DNA of 64,000 nucleotides from Raillietiella orientalis (Eukaryota). The position numbers were made by a program, and so were the translations under genes. Where the stretch lies: NCBI GenBank assembly GCA_036172245.1, contig JAYWIR010000060.1, positions 62,001 through 126,000 of the forward strand, read 5' to 3'. Under the pieces are notes generated by a model. It searched no databases, was not told the origin of the DNA, and saw nothing but the letters and a program-made list of their open reading frames with translations. This document shows, piece by piece, positions 1 to 64,000 of the stretch (its first letter is position 1; each line of letters starts with the position of its first letter).

Positions 1-1296
1 CTCTACGAGCACCAAACATACATCAAGCGGGTGCCTGCTGTTCCGCGGTCTGATGAGATTCATTGGGAGAATGGGAACCGCGCCTCAACAGATGGTAAAA
101 AGTGGAAGAGCCTCCTACAGTTTCCGGTCCTCATGCGCGAAACGCAGCGTCAAACCCGGGTCCGAAGGTGCCTTGACTCTCGTCGGCATCTGCTCGCCCA
201 CGAGGGAAAGCAAAGCATCGCGACGCTCCCGGGGCGCTCGAAGTCCGTGGGCTGGCTGGCTGGCTGGACTCGATGGCCACCCCGAGACGTTGCTGCCCAG
301 TGCAGGTTTCTTGAGCGCTCCCGGCGAATTTCACATGTGTCCTGAGCTGCATCCTTCTAGGAAGATGGAAGTTCGTACGCTTGCAGGCGTCTATTCATGA
401 GGTACACGTCCGCTGCACGCTCTCGCGCACGCACGTACGCATGCATTGAAGACCCCAAAGTACGAATTGGATTGCAGAGAAAACGGCGTGCATCTTAGCG
501 CCAATTGAAAAAGAGCCGTCCGCCGAGCTCCAGTTCCAGCTCCCTACATCCTGAGGGGAGCACAACGGAGGGCGGTCTCTTTTGGGTTCGCGACTCAAGG
601 GAAAAGGGAAAAGAATGACGTCATGTGCGCGTAGTTCCGCCTTTGGTGTTGCCGCCAGTCGGCGTCCTTCCATTCTCGTAACTGGCGCGAGTGACGCAGA
701 CGCAGCAACCGCGGCTGGCGGAAGGTGTCCGCGTGACCTCTCGGTCGCTCACCGTGGTCCCGAGAGACCACTCCGGGAGACAGAGTCCTTCCAGAAGGCT
801 TGCCGGCGGATTCTGGAAAGGAGAGCTCAACGGAGATTGTAGTCTCCGACCCTCGACGCGCTCCATGACCGGATCGGTTTCCTTGGACGCCGTCTCCACC
901 GTCTCCGTCTTGAAAGCGGAGCCGTCGCTCTGCGCCAAGGCTCCGGCCTGGGTTCGAGTGATGGAGGCGCGCCGGCACACCCAGCCGAGCGCGTTCATCC
1001 GGAGGGGTGTGCCTCTGCAGAGAGGCCGACGTCCAGACGACTAAGGAGCGGCAGAAACCCGCCATGTTCCCGATTCCGCTCGCCGTTACGGGAAAAGGGC
1101 TGCTTCGTGCTGCTTCTCGGGCAGTGAACCGGATGAGGGAGGCTGGAACTTGCGGAGGGGAAAAATCTCCGATCCCGAAATTGCCACCGCTCGAACGAGT
1201 CTACTCCCTTCGCCCCACCTTCGCCGCTTCGTCGTGGAGCGCGATGGGACTTCTGGATTGATTTATAGAATGTGGTCATCATCCCTACCCATCCCA

Positions 1297-3506
1297 GACC
1301 TTTTCTACACAAAAGCTCCTAGGGTGCTAGGGGGGGGAACCCGACGGGCATCGGTTAGGATGGGCGTTGCATGGGAGGCCCCAGTGTAGCAGAAGGAGAA
1401 GCGCCGACGCCCGCCACTCGAGAGGGGGGGAGCGGTCGTTCGGGAGCGCTGGGGACCGCTCTCGAGGTCTTCGCGGAGGATTCCCAGTAGCTCGCCCCAG
1501 CGCACGAGTGGGGTCGACACTCGGGAAGGCAGCGTCTGTGCTCCGACGATCATCCCCTGCGACGAATTCCACGGGAGACCACGACGACGGAGGACCTCGC
1601 GACGAAAGCAGTTTGCATCCGCGACTCGCTGACGTCACAAGAAAAGGTCCCGGAACCCGAGCATTCAAACAGTGGCGGCGGCGGAGGCACCTGCGTTCTT
1701 CAGCCTCGACATCCAGCGGCAAGGGAAGGCGAAATCTCGAAATCGGCAGCTTCCCCGACGCGCTCTCTTCTTCCTTTCCCGAAAGTGTTCCTGCCGGGAG
1801 TGGAAAGCAGGCGGCTCGGCTGCATACCTGCGAACGTTGCACGGGAGGCGGGCGGGTGCATAGGGAAATTAAACGCCGGCCGAAGGGGAAAGAGAGCGGC
1901 TCCCTATTTATACCCGCTTCGCACGCGTGGCGGGATGGCGAACCGCCATTTTCGTCATCCGGTTTCCGGATTGCGCGCTTCGAGCGAGAGGTCGCTGCGT
2001 CCCCGGGACGGAGCCGCCAAGCAGCATCGTTGGTCTCCGCGCTTCTTCACCGTCTGCAAGCGAAGCGGAGCTTAGAAAGGCAGAGTTCCACTTCTTTCAT
2101 CCCCGGAGTGAGCCACCCAGAGAGGCGCTTCCTCCAGCAGTCAAGAAAAAAAAAAAACTGCAGCTGGGTGTTCCTGGGAAGAACGCAAGAAGGATTTTCA
2201 CATAACACCAGCAGAGAAGCACCTGCTCGAAAAGCACCTGGGAGGAGAGGCGAAAGATGCTTCATGGGTGGCACAGAGGAAAATCCATGCTCACTCCCCA
2301 GGCGTTGCTGCTCACAGCGAAGTCTACGGGCACATCGAGGTCGACACCGAGTCCTCACTAGATGCATTCTCTGCCCGCCCGCGCGGACCTCCATGCGAGC
2401 CTCGGAGAACACCGCACAAACACACCGAGGGCGCAGCAGCAGCCACCGCGGTTGACCGCGCGCCCCACAAAGTCTCGGCAAATCCGAGCGGGCGGGTCGA
2501 TTTCTTGTTTCCCGTGGTCTCGTGGCGCCATCTTCCCGGAAAAAAAAAACAATCGCCGAGCGATCGGTTCTCCCTATTCTCCCGCAAACGATCGCCGAAG
2601 TCGTTGAACGGCAGAAAGTGGGAGCGGACCGGGATGGAAGAAAACTTCCCGTCCCGCGTTCCGCGAGTGGTCCCCCTGTTGGCCGTGAAGGGAAAAGCGG
2701 TTTCCGTTACCCCCTCCACTTGCCTCCTCCTCTTCCCGACTCGCCCTCGCCCCGGCGGTCCTTTCATCGCGGACGGTGCCCCGTCCGATAGCTCGGAGCG
2801 TGCTGGATACTCGCTCGGAACATGCCCTTTCCCCTCGACCCTGACCTTCTCCTCGGGAATCTCTCGTTCCTTTTACACGCCATTTTCCCTGGACCCCGGA
2901 AATCCACGGCGACTGCCCTCACGGTGGCGGACATGGAAGGATGGGCGCAGCGAAGGGCCCATCCTCGCCTTCCTTGCCTCCGGCGGCAGCCAACTCCCGA
3001 CTTGTTGGTATAGCCTCAGGCCTGATCCGGGTCATTAACGCCTTTCCGTCGCCACCGCCTGGCTGCAGGAAGGGAGGGGAGCGTGCCGAGCGCGGCACTC
3101 ACCAATCCCCTCTCCTTCCGCCTTCGTCCGCCCTTTGTGCAGAGGCGATCGGCACCGTCCTCGGTGGTCGCTAGCTGGGAGACATCCGGAAGGTCGGCGC
3201 TGTCCCACGGGATGGTGCTCGTCCCTTGACGTGCAAGAAGGGACTCCCCTGCCGCTCTTCATTGAACGGCGCGCGGGCTGGACGGGGCTCCCTCTCCCAC
3301 GTGCTCCCTTGGCATGGTGTGGCGGGAAGCTTCCTGTCCAGTGGCGACCGTTTGTTCTTTTCGGCTCACAAAGTCGTGAGCATCCAACAGCAAACAGGCA
3401 GCAAGTCACCCTTACCGTTGGGGTTACCTGAAATGGGGCGCCGCCAATCTCGAGCCACCGACAGAGGCTTCTGAAACTTCGCATCGTCAAGCACGGAGCC
3501 TTGGTG
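1297..3506. repeat. Outer inverted repeat, copy A (~2.2 kb), partner of 44088-46298
   Basis: Mirror ORFs give near-identical translations (2268..3038+ vs 44556..45326-; 1367..2455+ vs 45139..46224-), coordinate sum ~47594. Homology starts at gaccttttctacacaaaagc (1297) and ends at gcacggagccttggtg (3506). No TSD, TIR or recognisable transposase seen. Confidence 0.95.
1904..1970 (-). promoter_or_regulatory. Pol II promoter-like motif cluster (ETS-like CCGGAA, YY1/Pho-like AAAATGGCGG, TATAAATAG) inside repeat A
   Basis: Minus strand reads ...tccggaaaccggatgacgaaaatggcgg...gggtataaatagggag; TATA at 1912-1904; a cag|gtatgc donor-like site follows downstream. Confidence 0.4.
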
Positions 3507-4980
3507 AACGTGGCGACAGCCTGTACTTTTCTTTCCCGAAGCACAAACCTCGTAGGTCCTCATCCGTCAGGGGCAGGGTCATCCACATCTCGCTTATCCG
3601 GATGCGCTCGACCCTGGGCGCTTCCGTCAACATCCATATTCGTTCCATCGTCGGCCACACCTGCTCCCAGAACCTTTTCCCGGCGTCCTCCTCCGAAAGT
3701 CACAAAGGTCACGTGAGCCCATCTCTTCCTGGAAGGCCTTCAGAGATCCATCTGCATCCAGTGCTGACTCCTTGGTGTCTGCTGCTAACAAGGACCGAGG
3801 AAAGAGACCGGGCCATCCGTGGATGCTTCCGTGGCACACTGGAAGAGATCAGGATTTAATCTCCGTTTCCGTGAAAGCGAAGGTTCTGGAGGACTGCGGG
3901 GTGTCTGGACCCTCACTAAAGGTCTTCAGGATGTGGACCAGCGTCGCTGGCTTGGCTCCTCCTCCCTCAAGGGACTGTTTCCTTCTCCACGCTCCGAGAT
4001 GAGCGGCAGGTCAGCGCCAGCTCTGTTCTCCCGCTTCCGTCCAAGTGGTCATCTCTTCCGTGGATAGCTACTCTGACGGAAGCAAGCGAACCTCCTCCGA
4101 TTCGGGCAGCTCCCTGACTGGCCTGAGACCTCGGAGTCAGCAGCTGCCCTGCTGCGATTGGCGGAACGGTTGAGGAGAGCGGTGGGTCCGTTCGAGTCTC
4201 GGCCGCGCTTACGGTCACACCGGAAACGACATCCGCACGAGGTTTTTGTCGGGTCCCCTCTCCTCCTCGTGATTCGAGGCGAGGGGGTTTGGGCGGGTGA
4301 TTCACTCCTTCCGGCAGGAGGTCATTCCGCTGTCGGTCGACCGCACCCGACAACGGGGGAGACACCTGGCTTAGCCCAACGTTCTTCCTCCTCCCCCTTC
4401 CTTCCTCCCATCGGCAGGGAAAGCGTCACTCGCAGGAGCCGCGAGAAGAGAACACCCTTCGCACACCCTGCGAAGTCCCAGTCCCATCCCGGATTCTCCG
4501 AAATGCGATTGCCGGCCCGTTTGGCTGACGGCAGGACTCTTGGTCCTGCCACGGGACTACAGGACATAAGAGCAATAACTTAAGGGTGATAGGGCAAAGG
4601 GGTCACTGCCTCCTGCAAAGGTCGCAACCTTTGCATTCGTTCCAGGATGTCGGCAAGGTCCTGCTGCTTGCCGCCCAGGTGGGGTCGTCTCGCTGCTCTT
4701 CCCAGGAAGCGGAAGGCAGCGTGCGGATGGCGCCCCATCACACTCTTCGGCGTGACCCCAGGCTATCCCTCCCGAAGATAGCAGGGAGCTGCTGGGGACG
4801 CCCCTGGCGTCGCGTACGAAGGGGCTCTTCGGCACGTCCCTGGGATTGCCGCGTGGTTCCCGAGGACCGGAAGGCAGTGCAGCCCACGTGGAGAGAGGAA
4901 TCCACGTTCCCCGTAGCTGCCACAGCTCGGGTCACCTCCTCCCCTTCCCCCTTCCCCAATCTTGGTGATGCTGGCGGACG

Positions 4981-5195
4981 TTGCATGGGGGACTCCAGAC
5001 TCCCACCACTCGAGAGGGGGGATGCGTTCGTTTGGGAGCGCCGGGGCCAGTCACGAGATCTTCGCGGAGGATTCCCAGCAGCTCACCCCGGCTCACGAGT
5101 GGGGGCGACACTCGGGGAGGCAGCGTCCCTCAGATGGCCCGTGGTCCGGCCACCTGACGATGTCCCCTGAAGTGAATTTTCACGGGAGACCACGG
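4981..5195 (+). repeat. Diverged direct copy of ~1367-1580 (part of repeat A)
   Basis: Shared blocks ccactcgagaggggg, tcttcgcggaggattcccag, cacgagtggggNcgacactcggg and ggcagcgtc occur in the same order with many substitutions. Confidence 0.8.
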
Positions 5196-8100
5196 CATGT
5201 CATCCTCGGGCGGTGGCTGCCAATAGGCTTCATCAAGGAAGAGGGAGGAAGCAGCGCTGCGGTCCCATCCTCAGCGGGATCCACTTCTTCCTTTGGATGC
5301 TGGGTCCTGGAAGCCACAAGGAGTCTCACGGTCCTCCTCAAACCCCTTGGCTTCATCCTCCACGCTTCGGTAACCAGGAAACCGCCCCGACGTCGAAAAT
5401 ATCTGCCTCCATCTCAGTGAACGAGGCCAGGTCATCTCTCAGTGCCAAACCTGACCAGCCTCGGACAGTCCCGACCACGGGCGTTCCTGCTAGAACTGTC
5501 TTTTGGCCTTTGTGACCCCTCTCCCCCTTGCCGTATTGCCACCCCAGCCCCTCAGGGCCTCACGAATCACCCTTCCGTCTCGTTTCATCAACTAAGGGGT
5601 GCCTTGTGCCCCCTACCTCTCGCCCTCCGGGGTAGAGTTATGGCGCACCCTCCATCCGGAAGACGTGGGTGTCGGCTGCAGCAGCCGCAGGGGTTTGCGG
5701 GCGGTCCGTTCCAGGATCACCTGAGAATCCGTTTCGTTGCACTTCACTTCCTGGTTTCGGAGACACGCCCTGGTCCTGCGGTCGATCAGCCGTGTCGTCT
5801 CTCTGCTACCTCCGCAGCAGGGAGCTCAGAGGGCCTTCGTTGGCGCGCCCCTTCCGAGAATCCGAGGGAGGGTGGAGCGGTGGAGGAGTGGGAATCCTTG
5901 CCTTGCGGATGCGCCGGTCGACCGTAGCGCAGCAGCTTCCGAGCAGTGTGCCGGCCTCGGCTGACGCATGCTGACCTCTCCCAGCGTTACCATTGCTCGA
6001 AGGCACAACCGAGGCTTCACCCCTTCCATTCCTCCTCCCCTCCTCCTCTCCGGAGACCGTCCGGATCTCCTGCTATCCTGCAACGGACGTTCCCGTAGCC
6101 AGCGCTCTTCCGCTGCATCCGACCAGGGGACACTGTTCCGGCCGTGCCCATCGTGAACCTTGACCCGATCCCGGAAGGAGTCGGATCGAGTAGGAGGTTC
6201 CGAAGTCAGAGTCCGCGGGAAGAACGCGAGGCTTCCTCCGGATGCAGTTCCAGGGACGCCAAGCCTGAGCAGATGCAGTGGGGCTCTGAACGGGCCGTGT
6301 CGCCTCCGGGAGGTATGAGGGGTCACGCGCGCTTCCTCGGGTGTCACGAGCCTTTGCCTCCGCGGGGAAGAGGAAAACCCCCGCGTCTCGAATTTCTCTC
6401 CTTCCTCTTCCCCTGCCCTCCTGGAAGTCGTGGACTAGCCGACGGTGGACCCCCGCCGCCCAGAGCAGGGCTCTCTGCCATCCTCCTCCTCCCTTCTTCC
6501 CTGGGCCCGGCTCGTAGAGAGATCACTCTCCGGACGAGGGGAGAGCACGTTGATGTCTGCTTCCACGAGGGAGTCCCGGATCACCTCTCGTCCCTTGCGG
6601 TCGACTGCGGAGGTCTCTGCCTCCGGGCATCGCCCCTCGCTCTGGGCCATCGCCGCGAGCAGCTTTCTCGCGTCCAGGTAGAGCGACGCGGTGCCTCTGA
6701 GGAGGCGGAGTGGTCGAGGCCGGCTGTCGGGGTGGTGATCACGGCGCGCGGATGCAGCGGAGGTGGTCAAGGGAGCGCCACATCGTTCTGGGCTGGCGGT
6801 CCCTCCAGCGCTCTTCTACTCAGATCGCCGGCTCCCGGTCCCGTCTCCGCCACCGGCGGCGGAGAAGCTCCTCCCTGTCAATCAGTCGAAACTGCCCTCC
6901 TGAACTGGTGGTCGCGAACTGGACCCGATGCGCCGAGAAGGCCTCCACGGAACGGCCGGTTATGCGGTTCTGGAGCAACTGGCGAGCGGCGCGCCTGCCC
7001 GCCCGCCAGTTCGAACGCTGGTTGGAAGCGCCTGCTGCCCCCCAGGGACAAAGCACCTCGTCGTGCGCCCTCTTGGCTTTTCCAGGGCATCGCCGCCTTC
7101 TCGACCTCGGACTGCCAGTGTAGGTTGCAGGAGTCCTTCTCCCTTCCGGAGTGCAGAGAGTTGCGCAGCGTAGAAGCCCGCGTCGACTTCAGTTCTCTCC
7201 GCGCTCGAAGACCGACAAGGTGAGACGACTTTAACCAAAGAAGAAGAAGACAGGACAAAAAGGAAACGCTTGTTCTGCCTTCTGCAAGCGAGACGGGGCC
7301 AGGAAGGGTTGCTGGAGTGAAGGGGCATTTTCGAGGAGGAAATACTCTGAGCAAGAAACGGTGGAACGGTGTCTTAGACACGAAGACGCTTGCCGTTGCA
7401 CGCAGATAACAAAAGAGGAGAAGCAGAAACGGAAAAGGCAAAAGCAAAAGAAGAAACCTTGGAGTGAAGCGACAGGCCTCGATGTCCACTGTTTTTTTTT
7501 CTTTCTATCCACGTAGAGGCGGAAGATCGGGGAAAGACGTGCACGGCAGAAGCATCTACAAGTCCATAGACACTCTGGATGCTGGTCGCTTTGACCGGGG
7601 CGACATTCCTGGAGCCGAGATGTTCTTGGAGGCTTTCTGGGGCAAGTTGGGCTAACTTCTAAAAGTGAAACGCACCAAGGTCTTCTTCCCCTCCGGGGCG
7701 AGAGCAAAGAGCCGTCACGACGGTGGCTCGCACCGAAGAGGAAGGGACTTTTCCAGAAGTCCCCTTCGATGGACCGTCGAGACCAATCACCAGGCATAGT
7801 ACAGAAAGAATGCACGAAACGGTGATGGGATTTTCTGCGCGTCCTGACAACCCTTTGGTGCTGGTGAATGGAGGTTTCTCCTGGGCAAATGTTGCAGCCA
7901 GCACGGTCCCATGGCTCTTTCTTGGAGCACCCTCGGGGGGCGTGGGGATGCTGGTTGTTGGAACCGAATCAGACCGTTGCTGGTCTTGAAAAGTCGCATC
8001 CTGATCTCCCCATCGCACTGAGACTACGTGCTCACACCTCACTGCGTAACCCCCTCCTTCCTCCCTTTTTCCCACAAAAAAAAAACCATAGACCTTTTTT

Positions 8101-8884
8101 ATAACGTCCCCACCGCATCAATGACCCCAAAACGAAGACTCCTCTTGACAGATCCGGGGACTCAGCCGACCCATGAATTCTCCCCATACTGTAACAAGCA
8201 TTTCCTCATCCCCTATCCCCGATCGCAAGAACGGCTCAAAAGGACGACCCTTTCGCTCGGCGCTGCGTGGCGTTTATGCGATGCTTCGGGTGTGCCCCTA
8301 CGGAGCAGCAGCGAAGGAGATCCACGTGGGAGCCGTTCCAAGTGTGCAGTAAGAAACTTTCCGGGGGCTGCGCGTGCTCTTGGCGGTGACCCGGTGAAGG
8401 AGGGAGCGCACGGCCTTGCTGACTCCCCCCCCCCCCCCCCCCAAGAGCATCAGCAGGAACGCGCGCTCACGCACCGAATCGCCACACATGCACGGCCCGT
8501 TCCTGCCGCCCTTCGAGCAGCCCCTTCCCTGCCTCGAAACTGCCTCCGCTCGCCCGGAGTTTATTTGAGGAGGCGCGCAACCCAGGGAGCGAGGAGTCAA
8601 CCCCACCAAGCCCTCCGCCGCCCCCTCCTCCAACAGCATCGAATTTCTCTCGAACGCGGTTCCTCCCCCCGGCTGTACTCCTAGTCGCCGAATTCGAAAG
8701 TACCTGTTTCCCTCAAGTGGCAGGCATTTTCCAAGCGGGCAGGAAAATGGTTTTGGCTCGTTCCAGACATTATTCCTGTACTTGGGAGCGAACTCGAACA
8801 AGGCCACGTTAGTGTGCACCACACTTTTGGATTGCTCTAACGGATTCCTGGCGACTTCGCAAGTAGCTCCGCACAGCCTGCAAG

Positions 8885-11800
8885 ATGGTGAGTCAGTTGT
8901 GCTTGTTGGTTCGCTTGGACGCTGTTTGACGCCTCGGGCTGTTTGAATCGGCGGAAACGCTCGCGCAGTCGCCGGAATGACATTTCCTCCCTCCGATGTG
9001 CCCCATTATACTGAGTTTTTCGCCTGACTCGCAAAACGAGCCGCAAGAAAAGGCGTGTCCTTCGGGACAAACCCACTTCGCTCGCCTCCACGGCAGCGAC
9101 CCTGACCAAGGGATCAAAACAGCAACCCGGAAAAACACATTCGTGAGAAGTGCCTAGCAATCCGGGTCCAGCAGTCATTCTGCCAGCTGCCGAATGTATC
9201 AGCGCCTGGATGAATAAAGAAAGCGGAAGTTGCCTGAGGCCGGCGCCGGCGATGCTCTGGTCTGGGGATAGCAGCGGTTCCATTCACTACGCAATAACTC
9301 TTTGATCGGAGAGCTCGGACGAATCCCTTGAGAATCCACAGAGGCTTTTCCGTTCGTTGCGGATCTTCAGCGTGCGTTTGAACCCTTTGGGATTTACTGA
9401 TGAAAATCATCCGTCTCAAAGAACGGTAACCTTCCTTCGCCAACGTTCCTTTTGTCATTTCAAGATCTTTGCCCCCCTATCTTCTAAGGCAGAGCTCCCC
9501 CCTTTTCGCTCCAGATTTGCAAGTCGCTTTCTGTCTTTTTCGCGATTGCAATGATAAATCAGGAGATCATCCCTGATTTCTTTCGCGTCTTCTGTTTCGT
9601 ACTCGAGTTTCGCATTCAGCTGCCCGTGCTGCAGAGGGCATTTGACCAGAGACGCAAGCCACGACCTCAGAAGCGGCCCGCTCCCATGTCTTCTTGTACG
9701 TGTATCATCGCCAGAGCCTGCTGGCGCAGGTCGGAGGCGCTTGTGGCATCTGATGCTTGCGACGTTTAGCTCCTCGATGACTCGAACTTCCATCATTTCT
9801 CTTCCAAGAAAACTTTCTTCGACGGCATGGTTTCCCTCTTATTCGCTTTCATTTTGCTGTCCGGTGCAATTTCACTTTTCGGTGCCCTTCTTCGTGACCT
9901 GGTCCGGACAAATCGAGAACAGGCTTCTCATCCTCAGGGAAGAGCCACCAACGGTCCATGCACAAGCGTGCCTTCCCCTCCCCTGAGGTTGATGCCAAAG
10001 AAAGGAGATTATAGAAGATTCGAATGTGCAATGCTCGTAAACCATTTTGTCTTGGGTTGGTTCCCATGGGTCAGGAACGCAAGTTGGACACGACGGTGCG
10101 GCAGAACGACAGAGAGAGCGGTCTCCCGAAAACGCTCTTTCCACGAGTGCCAAAGAAATAGCTGGCAGCCATGAAATCAAAGGCGACAGCCATTTGGTTG
10201 CGTAGCAAATTCTGTTCCTCCTGCGGAGTTTCGCACTCCGCAATGCCACTCGCTGCTACCGCCGAAAAAACCTCGACATCCATCTGTGGTCGCAGAGGCA
10301 TCCTCTTCATGTGGAAGAATCGCCATGGAGATAGCTGGCGTCGGAATACCCGATGTGCGTTCACAGCTGGCAAATTCGGTTCTCGGGCGCAAAAAAGATG
10401 ATCGCATTCGTAGCGCGGTTCGCCTATTTTCACAATCAGTCCAAGCATTCGTGTCCGTTTATTTTTATTTTTATTTTTTTCAATTTTTTCCGTCATTGAA
10501 AAAATCCAACTGCGTGTTTTCTTTGTGCATTCCAGGATGAGCTGAACAAGGAACAGATGGCCAGTGAGTATCGAAAAATATCAACCAGGCTGACTTTGTG
10601 GAACACGCTTGAAATGGTCCCGAAAAGTCCTCTGCCTCGCCGCCTGCCATTCATTGCTGATTGCTCGATTCACTCGGACAGCCAATTTGTTTCCGGCGTT
10701 TTGCCGACTTCCTTGTGTCTGCTCGAAAATTTACTTGTGCTTTGGGTTGTCCCTGACGAACCACGCGAATTTTGTCCTGTCAAACCCTAAACTCAACCTG
10801 GTCTCGACGTAGCACACAGCCAGGTTTGGCGATTAGGAGATTGTGTAGGACAAGGTGACAGCAGTGGCAGCCTCAGGATGGGAACCTCGAAACGGCCGTC
10901 ACTGCTGTCCAAGACTTAACGAAGGAAGCTCCTCCGAGGTAAATGTGCCAACCGAAAGCACGGAAGCGGGCAAGTTTTCGGGACACTCCACCACGAAGAC
11001 GTTTGCGGAGGCGCTTCCGCTCTCGAGTGGGTCCTGCGGGTGGTTCGCTGCATTCCAACGGGCACTTTTCTGCACGGAGTCTTAGAAGCGGAGGATTCAT
11101 TCGATTTGCGGGCAGGATCGGGACGCTTCCTGTTTGCTGTGGCGCGCGTAAGGAGGATTGCAAGGAACAGCACTGCGGAAGCGCGACAGCAGGCCTTGAT
11201 GTTTTTTCCCTTGGACCCCTGGAGATCGCGCAATGCCTGAAAGATGTTCCGAAAAACGAAAACCAGAAGATGAGGCATCACGTCGCGAACGTTCTTCCAT
11301 TGGGTTCCCTGAAACGAGGAGATGGGAATTTCTTTGGATTTTTGGAATGTTCACCCTTTCCACTTTATCTCAAGTGTCGCACCTTCCCTTTTCTTCCGTG
11401 TCTGAGGTTTTCCTGCGCAGCACGCAGACTTCCGATTCGGAACTGCGGGGGGTCCCCCGTCTTGGAAGGAGACGCCTCCTTGCATAGGCGCAGTCTCGTT
11501 ATTTTCACTGTCGAAAATCTGCAGATGCTCACGCTGCAGGCGCACCCTTGCGCGATACGAGCGTTGGACTCGCGCTTTTTTCGTGCGGCGGAGGAGGTTC
11601 GGATAGCGCGGGAAAGCACGAACGTTCCTCTGGTGATTGGGTGGGACTGCGAGCACCAACGGCTTTCCGCAGGCAAAGCATCTTCCAAGTCCGAAGAGCA
11701 CAAGCATTGTCCTGAAAGCGGCGCATTCCTGGTCCGGCCAGCTCTCTACTCACAACGCGCCACCGCACGAGCAAATCGATGACGAAACCGGAAGTCGGAG

Positions 11801-14800
11801 ACATCGCAAGCGCTCATGACCTAGCGCATTTTCTGGATGCCCAGGGTTTTCCCCTTTGGCTCCCAAGGGGGGTTCATTCCCTCCCTTTGCTGCCGCGCTG
11901 GGGTCAAAACCTCCGCGTCTGGGAAACCTGCGTTTCCGGCATGTCCCCCGGACACCCAGGCCCGAAGCGTCCCTGTTGCGCAAAACTCTGCAGGTTTCCT
12001 TCATCCCCAGGCTCGCATCTGGTCAGGGAATGAATTTTAGACAACTGACGGCTTCTCTTAGTTGAGTTGAATGGAACCGAGTCTTTTTCTCCCTGCGGAA
12101 GTTCGGGTGCTCGTCCATCGCATCCTTGACCATGCGATGCGGGACGATGACTGCTTGTCAGTCTTAGAGGTAGCTTTTTCATGGCGCTCAATTGTGATCC
12201 AGAAGGCTCGAATCAAAGTCTTTTTGGATGTGACTCCGGCCAAGGATCAGTTTTTAGTCTCGGGAAAGAAGCGATATGATGGCTGCGAGCCGCAGCGCTC
12301 GACAGAATGGTCGAAAGCACTGTCTCTTCGGATGGTTTCCGCACGCGGTCGATTTCTCTCCTTTCTTTCTTTTTTAGCTCTCCGCAAGGCCTTTGACACA
12401 TTCGACCGTGAGAAGAAAGGCTACATCACGAGTGACACGGTCAACCAAATCTTCCACATGCTGGGACAGAAGGTTTCGAGCAAAGAGCTGGAAGAACTCA
12501 TCGTGGAGGTGGACGAAGACAGTGAGTACTTGCACTTGGGCTGATCTGCGCTGTTCCCAACTTTTCCTCCGACGCCAACTTCGAGCCGCAACCCGGAAAT
12601 GCTCTCTCGCGATCGACGGAGATCGGTCCATGGATCCGCGGCGTGAAAGAATGCGATGTGCTTGCGTTCCCGAGAACGCCGTGGTCGCGTTTCTTTGATC
12701 TCTCCAACTGCTCCTCCCTGGTAACGGCGCTTTGGTGGCTCCCGGGAACGGATTGACCGGGCTCCCCGGATGCGAGAGTTTCCACCGCACGCGTCGTCGC
12801 CGTGTGGTGAATCCACTCCGTCAGCTGGGCGTCCAACGAGGACCGTCCACTTTTCTCCGGTCGAGCATCTACTGGCCGGCCGCTGCCATACAAAGTTAGG
12901 ACTTCCACACTCAGGTCATAAGAAGGTCATAAGGTTTCCAAGCCGTTCATGGAATACGAACGGCTTGGAAACTGCGTTGCTCGTGTAGGCTCTGCGACCA
13001 ATAAAATTCTGCTGCATGTCATTCTGGTGCGCGTGCATTCCCGGAAAGTGACTCGCGACCTGCATTGTCGAAGAAAGATGTTGAGAAAACCGTGACCTGA
13101 GGTGTAGTCTTCGATGTGTTACGAGATCGGAGTGACTTCCTGTCCTTTCCTCACCCAACGGTTAGCACCTTCTCGACCTATTTTAAGTAAGTGTCAAGCC
13201 GGACCCGTTTATTTGTTTAAAATAGGTGTGAGAAAGTGTTCAGGGAATGCTGGGGCGGGAAACTCTCCATTTCTTCTGCCTTCTTCCGATGTCGGCGTTT
13301 TTGCAGCTTCATGCTTGGAACCTCTTCAGCAGGAGAATCTGGTCCCCAAGGCTGCAACTGGTCGCTTGCCCTCTACACTCCAGCTCCCGCGAGCCAGAAC
13401 AGGAACGAACGCTGTCCTTTGGAGATATTCGTGCAGGCTGTCGAGGTTCCTCAAGCCGAATGTTCTAGCGGCGAACTCGATCCCTGGCACTTGGGGCCTC
13501 CGGCATTCAGGCGGGTGCTCGGGCCTTATCGTGTCGAACCCGCTCATGCCTTGCTGCTTCGCGCCCGGTCAGCGACCGGCAGAGACGCCACGATCTCCCG
13601 TCGGTACTGATCTTTTATTACGAGAAGCCTCGAAGCTGATCTTCTCCCGCAAATCGAACCGGAAGCTGACCTTCATATCTTCCGGAGCCCGCTTCGGTGA
13701 TCGGTCCCTAAGCTCGAGGTTGCGAGACGTGACTGGTTAGCCGTGGGCGAGATGGGAAAAGCCAATCAAGAAGCAAGTGGGCAGAGACGAGGTGAGCCGG
13801 CCTCACGGCCATGGTCAACAGCAGCGTGACAGCATGATGGACGTGAAGAGGGAACAGAAAAGGAAACAAAAAGAGACTTGCAGATGACAAGTCGGCGCCG
13901 CCGACGCGCACACCAATGCAGCCTATAAAGCGCCCTCTCGGATTGAGAGATGCGGACCTCGTGCAGGATGGAAGCCACTGTTCCGCGGCACGGAGCTCAG
14001 AGCCAGCCAGCCTCTCCACCAAAAGTGGTGCTCCTAACGGCACCGGCGTCGAAGAAAACGCACTGCTTGGGCCCACTAAGCTGTTTCGCCTTCCACTGCG
14101 CGAGGCGAAGAGCACCATGCGCAGGCTGCTTGCCCGAAGGAAGGAACCCACGCATTCTCCGTTCGGCTGCATGGAATCCCGTGGCACGTCAGTCGCTGCC
14201 GTTGCCGATCCGAGCCATCTTTGGGACTGTCTCGCCGCGGTTTATAGCACCCCCGTTCAAGAGTCGATGGGAGGATCAACCTAGGGAGAGGAATTCATGC
14301 TGAGGGTGCTCGATGGATGGAGTCCTTTGAGCTCCTTCCTGCTGGGTGTCGCTCTCCCGTCCTTCTGGAAGGTGTTTCGCGGCGATCGGGATGCCAGCTC
14401 GCCCTCTTGAAACCACAGGAGTCGCATCAGCTCCGTTCGCTGCCCGGACCTCGGGCGATCTCCTCATTGCAGCTACGCGCCCCTCCTCTCTTCGACTACG
14501 CTTGTCCACTTCGTCCCTTGGAGATTTCATCGCAACCTCATCGGATCCCTGACGCAACTGGGGCTCCTGGCGTGTCGTCTTTGGACGAAAGACGCGGCAT
14601 TTCTAGATGGCACGCGTGGGCTGGATTTGAGTCTCGAAGAGCATCCTCCAGAAACGATGGAGAAGGTCTCCCCTCCCCCGTGAAAATCTCTACTTCCTTT
14701 TCCTCACGGACCTCAGAAGGGACTCACCTGTCCCAGGTAACGCTATAGTCCAAGCAGGGTTACCAGGAAGACTTCCTCCCCCTTCCCTGGTCTCATGCAG

Positions 14801-17800
14801 AGGAGTCGTGGAGGGACTTCTCTGCTTTGAAGAGGGCTGCAAGGCTCAGCTGAAAGTCTGCCCCATCTCGCGGTTGCGAACGAGAGAGCTCCCCTTTTTG
14901 AGTGGGGGGGGAGGGCGGAAAACTGCGAGCCTAATCTATGGGCCTCGAGGGCAGCCGCTCGTATCGCATCTTTTGACAGCCGGACGGAGAGGGGACCTCT
15001 GGGAGGCCCTCGAGCTGGATACCAGGGAGGACAGCCAAGGGGCAAATCCTCGGGGAAGAGGCTCCTGAAAAGTCGGTGGAAGCACTGATAGAGAGAAGCG
15101 CTGATTCGACGTGTGCTTTCGGGCCGCCTAGCGACGCAGAGAGACCCCGGCGCCGAGGTCCGTCTACTGGAAAGGCAAGCACCCTTTGGGAATTCTGTCA
15201 TACAGGATCCCAACGACTTCTCAAGCAAAGCTGTTGGAACTCCATATAATGATTCGTCGCTGTTCTTCAGGAAAATCCAGAGGTGAGAAGACGTGGTTGT
15301 AGAGTGACGCTTTGAGCGAAGTTGCGTCGGGAGGGGGGGGGAACAAACGCCCGAAGTATTTCCTGGAGACGAGGATCCAGACCTCAGGAGAAGCAGCACC
15401 AGGAAAGAAAGGACCGTTCCCTCCTGAGTCCCAGGAAGCGGAGGCGCGTTTTGGGAAAGCGACGGGACTTCTGCAGGTCTTCGGACCAAGCGCGGCGGCT
15501 CGTGGGCTGGGCTGCCGTTGGGGAGCTGCTGCTTCCAAGGGGAAGGGTCGCTCCTAGAGCTGGCACGAGGCAACTCATCCAGTAGGAAAAGGGAGGTCTC
15601 CGAGTTCCCTCGGAAATCCGCGCAGCGGAGAGGAGGAATTTGAGAGTAGGCAAGTGTCGAGGGAAGGGGACGTGGTGTCCTTGATGCTTAGCCGCAATGA
15701 GGCCTCGTGCAGAAGAAATCCCCTCTGGGAAATCCAACGTCCCTCGTGGCACTCAAAGGTGCTGCTTCCCTCGCGCAGAGAGGTCTTCTACCTCCTTTTT
15801 TTTTTTTCTTCTTTCAAGATGGCGTCCATGTGTTTTTGTCTTGGTTGGACGGGCCGTCGTCTTTGGTTCAGAAACCCCTCGCTTGGCGGTACTCCTCCCG
15901 GGGTAGCGGGAACGCTCGGGAATCGATGGTCATCAGGGGACCTCCTTCTCGGGAGACAGCGGGTTGCTCCTCAGTTTGCTGCCCATGCCGTGGTATGTAG
16001 ACAGCCATGTGGACTCAGGATTGGCGCCAGGACGAACCACAGAGATGGCACCCATCGAGTATCAGTTTGTTGGGTCTCGTGATTCCCAGCATCCCTCGCT
16101 GGGGAGGCGAGTCGGAACTGCGACGCCGCGCCTCGTCTATGGCCGATCGTGGGGCTACCACCTTTGGTGCTGGGGTGACGCACGCGGGTGCGGGGAGCCG
16201 CATGACTTCCGAGAGGGGCTGCAGTCATCTTGCCGGCAGCTCGTCAGGTGAAAGCCGCAGGGCATGCAACCACGGAGCTGGGGGCACTCCTAACGCAGTG
16301 TTGAAAGTAGGGGGCGTTTCTGGAAAGAGGGCGCGGGAAGCGCAAGCAGCCGGTGAGGGCGAATGCCAAGAGATGCCACAGAACCAAGGCGAAGAGGCCA
16401 TCGGACGCCGAGAAGACCTGTGGCGGTCTCCTCCATTCCTCCATGCCCTCCTCGGTTCCCGTTTGTCCTATCCTTGGCGAACTTTCAGAGGGCTGCCGCT
16501 GCAGAGGACGGGAGCGCCCGAGCCCATACGAGCCCGGCCCCTGGTTCCCTTCCGCCGGCTGTTCTCATCCTGCGTTTTTTTTTTCCCTTCGTGGAGGCCG
16601 CTCCGGACGTATCCTCCAGATTCCAGAGATTTCAGCCTTCCGGGTTCCACCTGGAGGAGCGCCTGCATGAGAGAGGTGCGCTATTCTTCCGTGGGCTTTC
16701 GCATGACTGCGCACGCGTGGATCCCGGAGCGAGCAGCGCTCCGCAGGCAAGAGGTGGCGGCTGGAGTGACCATCCCGGGGCGCTTGTTCCGAGGTTCCCT
16801 TGCGGGCGTGGCGCTTCCCGGCAGAGATTCCGCGACCTCTGCCTTCTCCGACCAACTCCGATGCCCTTCCGCCGCTAAGTCTCGCGATGCTTCTCATTGG
16901 CTCTTCTCCCTCTCGCCAGATTCCGGCAGGATCGAGTTCCCGGAGTTTGCCAACATGGCGGCTCTGTTCATGACAGACGACGACGACGAGGGCCTGGAAC
17001 AGGAGCTCAAAGACATATTCAGAATCTACGACAAGGAAGGTACGTTTCCTAGGGAAGGGCTGGCCTCCGAGAGGACGGGGGCAGGGCGGTCCATTTGGTG
17101 ACCACTCCGCTGCATCGACTGTGCCCGGTGCTTCCGCCTCCGCCCGGCCAGGCAGAGCAGCGGTGCCCTAGGGCGAGTCCAAGGCACGGCGGGTGGGACC
17201 GGCCGTCCCGCGTTCGAGAAAAAGGAGACCCAAAGCACCCATTCGGGGACGACCTATCCAGCTCATGGCGTCTTCCCTTCGATTGGAACTCGTCCCCCTT
17301 CGGCCCGCGTGCATCATCCCCGAACATATGGGACCACGACCCCGCCCCAGCAGGACGCTTCGCGCACGGCGACCGATCCCCAGCCTGGAGCATGTTGCTG
17401 CTTGCACACCGCTGCCCTACACTCTCCTCCGAGCAAAGAGCGGACGCCGGGAACAATTGGGCGACAGTGGGTCGTCCTTTCTAAAAAGACAGGGCTTTTT
17501 GCGGACCAAGGTCAGCGCTACGCACAGGGTTGCCTCGTTTGCGCGGAGCTCCTCGAGCGCCAGCTGGATCCCCCACTGGAATCCAGTCGGGAGGCGGTTC
17601 GCACCGCCGCGACCGTCCGATGTCCCTACCTGTGAACGAAGCTCGACCACGGATGGCAGCGCACCACCGATGAGGATCGCTCATGAGATAATTCTTTCAC
17701 GAGGAGGCGTGCGCACTGCATCCCCCCCACCCTACCCCAAAGTTAGCTCTCTTCCTCGATTTTTCTGGAGGCCGGAGACATTAAAACAGATCATGAAACT

Positions 17801-18243
17801 GGTCAGGGACACCCGAAATCAGAACGAGAAGCCCTTCCTAGGGGTCTTTTTCGTAAGATCGTTCTTGCGGGGATCATCAAGCGGATAGGTTCATCCATTC
17901 CTAACTTCAGTACGCCGTCATAGAATGAACAATGAGGTCCGTTGAAGACAAGTGAGCAGTGGTCACGGGTCGCGACGGGTCGGCGGTCGTGCGTGGCGTG
18001 TGCCTGCGTGACTCAGAGGTGTCTCTCTGCTTGCAGGCAACGGCTACATCACCGTCGAGACGCTCAAAGAAATCCTACACGAGCTAGACGACAAACTCGA
18101 CAACGACACTCTGAACAGTATCATCGAAGAAGTGGACACGGATGGGTCAGGGACTCTAGACTTCGATGGTAAGGCCATCACCGACCACCCTGGGCTCGTA
18201 ACTCGCCGCCCGTTCAGAATTCAAGGAAATGATGACAGGATAA
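8885..18243 (+). CDS. TpnC: Troponin C (arthropod type, 150 aa, 4 EF-hand motifs). Exons 8885-8887, 10536-10563, 12378-12521, 16920-17039, 18037-18168, 18218-18243
   Basis: All introns are GT..AG with matching phases. Product: [150 protein letters not shown]. The ATG-only first coding exon (caagATG|gtgagt) is typical of this family but is the least certain exon. Confidence 0.93.
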
Positions 18244-18314
18244 GTGGAGCGTCGCAGCAAGTGCAGTGGATACACCATTCCTAGTTGTCACGACTCAGTC
18301 AAGCTTTCTACTTA

Positions 18315-18320
18315 AATAAA
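18315..18320 (+). terminator. Polyadenylation signal of troponin C (second AATAAA at 18486-18491)
   Basis: AATAAA about 70 nt after the stop codon. Confidence 0.65.
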
Positions 18321-20914
18321 GTCATAAGTTCACATCTGCCAGAATTTCAGGTTTCAAGTAACCATCAGTCAAGCGCCTGATGGACTTGGAACAATCCCCT
18401 AGAAGAAGATTCGATTTCCGTTGTTTTCAGTTGCTTTTTTTAATGCATGGATCGAAGGATCATCAGCCTTTTCATCTTCTGAGAGAATAAAGCAAACATA
18501 ACTCGTAAAGCGGGGTGATGCAACCCTTTTTTTTTCTTTCTGGGATGGCCTCTCTCAACGAATGCGCCTCAACGTAACGTCCGCAACTCGATTTCTTCCA
18601 TTCTTTTTTTTTCTTTTTTTTTTGTTTTCTTCCATTCTTTTCACGTCACGGAAACTCAATCGTTCCGATTGGTACGCGCCTGCCACCTAGTAGCCGACTC
18701 AGAAACAACCGCGGCAACCTTCAGATCATCGCTGAGACCACACTTTATATAATTTCAAGTAATTATTCATTCTTTTGAAACGATCGCGTCACTGGGAGAC
18801 GACCTAAACGGGTGCTCGAAAGGATTCAACAGCCTCTGCTTTTGCATCATCATCAATTATCCGAGATAGCAAACTGCCGTTCACATACACTTTTCTGTAC
18901 GACCATTCGCGAATCCATAGAATACACTACGCAAAGTCCATTACACATGCCAAGAGGAAATGCACTGGAAGTAGCTCGAACTTGCGCTCTCATCACATTA
19001 AAAGTGATGGTGCATATGAGTAGACCGTGCACGCCCTCAGCGTTGCTAGGAGTCCGCCAAGACCCTCTCGAGGATCAATGCGGTCTTCCTATTTCCTCGA
19101 AATCCCCCCAAAGCCACCACTGAAATGTCTAATGGATCCACCGGAAAACCTCAATTGTCTCCATCGATTCAAGCCGAAACACCGATCATTTTTCAGCCTG
19201 ATCCAGTCAAATCAGTTTCAAAATTCCAGCTTGAACCCTTAGCAGAAGAGATCCAATGCACGCCATTGCAGCTCACACAGTGTCACCGTTAAACCCACGT
19301 GCTGACATGCGATAACACCGAGTTCATCTGACGGAAGAAACGACCTACTGAGCTCAGCAGAGTTCTCTCACATCGAAAAGTTGCTTCGAACGATGAGATT
19401 TCGTTCTCACTTCTGCTCACTCCACAATTCGCAACCCCGGTCCCACCAGCTAACGATAAGAGATCACCCACCGACGAGCAGCCATACTGACATCAGCGAT
19501 TCGCCCAAGCCGAAGATTTCGACCTAGCCAGCGAGATCTGCACTCCTTGCCCAGCAGTCTGGCATGCAGTCATCCGTCCCCAGATGTCCAGCTGCAGAAG
19601 ACATTCGCCTGCAAAGCGCTGCTGCGGTCTCCCGCCTTGGCGGTTCCGTCGCTACGAACGAAATTCGTCCCTCCCCGAAAGACTTCGTCCAGACCAGCCA
19701 GGTGCACTCACCCGTTGCACCGAATCCACCGCCAGAACCGGCACCATTCGGGGAACCAAAAGGCATGGCGCTCCCAGAAGCAAGAAGGTCCCGGAACGGG
19801 AAGTGCCATACCTTCAGAGAGCTCTGCAACGTGCCTTCTGTCTATTCCCACTCGCCGCGGACCCACGACGTTCTCAGATCATCCCCTCACACGTGACGTG
19901 CGTCCGACGAAGGGAACGCACCCAACGCACGTGCTCAGGACACGCAACGTGGCAATTGCCAGAAACCTCCTCCTCACAGGTGAAGCGAGAGAACCCAAAC
20001 CGGGAAAAAGGATGCCCTCAAATCAACCCATCTTCCATGCGTCCAAACGAATGGCAGCAGAGGAAGAGTTGAAAAAACAGTTGGACCACGGCATCACCCG
20101 CGCCTTCGAACAAACAACGACAGCGCCCTCGAAACGGGACGCCAACTCAGCAGAGGGAAAGTGCGGGCACAGCCGCCTGTCCGCGTTTGCGCCCACAGCG
20201 CTCGCGTGAATCCTCTCGGCCTAGCAGGCACCGAGGCGCCCGAATGCCCATTTCCTCTCACGGGAACTCGACACCCGCTGCAAGGGCGTGGTCCCCAGCA
20301 GAGTCCGCGAACCCAGCAGCTCTGTCCGGCGAAGCCGCGTCCTACGCGGACGAAGGCACGTGCCGCAAGAAGCGACCGCTTCCCTCCGCATTCCAGCCAC
20401 GCCTCCGCAAGAGATCGAGGCACTCGCGGCCTCCCAGAGTTGGCGTCGCTGGTACGAGTACCGTGGGAAGAGACGCCACAAACGCCCAAGACGATCTGCG
20501 GAATCCATTTCGACTCCGAAAAGCTTCTTCGAGCCAGGGCAGAAGAGGAGAGCTCATGCGCGCAGCCTCCAACCGGGAAAGTTCGTTCGACCCGCTGCGT
20601 TGCCCTTCACACCGCAGGCCACGTCCTGGAATTTCCGTACCGTCGTCAGAGCCCTCCAAGAAGGCCCTTCGGGAAAAAGGCGCTGCCTCGCACTGCGGCC
20701 GCAGTCGCATCTGTTGGCCGTCGCCCCACGCGCGTGCAGGAGGCTGCTTCACAGGAGACGACAAGCAGCCCGCACCCGCAAGAGCGATGCACCAAGTTCA
20801 GATAGGTCGCCGGAGCTCCTGGAGGTCATTCCGCCGCTGCGTCTGGAAAGCTGCTTGGCTGTGGAAGAACGGAATTTGCTACCCAGTTCGCCCCCATAAA
20901 AGAAGACTGCCCAT

Positions 20915-22062
20915 CTACAGAGCTCCTTTATTCTGCAGGGAAAACGTATCTTCCAAATTGACGGTGATGTACGCGTAGTAACACGCGCTTCGACCAAGCT
21001 CATCCCGAAGTTCAAATTTAACATAGAAGTCTCTGCTGGGCAAGGCAAAGAGCTTAGGAAGATACCCAGAGAATTGCTGCCTAAAGTTGTATCGTCCATT
21101 GCTGCAGGATCCCAATAGTCCGAACAGAGAATCGAGGACCTTGCACAAGTCGTCATAGTAGCAGCTTCCAATTCCAAAAGCGCAAGGGATAGTCAACCAC
21201 AGAAAACCCACGTATACTTCCAACGTCAGTTGTAGCTGAAAAAGGAAACGCGTGGTCGCATGCGGTGCCGTAGAGAGTGAGGCGCGCGCACCACTGCTGT
21301 GCATGCGCTCCGAAACACTTTAGAGAGAAGCAGCAGCAGTAAAAAAAATGAAGCTAACTCACCGAGAGGCTGCTGTTTACAGAAGCCTTCCTCCAAAGTG
21401 CCTCCACGTTCAATTCAAATGGTCCGGGGAAAACGATGGGATTCGTGAAGTTGGTATTGAAATCGAGAAGGTCGCTCGGCCACCAGGAGCAACTTTCAAA
21501 TCTTCCCCAACTTCCCTGAGAGAGGAGGACAAAAAAACTCGATGAAGCCGAGCCGTCGCGCAATCCCCACGCCGCAGCCACGACGACGGGCGTGACGTCA
21601 CGATCGACAGGTTCCACGTCCGGGCAGAGAAGCTCCCACCCGCCAGCAGGGAGCAGAGGGAAGTGTGCGCTTCCGCGCCTTCGGCCAGCAGCTGGAGGTC
21701 CGTCAGACAGTCCCACCGGGACAGAAGCTACAGCCACGCGACTGCATTGCCGCGAGCGCTCTCCAGACCGCCGCAGCGACACAGGAGCGCGACAGGCTCG
21801 TCCTCGCAAGGACCATCTCCATCCGGGTGCGTCGTTCACAGCAGGAGGGCACGGTGGTGGCGAAGGGAACGCGCGAGAGCGCGTGCCTCGCCGCCGGCGG
21901 ACGTCGCGAAGCCTCCATGTCCTCCGCGTCCGACTCGAGCCAACCGCTTACCTCTTTGTGGACAGGAAAACTCGCCGGATGGCTTGGGTGGTGACGTCTC
22001 GCCCCGACACCTTCCGTGGGACCAGTCACGATGGCCAGGGCCAAAAGAAGCTCACGGATCAT
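20915..22062 (-). CDS. GM2-activator-like / MD-2-related lipid-recognition (ML) domain secreted protein, copy L (194 aa). Exons 22062-21952, 21515-21363, 21235-20915
   Basis: Signal-peptide exon MIRELLLALAIVTGPTEG...; exon 2 ...FESC...NPIVFPG...; exon 3 LWLTIPCAFGIGSCYYDDLCKVLD matches the GM2AP motif (LWIKIPC..IGSC....CDVLD). GT-AG introns, all phase 0; 6 Cys. Confidence 0.85.
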
Positions 22063-23594
22063 TTTGAACACTGTGGGAGGTTACACTTTTGGAATTCCAG
22101 ATGCCGAGAGGCGAAGCCGAAGTCAGCAGTCCGAAAGATCGACAGCAAGTTTCAGCGTGGCATCCGTCGCTTTTAAAAGAAGTAACTCTAGTATCCGTGT
22201 CGTTATCGAATCCTTTATCTACCACGCGGGATGAAGGGCCGGGGAAGCAGCAGATGCTGGGTGCAGTGGAAGGAAGGTGTGCCCCTGGAATCAGTGGGAA
22301 CGCACAGAGGCCATGAGAACAAAAGGAAATGCACACGCAATCTCCAAGTTGCTGTTCTAAGCGGGTGAGAAGCCGCGTTGCCAGTACATGACTCCGAAGA
22401 TCGGGCATTGCCTCCGGCGAAGATCCTCGATCCGGCTACGCACGGTTGCGGGCTGCTGAGGTGTGTCTCTTTCAAGCAGCTACATCGGGACATGCTGGTT
22501 GTTGGTGGAGGAGTCTTGGGGTGGCAGGACTCCGTCCGCACCGTCACTCACATCTACGAAACTCTTATTCCCTCTGAGGAGGCTTCGGTTGGACCTGTGG
22601 GCTTCCAGAGCTCATAGCCATCCCGCGAGGGTGTGCCCTGCGGCTTGCTCTTTCTATCGGTCGTTCGCTCCGTGGAGTTGGGAGGCACATGCTGCCGATC
22701 GGGAATCAATTTCGATAGTCAGCATTCGTTCATGGCTGAAGCGCAAAAAGTCTCCGAATCCGAGGGTTATCTGCTTGTGTCTTTCTACTGTATCACGAGC
22801 GCTGCGAGGACAGAGATAGCTCATGAGTCCACAAAACCGCTCACTGGTGTCGTAGGCAAGTATGGCGCAGAGATGCTAGCAGTGCTGGAGCTCGTTCTTT
22901 TGAATGCCCAGAGGACTGATGAACCCAGATAACAGTGATCCGAAGTACTAAAAACGATGCGCAAAAACAATGCTTTTCCATAAGAGGAAGGTGCTTTCGA
23001 TAGCGTTCGGCTACTCCCACCCACTCGCAGTAGCAGGAGAAGCCCGATCTGCGAGTGATCCGAGACCGAGGTCGATATGTGGCCAATGTTGAGTGCAGGC
23101 GTCCACTTCCCAAGTCCCTGCAGGGACACGCGTGGTGCGAAGAGGCGACGTGTTTTCGAAAGGGCTGGCTGAAAGAATTTTGATGCGTTGGACTGCTCTC
23201 CAGGGGGAAATGTCCTCATCCTCTCTGTCGCAAAATCTCAGCTTTGCGTAGCGGCACTTCAGGGTACACTTCGTACCGTAAATGCTGGGTGGAGCACAAT
23301 CCGTTCAGATGCCTCTAGGGTCACCGCAGGCAGCGAACGCGAAGGTCCCTACAAGTCCTAGAGATAGCAGGGCAAGTGATACTCACCCCAGGTCTCACCT
23401 ATGGCGGTCGGCGGTCCCTTGGCGCAGAGGCATTTTCCGTGCGAAAGTTGAGCCGACTTTGTGCTACGACGACGCTGCTTGGGATCATCTGAGTCCCGGA
23501 ATTTCGGCGGTGGCCCGCAGTGACCCGTAAACTTTCTGTCATTTCGTCGCACTTCCTTAAGGAGAGGCGCGCCGTGTAAAACGCTCCAATGCAC

Positions 23595-23990
23595 ACATTA
23601 CAATAACATGAAAATCTTCCATCGTCAATACAAAATCTGCATCCACCACTATCCTCCTATCACACATCCTCAACATATACGTTCTATAACCCCCACCTAC
23701 CCATGTAATAATACCCAAGCATAATTCTGTACGCACCACTACATTTACTATTCCTATATATATTATAATTTCCCCTAATGATGCCAATCTTAAGGGACAT
23801 GACATATTTAAAAAACCAGAATCAACCTCACCAACCTACCACAACTTCACTTCGTTCCACCTCTCAAATACATTGATCGCCTCCCTAACGATTCAAACAT
23901 TAAACCACTAATAAAAAATAAACCAGATGATACACAACCACGAGCCACTACCATCAAAACACATCCAATCAATCCGAACCCCCTTTTATC
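23595..23990 (-). pseudogene. nad4: NUMT: fragment of mitochondrial NADH dehydrogenase subunit 4
   Basis: Abrupt strand-skewed composition (C/A-rich on +). Minus strand in the invertebrate mitochondrial code reads GCVLMVVARGCVSSGLFFISGLMFESLGSRSMYL...NMSCPLSLASLGEI, matching the ND4 motifs AHGxxSSGLF, ERxxSRS and NMxxPxSxNLxGE. The two halves are out of frame and the His is replaced by Arg. Confidence 0.88.
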
Positions 23991-26900
23991 GAAGCTGCTG
24001 CAAATTTGACTGCCAATGTTGTCAGCAGCGGTCCAGTCATCCATTCGAGGGGTCCCTGCTGGTCCGAGACCACAGCACGAGAGACGAACTCTCTGTCCTG
24101 CACGAAGCCTCCATTTTCTGACACAGACTCTAACCAATCCGGAAGTGCTGCGGAACCTCCAGGAGTCGAGTCACGTGCAGGGAATGGACTGCGAGATGGC
24201 CATTTCCGGAGCGGTCGGCCCGAGCCCTGCGGTAAAATGGAAACGAACTTCTCCAAGGACGTTCCGAGCGACGCGGCGCACGCATCGAACACGCAAATCA
24301 CGGGCGTGCCAACGTGCAGCGGCGTTTCTTTCCCTTCTGAAGGAAGCGCGCGTGTCCCTACCGACAAGGAGTCGCGAGAAGACAAAAGCAACTGTGCAGC
24401 AAGAAACGAAGACTGCGGCCGCAAATCCCATCCCCGAGCTGCGAAAGCAAAACGACCCCCCCCCCCGCCGTATCGGCAGCAGCACTGTCAGCCCAGGAGA
24501 AAGATGCTTTTGCATGGCTGCGCGTGCACTGAAGCAACACCAAAGCAACTGCTTCTTCGTATCCCGGGACAACGGCAGGCGAGTCGGTTGAAGGACGCAT
24601 GGCATTTCGGTGAAACTTGATCAGCCGAAAGCAATTGCCAGAAGTGGAAATGGGTTGGATAAAGTTCTTTGGCACGATGAGCCAAGCTGCGGATTTCTCG
24701 TGGCAACGGAGGCAAATTGTTCCATCCGTGGAAAGGCGGAAGCGCCACAAAGTAAGGGCGAAAGTGATGGGAAACGCTGCGGCACGTTGCAGCGGCATTT
24801 CCGGGTACGAAGTGCTTTCACGATGGGCGGCCCCTCCGTGTTGCGGAAGGAACGCACCCCGCGTGCACCATGCGTGCCCATCGCAGCAACTTTCTTTCCC
24901 CGTGTCAGGCGGAGCTGCTCGTCGAAAATGAAAGCGGTAGGAGACGAGGCATTGGGGTAGAGAACGGACGGCCCTGACGCCGGTCCGGTCCTCAGACTAC
25001 TCTTCCCGGACGGCGACTCTCCATTTCGGAGTGGTCTTCCCGAACAGCGCGGCCAACTCACTTCCCGAATTCCAGGCAGCGCTTCCTGCGCACCCGCTTT
25101 CCTGCCACCGACGTTGTACTTCTGCGACCGCGAGGGCTGCTCACACAACGTTCCGCTGCTTTTCCATCCTCCCTTCCAGCAGACTTGCGAGCTGCCGAAG
25201 AAAGTCGAACGCACTTCTGGCGCGTTAGACAAAAAGGAGGCACAGCGCTGTCGCGCTTTGCACGCTTTGTGCGCGCCCTCGCGAAGAAACGGTTGCCGCT
25301 TAGCCGTAATACCGAAAGGAAGGCTTCCGTGTGGACGAGACCACTGCAAAGCACTGCGCTCCATGCATTCCGAGCGGTTGCACAAGGAGACGTGGAGAAT
25401 GGAGCTGAGCGTAGCAGCGCCTCCGAAATTGCAGTGTCTGGCGCTGCAAAAGAAGCGCCACCCCACTTTGGTCTTCGCCCGCCGGGTGCGCATCCCTCCG
25501 ACGCTGGAAGACGCGGTCGCCGTCATTTCCTGCACTTCCTCCACGATTCGCTGAGTGCGCGTCGTCGTCCGCACGCATTTCGCTCGCGCGCGCAGCAAAG
25601 CTCGTCGCCCGCGCCGCACTGCACGCCGTCGCCGGAAGAGTGCTTCGTGCCCGTCGTGAATTCGCAGTTGGCCGCGCCAGCGATGGCACCGTTGTTGTGC
25701 TGCGAAAGGAAAGCCTTCTTCTGCGAGAGGACGTGCAAAGTTGGCGCGAAGGGAGAGCGGACGGCGTGGTCCTGCTGAACCTTGGCGCGTCTTCTCCAGG
25801 TTCGGGAAACGGGTAGGTCGCCCCAGAACTGCTATCCCTCGATGCGACGGGTGCGCGCCTCGCTAAACAGCCACGAGAGCGTAAGAGGAGATGACCGGGT
25901 CCACAGGGCGCATCCACGTTCCGCGTCCACGCTCGTGCGTCGAGCGACGCTGACGTCTGTGTCGACACTGACTGACCCACGCAAGTGCAAGCTCACCCGC
26001 GTACACTCTTCCGCACGACACCTTCGAAGCACGGCGAGCGCGGATCGCCGCCCACGGCGCTGTCCTCCGTACCACGTCTGCACGTCTTCCGGTGGAGCAG
26101 CGCGAGCGGAAGAAGGCAGCGGCCTTCCAGCTGCCCCACCCTCCGCATTCGCTGGTAAATGCACCGTGTGGGGCTGTTCTTTCGTCGTCCCATCTGCTGA
26201 CGGTCGCATCCAAATGCCACGGCGACCGTCAGCGGATGCTGCAATGCGTGAGGTCAGCAGCCTCCCTGCCTGGAGGGCGCTTCCTTTGGCAGGCGAAACC
26301 GTGCCAAAGTGAGAGGGAAGGTCGTCTTCGTCGAAGGCTACTCGCGAGCAGTGCGTGCCAACGACTACGAGTTTTCGCACGCGCGCTTCGGTCGCCCTCG
26401 AAGACGGAAGGAACGAAAGGGCAGCCGCGAAGGAAAGCAGCAAAAGCCGCCCGCGCAAAGGGGCCGAAATCGCTTTCGCCTGCTGGCAGCAAAAGACGCC
26501 TCCATCTTTTCCCGCACTTCCTGCCACCTAAGCAACGGGACGGAAGTCCGAGTGCTTCCTGGAGCTTCGGTTGCCCTCAGGCAACGGCGCGGTTGCTGTT
26601 CTCCCGCGTGCACGGGGTCACGGCCATTCGCAGAGGCGGTGCTCCCTGGCCCCCCTGCACGTGGACGCCACGTTTGACCTCCCTCACCCCCCGCCCCCGT
26701 CCTTGGCTCTTTGAAATGAGAATCGCGGAACGCACAGCATGGTCAGGATGGTTGGTCAGCGTGCTTCCGGTGTCAAGCGCGGTCGCCAGGACGAATCGTC
26801 CGACCTTATGATCGTATGCACGCCTTCTGACGAACACGAACACTCGACGGAAGTGAACACTCGGACGCGCGTCGTGTTGGCGCACTTTGAGCAAGCGTCG

Positions 26901-27116
26901 ACGTTGCTGCGCGCCGACGAAGCCCTGCGGCGCGGCCCGGAGTTTCGACGTTGCCGGGTTACGCCCGGGAAGGCCGTCTCCCCCGGCGAAAGCCCCCGTT
27001 TCCCAGTGTGCCCAAGTGTTGCCCCGCGTCGGGCGTGGTGGGTGGACGGGCAGGGGTGGTCGGAATGGGATGGTGAAATTGTACTGTAATCCGTTCGTGC
27101 CACGCTGCGTCTCTAA

Positions 27117-27636
<520 letters not shown>

Positions 27637-29171
27637 ACTGCATGGATGTTCATGCATGGATAGCAGTGTAGTGTTTAGGTTTTGGATGAAAGGTAAGATC
27701 ACTTCTCATGTGTTGAATGATAGACCCGTTCTCGTGACACATTTCATCATTTGTTGCAGTAGGAGTGTTTCTTTCGGTGGTGAATGATGTTGTTCCAGCG
27801 TGTGGTAACAAGACTCTAGATGATTTGGTGCAAAGGTCACGTCATACATTCAAGTGGATTATGCTGTTGCATCGCTTGGATATATGTAGTGTTTGCATTT
27901 TCCATTGTGCTTCAGGATACTGGCAAATGTACTTATGGAATGTTTCCTTTAGCAGGCCTTGGGATTTCCGGTGCTGTTGTGAAAACAGAAACCTGCAGTG
28001 CATTGTCAGGAGTTCTTTGATGGGATAGCGTTCATCAGATTAGAGTCCCCTACTTTTACCTTTTGTGACAATTGTGGTAGGAAAACCCGTGATGAGCTGT
28101 GTCAGAGTTTCACGTGCATTTCATTCTGCAATTGACTTGAATTCATGTTGGAAAAAGAGCTGACCTGGTGAAGACAAAGAGTGGAGTGAGGTTAGGGTTT
28201 TCTTCTGTTGCACATGCGTTTTGTGGAATTCTTTTTTCCTTCATCTGGTTGCCACTTTTGTGACTCCAGGCTTTGAGTGTGGAAAGGAATGTAGGAAGTC
28301 ACAACTGATTTGCAGTTGTGACTTTTGGTTTCTTGATGTACCGCCTTGTCAAGGTTGTTTGTGGGTTGAAGTTGGTTGCAAACGCAAAGCAAGTCGACCC
28401 TATTGAGCTTTGGCTTCACAGCTGAAACTGGTATGGAATGCTTCCGTGCTGCTGATAAGGAGGGTGTGACAGCATCCGGAAGAGTATTCTTGTTTTCCTA
28501 AGCAGGCAATCCTTGTGCCAGTGCATGCTTGGTGGACACAGATGTGAACAGCTGAGTTGTTGAACTTACATGGGAAATTCAGTGAAACTCATGTGAGATC
28601 ACGTTGGAAAGAATTTGCTGTATATTGTTCTTGAAAGGCTTTTTGAAACTTGTTGGGCAACTGAGGTATATGTTCGTGTATTCTTGTTTTGCAAAGAGGC
28701 AGAAAGGAAGCATTGGAGAAGTACTCAGTCCATTAGTGCAGGGAATTATGCCATGAAAAGTGTACAAAGCAATTTGTTGTCGTGGAGGGAGAAATTCAAA
28801 TCTTACTCTGTATGGTCATCAGTAATCATTTGTGCTTTCTGTGTTCTTAGTCCCAAAGCATGTTTTGTTATCACAGTGTCTTCACGAGGTTTTCACATAA
28901 TCATAGCTTTTATGGGTACTAATTTTCCTTTTGATCATATTTTAGAATGGGATTCGTGTTGCATGCAGGCATCATGCAAAGATGGAAATGTTGTTACTTT
29001 TCTCATGAATGAATTGGGATGTGGCTTCTTTGTTGTTTCCATTTTGAGTGCTGTTGATGTAATTATACAGGAAGTTCGAAACTGGACCAGCTGCTCATAT
29101 ACAGTGTGCTACCTGTGTTTCCCTAATCTATGAAGGAAAGTGTGTGACCGCCTGGTTCCAGCATTGTTTGA

Positions 29172-29177
29172 AATAAA
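29172..29177 (+). terminator. Candidate polyadenylation signal ending a long AT-rich NUDT2 3' UTR (mirror copy 34272-34277 on -)
   Basis: First AATAAA I found downstream of the NUDT2 stop, about 1.5 kb away. Confidence 0.4.
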
Positions 29178-31580
29178 GGATGGGAAGCACAAAGTATTTG
29201 TACACTGTCAACTGCTGCAGCGTAAGATGCAAAGAACATATTCAGAACCTCATAAAATACTCTAAGAACATGTTTTCTTTAACATTGGGATAATTTGAGA
29301 TGTCTCAGTACTTTCGTGGCATCTTTGCGAGTAACGTTGCCTTTGATAGTGGTTTTGTGCTCCTGGCTTTTTATCTGGGTGTACTGAAAGCTGATTAAGG
29401 ATTCTTGGGTTGTTAAGGTGCTATGTACCCTATTGTGACCAATCTTTTGGGATCATTGCTTGCAGTGCTAATCCCAGTGATTAAATCGCAAAACATGCAT
29501 ACTACTGGTGACTGTTGCATTTGGAAGGCAAAGTGGATCAGTTTCAGGTAACCAAATTCGAAAGAGCCCTTGGCAGAAAATGTTCCCACTGTGTGCCCCC
29601 ACGTATTTCAAGCAAGGGGCGTGGTTCGCATGCAGTGGGTTTCGGGGAGAGAAATGCGAAAAGATGGGTTCCGAACGCAGACGCAGCGCAATGTCCCGTA
29701 AATCATATTTCCTGGATCTCTTTCGACCTTAATCTTCTGTTTGAACGCCCTTAACCGATGCCTTTTCGGCCGATGTCATCGCAAAGGTGGCTCGACGGCC
29801 GTTTCTGATGGAAAGGCACCGCTGATGCCTACCTTGGCAGTGGACGGAGATCAGCGCGCTTGGGTTCTCTGGCTTGAACGTCAAGCCGTTTCCTGATTCT
29901 TGTTTCGCCGAGTTGAAGTTCGATGGTCTTCACCAAGTGCAACTCTTCTGCCCCTTCCAGAGGTTGGTTGTGCCCGCAGCTTCGCGAGCTGTTCTTTGCC
30001 AACCACGCGTCTACCCGTGCCGCGGCTCCATCATTCTGCGAACGTGGGGTGTGGCGCCTTCCGACTGCGGAAGGCTCACAACAGCGCGTTGTGCAGCAAT
30101 CGGACAGCCAACCGCCCCCTCAGCTGCGCTCGTGGACAGAGTCCAACCGTTGCCAGCAAACCACGTTTGGGAGGACGCGTTGAGGCACGAAGGGAGCTCC
30201 TTCCGACGCGAGATGTGGCATAACAACGCAGTTGCTTGCGGTTTTTCATGTTTCTTCGTATCCAATATGGACTGGTGCTTCTTTCGCTGGCGCTACCTTG
30301 TGACCCTTGGATCGCATCTCAAACGATGGAAGATGGCAAAGAGAGACACTCGTCGCCTTCGAGGACTGAAGTTCTCTCGTGCATCAAGTCGAAAATCAGG
30401 CTGCGATTTTTCGGAACTTTGTTTGGCAAAGTGATTCCTCTTCTGGGGCCGAATGCTACGGCGTTTTTCTCCCCTCACGATATGCACCGAGCACCAAAAT
30501 AACAAAGATGTACTCAGCAGAAACCCTCTGGCTGTATTTTGCATTTTTGATTCACGTGGGAGCCGTGGTCGCTGACGTCTTTCTAGCCAATGCTTGGTTA
30601 CCTCGTAGTGCTTCAACGTAAGCTGTCGGAACCTGAAGAAGGCGCCAAGTGATCGGAGACCCTTTGATGAACTGAGAGAAACGCCTGTGAAGGCCTGCCG
30701 AGTCGTGATTGTTCTCGAGGTGTTAAGGATGTGCTGAGCTCTGGTTCGAAAATGGCGCTGCTGCGATGGCACTGTTCGATTCTTCAGGCGTGCCAAGGGG
30801 GGCCGGAGCAGGAAAGAGTTCCTTTTCATTTCCATCGAGTACACTTCTACAGTTGTTCCATCAGGATTGCTTTTTCGATAGATGCTTCCCCGAATAAAGT
30901 GCAGTGTTTCGGCTTGTTCTGCATCGACGTTTGGAAGATTAGTCAGCAAAATGAGGTTCTCGAGTGGCATCACGCGTCCAGCGCCTAATCATGCCGGAAA
31001 GCGGAACGCTGCTCCACGCTGCAGTCCAGAAAGAAACAAAGGTCACTTTTATCAAAGGACACAGTGCGACTATGATGTCTGCCTTTGATGGTCTGACAAA
31101 AATACTCGAGCTCACTATCTACAAGAAGCAGTTGATGTGGCAGACGCTGTACGAAGATGTACAATAGTTGAGTTTACTCGAATTTGCGGTGCTTGGTGAT
31201 CTATTAACACAGAATAATAGTTCATGCCAAGGAAATGTTGTAGCCCTGGGCCAAGGTGTTTGACGGGTACCGTATAACACGTACGTGGTACCACCGTGCC
31301 ATTGCAGTAGTACATGCCGTAGATGTGGAACTATATGAAAATGACAGAGCAGGTTTTATCGTACAGGGCTGTATCACGCACCTATTAGGGGCTATGAAGG
31401 TGTGAACGAGGGGAGATGCTTCTGCAAGTAGGTCTAATGGAAGAAAAGGCGAATTGATCAGCTTTACAGTGACTATTCAATGGATAGTGAGATCATGTTC
31501 TTGCTCGTGGAACTTTTCTTAATTAATAATTCCAATCCAATTCTTTCATCAGGTTTGTTATATTTCTGTAAGTGCCACTC

Positions 31581-31604
31581 AAAAAAAAAAAAAAAAAAAA
31601 AAAA
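31581..31604 (+). repeat. Poly(A) tract (A24)
   Basis: 24 consecutive A in the palindrome spacer. Confidence 0.9.
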
Positions 31605-32532
31605 GGGAAAAAAATCGAGATGTTTTGCTCTGACAAAGTAAGAACTCTTGTTGCAATTTCCATTTGTTCAGCTGACACGAAAGTGACCTTTATCAAGTTT
31701 CTGCAACAGTCCGTTCTTCGAGCGTTTTCTGTGAATGGAAAACGGACAGCAAGTCAAGGAAGGAGCGAATCAGATGTTGGATCAGATTTAAATACGTCAT
31801 CCGGAGAATGTGCCACACCCTGAATTTTGCCTCAGAATGCAAGAACTGTGTGTATTCCTCTCGTCAACTTTGATGTTCACGGTCACTTTTAGATTTCCCG
31901 GTTTCTTCGTCCGTTGTGTGTGACTCGATGGAACTCAATCCATTCAATTCCATCCAACTCCATCCAAATTCTGACCCAAAGAAGGAAAAATGCTGGAATT
32001 TTGTGAAGCCTTCAAGAAATTTCAAGAGGCAATGCAGGCTCATTGCTGCTCATTGCTATCTCTGCGAAACGGGAAGAACTGTTTGGTACCATTCGCTTCC
32101 GTGCTGAAATTCTTTCTTTAAGGGAAAGAAAGCACTGAATTTATTGCATCTTAAAACATCCAACAGCTTCATGTAAGTACCTTCGTTTTAGCCAAATAAA
32201 AGCAATAAAAAGTCGTCGAAACGAAGCACAGAAAGAACATTTGCGTGATCTCCATGAGGAAAATGTAAACGCTCAGGTTCACTTCAAAAAAGTCAAAGTG
32301 TATTAGCAAGGCTGCTGTTCGGAACGTGTGCACCACCAGTAACCACAGTTGCAAGGTGAAGATACTCCAGAGGCAGAGTGTTCTGGCAGATGCACGCAAT
32401 CTCGTGGTCACATACCTGAGAGCCAACGCATCTTTGATATCTGATATCTCGATGCGAGCTCGTGCGAATGACGTCCGAAACGAAAGCATCGCCTTTCTTG
32501 CGTGGGCTCGCAAGTTTCGATTTGCCGTCCGT

Positions 32533-32657
32533 GAAGGTGGACGTCCCTCCTGAAGCGAGGTCATCGGGTACGGCGAAGATGGACGTCCCTCCTGAAGCGA
32601 GGTCATCGGGTACGGCGAAGATGGACGTCCCTCCTGAAGCGAGGTCATCGGGTACGG
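32533..32657. repeat. Minisatellite, 42-bp unit x3
   Basis: gaagatggacgtccctcctgaagcgaggtcatcgggtacggc at 32533, 32575 and 32617; units abut directly with no spacers. Confidence 0.95.
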
Positions 32658-35600
32658 GAATCCGATTTTCGAACGCCAATTTCGTGCGGGAAGCTCTGCG
32701 CGTGGGTTCGTTTTTCCGCTGCGGCTGACGCTGACCCGAAGAGGTCACTGCTGGCTGCGTGGGGCTCCTCGGTCTCGCGCTTTGTGCAGTTTCGAACTCG
32801 GCCGAATGGGCGCCTCGCGTGCCATTTTTGTGCCGCGCCCATTGTTGGCGGCGAAGAACTGCGGCCGCCGGCGCTTCCTGCGCCCCACGGATCGTCTCAG
32901 GAGCGCGTGCTCCTCCCAAGTGGGAGCCACCTGGATTCCCGATCGAGCCATTCCCGTCGGGTCGCGGGAGTTCGTTGGCGAAGCGCTGAGGTCGTCGGAA
33001 AGGTGCCTTCTGCAGCCAGGCGCTGCTTGGGTCCACCGACGACCCTCCGCAGAGGCTGCGGAAGACCTGCCAGCCAGGCGAAACACGCACACTGGGCAAA
33101 TGCAACTCGGTCGTCTATTATGAGATGAAGGGAGGAGCTGCCCGAAATCTCATGCTAAAAAACATGAAAACCGCGCATCCCTGCGGCATGCATCCGAATC
33201 ATCCGAGGAAGGCAGCAGCACGGCAACATAAGAAAACGAACTTATCGAACACGAGATGAGAGGGAGGCTGGAGCAATTAAAGAACCACTGTGGGTGCGAA
33301 GAGCCCCTTGTGAAGCATTCATGCAGGGCCGTTTCGAATGTGGGTGCATCTTCATTTCCTCGTTTTGCCTCAGCTTCCATCAGTTCAACAAACATGCGGA
33401 TGGCATCGTATCCCACCACCGCTGACCGAGCGTGTGGGCGTGAAGTCCGAAATGGGCCAATATGGGGGCCCTCACTCTTAGCAGCGGTCGAAGGGAAGTG
33501 AGGAAAAGAACAGGAGGTTGCCAAATGCGAGCGTCATATAACAAAGCGGGTTTGGTACGATAGTGTACATATTCTGACATTGGAAACACCAGGAAAGCAA
33601 AGACGCGTCACCGAATTGTCCACACAGTCACGGTCTCCTGGAAAATCGTGAAAGAAAAGCCATTCGTCCTGTGGCAACGATGGACTAAATTCATGAAATC
33701 CACACATCCCCCAGACCATGAAATGACATACCAGCCTGCTCTCCTACATAAGCGTGAAATCCGTTGCATCTCAGATACATTTCCCTGTGCGTAGACATTG
33801 CAACACACAGCAACAGTAGAAGCTCCACCACGCAACCGGAGGTTAGCCAAAGTATAAGAAACGATTCGAAAAAAGCACCAACACTAATGGACAAACATTT
33901 TCTTGGTCATTAATGCTACTCTCGAAGGGCGCTGTAAACGATTAGAAATGTACAAATATTTTTCATTTTCTATAATCTTATTCAATACGAAGAAACATCC
34001 GTAAGCAACTGCGTTCTTATGCCACAAGCACCTTAACAACCCAAGAATCCTTAATCAGCTTTCAGTACACCCAGATAAAAAGCCAGGAGCACAAAACCAC
34101 TATCAAAGGCAACGTTACTCGAAAAGATGCCACGAAAGTACTGAGACATCTCAAATTATCCCAATGTTAAAGAAAACATGTTCTTAGAGTATTTTATGAG
34201 GTTCTGAATATGTTCTTTGCATCTTACGCTGCAGCAGTTGACAGTGTACAAATACTTTGTGCTTCCCATCCTTTATTTCAAACAATGCTGGAACCAGGCG
34301 GTCACACACTTTCCTTCATAGATTAGGGAAACACAGGTAGCACACTGTATATGAGCAGCTGGTCCAGTTTCGAACTTCCTGTATAATTACATCAACAGCA
34401 CTCAAAATGGAAACAACAAAGAAGCCACATCCCAATTCATTCATGAGAAAAGTAACAACATTTCCATCTTTGCATGATGCCTGCATGCAACACGAATCCC
34501 ATTCTAAAATATGATCAAAAGGAAAATTAGTACCCATAAAAGCTATGATTATGTGAAAACCTCGTGAAGACACTGTGATAACAAAACATGCTTTGGGACT
34601 AAGAACACAGAAAGCACAAATGATTACTGATGACCATACAGAGTAAGATTTGAATTTCTCCCTCCACGACAACAAATTGCTTTGTACACTTTTCATGGCA
34701 TAATTCCCTGCACTAATGGACTGAGTACTTCTCCAATGCTTCCTTTCTGCCTCTTTGCAAAACAAGAATACACGAACATATACCTCAGTTGCCCAACAAG
34801 TTTCAAAAAGCCTTTCAAGAACAATATACAGCAAATTCTTTCCAACGTGATCTCACATGAGTTTCACTGAATTTCCCATGTAAGTTCAACAACTCAGCTG
34901 TTCACATCTGTGTCCACCAAGCATGCACTGGCACAAGGATTGCCTGCTTAGGAAAACAAGAATACTCTTCCGGATGCTGTCACACCCTCCTTATCAGCAG
35001 CACGGAAGCATTCCATACCAGTTTCAGCTGTGAAGCCAAAGCTCAATAGGGTCGACTTGCTTTGCGTTTGCAACCAACTTCAACCCACAAACAACCTTGA
35101 CAAGGCGGTACATCAAGAAACCAAAAGTCACAACTGCAAATCAGTTGTGACTTCCTACATTCCTTTCCACACTCAAAGCCTGGAGTCACAAAAGTGGCAA
35201 CCAGATGAAAGAAAAAAGAATTCCACAAAACGCATGTGCAACAGAAGAAAACCCTAACCTCACTCCACTCTTTGTCTTCACCAGGTCAGCTCTTTTTCCA
35301 ACATGAATTCAAGTCAATTGCAGAATGAAATGCACGTGAAACTCTGACACAGCTCATCACGGGTTTTCCTACCACAATTGTCACAAAAGGTAAAAGTAGG
35401 GGACTCTAATCTGATGAACGCTATCCCATCAAAGAACTCCTGACAATGCACTGCAGGTTTCTGTTTTCACAACAGCACCGGAAATCCCAAGGCCTGCTAA
35501 AGGAAACATTCCATAAGTACATTTGCCAGTATCCTGAAGCACAATGGAAAATGCAAACACTACATATATCCAAGCGATGCAACAGCATAATCCACTTGAA

Positions 35601-35812
35601 TGTATGACGTGACCTTTGCACCAAATCATCTAGAGTCTTGTTACCACACGCTGGAACAACATCATTCACCACCGAAAGAAACACTCCTACTGCAACAAAT
35701 GATGAAATGTGTCACGAGAACGGGTCTATCATTCAACACATGAGAAGTGATCTTACCTTTCATCCAAAACCTAAACACTACACTGCTATCCATGCATGAA
35801 CATCCATGCAGT

Positions 35813-36332
<520 letters not shown>

Positions 36333-39300
36333 TTAGAGACGCAGCGTGGCACGAACGGATTACAGTACAATTTCACCATCCCATTCCGACCACCCCTGCC
36401 CGTCCACCCACCACGCCCGACGCGGGGCAACACTTGGGCACACTGGGAAACGGGGGCTTTCGCCGGGGGAGACGGCCTTCCCGGGCGTAACCCGGCAACG
36501 TCGAAACTCCGGGCCGCGCCGCAGGGCTTCGTCGGCGCGCAGCAACGTCGACGCTTGCTCAAAGTGCGCCAACACGACGCGCGTCCGAGTGTTCACTTCC
36601 GTCGAGTGTTCGTGTTCGTCAGAAGGCGTGCATACGATCATAAGGTCGGACGATTCGTCCTGGCGACCGCGCTTGACACCGGAAGCACGCTGACCAACCA
36701 TCCTGACCATGCTGTGCGTTCCGCGATTCTCATTTCAAAGAGCCAAGGAAGGGGGCGGGGGGTGAGGGAGGTCAAACGTGGCGTCCACGTGCAGGGGGGC
36801 CAGGGAGCACCGCCTCTGCGAATGGCCGTGACCCCGTGCACGCGGGAGAACAGCAACCGCGCCGTTGCCTGAGGGCAACCGAAGCTCCAGGAAGCACTCG
36901 GACTTCCGTCCCGTTGCTTAGGTGGCAGGAAGTGCGGGAAAAGATGGAGGCGTCTTTTGCTGCCAGCAGGCGAAAGCGATTTCGGCCCCTTTGCGCGGGC
37001 GGCTTTTGCTGCTTTCCTTCGCGGCTGCCCTTTCGTTCCTTCCGTCTTCGAGGGCGACCGAAGCGCGCGTGCGAAAACTCGTAGTCGTTGGCACGCACTG
37101 CTCGCGAGTAGCCTTCGACGAAGACGACCTTCCCTCTCACTTTGGCACGGTTTCGCCTGCCAAAGGAAGCGCCCTCCAGGCAGGGAGGCTGCTGACCTCA
37201 CGCATTGCAGCATCCGCTGACGGTCGCCGTGGCATTTGGATGCGACCGTCAGCAGATGGGACGACGAAAGAACAGCCCCACACGGTGCATTTACCAGCGA
37301 ATGCGGAGGGTGGGGCAGCTGGAAGGCCGCTGCCTTCTTCCGCTCGCGCTGCTCCACCGGAAGACGTGCAGACGTGGTACGGAGGACAGCGCCGTGGGCG
37401 GCGATCCGCGCTCGCCGTGCTTCGAAGGTGTCGTGCGGAAGAGTGTACGCGGGTGAGCTTGCACTTGCGTGGGTCAGTCAGTGTCGACACAGACGTCAGC
37501 GTCGCTCGACGCACGAGCGTGGACGCGGAACGTGGATGCGCCCTGTGGACCCGGTCATCTCCTCGTACGCTCTCGTGGCTGTTTAGCGAGGCGCGCACCC
37601 GTCGCATCGAGGGATAGCAGTTCTGGGGCGACCTACCCGTTTCCCGAACCTGGAGAAGACGCGCCAAGGTTCAGCAGGACCACGCCGTCCGCTCTCCCTT
37701 CGCGCCAACTTTGCACGTCCTCTCGCAGAAGAAGGCTTTCCTTTCGCAGCACAACAACGGTGCCATCGCTGGCGCGGCCAACTGCGAATTCACGACGGGC
37801 ACGAAGCACTCTTCCGGCGACGGCGTGCAGTGCGGCGCGGGCGACGAGCTTTGCTGCGCGCGCGAGCGAAATGCGTGCGGACGACGACGCGCACTCAGCG
37901 AATCGTGGAGGAAGTGCAGGAAATGACGGCGACCGCGTCTTCCAGCGTCGGAGGGATGCGCACCCGGCGGGCGAAGACCAAAGTGGGGTGGCGCTTCTTT
38001 TGCAGCGCCAGACACTGCAATTTCGGAGGCGCTGCTACGCTCAGCTCCATTCTCCACGTCTCCTTGTGCAACCGCTCGGAATGCATGGAGCGCAGTGCTT
38101 TGCAGTGGTCTCGTCCACACGGAAGCCCTCCTTTCGGTATTACGGCTAAGCGGCAACCGTTTCTTCGCGAGGGCGCGCACAAAGCGTGCAAAGCGCGACA
38201 GCGCTGTGCCTCCTTTTTGTCTAACGCGCCAGAAGTGCGTTCGACTTTCTTCGGCAGCTCGCAAGTCTGCTGGAAGGGCGGATGGAAAAGCAGCGGAACG
38301 TTGTGTGAGCAGCCCTCGCGGTCGCAGAAGTACAACGTCGGTGGCAGGAAAGCGGGTGCGCAGGAAGCGCTGCCTGGAATTCGGGAAGTGAGTTGGCCGC
38401 GCTGTTCGGGAAGACCACTCCGAAATGGAGAGTCGCCGTCCGGGAAGAGTAGGCTGAGGACCGGACCGGCGTCAGGGCCGTCCGTTCTCTACCCCAATGC
38501 CTCGTCTCCTACCGCTTTCATTTTCGACGAGCAGCTCCGCCTGACACGGGGAAAGAAAGTTGCTGCGATGGGCACGCATGGTGCACGCGGGGTGCGTTCC
38601 TTCCGCAACACGGAGGGGCCGCCCATCGTGAAAGCACTTCGTACCCGGAAATGCCGCTGCAACGTGCCGCAGCGTTTCCCATCACTTTCGCCCTTACTTT
38701 GTGGCGCTTCCGCCTTTCCACGGATGGAACAATTTGCCTCCGTTGCCACGAGAAATCCGCAGCTTGGCTCATCGTGCCAAAGAACTTTATCCAACCCATT
38801 TCCACTTCTGGCAATTGCTTTCGGCTGATCAAGTTTCACCGAAATGCCATGCGTCCTTCAACCGACTCGCCTGCCGTTGTCCCGGGATACGAAGAAGCAG
38901 TTGCTTTGGTGTTGCTTCAGTGCACGCGCAGCCATGCAAAAGCATCTTTCTCCTGGGCTGACAGTGCTGCTGCCGATACGGCGGGGGGGGGGCGTTTTGC
39001 TTTCGCAGCTCGGGGATGGGATTTGCGGCCGCAGTCTTCGTTTCTTGCTGCACAGTTGCTTTTGTCTTCTCGCGACTCCTTGTCGGTAGGGACACGCGCG
39101 CTTCCTACAGAAGGGAAAGAAACGCCGCTGCACGTTGGCACGCCCGTGATTTGCGTGTTCGATGCGTGCGCCGCGTCGCTCGGAACGTCCTTGGAGAAGT
39201 TCGTTTCCATTTTACCGCAGGGCTCGGGCCGACCGCTCCGGAAATGGCCATCTCGCAGTCCAGTCCCTGCACGTGACTCGACTCCTGGAGGTTCCGCAGC

Positions 39301-40028
39301 ACTTCCGGATTGGTTAGAGTCTGTGTCAGAAAATGGAGGCTTCGTGCAGGACAGAGAGTTCGTCTCTCGTGCTGTGGTCTCGGACCAGCAGGGACCCCTC
39401 GAATGGATGACTGGACGGCTGCTGAGAACATTGGCGGTGACATTTGCAGCAGCACAATCCTATCCTTCGATCAAAGCTGTAGGGCACTCTCGCAGGATGG
39501 CTATAAGCTCTGAAAGAGGGAGGAAGAGTTTCGCAGATGTGAGTGACGGTGCGGACAGAGTCCTGCCACCCCAAGACTCCTCCACCAACAACCAGCATGT
39601 CCCGATGTAGCTGCTTGAAAGAGACACACCTCAGCAGCCCGCAACCGTGCGTAGCCGGATCGTGGATCATCGCCGGTGGCAATGCCCGATCTTCGGAGTC
39701 ATGTACTGGCAACGCGGCTTCTCACCCGCTTAGAACAGCAACTTGGAGATTGCGTGTGCATTTCCTTTTGTTCTCATGGCCTCAGGTGCGTTCCCACTGA
39801 TTTCAGGGACAGACCCTCCTTCCTCAGCACCCAGCATGTGCTGCTTCCCCGGCCCTTCATTCCGAGTGGTAGATAAAGGATTCGATAACGACACGGATAC
39901 TAGAGTTACTTCTTTTAAAAGCGACGGACGCCACGCTTCGACTTGCTGTCGACCTTTTAGACGGCTGACTTCGGCTTCGCCTCTCAGCATCTCGAATTGC
40001 AAGGGCGTTACCTTCAACGGTGCTCAAG

Positions 40029-41173
40029 ATGATCCGTGAGCTTCTTTTGGCCCTGGCCATCGTGACTGGTCCCACGGAAGGTGTCGGGGCGAGACGTCAC
40101 CACCCAAGCCATCCGGCGAGTTTTCCTGTCCACAAAGAGGTAAGCGGTTGGCTCGAGTCGGACGCGGAGGACATGGAGGCTTCGCGACGTCCGCCGGCGG
40201 CGAGGCACGCGCTCTCGCGCGTTCCCTTCGCCACCACCGTGCCCTCCTGCTGTGAACGACGCACCCGGATGGAGATGGTCCTTGCGAGGACGAGCCTGTC
40301 GCGCTCCTGTGTCGCTGCGGCGGTCTGGAGAGCGCTCGCGGCAATGCAGTCGCGTGGCTGTAGCTTCTGTCCCGGTGGGACTGTCTGACGGACCTCCAGC
40401 TGCTGGCCGAAGGCGCGGAAGCGCACACTTCCCTCTGCTCCCTGCTGGCGGGTGGGAGCTTCTCTGCCCGGACGTGGAACCTGTCGATCGTGACGTCACG
40501 CCCGTCGTCGTGGCTGCGGCGTGGGGATTGCGCGACGGCTCGGCTTCATCGAGTTTTTTTGTCCTCCTCTCTCAGGGAAGTTTGGGAAGATTTGAAAGTT
40601 GCCCCTGGTTCACGGGCGACCTTCTCCATTTCAATACCACCTTCACAAATCCCATCGTTTTCCCCGGACGATTTGAATTGAACTTGGAGGGATATTGGAA
40701 GGAGATTCTCCTAAGCGACCGCGTCTGGGTGAGTTGGTTTTATTTCCTTTGCTGCTGCTGCGTCTCTCGAAAGTCTTTCGAAGCGCATGCACAGCAGTGG
40801 TGCGTGCGCCTCGCTCTCGATGACACCATACGCTACCTCGTGTTTCCCTTTCTAGCTGGATCTTAAGGTGGAAGTAGATGTAAACGGTTTCTGGCTGACG
40901 ATGCCTTGCATTTTTGGAGTGGGAAGCTGCCGCTACGACAACTTGTGCAAGGTCCTCGATTCTCTGTTCGGACTGCTCGGATCATGCAAGGGATCACATT
41001 CCTTTAATCGCCAATGGTCCTTTTATCTTTTCCAATTCTTCCCATTGTCCACCGTCAACTTCTATGTTCAATTTAACATTAATGCTCTGAATTCTCGATA
41101 TGAGTGTTATTACGCGTACATCACCGTCAGCTTCAAAGATTTCTTTTCCCTGCAGAATAAAGGAGCTCTGTAG
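40029..41173 (+). CDS. GM2-activator-like / ML-domain secreted protein, copy R (193 aa). Exons 40029-40139, 40576-40728, 40856-41173
   Basis: Same exon structure as copy L. Exon 2 GSLGRFESCPWFTGDLLHFNTTFTNPIVFPGRFELNLEGYWKEILLSDRVW; exon 3 LDLKVEVDVNGFWLTMPCIFGVGSCRYDNLCKVLD...; intact frame, splice sites and 6 Cys. Confidence 0.85.
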
Positions 41174-44087
41174 ATGGGCAGTCTTCTTTTATGGGGGCGA
41201 ACTGGGTAGCAAATTCCGTTCTTCCACAGCCAAGCAGCTTTCCAGACGCAGCGGCGGAATGACCTCCAGGAGCTCCGGCGACCTATCTGAACTTGGTGCA
41301 TCGCTCTTGCGGGTGCGGGCTGCTTGTCGTCTCCTGTGAAGCAGCCTCCTGCACGCGCGTGGGGCGACGGCCAACAGATGCGACTGCGGCCGCAGTGCGA
41401 GGCAGCGCCTTTTTCCCGAAGGGCCTTCTTGGAGGGCTCTGACGACGGTACGGAAATTCCAGGACGTGGCCTGCGGTGTGAAGGGCAACGCAGCGGGTCG
41501 AACGAACTTTCCCGGTTGGAGGCTGCGCGCATGAGCTCTCCTCTTCTGCCCTGGCTCGAAGAAGCTTTTCGGAGTCGAAATGGATTCCGCAGATCGTCTT
41601 GGGCGTTTGTGGCGTCTCTTCCCACGGTACTCGTACCAGCGACGCCAACTCTGGGAGGCCGCGAGTGCCTCGACCTCTTGCGGAGGCGTGGCTGGAATGC
41701 GGAGGGAAGCGGTCGCTTCTTGCGGCACGTGCCTTCGTCCGCGTAGGACGCGGCTTCGCCGGACAGAGCTGCTGGGTTCGCGGACTCTGCTGGGGACCAC
41801 GCCCTTGCAGCGGGTGTCGAGTTCCCGTGAGAGGAAATGGGCATTCGGGCGCCTCGGTGCCTGCTAGGCCGAGTGGATTCACGCGAGCGCTGTGGGCGCA
41901 AACGCGGACAGGCGGCTGTGCCCGCACTTTCCCTCTGCTGAGTTGGCGTCCCGTTTCGAGGGCGCTGTCGTTGTTTGTTCGAAGGCGCGGGTGATACCGT
42001 GGTCCAACTGTTTTTTCAACTCTTCCTCTGCTGCCATTCGTTTGGACGCATGGAAGATGGGTTGATTTGAGGGCATCCTTTTTCCCGGTTTGGGTTCTCT
42101 CGCTTCACCTGTGAGGAGGAGGTTTCTGGCAATTGCCACGTTGCGTGTCCTGAGCACGTGCGTTGGGTGCGTTCCCTTCGTCGGACGCACGTCACGTGTG
42201 AGGGGATGATCTGAGAACGTCGTGGGTCCGCGGCGAGTGGGAATAGACAGAAGGCACGTTGCAGAGCTCTCTGAAGGTATGGCACTTCCCGTTCCGGGAC
42301 CTTCTTGCTTCTGGGAGCGCCATGCCTTTTGGTTCCCCGAATGGTGCCGGTTCTGGCGGTGGATTCGGTGCATCGGGTGAGTGCACCTGGCTGGTCTGGA
42401 CGAAGTCTTTCGGGGAGGGACGAATTTCGTTCGTAGCGACGGAACCGCCAAGGCGGGAGACCGCAGCAGCGCTTTGCAGGCGAATGTCTTCTGCAGCTGG
42501 ACATCTGGGGACGGATGACTGCATGCCAGACTGCTGGGCAAGGAGTGCAGATCTCGCTGGCTAGGTCGAAATCTTCGGCTTGGGCGAATCGCTGATGTCA
42601 GTATGGCTGCTCGTCGGTGGGTGATCTCTTATCGTTAGCTGGTGGGACCGGGGTTGCGAATTGTGGAGTGAGCAGAAGTGAGAACGAAATCTCATCGTTC
42701 GAAGCAACTTTTCGATGTGAGAGAACTCTGCTGAGCTCAGTAGGTCGTTTCTTCCGTCAGATGAACTCGGTGTTATCGCATGTCAGCACGTGGGTTTAAC
42801 GGTGATGACTGTGTGAGTTGCCATACTGCCACTAAGACACGTACGACGTTTCGGCAGGTGACGTTTCGAACGTCTTGATTCTGATGGCTCTACCTAAAGA
42901 TGTTTCTGTCGCGTATCCTGGGGACCACCAAGCTGGATTGTTGGGAAAGTGCATCTTTGGAACGCATCGCTGATTCATTGATAGTGTGGTGGTGTTTGGG
43001 GACTTTGTCTTGGGATGCGAACCGACTTTCCGCCTCAACTTTTCTATCACCAGGCTCAGAGTTCGTCTTTTAAGAATCCATGGGTAACGCAATTTCCCTT
43101 CCGAGACATAGCAGTTGCGTAGGTCGGCGTTCGAAGGAACGCGGGCTGCACAGAACAGCGGTTTCCTGTGGAAAATGCCTTCAGGGGGTCGATGATTTCA
43201 ATTGGGGATATCCGCCTGGTCCAGGATTTGGTAGGCAAATTCAAAAGGCAGAAAATCAGCCAGCGAGTTCTGAAAGCCATCCCGGAAAAGGAAAGCTTGT
43301 TAGAGATCCAAACATTTTGGCGCCAACGAACGAGGAGCGCTGACCCGTTCCGCATTGCTGCCCGACAGGGCGTCAGGAAAGTGCTCGACCCGCCTTTCTC
43401 GGAAACATCCGGCGTTTCGCAGAGACGTCTGGGTGGCGAAATTTTCACGGCCTACGCGGTTGTCTCGACCGCTCCTTCTGGCTCCTTCTGGTGGAGAAAT
43501 GCAGCGCAAGGGGATGCTGGATGATCAGAGTGTCCGACATTGAAGTGAGCGCTCGGCTGGACGAGCTGGACCGGGCAGTTCGAGCCCACAGCATTCCGTG
43601 CGGCCTCGAAGGATTTTAACGTTGGGCCGCGCGTGCTCGCCTGCGCTGTGCCGCTGTCTAGCAGTCAGTCTGACTGCTTCGGAAACCGATGCTCAGTAGG
43701 TTGAAGAGCGTGCCACCCAGCGAGTCCACTAGGCGTCCCGGCGTGTAGGGCGCTGGACGGCGCAATCGCCTTGCACTACCGTTTGTTCACGGGCTCGTGG
43801 AGCCTGCTGTGGAACATCGCCGTTCTTAGAGCTCCACAGTTTCCCCGACCTTCTCGAGCTGGAGATTGGTCTCATGTGAGTGAATGATAGAGGTCGCGTA
43901 GTTTCATTGCTCTCTTTCCTTCCTTTCCTCACGTCTTCTCTAAAGATGCTGCTGTTTTTCCGGATAGAGACCCCGCGTTAAGCACGTGCACTAGATCAGA
44001 TAGCAAAGACTTTTGCTCTGCACCGTCGGACATTCCTTAGTCTCTGGTCAGGATACCTCTTCCGTATTTTGTCTTCCTTATGCAGTC

Positions 44088-46298
44088 CACCAAGGCTCCG
44101 TGCTTGACGATGCGAAGTTTCAGAAGCCTCTGTCGGTGGCTCGAGATTGGCGGCGCCCCATTTCAGGTAGCCCCAACGCTAAGGGTGACTTGCTGCCTGT
44201 TTGCTGTTGGATGCTCACGACTTTGTGAGCCGAAAAGAACAAACGGTCGCCACTGGACAGGAAGCTTCCCGCCACACCATGCCAAGGGAGCACGTGGGAG
44301 AGGGAGCCCCGTCCAGCCCGCGCGCCGTTCAATGAAGAGCAGCAGGGGAGTCCCTTCTTGCACGTCAAGGGACGAGCACCATCCCGTGGGACAGCGCCGA
44401 CCTTCCGGATGTCTCCCAGCTAGCGACCACCGAGGACGGTGCCGATCGCCTCTGCACAAAGGGCGGACGAAGGCGGAAGGAGAGGGGATTGGTGAGTGCC
44501 GCGCTCGGTACGCTCCCCTCCCTTCCTGCAGCCAGGCGGTGGCGACGGAAAGGCGTTAATGACCCGGATCAGGCCTGAGGCTATACCAACAAGTCGGGAG
44601 TTGGCTGCCGCCGGAGGCAAGGAAGGCGAGGATGGGCCCTTCGCTGCGCCCATCCTTCCATGTCCGCCACCGTGAGGGCAGTCGCCGTGGATTTCCGGGG
44701 TCCAGGGAAAATGGCGTGTAAAAGGAACGAGAGATTCCCGAGGAGAAGGTCAGGGTCGAGGGGAAAGGGCATGTTCCGAGCGAGTATCCAGCACGCTCCG
44801 AGCTATCGGACGGGGCACCGTCCGCGATGAAAGGACCGCCGGGGCGAGGGCGAGTCGGGAAGAGGAGGAGGCAAGTGGAGGAGGTAACGGAAACCGCTTT
44901 TCCCTTCACGGCCAACAGGGGGACCACTCGCGGAACGCGGGACGGGAAGTTTTCTTCCATCCCGGTCCGCTCCCACTTTCTGCCGTTCAACGACTTCGGC
45001 GATCGTTTGCGGGAGAATAGGGAGAACCGATCGCTCGGCGATTGTTTTTTTTTTCCGGGAAGATGGCGCCACGAGACCACGGGAAACAAGAAATCGACCC
45101 GCCCGCTCGGATTTGCCGAGACTTTGTGGGGCGCGCGGTCAACCGCGGTGGCTGCTGCTGCGCCCTCGGTGTGTTTGTGCGGTGTTCTCCGAGGCTCGCA
45201 TGGAGGTCCGCGCGGGCGGGCAGAGAATGCATCTAGTGAGGACTCGGTGTCGACCTCGATGTGCCCGTAGACTTCGCTGTGAGCAGCAACGCCTGGGGAG
45301 TGAGCATGGATTTTCCTCTGTGCCACCCATGAAGCATCTTTCGCCTCTCCTCCCAGGTGCTTTTCGAGCAGGTGCTTCTCTGCTGGTGTTATGTGAAAAT
45401 CCTTCTTGCGTTCTTCCCAGGAACACCCAGCTGCAGTTTTTTTTTTTTCTTGACTGCTGGAGGAAGCGCCTCTCTGGGTGGCTCACTCCGGGGATGAAAG
45501 AAGTGGAACTCTGCCTTTCTAAGCTCCGCTTCGCTTGCAGACGGTGAAGAAGCGCGGAGACCAACGATGCTGCTTGGCGGCTCCGTCCCGGGGACGCAGC
45601 GACCTCTCGCTCGAAGCGCGCAATCCGGAAACCGGATGACGAAAATGGCGGTTCGCCATCCCGCCACGCGTGCGAAGCGGGTATAAATAGGGAGCCGCTC
45701 TCTTTCCCCTTCGGCCGGCGTTTAATTTCCCTATGCACCCGCCCGCCTCCCGCGCAACGTTCGCAGGTATGCAGCCGAGCCGCCTGCTTTCCACTCCCGG
45801 CAGGAACACTTTCGGGAAAGGAAGAGAGCGCGTCGGGGAAGCTGCCGATTTCGAGATTTCGCCTTCCCTTGCCGCTGGATGTCGAGGCTGAAGAACGCAG
45901 GTGCCTCCGCCGCCGCCACTGTTTGAATGCTCGGGTTCCGGGACCTTTTCTTGTGACGTCAGCGAGTCGCGGATGCAAACTGCTTTCGTCGCGAGGTCCT
46001 CCGTCGTCGTGGTCTCCCGTGGAATTCGTCGCAGGGGATGATCGTCGGAGCACAGACGCTGCCTTCCCGAGTGTCGACCCCACTCGTGCGCTGGGGCGAG
46101 CTACTGGGAATCCTCCGCGAAGACCTCGAGAGCGGTCCCCAGCGCTCCCGAACGACCGCTCCCCCCCTCTCGAGTGGCGGGCGTCGGCGCTTCTCCTTCT
46201 GCTACACTGGGGCCTCCCATGCAACGCCCATCCTAACCGACGCCCGTCGGGTCCCCCCCCCCCCCTAGCATCCTAGGAGCTTTTGTGTAGAAAAGGTC
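44088..46298. repeat. Outer inverted repeat, copy A' (partner of 1297-3506)
   Basis: Reverse complement of 1297-3506 with scattered SNPs, a 3-bp indel and a different poly-C length. Confidence 0.95.
45624..45690 (+). promoter_or_regulatory. Promoter-like motif cluster (ETS-like, YY1-like, TATA) in repeat A'
   Basis: ccggaa 45625, aaaatggcgg 45642, tataaatag 45682. Confidence 0.4.
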
Positions 46299-49200
46299 AC
46301 CGTGGAGACGGAACACGGATCCCAGGGCAGATTTTTCGAACATGTTACTCTGGAACGACCCTCATGGTGTGCGAAAGTTGTGGGGGAGCAGCAGGTCGGT
46401 GCGCCTCGCGCTCATTCGCTTGAACGGTTCGACTTTTCCTTAGGATTCTGGCCATGGGTAGAAGCGTATCCAAGGATGCTATGCAGAAGGAGGTCGCCAG
46501 AGCCCTCTGACACTGGAAGCTCTCAGTCTGAAAGCAGCTCGGGATACCCTGAATGGAGTGATTCTCCCGGAAGGAGGTCTCTTGAAACGTCATTTCCGAC
46601 ACTTGAGGCGCACGGAAGAAGATTCGTTCACGTGAGCGAGAAGATGGAAAACGAGGGCGTGAGGCAGCTGATCCTGGAGCAATTCCAAATGTCTTCTGAT
46701 CATCCTTTCTCGTGCTTTGCTGTCTCTTTGCCGAGCCTAAGGGGAGCAAGAAGAATGGCACGTGCAAGTGCGTTTGCTCTCGTAACCGGACCGACTCTGA
46801 GGTGTCCTCAAGATGCACGCACGCCGGAGTTACTACAAGGAAGCAAACACCGGAGTGAGACGTGCAAGGGGCTCGCTGTTTTCTGGAGAATTCACCGCGG
46901 CAAGCAGGAGCTGCGCTTTTGAACGAGCAGCCCAGCCTGTCGGTAGCGCAGGGGGCCCCACGCACCGAGGCGAGTGACGTCTCAGCTCAACCGCGGATGG
47001 ATTCGGAACTGTAACCCTGGCAACCGCGCGGAACACCGGAAGGAACTCTGGCTCCGAGGAACAATCCACTGGCTGCTCGCGAGTCCTCCTGTGGCAACCG
47101 TAGCCGCATTCCTGGACGTTCTCTGCTTGGTGGCGTCACCGTGGAGGATCCCTGAGTGTGCGAGCTCTTCGCAACAGGCGCGGAAGTTGGAGGAGTTCCT
47201 GCAGATGGCCGGTGCGAAAGCGCGCGTCTGTCTGCAATGGCAAGCTGATCCCCTGGATGGTGAGGAAGAGAAACGGTGCAGAAACAGGAGGATGCTGGCG
47301 ATGTCGGTGTTAAGGGGGAGTTGCGAGTCAGGAACCGCCCTCGTTGCAGAAGATACCTCGAGAGGAATATCCAGCGACCAAAACAAAAACGCCTCAATTC
47401 CGACTGCAGTTTTTGATCCCCAGCACCCAGGGCTTCGCCGAAGTGAGGCTCTGGGGCAATTCGGCAGGACTATGATGATCGAATCTGAAGAGAGGGACGA
47501 CGTGGGAAGCGACAACGCAGGAGCAGCACGCAACGAGATCCCGAGCTCAAGGACAGGCTCCTCCAGCTCCAATGGGCGCATGGAAAATCCGCATGGCGAC
47601 GAGAAACCACGAATCCGGAACTACGTCCGGTTCTTCCTTTTCCCTAGGATTGAATTTTCAATCTCTACTCCGAGTTAGGGGTGATCCCGGAGGCGCCACC
47701 CTATGAATCCAGGATGGCTCCGGAGGATGAGTCCCTTCCTCTTACTCTTGGGAGAGAACCCCGACAGGAATTTCCTTCCTCATTTCCTCCGAAGGGACTA
47801 CCGGTCTATGGGGTCCCGCTCCATCTTTCTTTTTTGAAGTGAGCCCGGAATGGATCCGCTCTTGGAATTTCTCCTCCTGATGGAACCCACCTACAAGAGA
47901 ACCTCTCCTTGCTGCTCCCTCTGAAGAGGACCCCGAAGGGACTCTTCCCAATTTTCTCTGGAAGGCGCTGCCCAAAGGGAGCGGCGCGCTTCTAACACTC
48001 TGGAGAGGTACCCCTGCCCTTCCGAGGGGGGAGGGTCAACCAGCTTATGGAATGGCTCCATTTTCACTACTTTTCCATGCTTTCTCCATTTTCCCTGGTT
48101 CCTGGAATCCAGTAGTCAGCTCCCTTCGATACTGGAAGGACGAAAGAGGCGAAATCCATCTTCCAGCCACGGCCAGTCGACGGAGGCATCTGGATTCCAC
48201 CAGTATCAGCAAGCCACCAGTAGCGTGGGACCCGCGTCCTTCCTTGCGCGCTGTCCACGCAGTCTCATCCATTGTGTGCTGCACCTGTGGCAGATGGCCA
48301 CGCTGGCCAGGAAGAACGCGTGAATCTCGTGCCGTCCCATGAAGAGTGCGTGGGCGGACAGAACCCCTCTTGCCGCTGCGCTGCCCTCCCTTAGGGAACA
48401 TATGGGCAGTAGCCTTACGGCTAGATGGGAAGTTGATTGGATATGTCCGGAAGGAGGAAAGGACTGGACGAGTGGGCGACGAGCCAGCTCGCCGAAGCTG
48501 CAACTCCGATTGCTCAACCTCGTGGACTTTTGCACTGGGACGTGCTACTGGGTATTCCGGAGGAATGCACCAGGGTCCACTGCAAATACCTGCAGTGGGC
48601 CCCGGTGCTCATGAACACCTGCACCCTTCTCTTAAAGTGGCAGGAGTCGGAGTTGATGCTGCTGCATTGGGGCTCCCTGTGCAACTCCCTCCAGCTTCAT
48701 TGGACCCAGGGAGGAGGGGTGGACCCAAACTGTTGAAGGTGCGAGGAGCAGGATTCCCTCCCTCACCTCCTTGTGGACTGTGTTGCTCTCTGGTCCCTTG
48801 GGAGACGTTTTGCCACGACCCTTGGAACCCCCGATGGCAACCCCAGGGGTGTCTGAAAGCATCTCTTCCTGCGCGACACCCTCACTCCGGCCACACCCCT
48901 AGCAGCACTTTGCTGCCCACGCGGCGGGAACGTGGCCGCATGGAGCAGCAACTCCAGAGGAGGTCAGGACGACAGGGACGACGTCTATTTTTCTGTTTTC
49001 TTCTTGAGGACAGTGTCAAAACGGCTCCAACTGGGAGTCTTGAAACAGGAACTTGCCGACATTCTTACAAGGATGCAGAGGACACCCTCCGGCACACAGT
49101 GATCCCTTTCCGATCTTCCCCTCCCCCCATTTTTTTGACTGTATGTTTTTTGTTTTCTTTTTTTTTTTTCTTTTTCTTTGTCTATCCTTCTTCTGTGCTG

Positions 49201-49424
49201 CCGAGGCGAACCCCGCTGGCCTGCGTGCCAATTCCCGGCAGATTCCTTCTCATAGTTATAAGTAACGTGGCAAGATCAAACGTCCTGCCACAGAAGTGGA
49301 TGTTTATTTTTTATAAATAAATGCCCCGGCGTGACCTGGTGTCAATCAATGTCGCAACGGAAGCCCTTGGGCTAATTAGCATCTCCCTGAAGAGGTGACA
49401 CCCACCCGTTTTCAGCATTTTTCC

Positions 49425-49492
49425 TTCCCCGGGTTGGATTCGAACCCGCAACCCTTGGTCGCAAGCACGGAGACTGCAGCCACGCGGCCGCC
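49425..49492 (-). mobile_element. tRNA-derived SINE-like fragment (Pol III B-box)
   Basis: Minus strand ggccgcgtggctgcagtc...gggttgcgGGTTCGAATCCaacccgggg: canonical B-box/T-arm and weak A-box; no complete cloverleaf. Confidence 0.5.
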
Positions 49493-52400
49493 AATGAGGG
49501 CAAAGAGTAAAGCCAGAGTCAAGCGCCACCTCAAGCAGACTGGCAAATGGAAACAATCAACTGCGGATGGGCAGGTGAGATCTTGGAGGAGCTATCTGTA
49601 CACAACGGAACAGGTGTCCTGGCGATAGACACCTTTTCGTTTGCATATCAACTTGGCACAGAGCATGCACAGAAACCTCATGCTTACATGCAGGAGGCAT
49701 CCTGCTTTCCAGAAGGTACAGGTGTGACCTGTAGGGAGGTAGGAAACGGTCAGTGGCTTGAATGTGCCTGAGGGCGATGCAATCGCCAGACAGCAGACAC
49801 CCCACGTGCAATTCAAGAGTGAGCATTGGAAGAATGAAAGATCGTGCAATTGTTTTCCAGGATGCAGCTTCATGAACCGATGGGTGACCAATCTGTCGAT
49901 GCTGCGAAGCTTCTGCGATCGCTCAGGTTATCCGCTCAGCTGCCCAGGAACTCATCCGCAAGCTCACCTTCCGAGGTACAGGCTCGCGATCACTAGCAGC
50001 TCGATCCCTGCTCCGAGTTCCCTATTCCCATCCACCCTCCGACTGTTCGGACTCGGAGTGCTCCGGCCAAACTTTTCAGTCTCCCTCTCACTGGACCCTA
50101 CGGAAGGCATTGCGTCCAAGCGTCCATGGTTCCGAAGGACTCTTCTTTGGCTCCGGGTCCCGCGTATCCCACTGGGCGTGAGCCGGGATTCGAAGAGGCA
50201 AGGAAGGAAGAGAGACCTCGAAGTGCTGCTTTTTGTGACGGTTTGCACAACTCGAGTGCACCAACCGCTCCTTCGAGCCGGACATCAGCAACACTCCAGG
50301 GCGAGTCGCCGGAGACACTTGAGCACCCGGTGCGCGCATCCTAAGACGGCATGGAGCGCATGACGCGGGCTGACGAGAAGGACGCTGCCAGGGAACGCGG
50401 GCGAGCGGAGAGAAAGGATAACGCGGCATCCACCAAGCAATCCCTTGGAGAGATTTCCCTTCGAAAGGAATTCAGTATATTAGGGGAATTTGGACCTTCT
50501 TGTCCGCTTGCAACGGAGCGTTCGTTTTTTTTAAAGAAAAAAAAACACTCAGAAGTCCAGTGATCCTGGGGCGACTGACGAGGTCCACAACGGGCACGAA
50601 AGGGGGTGGGGAAGGGGAAAAAAAGAAACGAAAACCAAGAGCAAAAGGGTTTGTGAGAGCTTGAAGAGGATGGAGGCGAAAGAAAGGAGACTGTATCCAG
50701 GGCATCATATACAGGATGCAGTGGACTCGGAAGGATGCAGGATTCCAGGGAGGTATCCCCTGGCGGCGTCCGTTCCGAGGAGGGTCCACCTCGATGCAGT
50801 CCGTAGGAGCCCGGATTGCAAAACGTTTGCTTCCCCCCTGCCGTCGCGGCCTCTGTCGGCCCGCAGAGAGGGCGTCGCGCAGACAGTGGAGCGGCTGCGG
50901 GCAGCATGGCAGTCCGCGCGAGGAAAGGGCTTCTCCAGGAGATGTCGGACGATGTCAGTCGAGTGCAGCAAGCTGGAACTGACTGTTGATGGTTGATTTC
51001 TTGATGGTCAAAAGCAGCGCCTCGAAAAGAACACGCGTTGCCACCCGGCGGTAAGCGTGGAAATCGTGGGACCTCAGCGACCTGTAGGAGTTGTGGAAGC
51101 TGAATGCCTCGTGCCACAACAGAGACGCGCTCATCATTTTTAAGGCTTCCCTGCTTTCCCAAGTGAGACGGAGTCTAACGACAGCAACTAGGGTGCATCC
51201 GGAACACTCGAAAGAGAAGATGACGCGCCCTGATGTGAAGGATTGACGTGGTTTTCTGAAAATTCCAAACTTCGAAGAAGCGGAGCTGCAGAGCACTTTG
51301 AGGGAAGTTGCTCGGACGGAAGCTGAGCCAGATGTCGATTTCAAACCCGTTTTGAAAGAACGCGAACGTTGCCAAGAGACGGAATCCGCTTACTTGCGAT
51401 CTGTTTCCTGGAGAACATTGAAGCATCCATTGGAGAAAAAAAACAGGAGGACTCGACTGCGTTTTTTTTTTGTGTGTGTGTTTCCTGCAAGGCTGCACCG
51501 AAGGAGCAGCGGATCGACGCAGATCACCATAAGAAACGACGGGTAGCCAGAAGTTGCATCCTGCTACGGCACCGGATGGAAACTCAGATATCGCAGTTCA
51601 TGCTGAACTTCGAAGCAGAAGACGAAGTCAGGAAGGTCGTTGGTTCTTCGAAGATATCCTGTCTTGCGTCATCCCACCATGGGGCTGGTTCAAACTGTTC
51701 GGGAGCGGCTTGGATGGGAAAGAGGCACCTGTGTTTGCTCGGACTCCGCATGACGACAGATAAAGAACATCACCTTCGCCATCAAGAGGTACTGCTGGAG
51801 GAAGAAGATTGCCCACTGATTTGCCCATTGCAACATTCGTAACCAGGCACAGGCAGGGAGGCGCTTTCTCTTGACCGACGGAGCAAGCGATTCTAGGAAC
51901 CCTAGTCCTCCGTTCAGGATGAGAGGAAATTCGCTTCCTCGGAACTTTCGGAACTTCTGAAAGCTTCTAGAGTTATCTTTGCTTTTGTTTCGTGGTTGAA
52001 ACCGCGATTCCGCCGCCATCTTTCCGCCTGTCGCGAAGGGCAGCTGTCGTCCGGTTCCTTTTCATGGCTGGAGTGCAGTTTTCAGATCTCAACATTCCTC
52101 CATCTACTTAATCCGAGAAGGCTGCCGCCTAGACAAGAAACCTGACTTCATTGCTTAGAGCTCGGGGAATAATCGAACGCAGAGTCTCTGCTGCGCACTT
52201 CTTGGTATGGCAATTGCCCTTCTTGCTATTGGCGAAGCACACTGCAAAATAGCTCACGACTGCTTCGGAACCAGGCAAGAATTTCTATTTATGTTGTAAA
52301 AGCAAAGAGATTTTAGTTGACTGCTGGTGTTCATATTCGACCAAGCAGCGCCCAAAAAGTGGGTTGTAGTGAACTTTAATACGGGCGCGATGAAGACCCC

Positions 52401-53902
52401 ATGTCTCGAAACAAGCCGTAGTACAGTTTCGGAGTGGTGGTAGGAAGATCAAAGCGAAGTGGCTTCACTTCTTGGCACGAGTCGCCTTTGTGGAAAAGGA
52501 TGTTCCACAGTATATAAACAAATGAGGAATTTCAGTTTCGACACGACTCCTGCGCTGAAGACATAGAGTTTGGTAAGGAAATCAGGGGTGCCATCTCATC
52601 AGGAAAGTAGAGCAATCGACCTCCTTTCCTGGGTGCCGGTATAGAGTTTCAGCTTTGTTCTTTCCATTTTCAACTAAACAAGTGTGTTTTAAAATAAGGC
52701 ATTTATTTGATTTTTGTTTGTTTGTCTGTTTGTTTGTTTGCGTTTTTTATTTGTTCCCACTTCCTCTCTTTCCGTCCCGCGTCCGCGTGAGAAAGAGATC
52801 GGCAACTGCTGACCCGACGCATCTTCCTTTGCGAGAACCATCTCCTAGCAAAGCAGCCTCTGAGCTGATCATGCGTCTCCCTTCTTGTGTTCCATGATCT
52901 TTCGATGAAACGTGGGGCGTCAGCACCTTCTTTGGCGAGCATCCACAGGAGGACACCTGGTTTCCTCCGTGGCCTTGACTTTCCTGATCCCTCTTTCGCA
53001 AACCTTTCGCTGCTCTTCCAAAAGATCTGCGTAGAAAGCGTTCCGGCTTGCTGGAAAGTGAAGACTTTTGGTAGAAAGTAAGGTCTGAAGAGGGAGTTCT
53101 GACGTTTCTTCGGCTTTGCTAGAAAGCAAGAAGGGTTTCCACGATCGAACCAGGAAATTGGCTGCGTGTTGCAAACTCACACAAACAGGCAGTTCAGCTC
53201 TGTCCAATTTCGGTTGCCAGGTTTCCAATTCGGACTGCCCCATTTTGAGAGACGGCGAGGGGGGAGGGCCATTTGCAGCTGGCAGTTTCGTAGTGCGAGT
53301 TATATTTTTGGTTTTAAGAACAATTTCAAAAGTAGACTTTGGATGGCGACCGAGGAAAACGTCCATTTTTACGGAAGGTTGAAGTTGCGCGACCGATTCC
53401 GACCGGCAGACCGCCCCTGTTTCGGTCTTTCTTGTGTTAAGGTCAGTTGTCCGCAAGGACTTTTGCAGTCCAGAAGTGAACCCCGATAAACCGACGGCTC
53501 ACCCGCCCTCCGTTCCCATCCACCCTGAGTTTGATGCTTGCCGCTAAGAGAGGTGATCTCGTCGTAAAATCGGTCGAGTTTCCAAGGAACCCGCCAGGAG
53601 AAAGGACAAATCAGAATGCAGGTCGCTCAGTTCTTTTGGGTGCGTGGAATGCTTCTGCGTGCTATGCGAAGTGGTCGCGTCTCGATGTTTGCACTCGCGG
53701 TGACACCGACCTATGAAACCACCTCTGGCGGCGTCTCGCTTTGACGGGGCAAGCCAACGAGGGAAGCGAGGCAGCGCCACGAATGGAAGGCAAGTCTGGG
53801 GGAAACGGTTCCTGCAGACCGACATTCTAAGGAATCTGGTTCGCCAGGTCATTGTGTCCGCGTCGCTCTAGTTCGAGAGGTTCGACATTCGTTGTGGAAT
53901 CC

Positions 53903-55381
53903 ATGCAAACACTGGAACAGAAGGTGATCCTGAACATAGCGATCGAGTTATGGAAGAACCCAAAGATAAGGGACATGATAATGACCGTTCTGTCTGTGAA
54001 AAACTGTGCGACGAACGGAAGGCAGTGGCGGTCCATCGAGAACAAAGTGCTGAAGCTCCCAGAGAAACTCCCTATAACTGGTCCAATGAGAAAGCGAATC
54101 CAGGACCTCATCAAGCCTGTTGGAATCGAAATCCTAAACACCCTGTTGCTCCTCGGATGTGAGAGGTACCGCCTTCGTGTTTGCCAAGTCTATCACCCAC
54201 CGTGGTATTTCGACTTGGTCCTCGATCCCAACTTTGCCGCGTGTGAGTACCTGCAGAAGAACTGTATAAGCGACCTCGTCTGGACATCCCGAGGTACAGT
54301 AGACAGGCAGAGAACGGCCAAAGTTTTGCTGAGCAGGCAGCATGTGTCCATTCGTTACCGCTTCAAGGTGGCCTGCCTCTGCTGCTGCGAGGAATATGTG
54401 TACTCCTTGTGGCAGCAAATGAATTCAAACGACCAGTGGTATTTCCGCGTAGATATGCATCGCATGCCCGATCTTTTCACTTACTGGAGGAGGTACCTGA
54501 ACAATAGAGAGAAGAATCACGTGATAGATGACATCCAGCAAGCCCTCCGCTGCATATGTGAGGCGCTGATGGAAAACAACGACCTAGCACTTCAGTATTT
54601 TTGGCAGAAGATCACTTACCATCAGAGAACGTTTCAGTTGGAAAACTTCATGAGGAATGCCATCGACCACCTCAGCGTGGACGTCTTGTATTTCATGCTA
54701 CCTCAGTTAAACAGGCAAAAGGGAGACTCCATCTTCCGGAGCGATGGATACCGTATACTGAAGCTACTTTTCGAAACGTACCGGTGGCACGACGTTTTCC
54801 TGCCCACTCTGGAGCGTGTTTCGGGCATTCTCTCCAGGAAGCATTCTTTTAGTCTTCTGCTACTCATCGTGAAGAAAGTCAAGGATGATATTAGAAGGAG
54901 AGACAAATACAAAGTGATTCTAAGAAAGGTGTGGTGCCAGACTCCGGACCGTTTGAAGAAATACGCTCTTGATGACTTGAAACGTGCTTGGAGTTTGTTG
55001 AGAAAACTGTTTTACGCTGAAGATGAAGACAGCGTTAGGTTGATTCTGAGCGTCGAAGGAGTGGATTTCAAGAAAAGAATAGCTTATTCCGCACAAGGAA
55101 AGACTCTGTGCTGCGATTTACTTTGCAAAGGAAAATGGAGTTTGCTGCAGGCATTCATCGAAGGAACTCTTCCGTTAAAGGAAGACATCTACAAGTTCAA
55201 GATGGCATTGATTCGTGCGGCTAATACTCGTTGGAGATACAGTCTGAGGCATGAGAAGGACCTGGAGCAATTCCTGAGTTGGCGGTCCTCTTCCAAAGAG
55301 GAGACGGGGGGATTCATGCAAGCATTAGCTGATCGAAGAAGAGTAGGCGCGAACCAGGCTTCATATTTGAATAGCGAATGA
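53903..55381 (+). CDS. Intronless 492-aa uncharacterised protein, resembling a Wolbachia/arachnid hypothetical protein family
   Basis: Longest ORF in the window, ordinary globular composition in a moderate-GC region, AATAAA at 55926. Motifs LEQKVILNIAIELW, WRSIENKV, IKPVGIEIL, WTSRGTVDRQRTAKVL, RFKVACLCC. Family assignment is from recall, not a search; an upstream exon cannot be excluded. Confidence 0.8.
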   Translation: MQTLEQKVILNIAIELWKNPKIRDMIMTVLSVKNCATNGRQWRSIENKVLKLPEKLPITGPMRKRIQDLIKPVGIEILNTLLLLGCERYRLRVCQVYHPPWYFDLVLDPNFAACEYLQKNCISDLVWTSRGTVDRQRTAKVLLSRQHVSIRYRFKVACLCCCEEYVYSLWQQMNSNDQWYFRVDMHRMPDLFTYWRRYLNNREKNHVIDDIQQALRCICEALMENNDLALQYFWQKITYHQRTFQLENFMRNAIDHLSVDVLYFMLPQLNRQKGDSIFRSDGYRILKLLFETYRWHDVFLPTLERVSGILSRKHSFSLLLLIVKKVKDDIRRRDKYKVILRKVWCQTPDRLKKYALDDLKRAWSLLRKLFYAEDEDSVRLILSVEGVDFKKRIAYSAQGKTLCCDLLCKGKWSLLQAFIEGTLPLKEDIYKFKMALIRAANTRWRYSLRHEKDLEQFLSWRSSSKEETGGFMQALADRRRVGANQASYLNSE

Positions 55382-55925
55382 CAGTGGACGAAAATACTCA
55401 ATGGGAGAAGGAAAGTTGGATGGAAGTTGCGAAGCTGGAGAGATGGTTTTGCACGAAGGCTTCATCGTTATTGATGACGGAAAGATTCCAAGCAAGGAAC
55501 CTCGGTATATAACTGAAGAAAGCGGCAGGATAGAGGTGTATGTGGTTTGAATTTAGGTGCGTGTGAACTCTGTGGAGTCAGCTTTTCTTGCCGAAGGTTG
55601 AACACGAAACACAGCCCTCTTTGGAAGCGATCACAAACACCCCTAACTCCATCGATGATCTCTGTCGGTGCATTACTTCTATCCATGCAAAGCGTTCAGT
55701 TGCGGAAAGTTTTTCTTCTGGACGGTCACACTGTGGTGCTTGGAGAGTTCGGGATAGTCATCAAGGAGGTTTCCCCATAAAAGGCAAGAGGGAACTGAGA
55801 TTAAGAATTTGTCGGATAGGAAGCTTTGACTTCTTGATTTCCGTTATTCAAGAGATCCATTTTACTTTCCTTCCTACCCCATGAAACCAAATGATATTTT
55901 GATATATAATGACCAATGTCTTGAC

Positions 55926-55931
55926 AATAAA
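55926..55931 (+). terminator. Candidate polyadenylation signal for the 53903-55381 gene
   Basis: AATAAA followed by a T-rich tract. Confidence 0.5.
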
Positions 55932-58900
55932 ATTTACTTTTTAGCTCATAAGAGTCACTGATTTACTCACAAATGCACGAACTGAGGACTCTTAACACTA
56001 AGAGCATAGAAATAGTTCGTAAATAACGAGTGAAGATTCAGCATTCATTGCTTGCAATTTTTTTTCAATTTTTCCAATACCACGAAGCAAGCCAATTTGA
56101 CGAAAAGTGATTCCATAGAAGATGACATATAATAGTTGGATCTAATTTTACTTCTTCAAGTTAGAACTTCCTTGTCTGGACTGGGATGCGTTAGGTGTAG
56201 GTCGCACAAGCTGAAGCATGGGGTTACACACAGAATTCTCGTCTGTAAACCTATACTTGAGCGGGTGATGTCTTGTTTAAACGTCCTATCATCAGTTTTC
56301 TGTGTTGACTTTGTTTTAAATAAAAGCTCCTTGAATCTCCCTTTACCTGTCAACTTTCGAGGCACATCTGCTTGCAGATGAAAGCCGTTTCTTCCTTTCC
56401 TAGAAGCCATGACCGTGAGCTTGCGAAATGACTGAGATGTCTGCTCGGGAATTTCCACCTGGAATTAGGCGCGTCCCTTCGGAAACGCTGCTCCACGAAG
56501 ATGAGGATTCCGAGTTCAGCCGTTCTTCTCAATCTGCAAAAGCTCATGCTCCTCGAACTTGAAGCATGAGCTCTCTGAAGCTGAAAATCTACTCGATTAT
56601 TATCGAGTAGATTTTTCTGAAGGCGTGTAAGAGAACACTCTAAGAAGGAATTCCTTATCCTTGCACGCATCCTTGGACATTTTGAATTACCATCGCCGGA
56701 ACTGAAAAGGTGCACAGATACACTAGTTTTCTACTAATGTCCCACTTGAATTCTTTTCTTCCCAACTGATGCCTGGTAGTGAAATGGCGTGTTATTTTCC
56801 GAGGTTTTCAAGAAAACACCTGATGCCACAAGTGCACTACCATCACGGGTGTCACCCACGGATTCCTCTGCGCACTAGTAGCAACATCACTCAGAAGAAG
56901 GAATTTTCTCTACCAAATACATGCTGATAAAGTCTACCGGCCGACCTGCAGCACTTGAGAAAATCTCTCAAAGTAGATGCTGCTTTCATGAAGAAATCAG
57001 TAATTTCAAACATCTAGCTGAGATCGGACTGGAGAATCACGAGCCACTTAGATAGTGGTTGTGGATGGAACAGAAGGGAAGAAAAATTATGTAACGATCT
57101 AGTATAATGCACTATTAGGGAATAATTGTCAAAACAAACTTTGCCAAAGACCAAGAGGGTTATGGCCACACGAAGCTCAGCCGGAATGTTTGTTGGTTTT
57201 CGGTTTGCTTCTTTGTGCTTTCATGGTTATTTTTGATATGTTGAATTTTCTTTCGGGGTACACGGTACATTTGAAAAGAAAAAGTTGTGGTGTACAGTAT
57301 TTTCTTCAGCATTCAGTCAAGTTGATTCTTGAAAAAAATCAACAATGCTTTAAACATTTCGAAAAGATTTGATGCAATTTTAATTAAAGGAATAGGAATA
57401 ATAGTAACTGTATTAAATCTGAAGTAATGTCTGTTGTGCATAACTAAAATTCCTTCGAGTTCTTTTCTTAATAAACCAAGTGCCAGCTCAATTAGTTTTC
57501 ATGATCAGCATTACGATGGAATTTCATGAGCAGCCCTGCTTTTGTAAAGCGTCCAGGAAATTGGTTTCTGTTCTTCCCTTTCAGAATTTCTTACATCTAG
57601 GAAAGAGTATTTCTACTGTTGTTTGGAGAGTGATGCTGGGACCTTTAACTAATTCCAGAAGTCATGACTTTTCAGCATGCTGGTAACAGTTTCATGTGAA
57701 TAGGCTTTTTGCATCATTTGAAGACATTAAAGTATTATCCATTCAAAGACGTGTGTTTAAAGACAATTAATTGCATTATAAAAGGCTCTTTTTTTTTCAA
57801 GCAAACGTTCCAAATTATATGCTTGTAGATACTCTGTAATTTCCTATGGCATTATCAACAAATCATACCCACATTAACACGTGTGTTTATGCCTTTTCTG
57901 GTAATTCATAGAATAACAGACAAAGTTTTGCTGCTTTTTTTTTCAGTACCATTCATCAGTCTCTCAATTTTTATGATTTTTCCCTTTGTAGTTATTATTT
58001 GTTAATTTATTAAACACTCCAGTTGCTATTCAAGTTTTTTCTCACCACTGGACTGTCAGAAAAAGAAAAAAAAAAAACGACTTTCTGCATTGCAGTAATT
58101 TCTTACGCTATTTGATATGAAGCATTGAAAAACAAAAACAAAACCACTGTTTTTCCCCTCCATTGCTAGTTTGGCTAATTGTTTCATGAATAATATTGCA
58201 TGTAGCTTGCATGCCAATTATGAGGTGTATTTTTAATTTATTGGCCTTCATCATTTGCAGTTCACAAATGTGACCACTTTAATTAATAACGACACTTTAA
58301 GATTAGCCCAAAATTAAATTTCTCCTTCAACATAAGTTGTTTCTCAAGTAAATAGGTTCATCTTTAACATATGAATTTCTTCGCTTTCATTAATCCAGGA
58401 GTAATTTCATAGTACTTTTCACATGTAGAGGCATTCTACAGCGGTTACATCCTCCAAAGCTATCAGAAGAATCAGTAAACAGAAAGATCTTTGTTGAGTT
58501 GGAATACTTATATGTTTGAAGTCAACAACAAAAGTTAGGGTTGGAAGAAGCTTCAGAATACTGAGGTTCAGAAGCTCTTATCATCAAATGCAAAAAAACT
58601 TTAATGCTTTAATCCAGTGATCTGTTGAAAATTTTTACAAATCTTGACTTGAAACATCTGCTGCCCCAGCACTGACTCCAAAGCCCAAAGAAATCTGTTT
58701 GAGGAAATGAAAGATCTTTTGTGAGGAGATGGAGAATTGACTTCATGCTTTTGTTCATTCATTAAGACACAACGTAAAAGAAACTGATTTATATATGAAT
58801 GCGTGAATGCCTTGGAATGAGTGCAAAGGATGATGGAAAACTTACAATAAGATCACGTTGAACAAGCACTTTATTCAAGTGAACGACTTGGAAAAAATTA

Positions 58901-60242
58901 TATAAATACTCCAAAACTACTTGTGCACTTGTTTTTGAAACACACACCAACAGGACTCTCAAGCTGCTCATGCTTTCATTGGTGATGAAAGGGACTGTAA
59001 TGATTTCTTCGGCATAAGACGGGATTGAAGGGAAGAGTTTTGACATTCTGTATGTCATCTCAGGAGAATGGAAAATGTTTTTTCCATTTCGTAACTAGCA
59101 AGGCAAAATGCTGATTAAGCAAGCTTGTTATAACTGTACAGTAATAATTATTCGGTACCGGTTTCAGACCTTTTTTTTTTTTGGCTATTTGGCAATCAAA
59201 ACATAAATAGGAATGTCTCATGTTAATCACAAATAAAGATAAACGAATATGTAATCCTTTTGATAACCTCTATCTACATTTTCAAAGGCTTAATCCACTT
59301 TGGCTTGCGACGTGCTTGTTGTATCCTTTCCGGTTGCAGACCATGAGCCTGAGAAGAAACCATCAAGTTTTAAAAGTAACACTTATTCGTGACACTATGC
59401 ACAACCGTTATAAGACCAGGAAGTGATTGACTGGAGGAACACCGAGCTCCAGACAGAAGCTGAAACATCGGAGCGGCAGACTTTTACCAGAAACAAAAAA
59501 AAAAACCTTCACCACAGAGTGCAACAGAAAAAGTGGATGAAAAGTGTGCTGTGCACGGAAAGCAAGGACGAAATGTGTTCGGTAGGCTTGCCTTACACAC
59601 CGAGACGAAGGGAATTGCCAAACTATAAATTAATTCAGCTACGAATTAAAAGTGATGAAATGACATAAATGTGAAGCAACATCTGCTTCACTCTTGCCCT
59701 TGGATCCCCAAAAGGCAGCAGCGTCCTTGTGCCGACAGCAAATTCAACACCCTTTCTCGTGTCAGCATTTTCTCTCACTCTTATTATTCCTATCATGGAC
59801 ATAAGCAGCAAGCCATTAGCTTTATAGCATGATGAAAAAAGCTGCACAAACAGCTTCACCCAGTACTTGTTGATCCCTCGAAGGAGAACGGGGCACGATC
59901 GCATGGAAGAAGTCGTACCGGAGCACTCCCCAATCAGATACTGCTGAAAGAAGGTTATCCCCTGAGGATAGATCTTATTCGAACGTGGTGTTCTCATGTA
60001 ACAGAGCATTGCATGTGCCTTTAAAATTCTCCAGTGCTGCCCGGAACCGTCTATTGGACATCACGATCAAAGGTTGTGGGTCCAGTGAAAGTGGAATACC
60101 GATCCCCATAGCGGAACAGGCCATCCGTTGAAGAACGCTTCAAAGTCTACTTTTAATCAAAGGTAAGTCAGTGAAGTTTCTAAAACTAGGTCTCGTTTTT
60201 TTTTTCTTGGCAGAACAGCCTTCATGAGCTGCCTGGTCAGTG

Positions 60243-63200
60243 CTACATGTTCCACTGCACGCAGCGGCATAAGTTGGAAGGGCACACTCGGAAGACAGCC
60301 GACGCGCAGTTGATACGACACCAGTCATCGATTATTTTGATGTGTGCCATGTTTTCTTTAGGAGTCGCTTTAATGCAGGCTCTTCCCTTCATGGGAAATG
60401 GATTTACTGCAACATCCGTGACTGTGATGGTGGTGGTTCCATCCGTGGACGGGGGTGCTGTCGACGGGAACTCTTGTGTCGAGGGGGGTTGTGTTGAGGG
60501 AGGTTCTGTTGAGGGAGGTTCTGTTGGCAGAGGTTCCGTGGTCGAGGGAACAGTTGAGGGGAGCGTCGTCGAAGGCAGTTCGGTTTCTGTGGTTTCGACA
60601 GGCTCCAGAAGCAACAACGCATCGGTCCCTCCGGTATCAGGAGCAGCGTTACTTTCGGTTGTAGTAGATATGACTCTATGGAGACAGCCGAGGAGGAAAA
60701 AGTTGGCCGGCCGGTTGCATCGCTACCAAGACTTACATAGTGCTTTCTTCGACGATAGCAATGTCCGCACAAGCACGAAACGTTTCCTGGCGACCGCATC
60801 CGAGACCGATGCTTCCGTTCTCGCACCTGCCGAGTCCATACGCCGTCACGTGTTCCCACTGGAAAACACGACACACTTCACATGCTGACACTGCACGCGA
60901 ATATTCGCCCCGAACAAAGCAGGCAGGAGGAACGAAGGGGCGAGAAAGTATGACACGCTTTTCTTTTCTGTTTGAGCAAGAAGACGAACGGCATGAAGCA
61001 AAATACGAAGTGATGCCCGAGAAGAGATCAAAGAGAATTCAGTCGCAAAAGAAGATGCCTTGAATGAGGAGAGGATGTGCTCTCTCAAGACCAGGAAGGC
61101 TTTTGTCTCTGACTGTGAGGATGGAGGTAGCTGCTCAGAACGGTCGACGGGAGCAGGGGTATCCTCTGCAGCATTCTTTTTGCATCGAGCACCACCTCTA
61201 TAATTGGAGGAACGTTTTTCCTGCATCTTCAGAAGCGCGACCTCGGACTGAATGAAAGTGAAGGAGCCAAGGCGCTTCGTCGAAGAGTATGGAGGAAAGG
61301 GGAGAGAATAATCTGATCCATCAGTCCCAATGTCGGGACAACTAATCTTTCTCTGCGGAGAAACGCAGTCTCACTCCTTGAGCTTCGATTTGCTTCCGAG
61401 AGGTGTCAGGAGTCTGCATTTTCCAGATTCTTCGACGAGGACGGACTTGGCGAAACGCTGCTTCTTCTGCCTGCTTTGTAAGTGGAAATGCCTCGGAAGA
61501 TGCCCTTCCAGTGCAGTTTCTGCTTAAGCATGGATCATCCAGAAGCAAGGAAGCTGTGGACCGCGAGAGGGGTTGAGAGGTGTCGAGGGACTGGCACAGA
61601 TGGGGCCTCTCGCAGGCGACACACCTCCCATAACTTGCTTCTTGAGAGTTCTTCCCTTCGTAATTTGGGGAGTGGCACGGTTCTTCCTGATCCTTGGAAA
61701 GGTTGGGTTGAGAAGGCAAATTCCTGCTCGAGGTTTTTGCGGTCCTCGACAGCGCCACCTGGCGACGTTTTCCCAGAGTCACTCGAAGCAGCTAATTTCC
61801 GGCCACCCTTTTCCTCTGCGGATTCGCGGGTTCCCTCCCGCCTCCTCCTGCTCCCCCTCTCCCTATCCCGACCAGCCGAGATTATCCCTCCCGAGATAAT
61901 TCCCGGGGCGCATCTGGAGCGCTTCTCTTTCTCCCGAGGGCATCCCTGCTTCCTTGGCGACGCTAGTTGTGCACAGGAACCCAAGTGGATGAAGATGCTC
62001 TCCGACCCACACTCGGGGTAAGGGGTCCTGCCACTTCTCGTTTGATTACCCCTGTGGGAAATCCTGAAAGGCGTCTCCCGAAGAGAGGCGGTAACGGCGG
62101 CGGATCCTGGAAAGAGCGGAGGAGATACCGAGCAAAGGAAGGGAGGTAGTCCATCCCCAACGTCCCTAAAACGTCCTCTCTCTATTCCCAAGACCTTCAA
62201 AAGAAGGGGAGGCAGGAAGGGAGGGCGGCGACCTCACTACCGGCTCGCCGGCCTCCCTCCCACTGCCGCCTGCGCATTCATGGCTCTCTTCACGATAGGA
62301 GGAGCCGGTCCCTCCCCTTCCTCGCCGCTTTTCGACCGGAGACAGCAGGAAACAAGGAATAAAGGACAGGATGAGTTTTCTATTTTACCTCCCCCCTCTT
62401 TTACCTGGAGGACGCAGTGGCTGCAGGTCAAGTCAGCCGGTGGTTCTACCTTCAGAATGTAGACATCGCCGTCCTGAGGAGGAATTCGGTACTCCTCGCC
62501 CTCGTCGTTCCATATCTTCAACACGTTGCTAGGGGATGAAAGTGGTCTCGAGAAGGGCATGGTTTTCGCTTTAGCAATAGCAGCAGTTGTGGAATCGCCC
62601 TCATCGGGAAAGAAGGGGAAAGAAGAAGAAGCGCATTCGTGGTGCCACGAGTGACCCTCCGTCGGTTTGCGCGCGGTAGAGTGCGCACCGGGCGAATGGC
62701 CTCAGGGGATGAAGGTGAAGCGCCTTTTCCGGCTGCCACCTCCTCCGAACGGAAAGGAGGAAACGGGAAGGGGGAGGGGGAAGAGGTGGACGCGATGACG
62801 GGGAGGAGCAGGGATCCTCCGTTGCCGCCACCGCTTCCTGACTGCCCTCCCGCGCATGCGCCGAGGCGGAGGGGCTGCTGTTACAGAGGCAGACTTACGC
62901 GTCCAAGCACTCCTGGGTGGCATCGGATGAGGCTGCAGAAATATCACACAAGCGGAAGATGAAGTGACCCTGCGGGTTTGAGGTCAGGTGAACTTTCACC
63001 AGGATAGGCTGGAATCGAGAAGAGATTGGGAGATTCAGCGGAAAGGACGGGGTAGGGGCCGTAACCTCTCCCTTGCAGTAGGTCCTGACGATGGTCCCTT
63101 GGCCGTACGTGCCTCCCAACTCGTGGGGCCGGGGTTCAGGTGCATCGTAAGGATCGCCGCAGATCCCGCATTTACCCTGGTTGACGATCCAGTGGGTCTG

Positions 63201-63802
63201 AGAAGGAGCCGGTCGGCGTGTTACAACGAACGTACAGCGATACACCCCTTTGCTCCTCCCTCACCCCTTTCGGGGACGAGAACGGAGACCGCCGGAGCAG
63301 AGAAGAAGGGCAATGGACTTACCCAGAATCCTCCGCAGAACCCTTGCGTTTCTTCAGGATCGATGGGGACCGGGAAACCGAGGGAGCCCATGGACGCCCT
63401 GGATGGGGGTTCGATCATCCTTCCGTGGGCGCGGGCATGGCGCACCTGTCAAGAGGGAGAGAACTCCGTCCAGAGAAGCAGCTTCCGGGAGATGAGGGCT
63501 ATTTCCCCTTGTTCACGGCCCCGCTTCCAGGAACCCAGGGAAAACGCAAAGGAGGGAAAAGGAAGACGAGGAAAAGAGGATAGAGAAGGAGGAAGGGGAG
63601 AGGAAGAAGAAGGTGGAGGGGAATGAGGAAGAGAAAGGGATACGGGGGGAGAGAAGGAGAAGAGGCCTTACCAGGAACCTTCTTGAGGGTTGATGGGCTT
63701 CAGGAAACCGAGGGAACCGAATGCCCTTACCAGGAACCCGAGGAATGAGATCGCGAAGCCCGCGGCCACCAGAAACACACGCGATGTGCGGAGACCGCTC
63801 AT
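60243..63802 (-). CDS. AA15-family lytic polysaccharide monooxygenase-like (chitin-binding type-4 domain) protein, 371 aa. Exons 63802-63731, 63445-63323, 63197-63066, 63008-62899, 62528-62405, 60858-60737, 60675-60243
   Basis: Signal peptide MSGLRTSRVFLVAAGFAISFLGFLVRHARA then HGRMIEPPSRASM; FCGGF, GKCGICGDPY, PRPHELGGTYGQG, FRLC, TQECLD, LTCSHCVLQW, GCGRQETFRACADI; P/S/T linker; C-terminal WCRINC...CPSNLCRC. All introns GT-AG with consistent phases. Confidence 0.92.
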
Positions 63803-64000
63803 CTGCAGAGGTCTGCTGGAATGAGAAGAGGAGGAGGAGCACCTCGGTCGTTTCCCAGCGACGGCTCGTCCGCCCTGCCCGCCGCGACCTCTCCGACTGC
63901 TGTCTCCGTGTACGGTGCCGTTGCCTCCCTCCTAGCTGATGCAAGCGAAGGGAGGACTTCCTCCATTGGGAAACCCCTGCCGAGACCAAAGCGCGTCCCC

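Follow-up and report, generated by a model that had tools for sequence, protein, structure and literature searches.

Two GM2-activator-like genes with a sharply bounded divergent block in the arms of a Raillietiella orientalis palindrome

Palindromes of the primate Y and X chromosomes are subject to gene conversion between their arms, and their gene pairs are kept identical. In conotoxins and snake-venom PLA2, a conserved signal exon or intron accompanies a hypervariable mature exon, and replacement changes lie far above silent and intronic ones. Duplicates under gene conversion may also display a 'peak of divergence', as in exon 5 of the red/green opsins and in RHCE/RHD and as modelled by Teshima and Innan. 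These cases combine near-identical flanks and introns with a diverged functional segment and are read as selection restricting conversion (PMC3924837).

Here, we analysed a palindrome carrying two gene pairs within 64,000 nucleotides of contig JAYWIR010000060.1 of Raillietiella orientalis (the window). As in the toxin genes, the signal exon and the adjoining intron are identical between the two copies and a variable mature region is built on a conserved cysteine framework; in contrast to the toxin genes, divergence is just as high at silent and intronic sites. With the primate palindromes the locus shares inverted arms of >10 kb, a unique spacer, an identity of >99.7%, and mirror gene pairs (PMC8600007, PMC3403216). 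However, only one of its gene pairs, NUDT2-like, is identical, while the other is strongly diverged. The latter resembles the opsin and RHCE/RHD peaks in the near-identical flanks around a diverged functional segment (PMC3924837). It differs from them in that its peak amounts to approximately 25% instead of a few sites, has abrupt rather than sloping borders, takes in an intron, and is joined by a second peak over the 5'UTR. In addition, the opsin and RHCE/RHD cases are ascribed to selection-restricted conversion, whereas selection is not demonstrated for the palindrome pair. The mosaic of conversion and divergence is a known kind of signature for which the gene family is new, and the present evidence does not reveal the undescribed system that the initial annotation had proposed.

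Two GM2-activator-like genes in the arms of a palindrome

The palindrome consists of inverted arms around a unique spacer, with an identity of >99% except in the divergent block, in the 5'UTR, and at arm-specific indels. It comprises the following parts:

1297-3509: outer segment of the L arm, partner R 44085-46298, 99.2-99.3% identity
19265-22575: gene-bearing L arm, partner R 42824-39515, 94.5% identity over 3323 columns
19265-20944: 3' flank of the L copy, within the arm, partner R 41144-42824
22576-23993: L-only segment, approximately 1.4 kb compared to 61 nt in R
23994-29426: inner L arm, partner R 39453-34024, 99.69% identity over 5433 columns
29427-34023: unique spacer of 4.6 kb between the arms
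34024-42824: R arm, with the inner part at 34024-39453, the non-matching 61 nt at 39454-39514, and the gene-bearing part at 39515-42824

The inner arms differ by 14 mismatches and 3 gap columns, and the background divergence between the arms is approximately 0.15-0.3%. None of the 14 mismatch positions falls within the NUDT2-like NUDIX exon of the inner arms, which served as an internal control. The gene-bearing L arm ends at about 19265-19282. The initial 50-70 nt of the L-only segment retain some resemblance to the 61-nt piece of R. Outer and gene-bearing arm segments are separated by 15.7 kb in L (3510-19264) and by 1.26 kb in R (42825-44084). The identities of 99.69% (inner) and 99.2-99.3% (outer) despite such large indels point to a palindrome that has been homogenised and is not entirely new.

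Each arm carries one gene of three exons, and the two genes are arranged head-to-head facing outward:

20915..22062, minus strand: L copy, GM2-activator-like ML-domain gene, 194 aa, delimited by frames and GT..AG sites
22062-21952, 21515-21363 and 21235-20915, minus strand: exons of the L copy (37 codons, signal/pro region; 51 codons; 106 codons and stop)
21951-21516 and 21362-21236, minus strand: introns of the L copy (436 and 127 nt)
40029..41173, plus strand: R copy, GM2-activator-like ML-domain gene, 193 aa
40029-40139, 40576-40728 and 40856-41173, plus strand: exons of the R copy
40140-40575 and 40729-40855, plus strand: introns of the R copy

Frames, splice sites, and cysteines had been described as kept in both copies; accordingly, both introns are bounded by GT..AG and all six cysteines occur in each protein. 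When 117 random substitutions were simulated (n = 20,000), the open frame was kept in 1.4% of the cases, the six cysteines in 1.3%, and both in just 0.01%, supporting functional constraint. Judged from their sequences, both copies have clearly been kept functional. A tblastn search within the 64-kb window yielded these two loci only (next best E 0.28).

The assignment to the GM2-activator-like ML-domain proteins, which had been made from the letters alone, here rests on a profile search with exon 3, on matches to sequences in the PDB, and on a partial fold. The exon 3 profile retrieved 26 proteins at E≤1e-3; 22 of these contained Pfam PF02221 at E≤0.01, and in 18 the Pfam cut-off was reached or exceeded. 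Among the seven rows of the search against solved structures, four distinct sequences of GM2AP chains matched at E 2.6e-8 to 8.9e-7 and the other three had E values of at least 0.34. A profile of 14 homologues scored 69.0 bits against the spliced L protein (residues 62-181, spanning the exon 2/3 junction) and 65.5 bits against the spliced R protein (residues 62-180); the exon 3 part of these scores is circular, the exon 2 part independent. Within exon 3, W13, P17, C18, G23, S24, C25, C31, and C44 were the same in all 16 sequences of the alignment. The predicted fold of the exon 3 part alone (106 aa) had a mean pLDDT of 69.7 and a pTM of 0.59, and its top Foldseek matches were to GM2AP (E 0.075-0.58, none at E≤0.001; query TM-score 0.45-0.54). 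In the predicted strands, conserved hydrophobic and variable polar positions appear to alternate.

With GM2AP and the further ML-domain proteins of PF02221 (NPC2, MD-2, Der p 2) both proteins share the W..PC..GSC.Y..C core and the terminal Cys, together with profile-level similarity to PF02221 proteins and, at E 2.6e-8, to GM2AP chains. Of the eight cysteines in GM2AP, six occupy aligned positions, and the length, approximately 160 aa behind a hydrophobic leader at the N-terminus, is likewise common to both. The Cys-rich 'CP...PC.CP' loop of GM2AP is missing, which would leave three disulfides instead of four; the disulfide pairing in the two copies is a prediction of the same kind. In contrast to GM2AP, both proteins are so strongly diverged that none of the four single-exon translations matched any family at E≤10 in a direct Pfam scan, and lipid binding is putative. 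A search of 1.8 billion representatives gave no close relative, the best match having E 9.6e-14 across 45 residues, and metagenome contigs gave no relative. On this evidence the proteins are GM2-activator-like ML-domain members with a putative lipid-binding beta-cup, and they point to a highly diverged, GM2AP-like lineage, which standard Pfam scanning of exons misses.

Map of divergence between the copies

The copies were compared by a difference map, by sliding identity, and by counts for each gene part, which resolved three adjoining regions:

20945..21508, minus strand: divergent block, partner R approximately 40583-41143
21509..22062, minus strand: identical 554-nt tract without any difference, partner R 40029-40582
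22063..22575, minus strand: region upstream of the L copy, 38 differences, partner R 39515-40028

Sliding identity between the arms displayed the divergent core within a near-identical palindrome that had been proposed, and its borders were sharp. Within the block 144 of 564 nt differed (25.5%), compared to 0 of 554 in the identical tract on one side and 4 of 1631 in the 3' flank (L 19283-20913) on the other. The block starts at the eighth base of exon 2, includes intron 2, and continues in exon 3 until 28 nt before the stop codon. The identical tract extends from the ATG through the coding part of exon 1 and intron 1 to the seventh base of exon 2; such a run between segments diverged by 20-25% is far beyond chance.

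All counts of differences in the initial annotation were reproduced exactly. In exon 2, 28 of 153 nt differed, giving 21 replacement codons and a single silent-only codon, and exon 3 contained 42 replacement and 12 silent-only codons. The mature regions were identical at 93 of 157 aligned positions and differed by one additional 1-codon indel. In intron 2, 24 of 127 sites differed (19%). Upstream of the ATG, 20 differences occurred in the adjoining 100 nt, the presumed 5'UTR; 22163-22225 was free of differences, 11 were located in 22226-22306, and 7 farther out. The difference-free stretch contains a TTTTAAAA motif, which by its letters is a candidate TATA-like element. The claim that everything outside the mature domain is homogenised held for exon 1 and intron 1, without a single difference, and for the 3' flank. 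However, it did not extend to the 5'UTR, the 38 upstream sites, or intron 2, nor to the indels (1.4 kb L-only; 15.7 kb L-only versus 1.26 kb R-only).

Substitution pattern in the divergent block

For exons 2 and 3 together, pN was 0.247 and pS 0.259, compared to 0.189 in intron 2 and 0.20 in the 5'UTR. Fisher tests of pN gave p 0.18 against intron 2 and p 0.28 against pooled silent, intron, and 5'UTR sites. The corresponding omega was 0.94 (NG86) or 1.30 (GY94, ML; LRT 0.9, p 0.34) and not different from 1. Only in exon 2 did omega exceed 1, with values of 3.8 (NG86) and 5.2-5.6 (GY94; LRT 6.5-7.5, p 0.006-0.011) that rest on 2 silent differences. Silent divergence in exon 2 (2/31.5 sites) was below that of exon 3 (24.3/70 sites; Fisher p 0.003), so that exon 2 may have been converted more recently and then have undergone some adaptive replacement. 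The dN/dS above 1 that had been anticipated for the exons was thus obtained for exon 2 (p ~0.01) but not for exons 2 and 3 together.

A pairwise contrast of models M1a and M2a was significant (LRT 15.3), placing 54% of the codons at omega ~3.9. However, a model with omega = 1 and two classes of divergence time reached lnL -1001.09 compared to -1001.32 for the positive-selection mixture, and did so with fewer parameters. Along the gene pS and pN rose and fell jointly, and silent changes clustered in replacement-rich neighbourhoods (one-sided permutation, p 0.02-0.05). The two proteins differed by 63 amino acids, compared to 73 (5-95% range 67-80) expected from 117 random substitutions.

Positive selection had been put forward as the cause of the divergence, a reading that the data do not support in that form, because silent sites, intron 2, and 5'UTR are as diverged as replacement sites and omega remains at 0.94-1.30. 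A further question raised was whether the substitutions line the lipid pocket. In exon 3, the three long strands of the prediction carried changes at 10 of 16 positions on polar faces versus 4 of 14 on hydrophobic faces, a heuristic count on a partial model. Overall, changes affected 34 of 81 polar positions versus 15 of 61 that are hydrophobic in both copies, again a heuristic comparison on a partial model with a mean pLDDT of 69.7. The replacements would therefore lean towards polar strand faces and away from the presumed pocket lining. On present evidence positive selection is not established, and the data argue only weakly for its action on a ligand pocket.

Origin of the divergent block

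Given the anatomy, the family membership, the mosaic, and the evidence above that both copies are constrained, we favour patchy arm-to-arm conversion around a diverged segment, old or imported, between two functional paralogues (probability approximately 0.55). According to this explanation, L and R would be paralogues of a small secreted GM2-activator-like protein, a putative lipid-binding beta-cup with three disulfides, in arms that gene conversion holds 99.7-99.9% alike. Patchy conversion would have evened out the 3' flank, the core promoter, the part coding for the signal peptide, and intron 1, while leaving the 5'UTR and the 564-nt block encoding the mature domain as old, unerased segments. 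The block is diverged alike at silent, intron, and replacement sites (~20-30%), indicating age or ancestry rather than a burst of amino-acid substitution. It probably resists conversion because heteroduplex is rejected at high mismatch density and because selection probably removes chimeric converted proteins. Conservation within the block covers the cysteine scaffold, a rim helix, and the hydrophobic strand faces. Change has affected loops and polar strand faces as well as N-glycosylation sequons and net charge, at a pace close to neutral and possibly higher in exon 2. The outcome would be two isoforms that have signal peptide and core promoter in common but differ in their exposed surfaces and possibly in the ligand or partner they prefer. 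From a single sequence we infer that conversion is ongoing and that the block is old rather than imported, as we do all that is said here on the function of the gene pair.

The same picture would arise in a young palindrome with identical genes if one copy had received patches covering the 5'UTR and exon 2 to exon 3 from a third, diverged family member. The background divergence of just 0.15-0.3%, the abrupt borders, the end of divergence near the gene ends, as expected if homology to a distant donor is confined to the gene, and the patchwork of stronger and weaker divergence inside the block would agree with such an import. However, it requires a discontinuous tract that skips exactly the region from the ATG to intron 1, the window contains no third copy, and the large arm-specific indels speak against a very young palindrome, so that we consider it rather unlikely. 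Counting against patchy conversion, the identical tract opens precisely at the ATG and closes after 7 nt of exon 2, borders that agree better with shaping by selection than with random tract ends. Recurrent diversifying selection on the ligand-binding pocket within continuously homogenised arms could draw on the elevated omega of exon 2, on the M2a/M1a contrast, on a conserved scaffold with ~40% of the residues different, and on block borders that match the part encoding the mature domain. The divergence of intron 2 and 5'UTR to the level of coding sites, an overall omega not different from 1, the equally good fit of the neutral two-age model, the covariation of silent and replacement divergence, and the heuristic excess of changes on polar faces in the partial model render it quite improbable. 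Long near-identical arms could also stem from a single locus whose haplotypes were collapsed, misjoined or chimerically joined in the assembly, turning the paralogues into highly divergent alleles. Against such an artefact, which we regard as very unlikely, stand the 4.6-kb unique spacer, the different large insertions in each arm, and the fact that the arms, with 14 inner-arm mismatches, are less than identical, unlike fold-back read artefacts; moreover, 25% allelic divergence over 564 nt amid identical surroundings would itself be extraordinary.

A more speculative extension, doubtful in our view, is a two-cassette recognition module in which conversion locks promoter core, signal peptide, and intron 1 while selection separates two ML-domain specificities and drives adaptive replacement (omega ~4-5 in exon 2) in loops and on surfaces that are exposed. 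If true, the pair would diversify contact with a partner or microbial ligand and not the lipid pocket, and the arthropod-like animal would carry a fast-evolving GM2AP-like lineage that has not been described before.

If real, the structure underlying patchy conversion would be an unusually clean natural case of conversion and divergence partitioning a duplicated gene. Its value lies in the base-sharp borders and in a homogenised signal exon and intron between two diverged patches. It might be used in an invertebrate to measure where conversion tracts end and the barrier that heterology poses, with the identical NUDT2-like pair as a control gene pair within the same palindrome.

The palindrome and its mirror-image gene pair

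The window contains a large interrupted palindrome. BLAST comparison of its left half with the reverse complement of the right half returned two collinear pieces, and a self-comparison of the whole window returned a further pair of outer arms. L and R denote the left and right arm as well as the gene copy in each. The features are as follows:

1297-3509 with 46298-44085: outer arm pair, 99.2-99.3% identical in the whole-window self-comparison
19265-22575 (L) with 42824-39515 (R): gene-bearing arms, 94.46% over 3323 columns (BLAST)
23994-29426 (L) with 39453-34024 (R): inner arms, 99.69% over 5433 columns, 14 mismatches (BLAST)
29427-34023: unique spacer of 4.6 kb between the arms
22062-21952, 21515-21363, 21235-20915, minus strand: three exons of the L copy, 194 aa
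40029-40139, 40576-40728, 40856-41173, plus strand: three exons of the R copy, 193 aa
27163-27636, plus strand, and mirror 35813-36286, minus strand: NUDIX-domain exon, NUDT2-like (Pfam PF00293, E 1.3e-11), one in each inner arm
53831-55381, plus strand: ORF of 516 aa, normal complexity, in a lower-GC stretch

Besides the 14 mismatches the inner arms contain 3 gap columns, and the '100%' over 4966 nt given by a repeat finder is a rounded value. Background divergence between the arms is 0.15-0.3%, large arm-specific indels notwithstanding: approximately 1.4 kb in L (22576-23993) lie opposite 61 nt in R, and 15.7 kb in L (3510-19264) opposite 1.26 kb in R (42825-44084). The NUDIX exon, whose closest solved structure is human NUDT2/Ap4A hydrolase (E 9.2e-22), contains no arm mismatch and represents an identical second gene pair of the palindrome.

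The two genes of the divergent pair, modeled by translation and splice-site inspection, face outward, away from the spacer. Both copies have GT..AG at both introns, open frames, and all six Cys, as the initial annotation had stated. The gene-bearing arm segment holds 190 differing columns in total. A block of 564 nt (L 20945-21508), comprising most of exon 2, intron 2, and most of exon 3, accounts for 144 differences (25.5%), with 28 in exon 2, 24 of 127 positions in intron 2, and 89 mismatches and a 3-nt gap in exon 3. Every earlier count was reproduced, which confirms the observation: 28 of the 153 nt of exon 2 differ, giving 21 replacement codons and a single silent-only one; in exon 3, 42 codons carry a replacement and 12 a silent change only; the aligned mature regions share 93 of 157 residues and also differ by one 1-codon indel; exon 1 and intron 1 (436 nt) are free of differences.

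The borders of this block are abrupt. No difference occurs in the adjacent 554 nt (21509-22062), which include the ATG, the signal/pro coding part, intron 1, and nt 1-7 of exon 2; the base immediately 5' of the ATG differs, and the copies agree throughout the final 28 coding nt. Upstream of the ATG there are 38 differences, 20 of them within the nearest 100 nt (presumed 5'UTR, ~20% diverged), none in 22163-22225, 11 in 22226-22306, and 7 beyond. The undiverged stretch 22163-22225 holds a TTTTAAAA motif ~110 nt upstream of the ATG, possibly a TATA box. The 3' flank and arm end differ at 8 columns, 4 of which fall within the 1631 nt of 19283-20913. The earlier view that everything outside the mature domain is homogenised therefore applies to the signal/pro part, intron 1, and the 3' flank, but not to the 5'UTR (~20% diverged) or intron 2 (19%). 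An AATAAA at 20927-20932 (minus strand) and its R mirror fall among the C-terminal codons (..Q N K..), 9 nt ahead of the stop codon in both copies; if serving as poly(A) signal, it would imply a very short 3'UTR.

Family assignment

Pfam matched none of four single-exon translations at E<=10, and a word-based search for homologues of exon 3 gave three candidates, none at E<=0.01. We then used a profile of exon 3 built from two sequences in an exhaustive HMMER search of 1.84 billion representatives. At E<=1e-3 this search identified 26 proteins, of which the top one, at 9.6e-14, alone fell below 1e-10. Twenty-two of the 26 carry the ML domain PF02221 at E<=0.01, 18 of them at or above Pfam's cut-off of 22.7 bits and 4 below; of the other four, one has other families only and three have none. 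Against solved structures, the same profile matched four GM2-activator sequences (E 2.6e-8 to 8.9e-7), while the other three of the seven listed rows had E>=0.34.

Aligning exon 3 with 14 of the profile-found homologues showed W13, P17, C18, G23, S24, C25, C31, and C44 (exon 3 numbering) to be invariant. A profile made from these 14 homologues alone matched the spliced proteins with 69.0 bits for L (residues 62-181) and 65.5 bits for R (62-180). The match crosses the exon 2/3 junction, with NPIVFPG of exon 2 aligning to DPIVIPG of the family, and its exon 2 part is independent of how the homologues were retrieved. AlphaFold2 modeled exon 3 alone (16 sequences) with a mean pLDDT of 69.7. The top Foldseek matches of this model in the PDB were GM2AP (GM2-activator) entries, which were weak (E 0.075-0.58, query TM-score ~0.5; none at E<=0.001). 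Language-model look-alikes of exon 3, a tentative lead only, belong mostly to arthropod clusters (score 0.92); in one of these, 25% of members carry PF02221.

Taken together, the profile search, the GM2AP chains, and the invariant core support the proposed assignment to the GM2-activator-like ML-domain proteins. Judged by sequence, both copies are very divergent members of this group with an N-terminal hydrophobic leader, which is predicted to be a signal peptide. Unlike GM2AP, they are missing the Cys-rich 'CP...PC.CP' loop and would thus have three presumed disulfides instead of four. Close homologues or orthologues were found neither by the word search nor by the profile search of 1.84 billion representatives nor in metagenome contigs, where 130 pattern matches yielded no confirmed case and an exact 33-mer had no match.

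Selection and the origin of the divergence

By the Nei-Gojobori method, exon 2 has 2 silent differences (Sd) over 31.5 sites and 26 replacement differences (Nd) over 121.5 sites, for an omega of 3.8; omega is 0.70 for exon 3 and 0.94 for the two exons combined (pS 0.259, pN 0.247). Pairwise Goldman-Yang likelihood, computed with our own code, gave 5.2-5.6 for exon 2 (LRT against omega=1 of 6.5-7.5, p 0.006-0.011), 0.93 for exon 3, and 1.30 for both (LRT 0.9-1.1, p ~0.3). Replacement divergence does not exceed that of noncoding sequence in the same block (pN against intron 2, Fisher p 0.18; against pooled silent, intron 2, and 5'UTR sites, p 0.28), and 117 random substitutions would be expected to give 73 amino-acid differences (5-95% range 67-80), against 63 observed. 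The initial annotation had proposed positive selection on the pair and had named a corrected dN/dS of at most 1 as refuting it; with omega at 0.94 to 1.30, essentially this value was found for the domain as a whole, and the proposal is not supported as stated. A local adaptive episode in exon 2 is possible and rests on two silent differences. In a study on Varroa (PMC6773775), genes with NPC2/GM2AP domains are reported without positive selection, which suggests that fast evolution is not general in the family among arthropods.

A pairwise comparison of M1a and M2a was significant (LRT 15.3), placing 46% of codons at omega ~0 and 54% at ~3.9. A model with omega fixed at 1 and two classes of divergence time, with t ~0 for 39% of codons and ~2 for the remaining 61%, achieves a marginally better fit and needs two parameters fewer (lnL -1001.09 compared to -1001.32 for the site mixture); freeing omega gave 1.37 (lnL -1000.58). 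Computed over 20-codon sliding windows, pS and pN move in parallel along the gene, from pS 0-0.08 and pN 0.13-0.14 at residues 38-77 to pS 0.45-0.56 and pN 0.26-0.43 at residues 88-107 and 128-157. Silent changes in amino-acid-identical codons lie in replacement-richer neighbourhoods (0.41-0.44 vs 0.29-0.32, one-sided permutation p 0.02-0.05). This co-variation and the neighbourhood test support a mosaic of divergence times as the alternative to selection; residues 68-87, encoded at the 3' end of exon 2, are an exception, with 1 silent and 17 replacement differences, and exon 2 has lower silent divergence than exon 3 (Fisher p 0.003). Compensated frameshifts were rejected as a source of the amino-acid differences: gapped alignment still leaves 22-24 of the 28 mismatches in exon 2 and 69-78 of the 89 in exon 3, while introducing 2-21 gap columns.

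A heuristic placement of the replacements, based on the predicted strands of the exon 3 model, speaks against the suggested focus of diversification on the lipid pocket. On the model's three long strands, 10 of 16 polar-face positions are changed vs 4 of 14 on the hydrophobic face. Throughout the mature region, the copies differ at 15 of the 61 sites where both have a hydrophobic residue and at 34 of the 81 where both have a polar one, and 14 further positions change class. L and R share the same rim helix segment, LCKVLDSLFGLLGSC, and the same last strand, CYYAYITV. Predicted N-glycosylation sequons differ (NFT and NSS in L, NTT in R), as does the computed pI (4.87 in L, 6.11 in R). Such a pattern would be expected if exposed surface and loops evolve fastest.

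In 20,000 simulations of 117 random substitutions, the open frame survived in 1.4%, the six Cys in 1.3%, and both in 0.01%. This rules out a pseudogene or neutral decay of one copy. Splice sites are intact as well. An omega near 1 thus does not indicate decay; it combines a scaffold under strong constraint with positions that change freely or adaptively. As far as sequence tells, both copies are functional.

Arms that differ by 0.15-0.3% despite their indels, an identical NUDIX pair, and islands of ~20-30% divergence that are sharp to the base and include silent and intronic sites are together best read as the signature of patchy conversion between old paralogues, for which precedents are known. 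Conversion would have left the block and the 5'UTR island unconverted. In PMC3924837, a 'peak of divergence' in opsin exon 5 is described as selection restricting conversion. The present pair has a much higher peak with abrupt edges, presumably because heteroduplex is rejected at high mismatch density, which would halt every conversion tract at the same border.

Diversifying selection may instead be the primary cause of the divergence, and the exon 2 estimates would be in line with this; the domain as a whole has an omega of ~1, and the earlier claim of an undescribed system under positive selection is unsupported as stated. Alternatively, the palindrome may be young and the two patches imported from a third paralogue; however, no third copy occurs within the 64-kb window. 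An assembly or haplotype artefact may also be considered, although a fold-back read artefact is rejected, as the arms are not identical and a spacer is present. Under the preferred reading of patchy conversion, this very divergent GM2AP-like pair is a neat further case of a known phenomenon, an island of divergence within duplicates that undergo gene conversion.

Other content of the window

A Pfam scan of 87 long ORFs in the window matched EF-hand and NUDIX domains only. The language-model look-alikes of exon 3 and of the 516-aa ORF, together with the metazoan-like NUDT2 match, give a tentative lead to an arthropod-like animal as the source, in place of a coccidian protist, which sequence style had suggested. 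The EF-hand exon (~12380-12544; PF13499, E 8.3e-7) lies in the L-only segment 3510-19264. The same segment contains a 131-nt stretch (4998-5127) with 86% identity to the outer-arm pieces 1406-1536 and 46055-46185, which may be a small dispersed repeat. Within the other L-only insertion, ~400 nt (23585-23990) absent from the R arm contain just 6% G, against 37% A, 32% C, and 25% T. The spacer holds a long A run (31581-31606) and three copies of a 42-nt unit (32533-32657, 98% matches). Searches of the window found no Rfam family and no tRNA. For the 516-aa ORF, the word search scored 8000 candidates, none of which reached E<=0.001, and no Pfam family was matched; its language-model look-alikes are mostly arthropod hypothetical-protein clusters (score 0.95).
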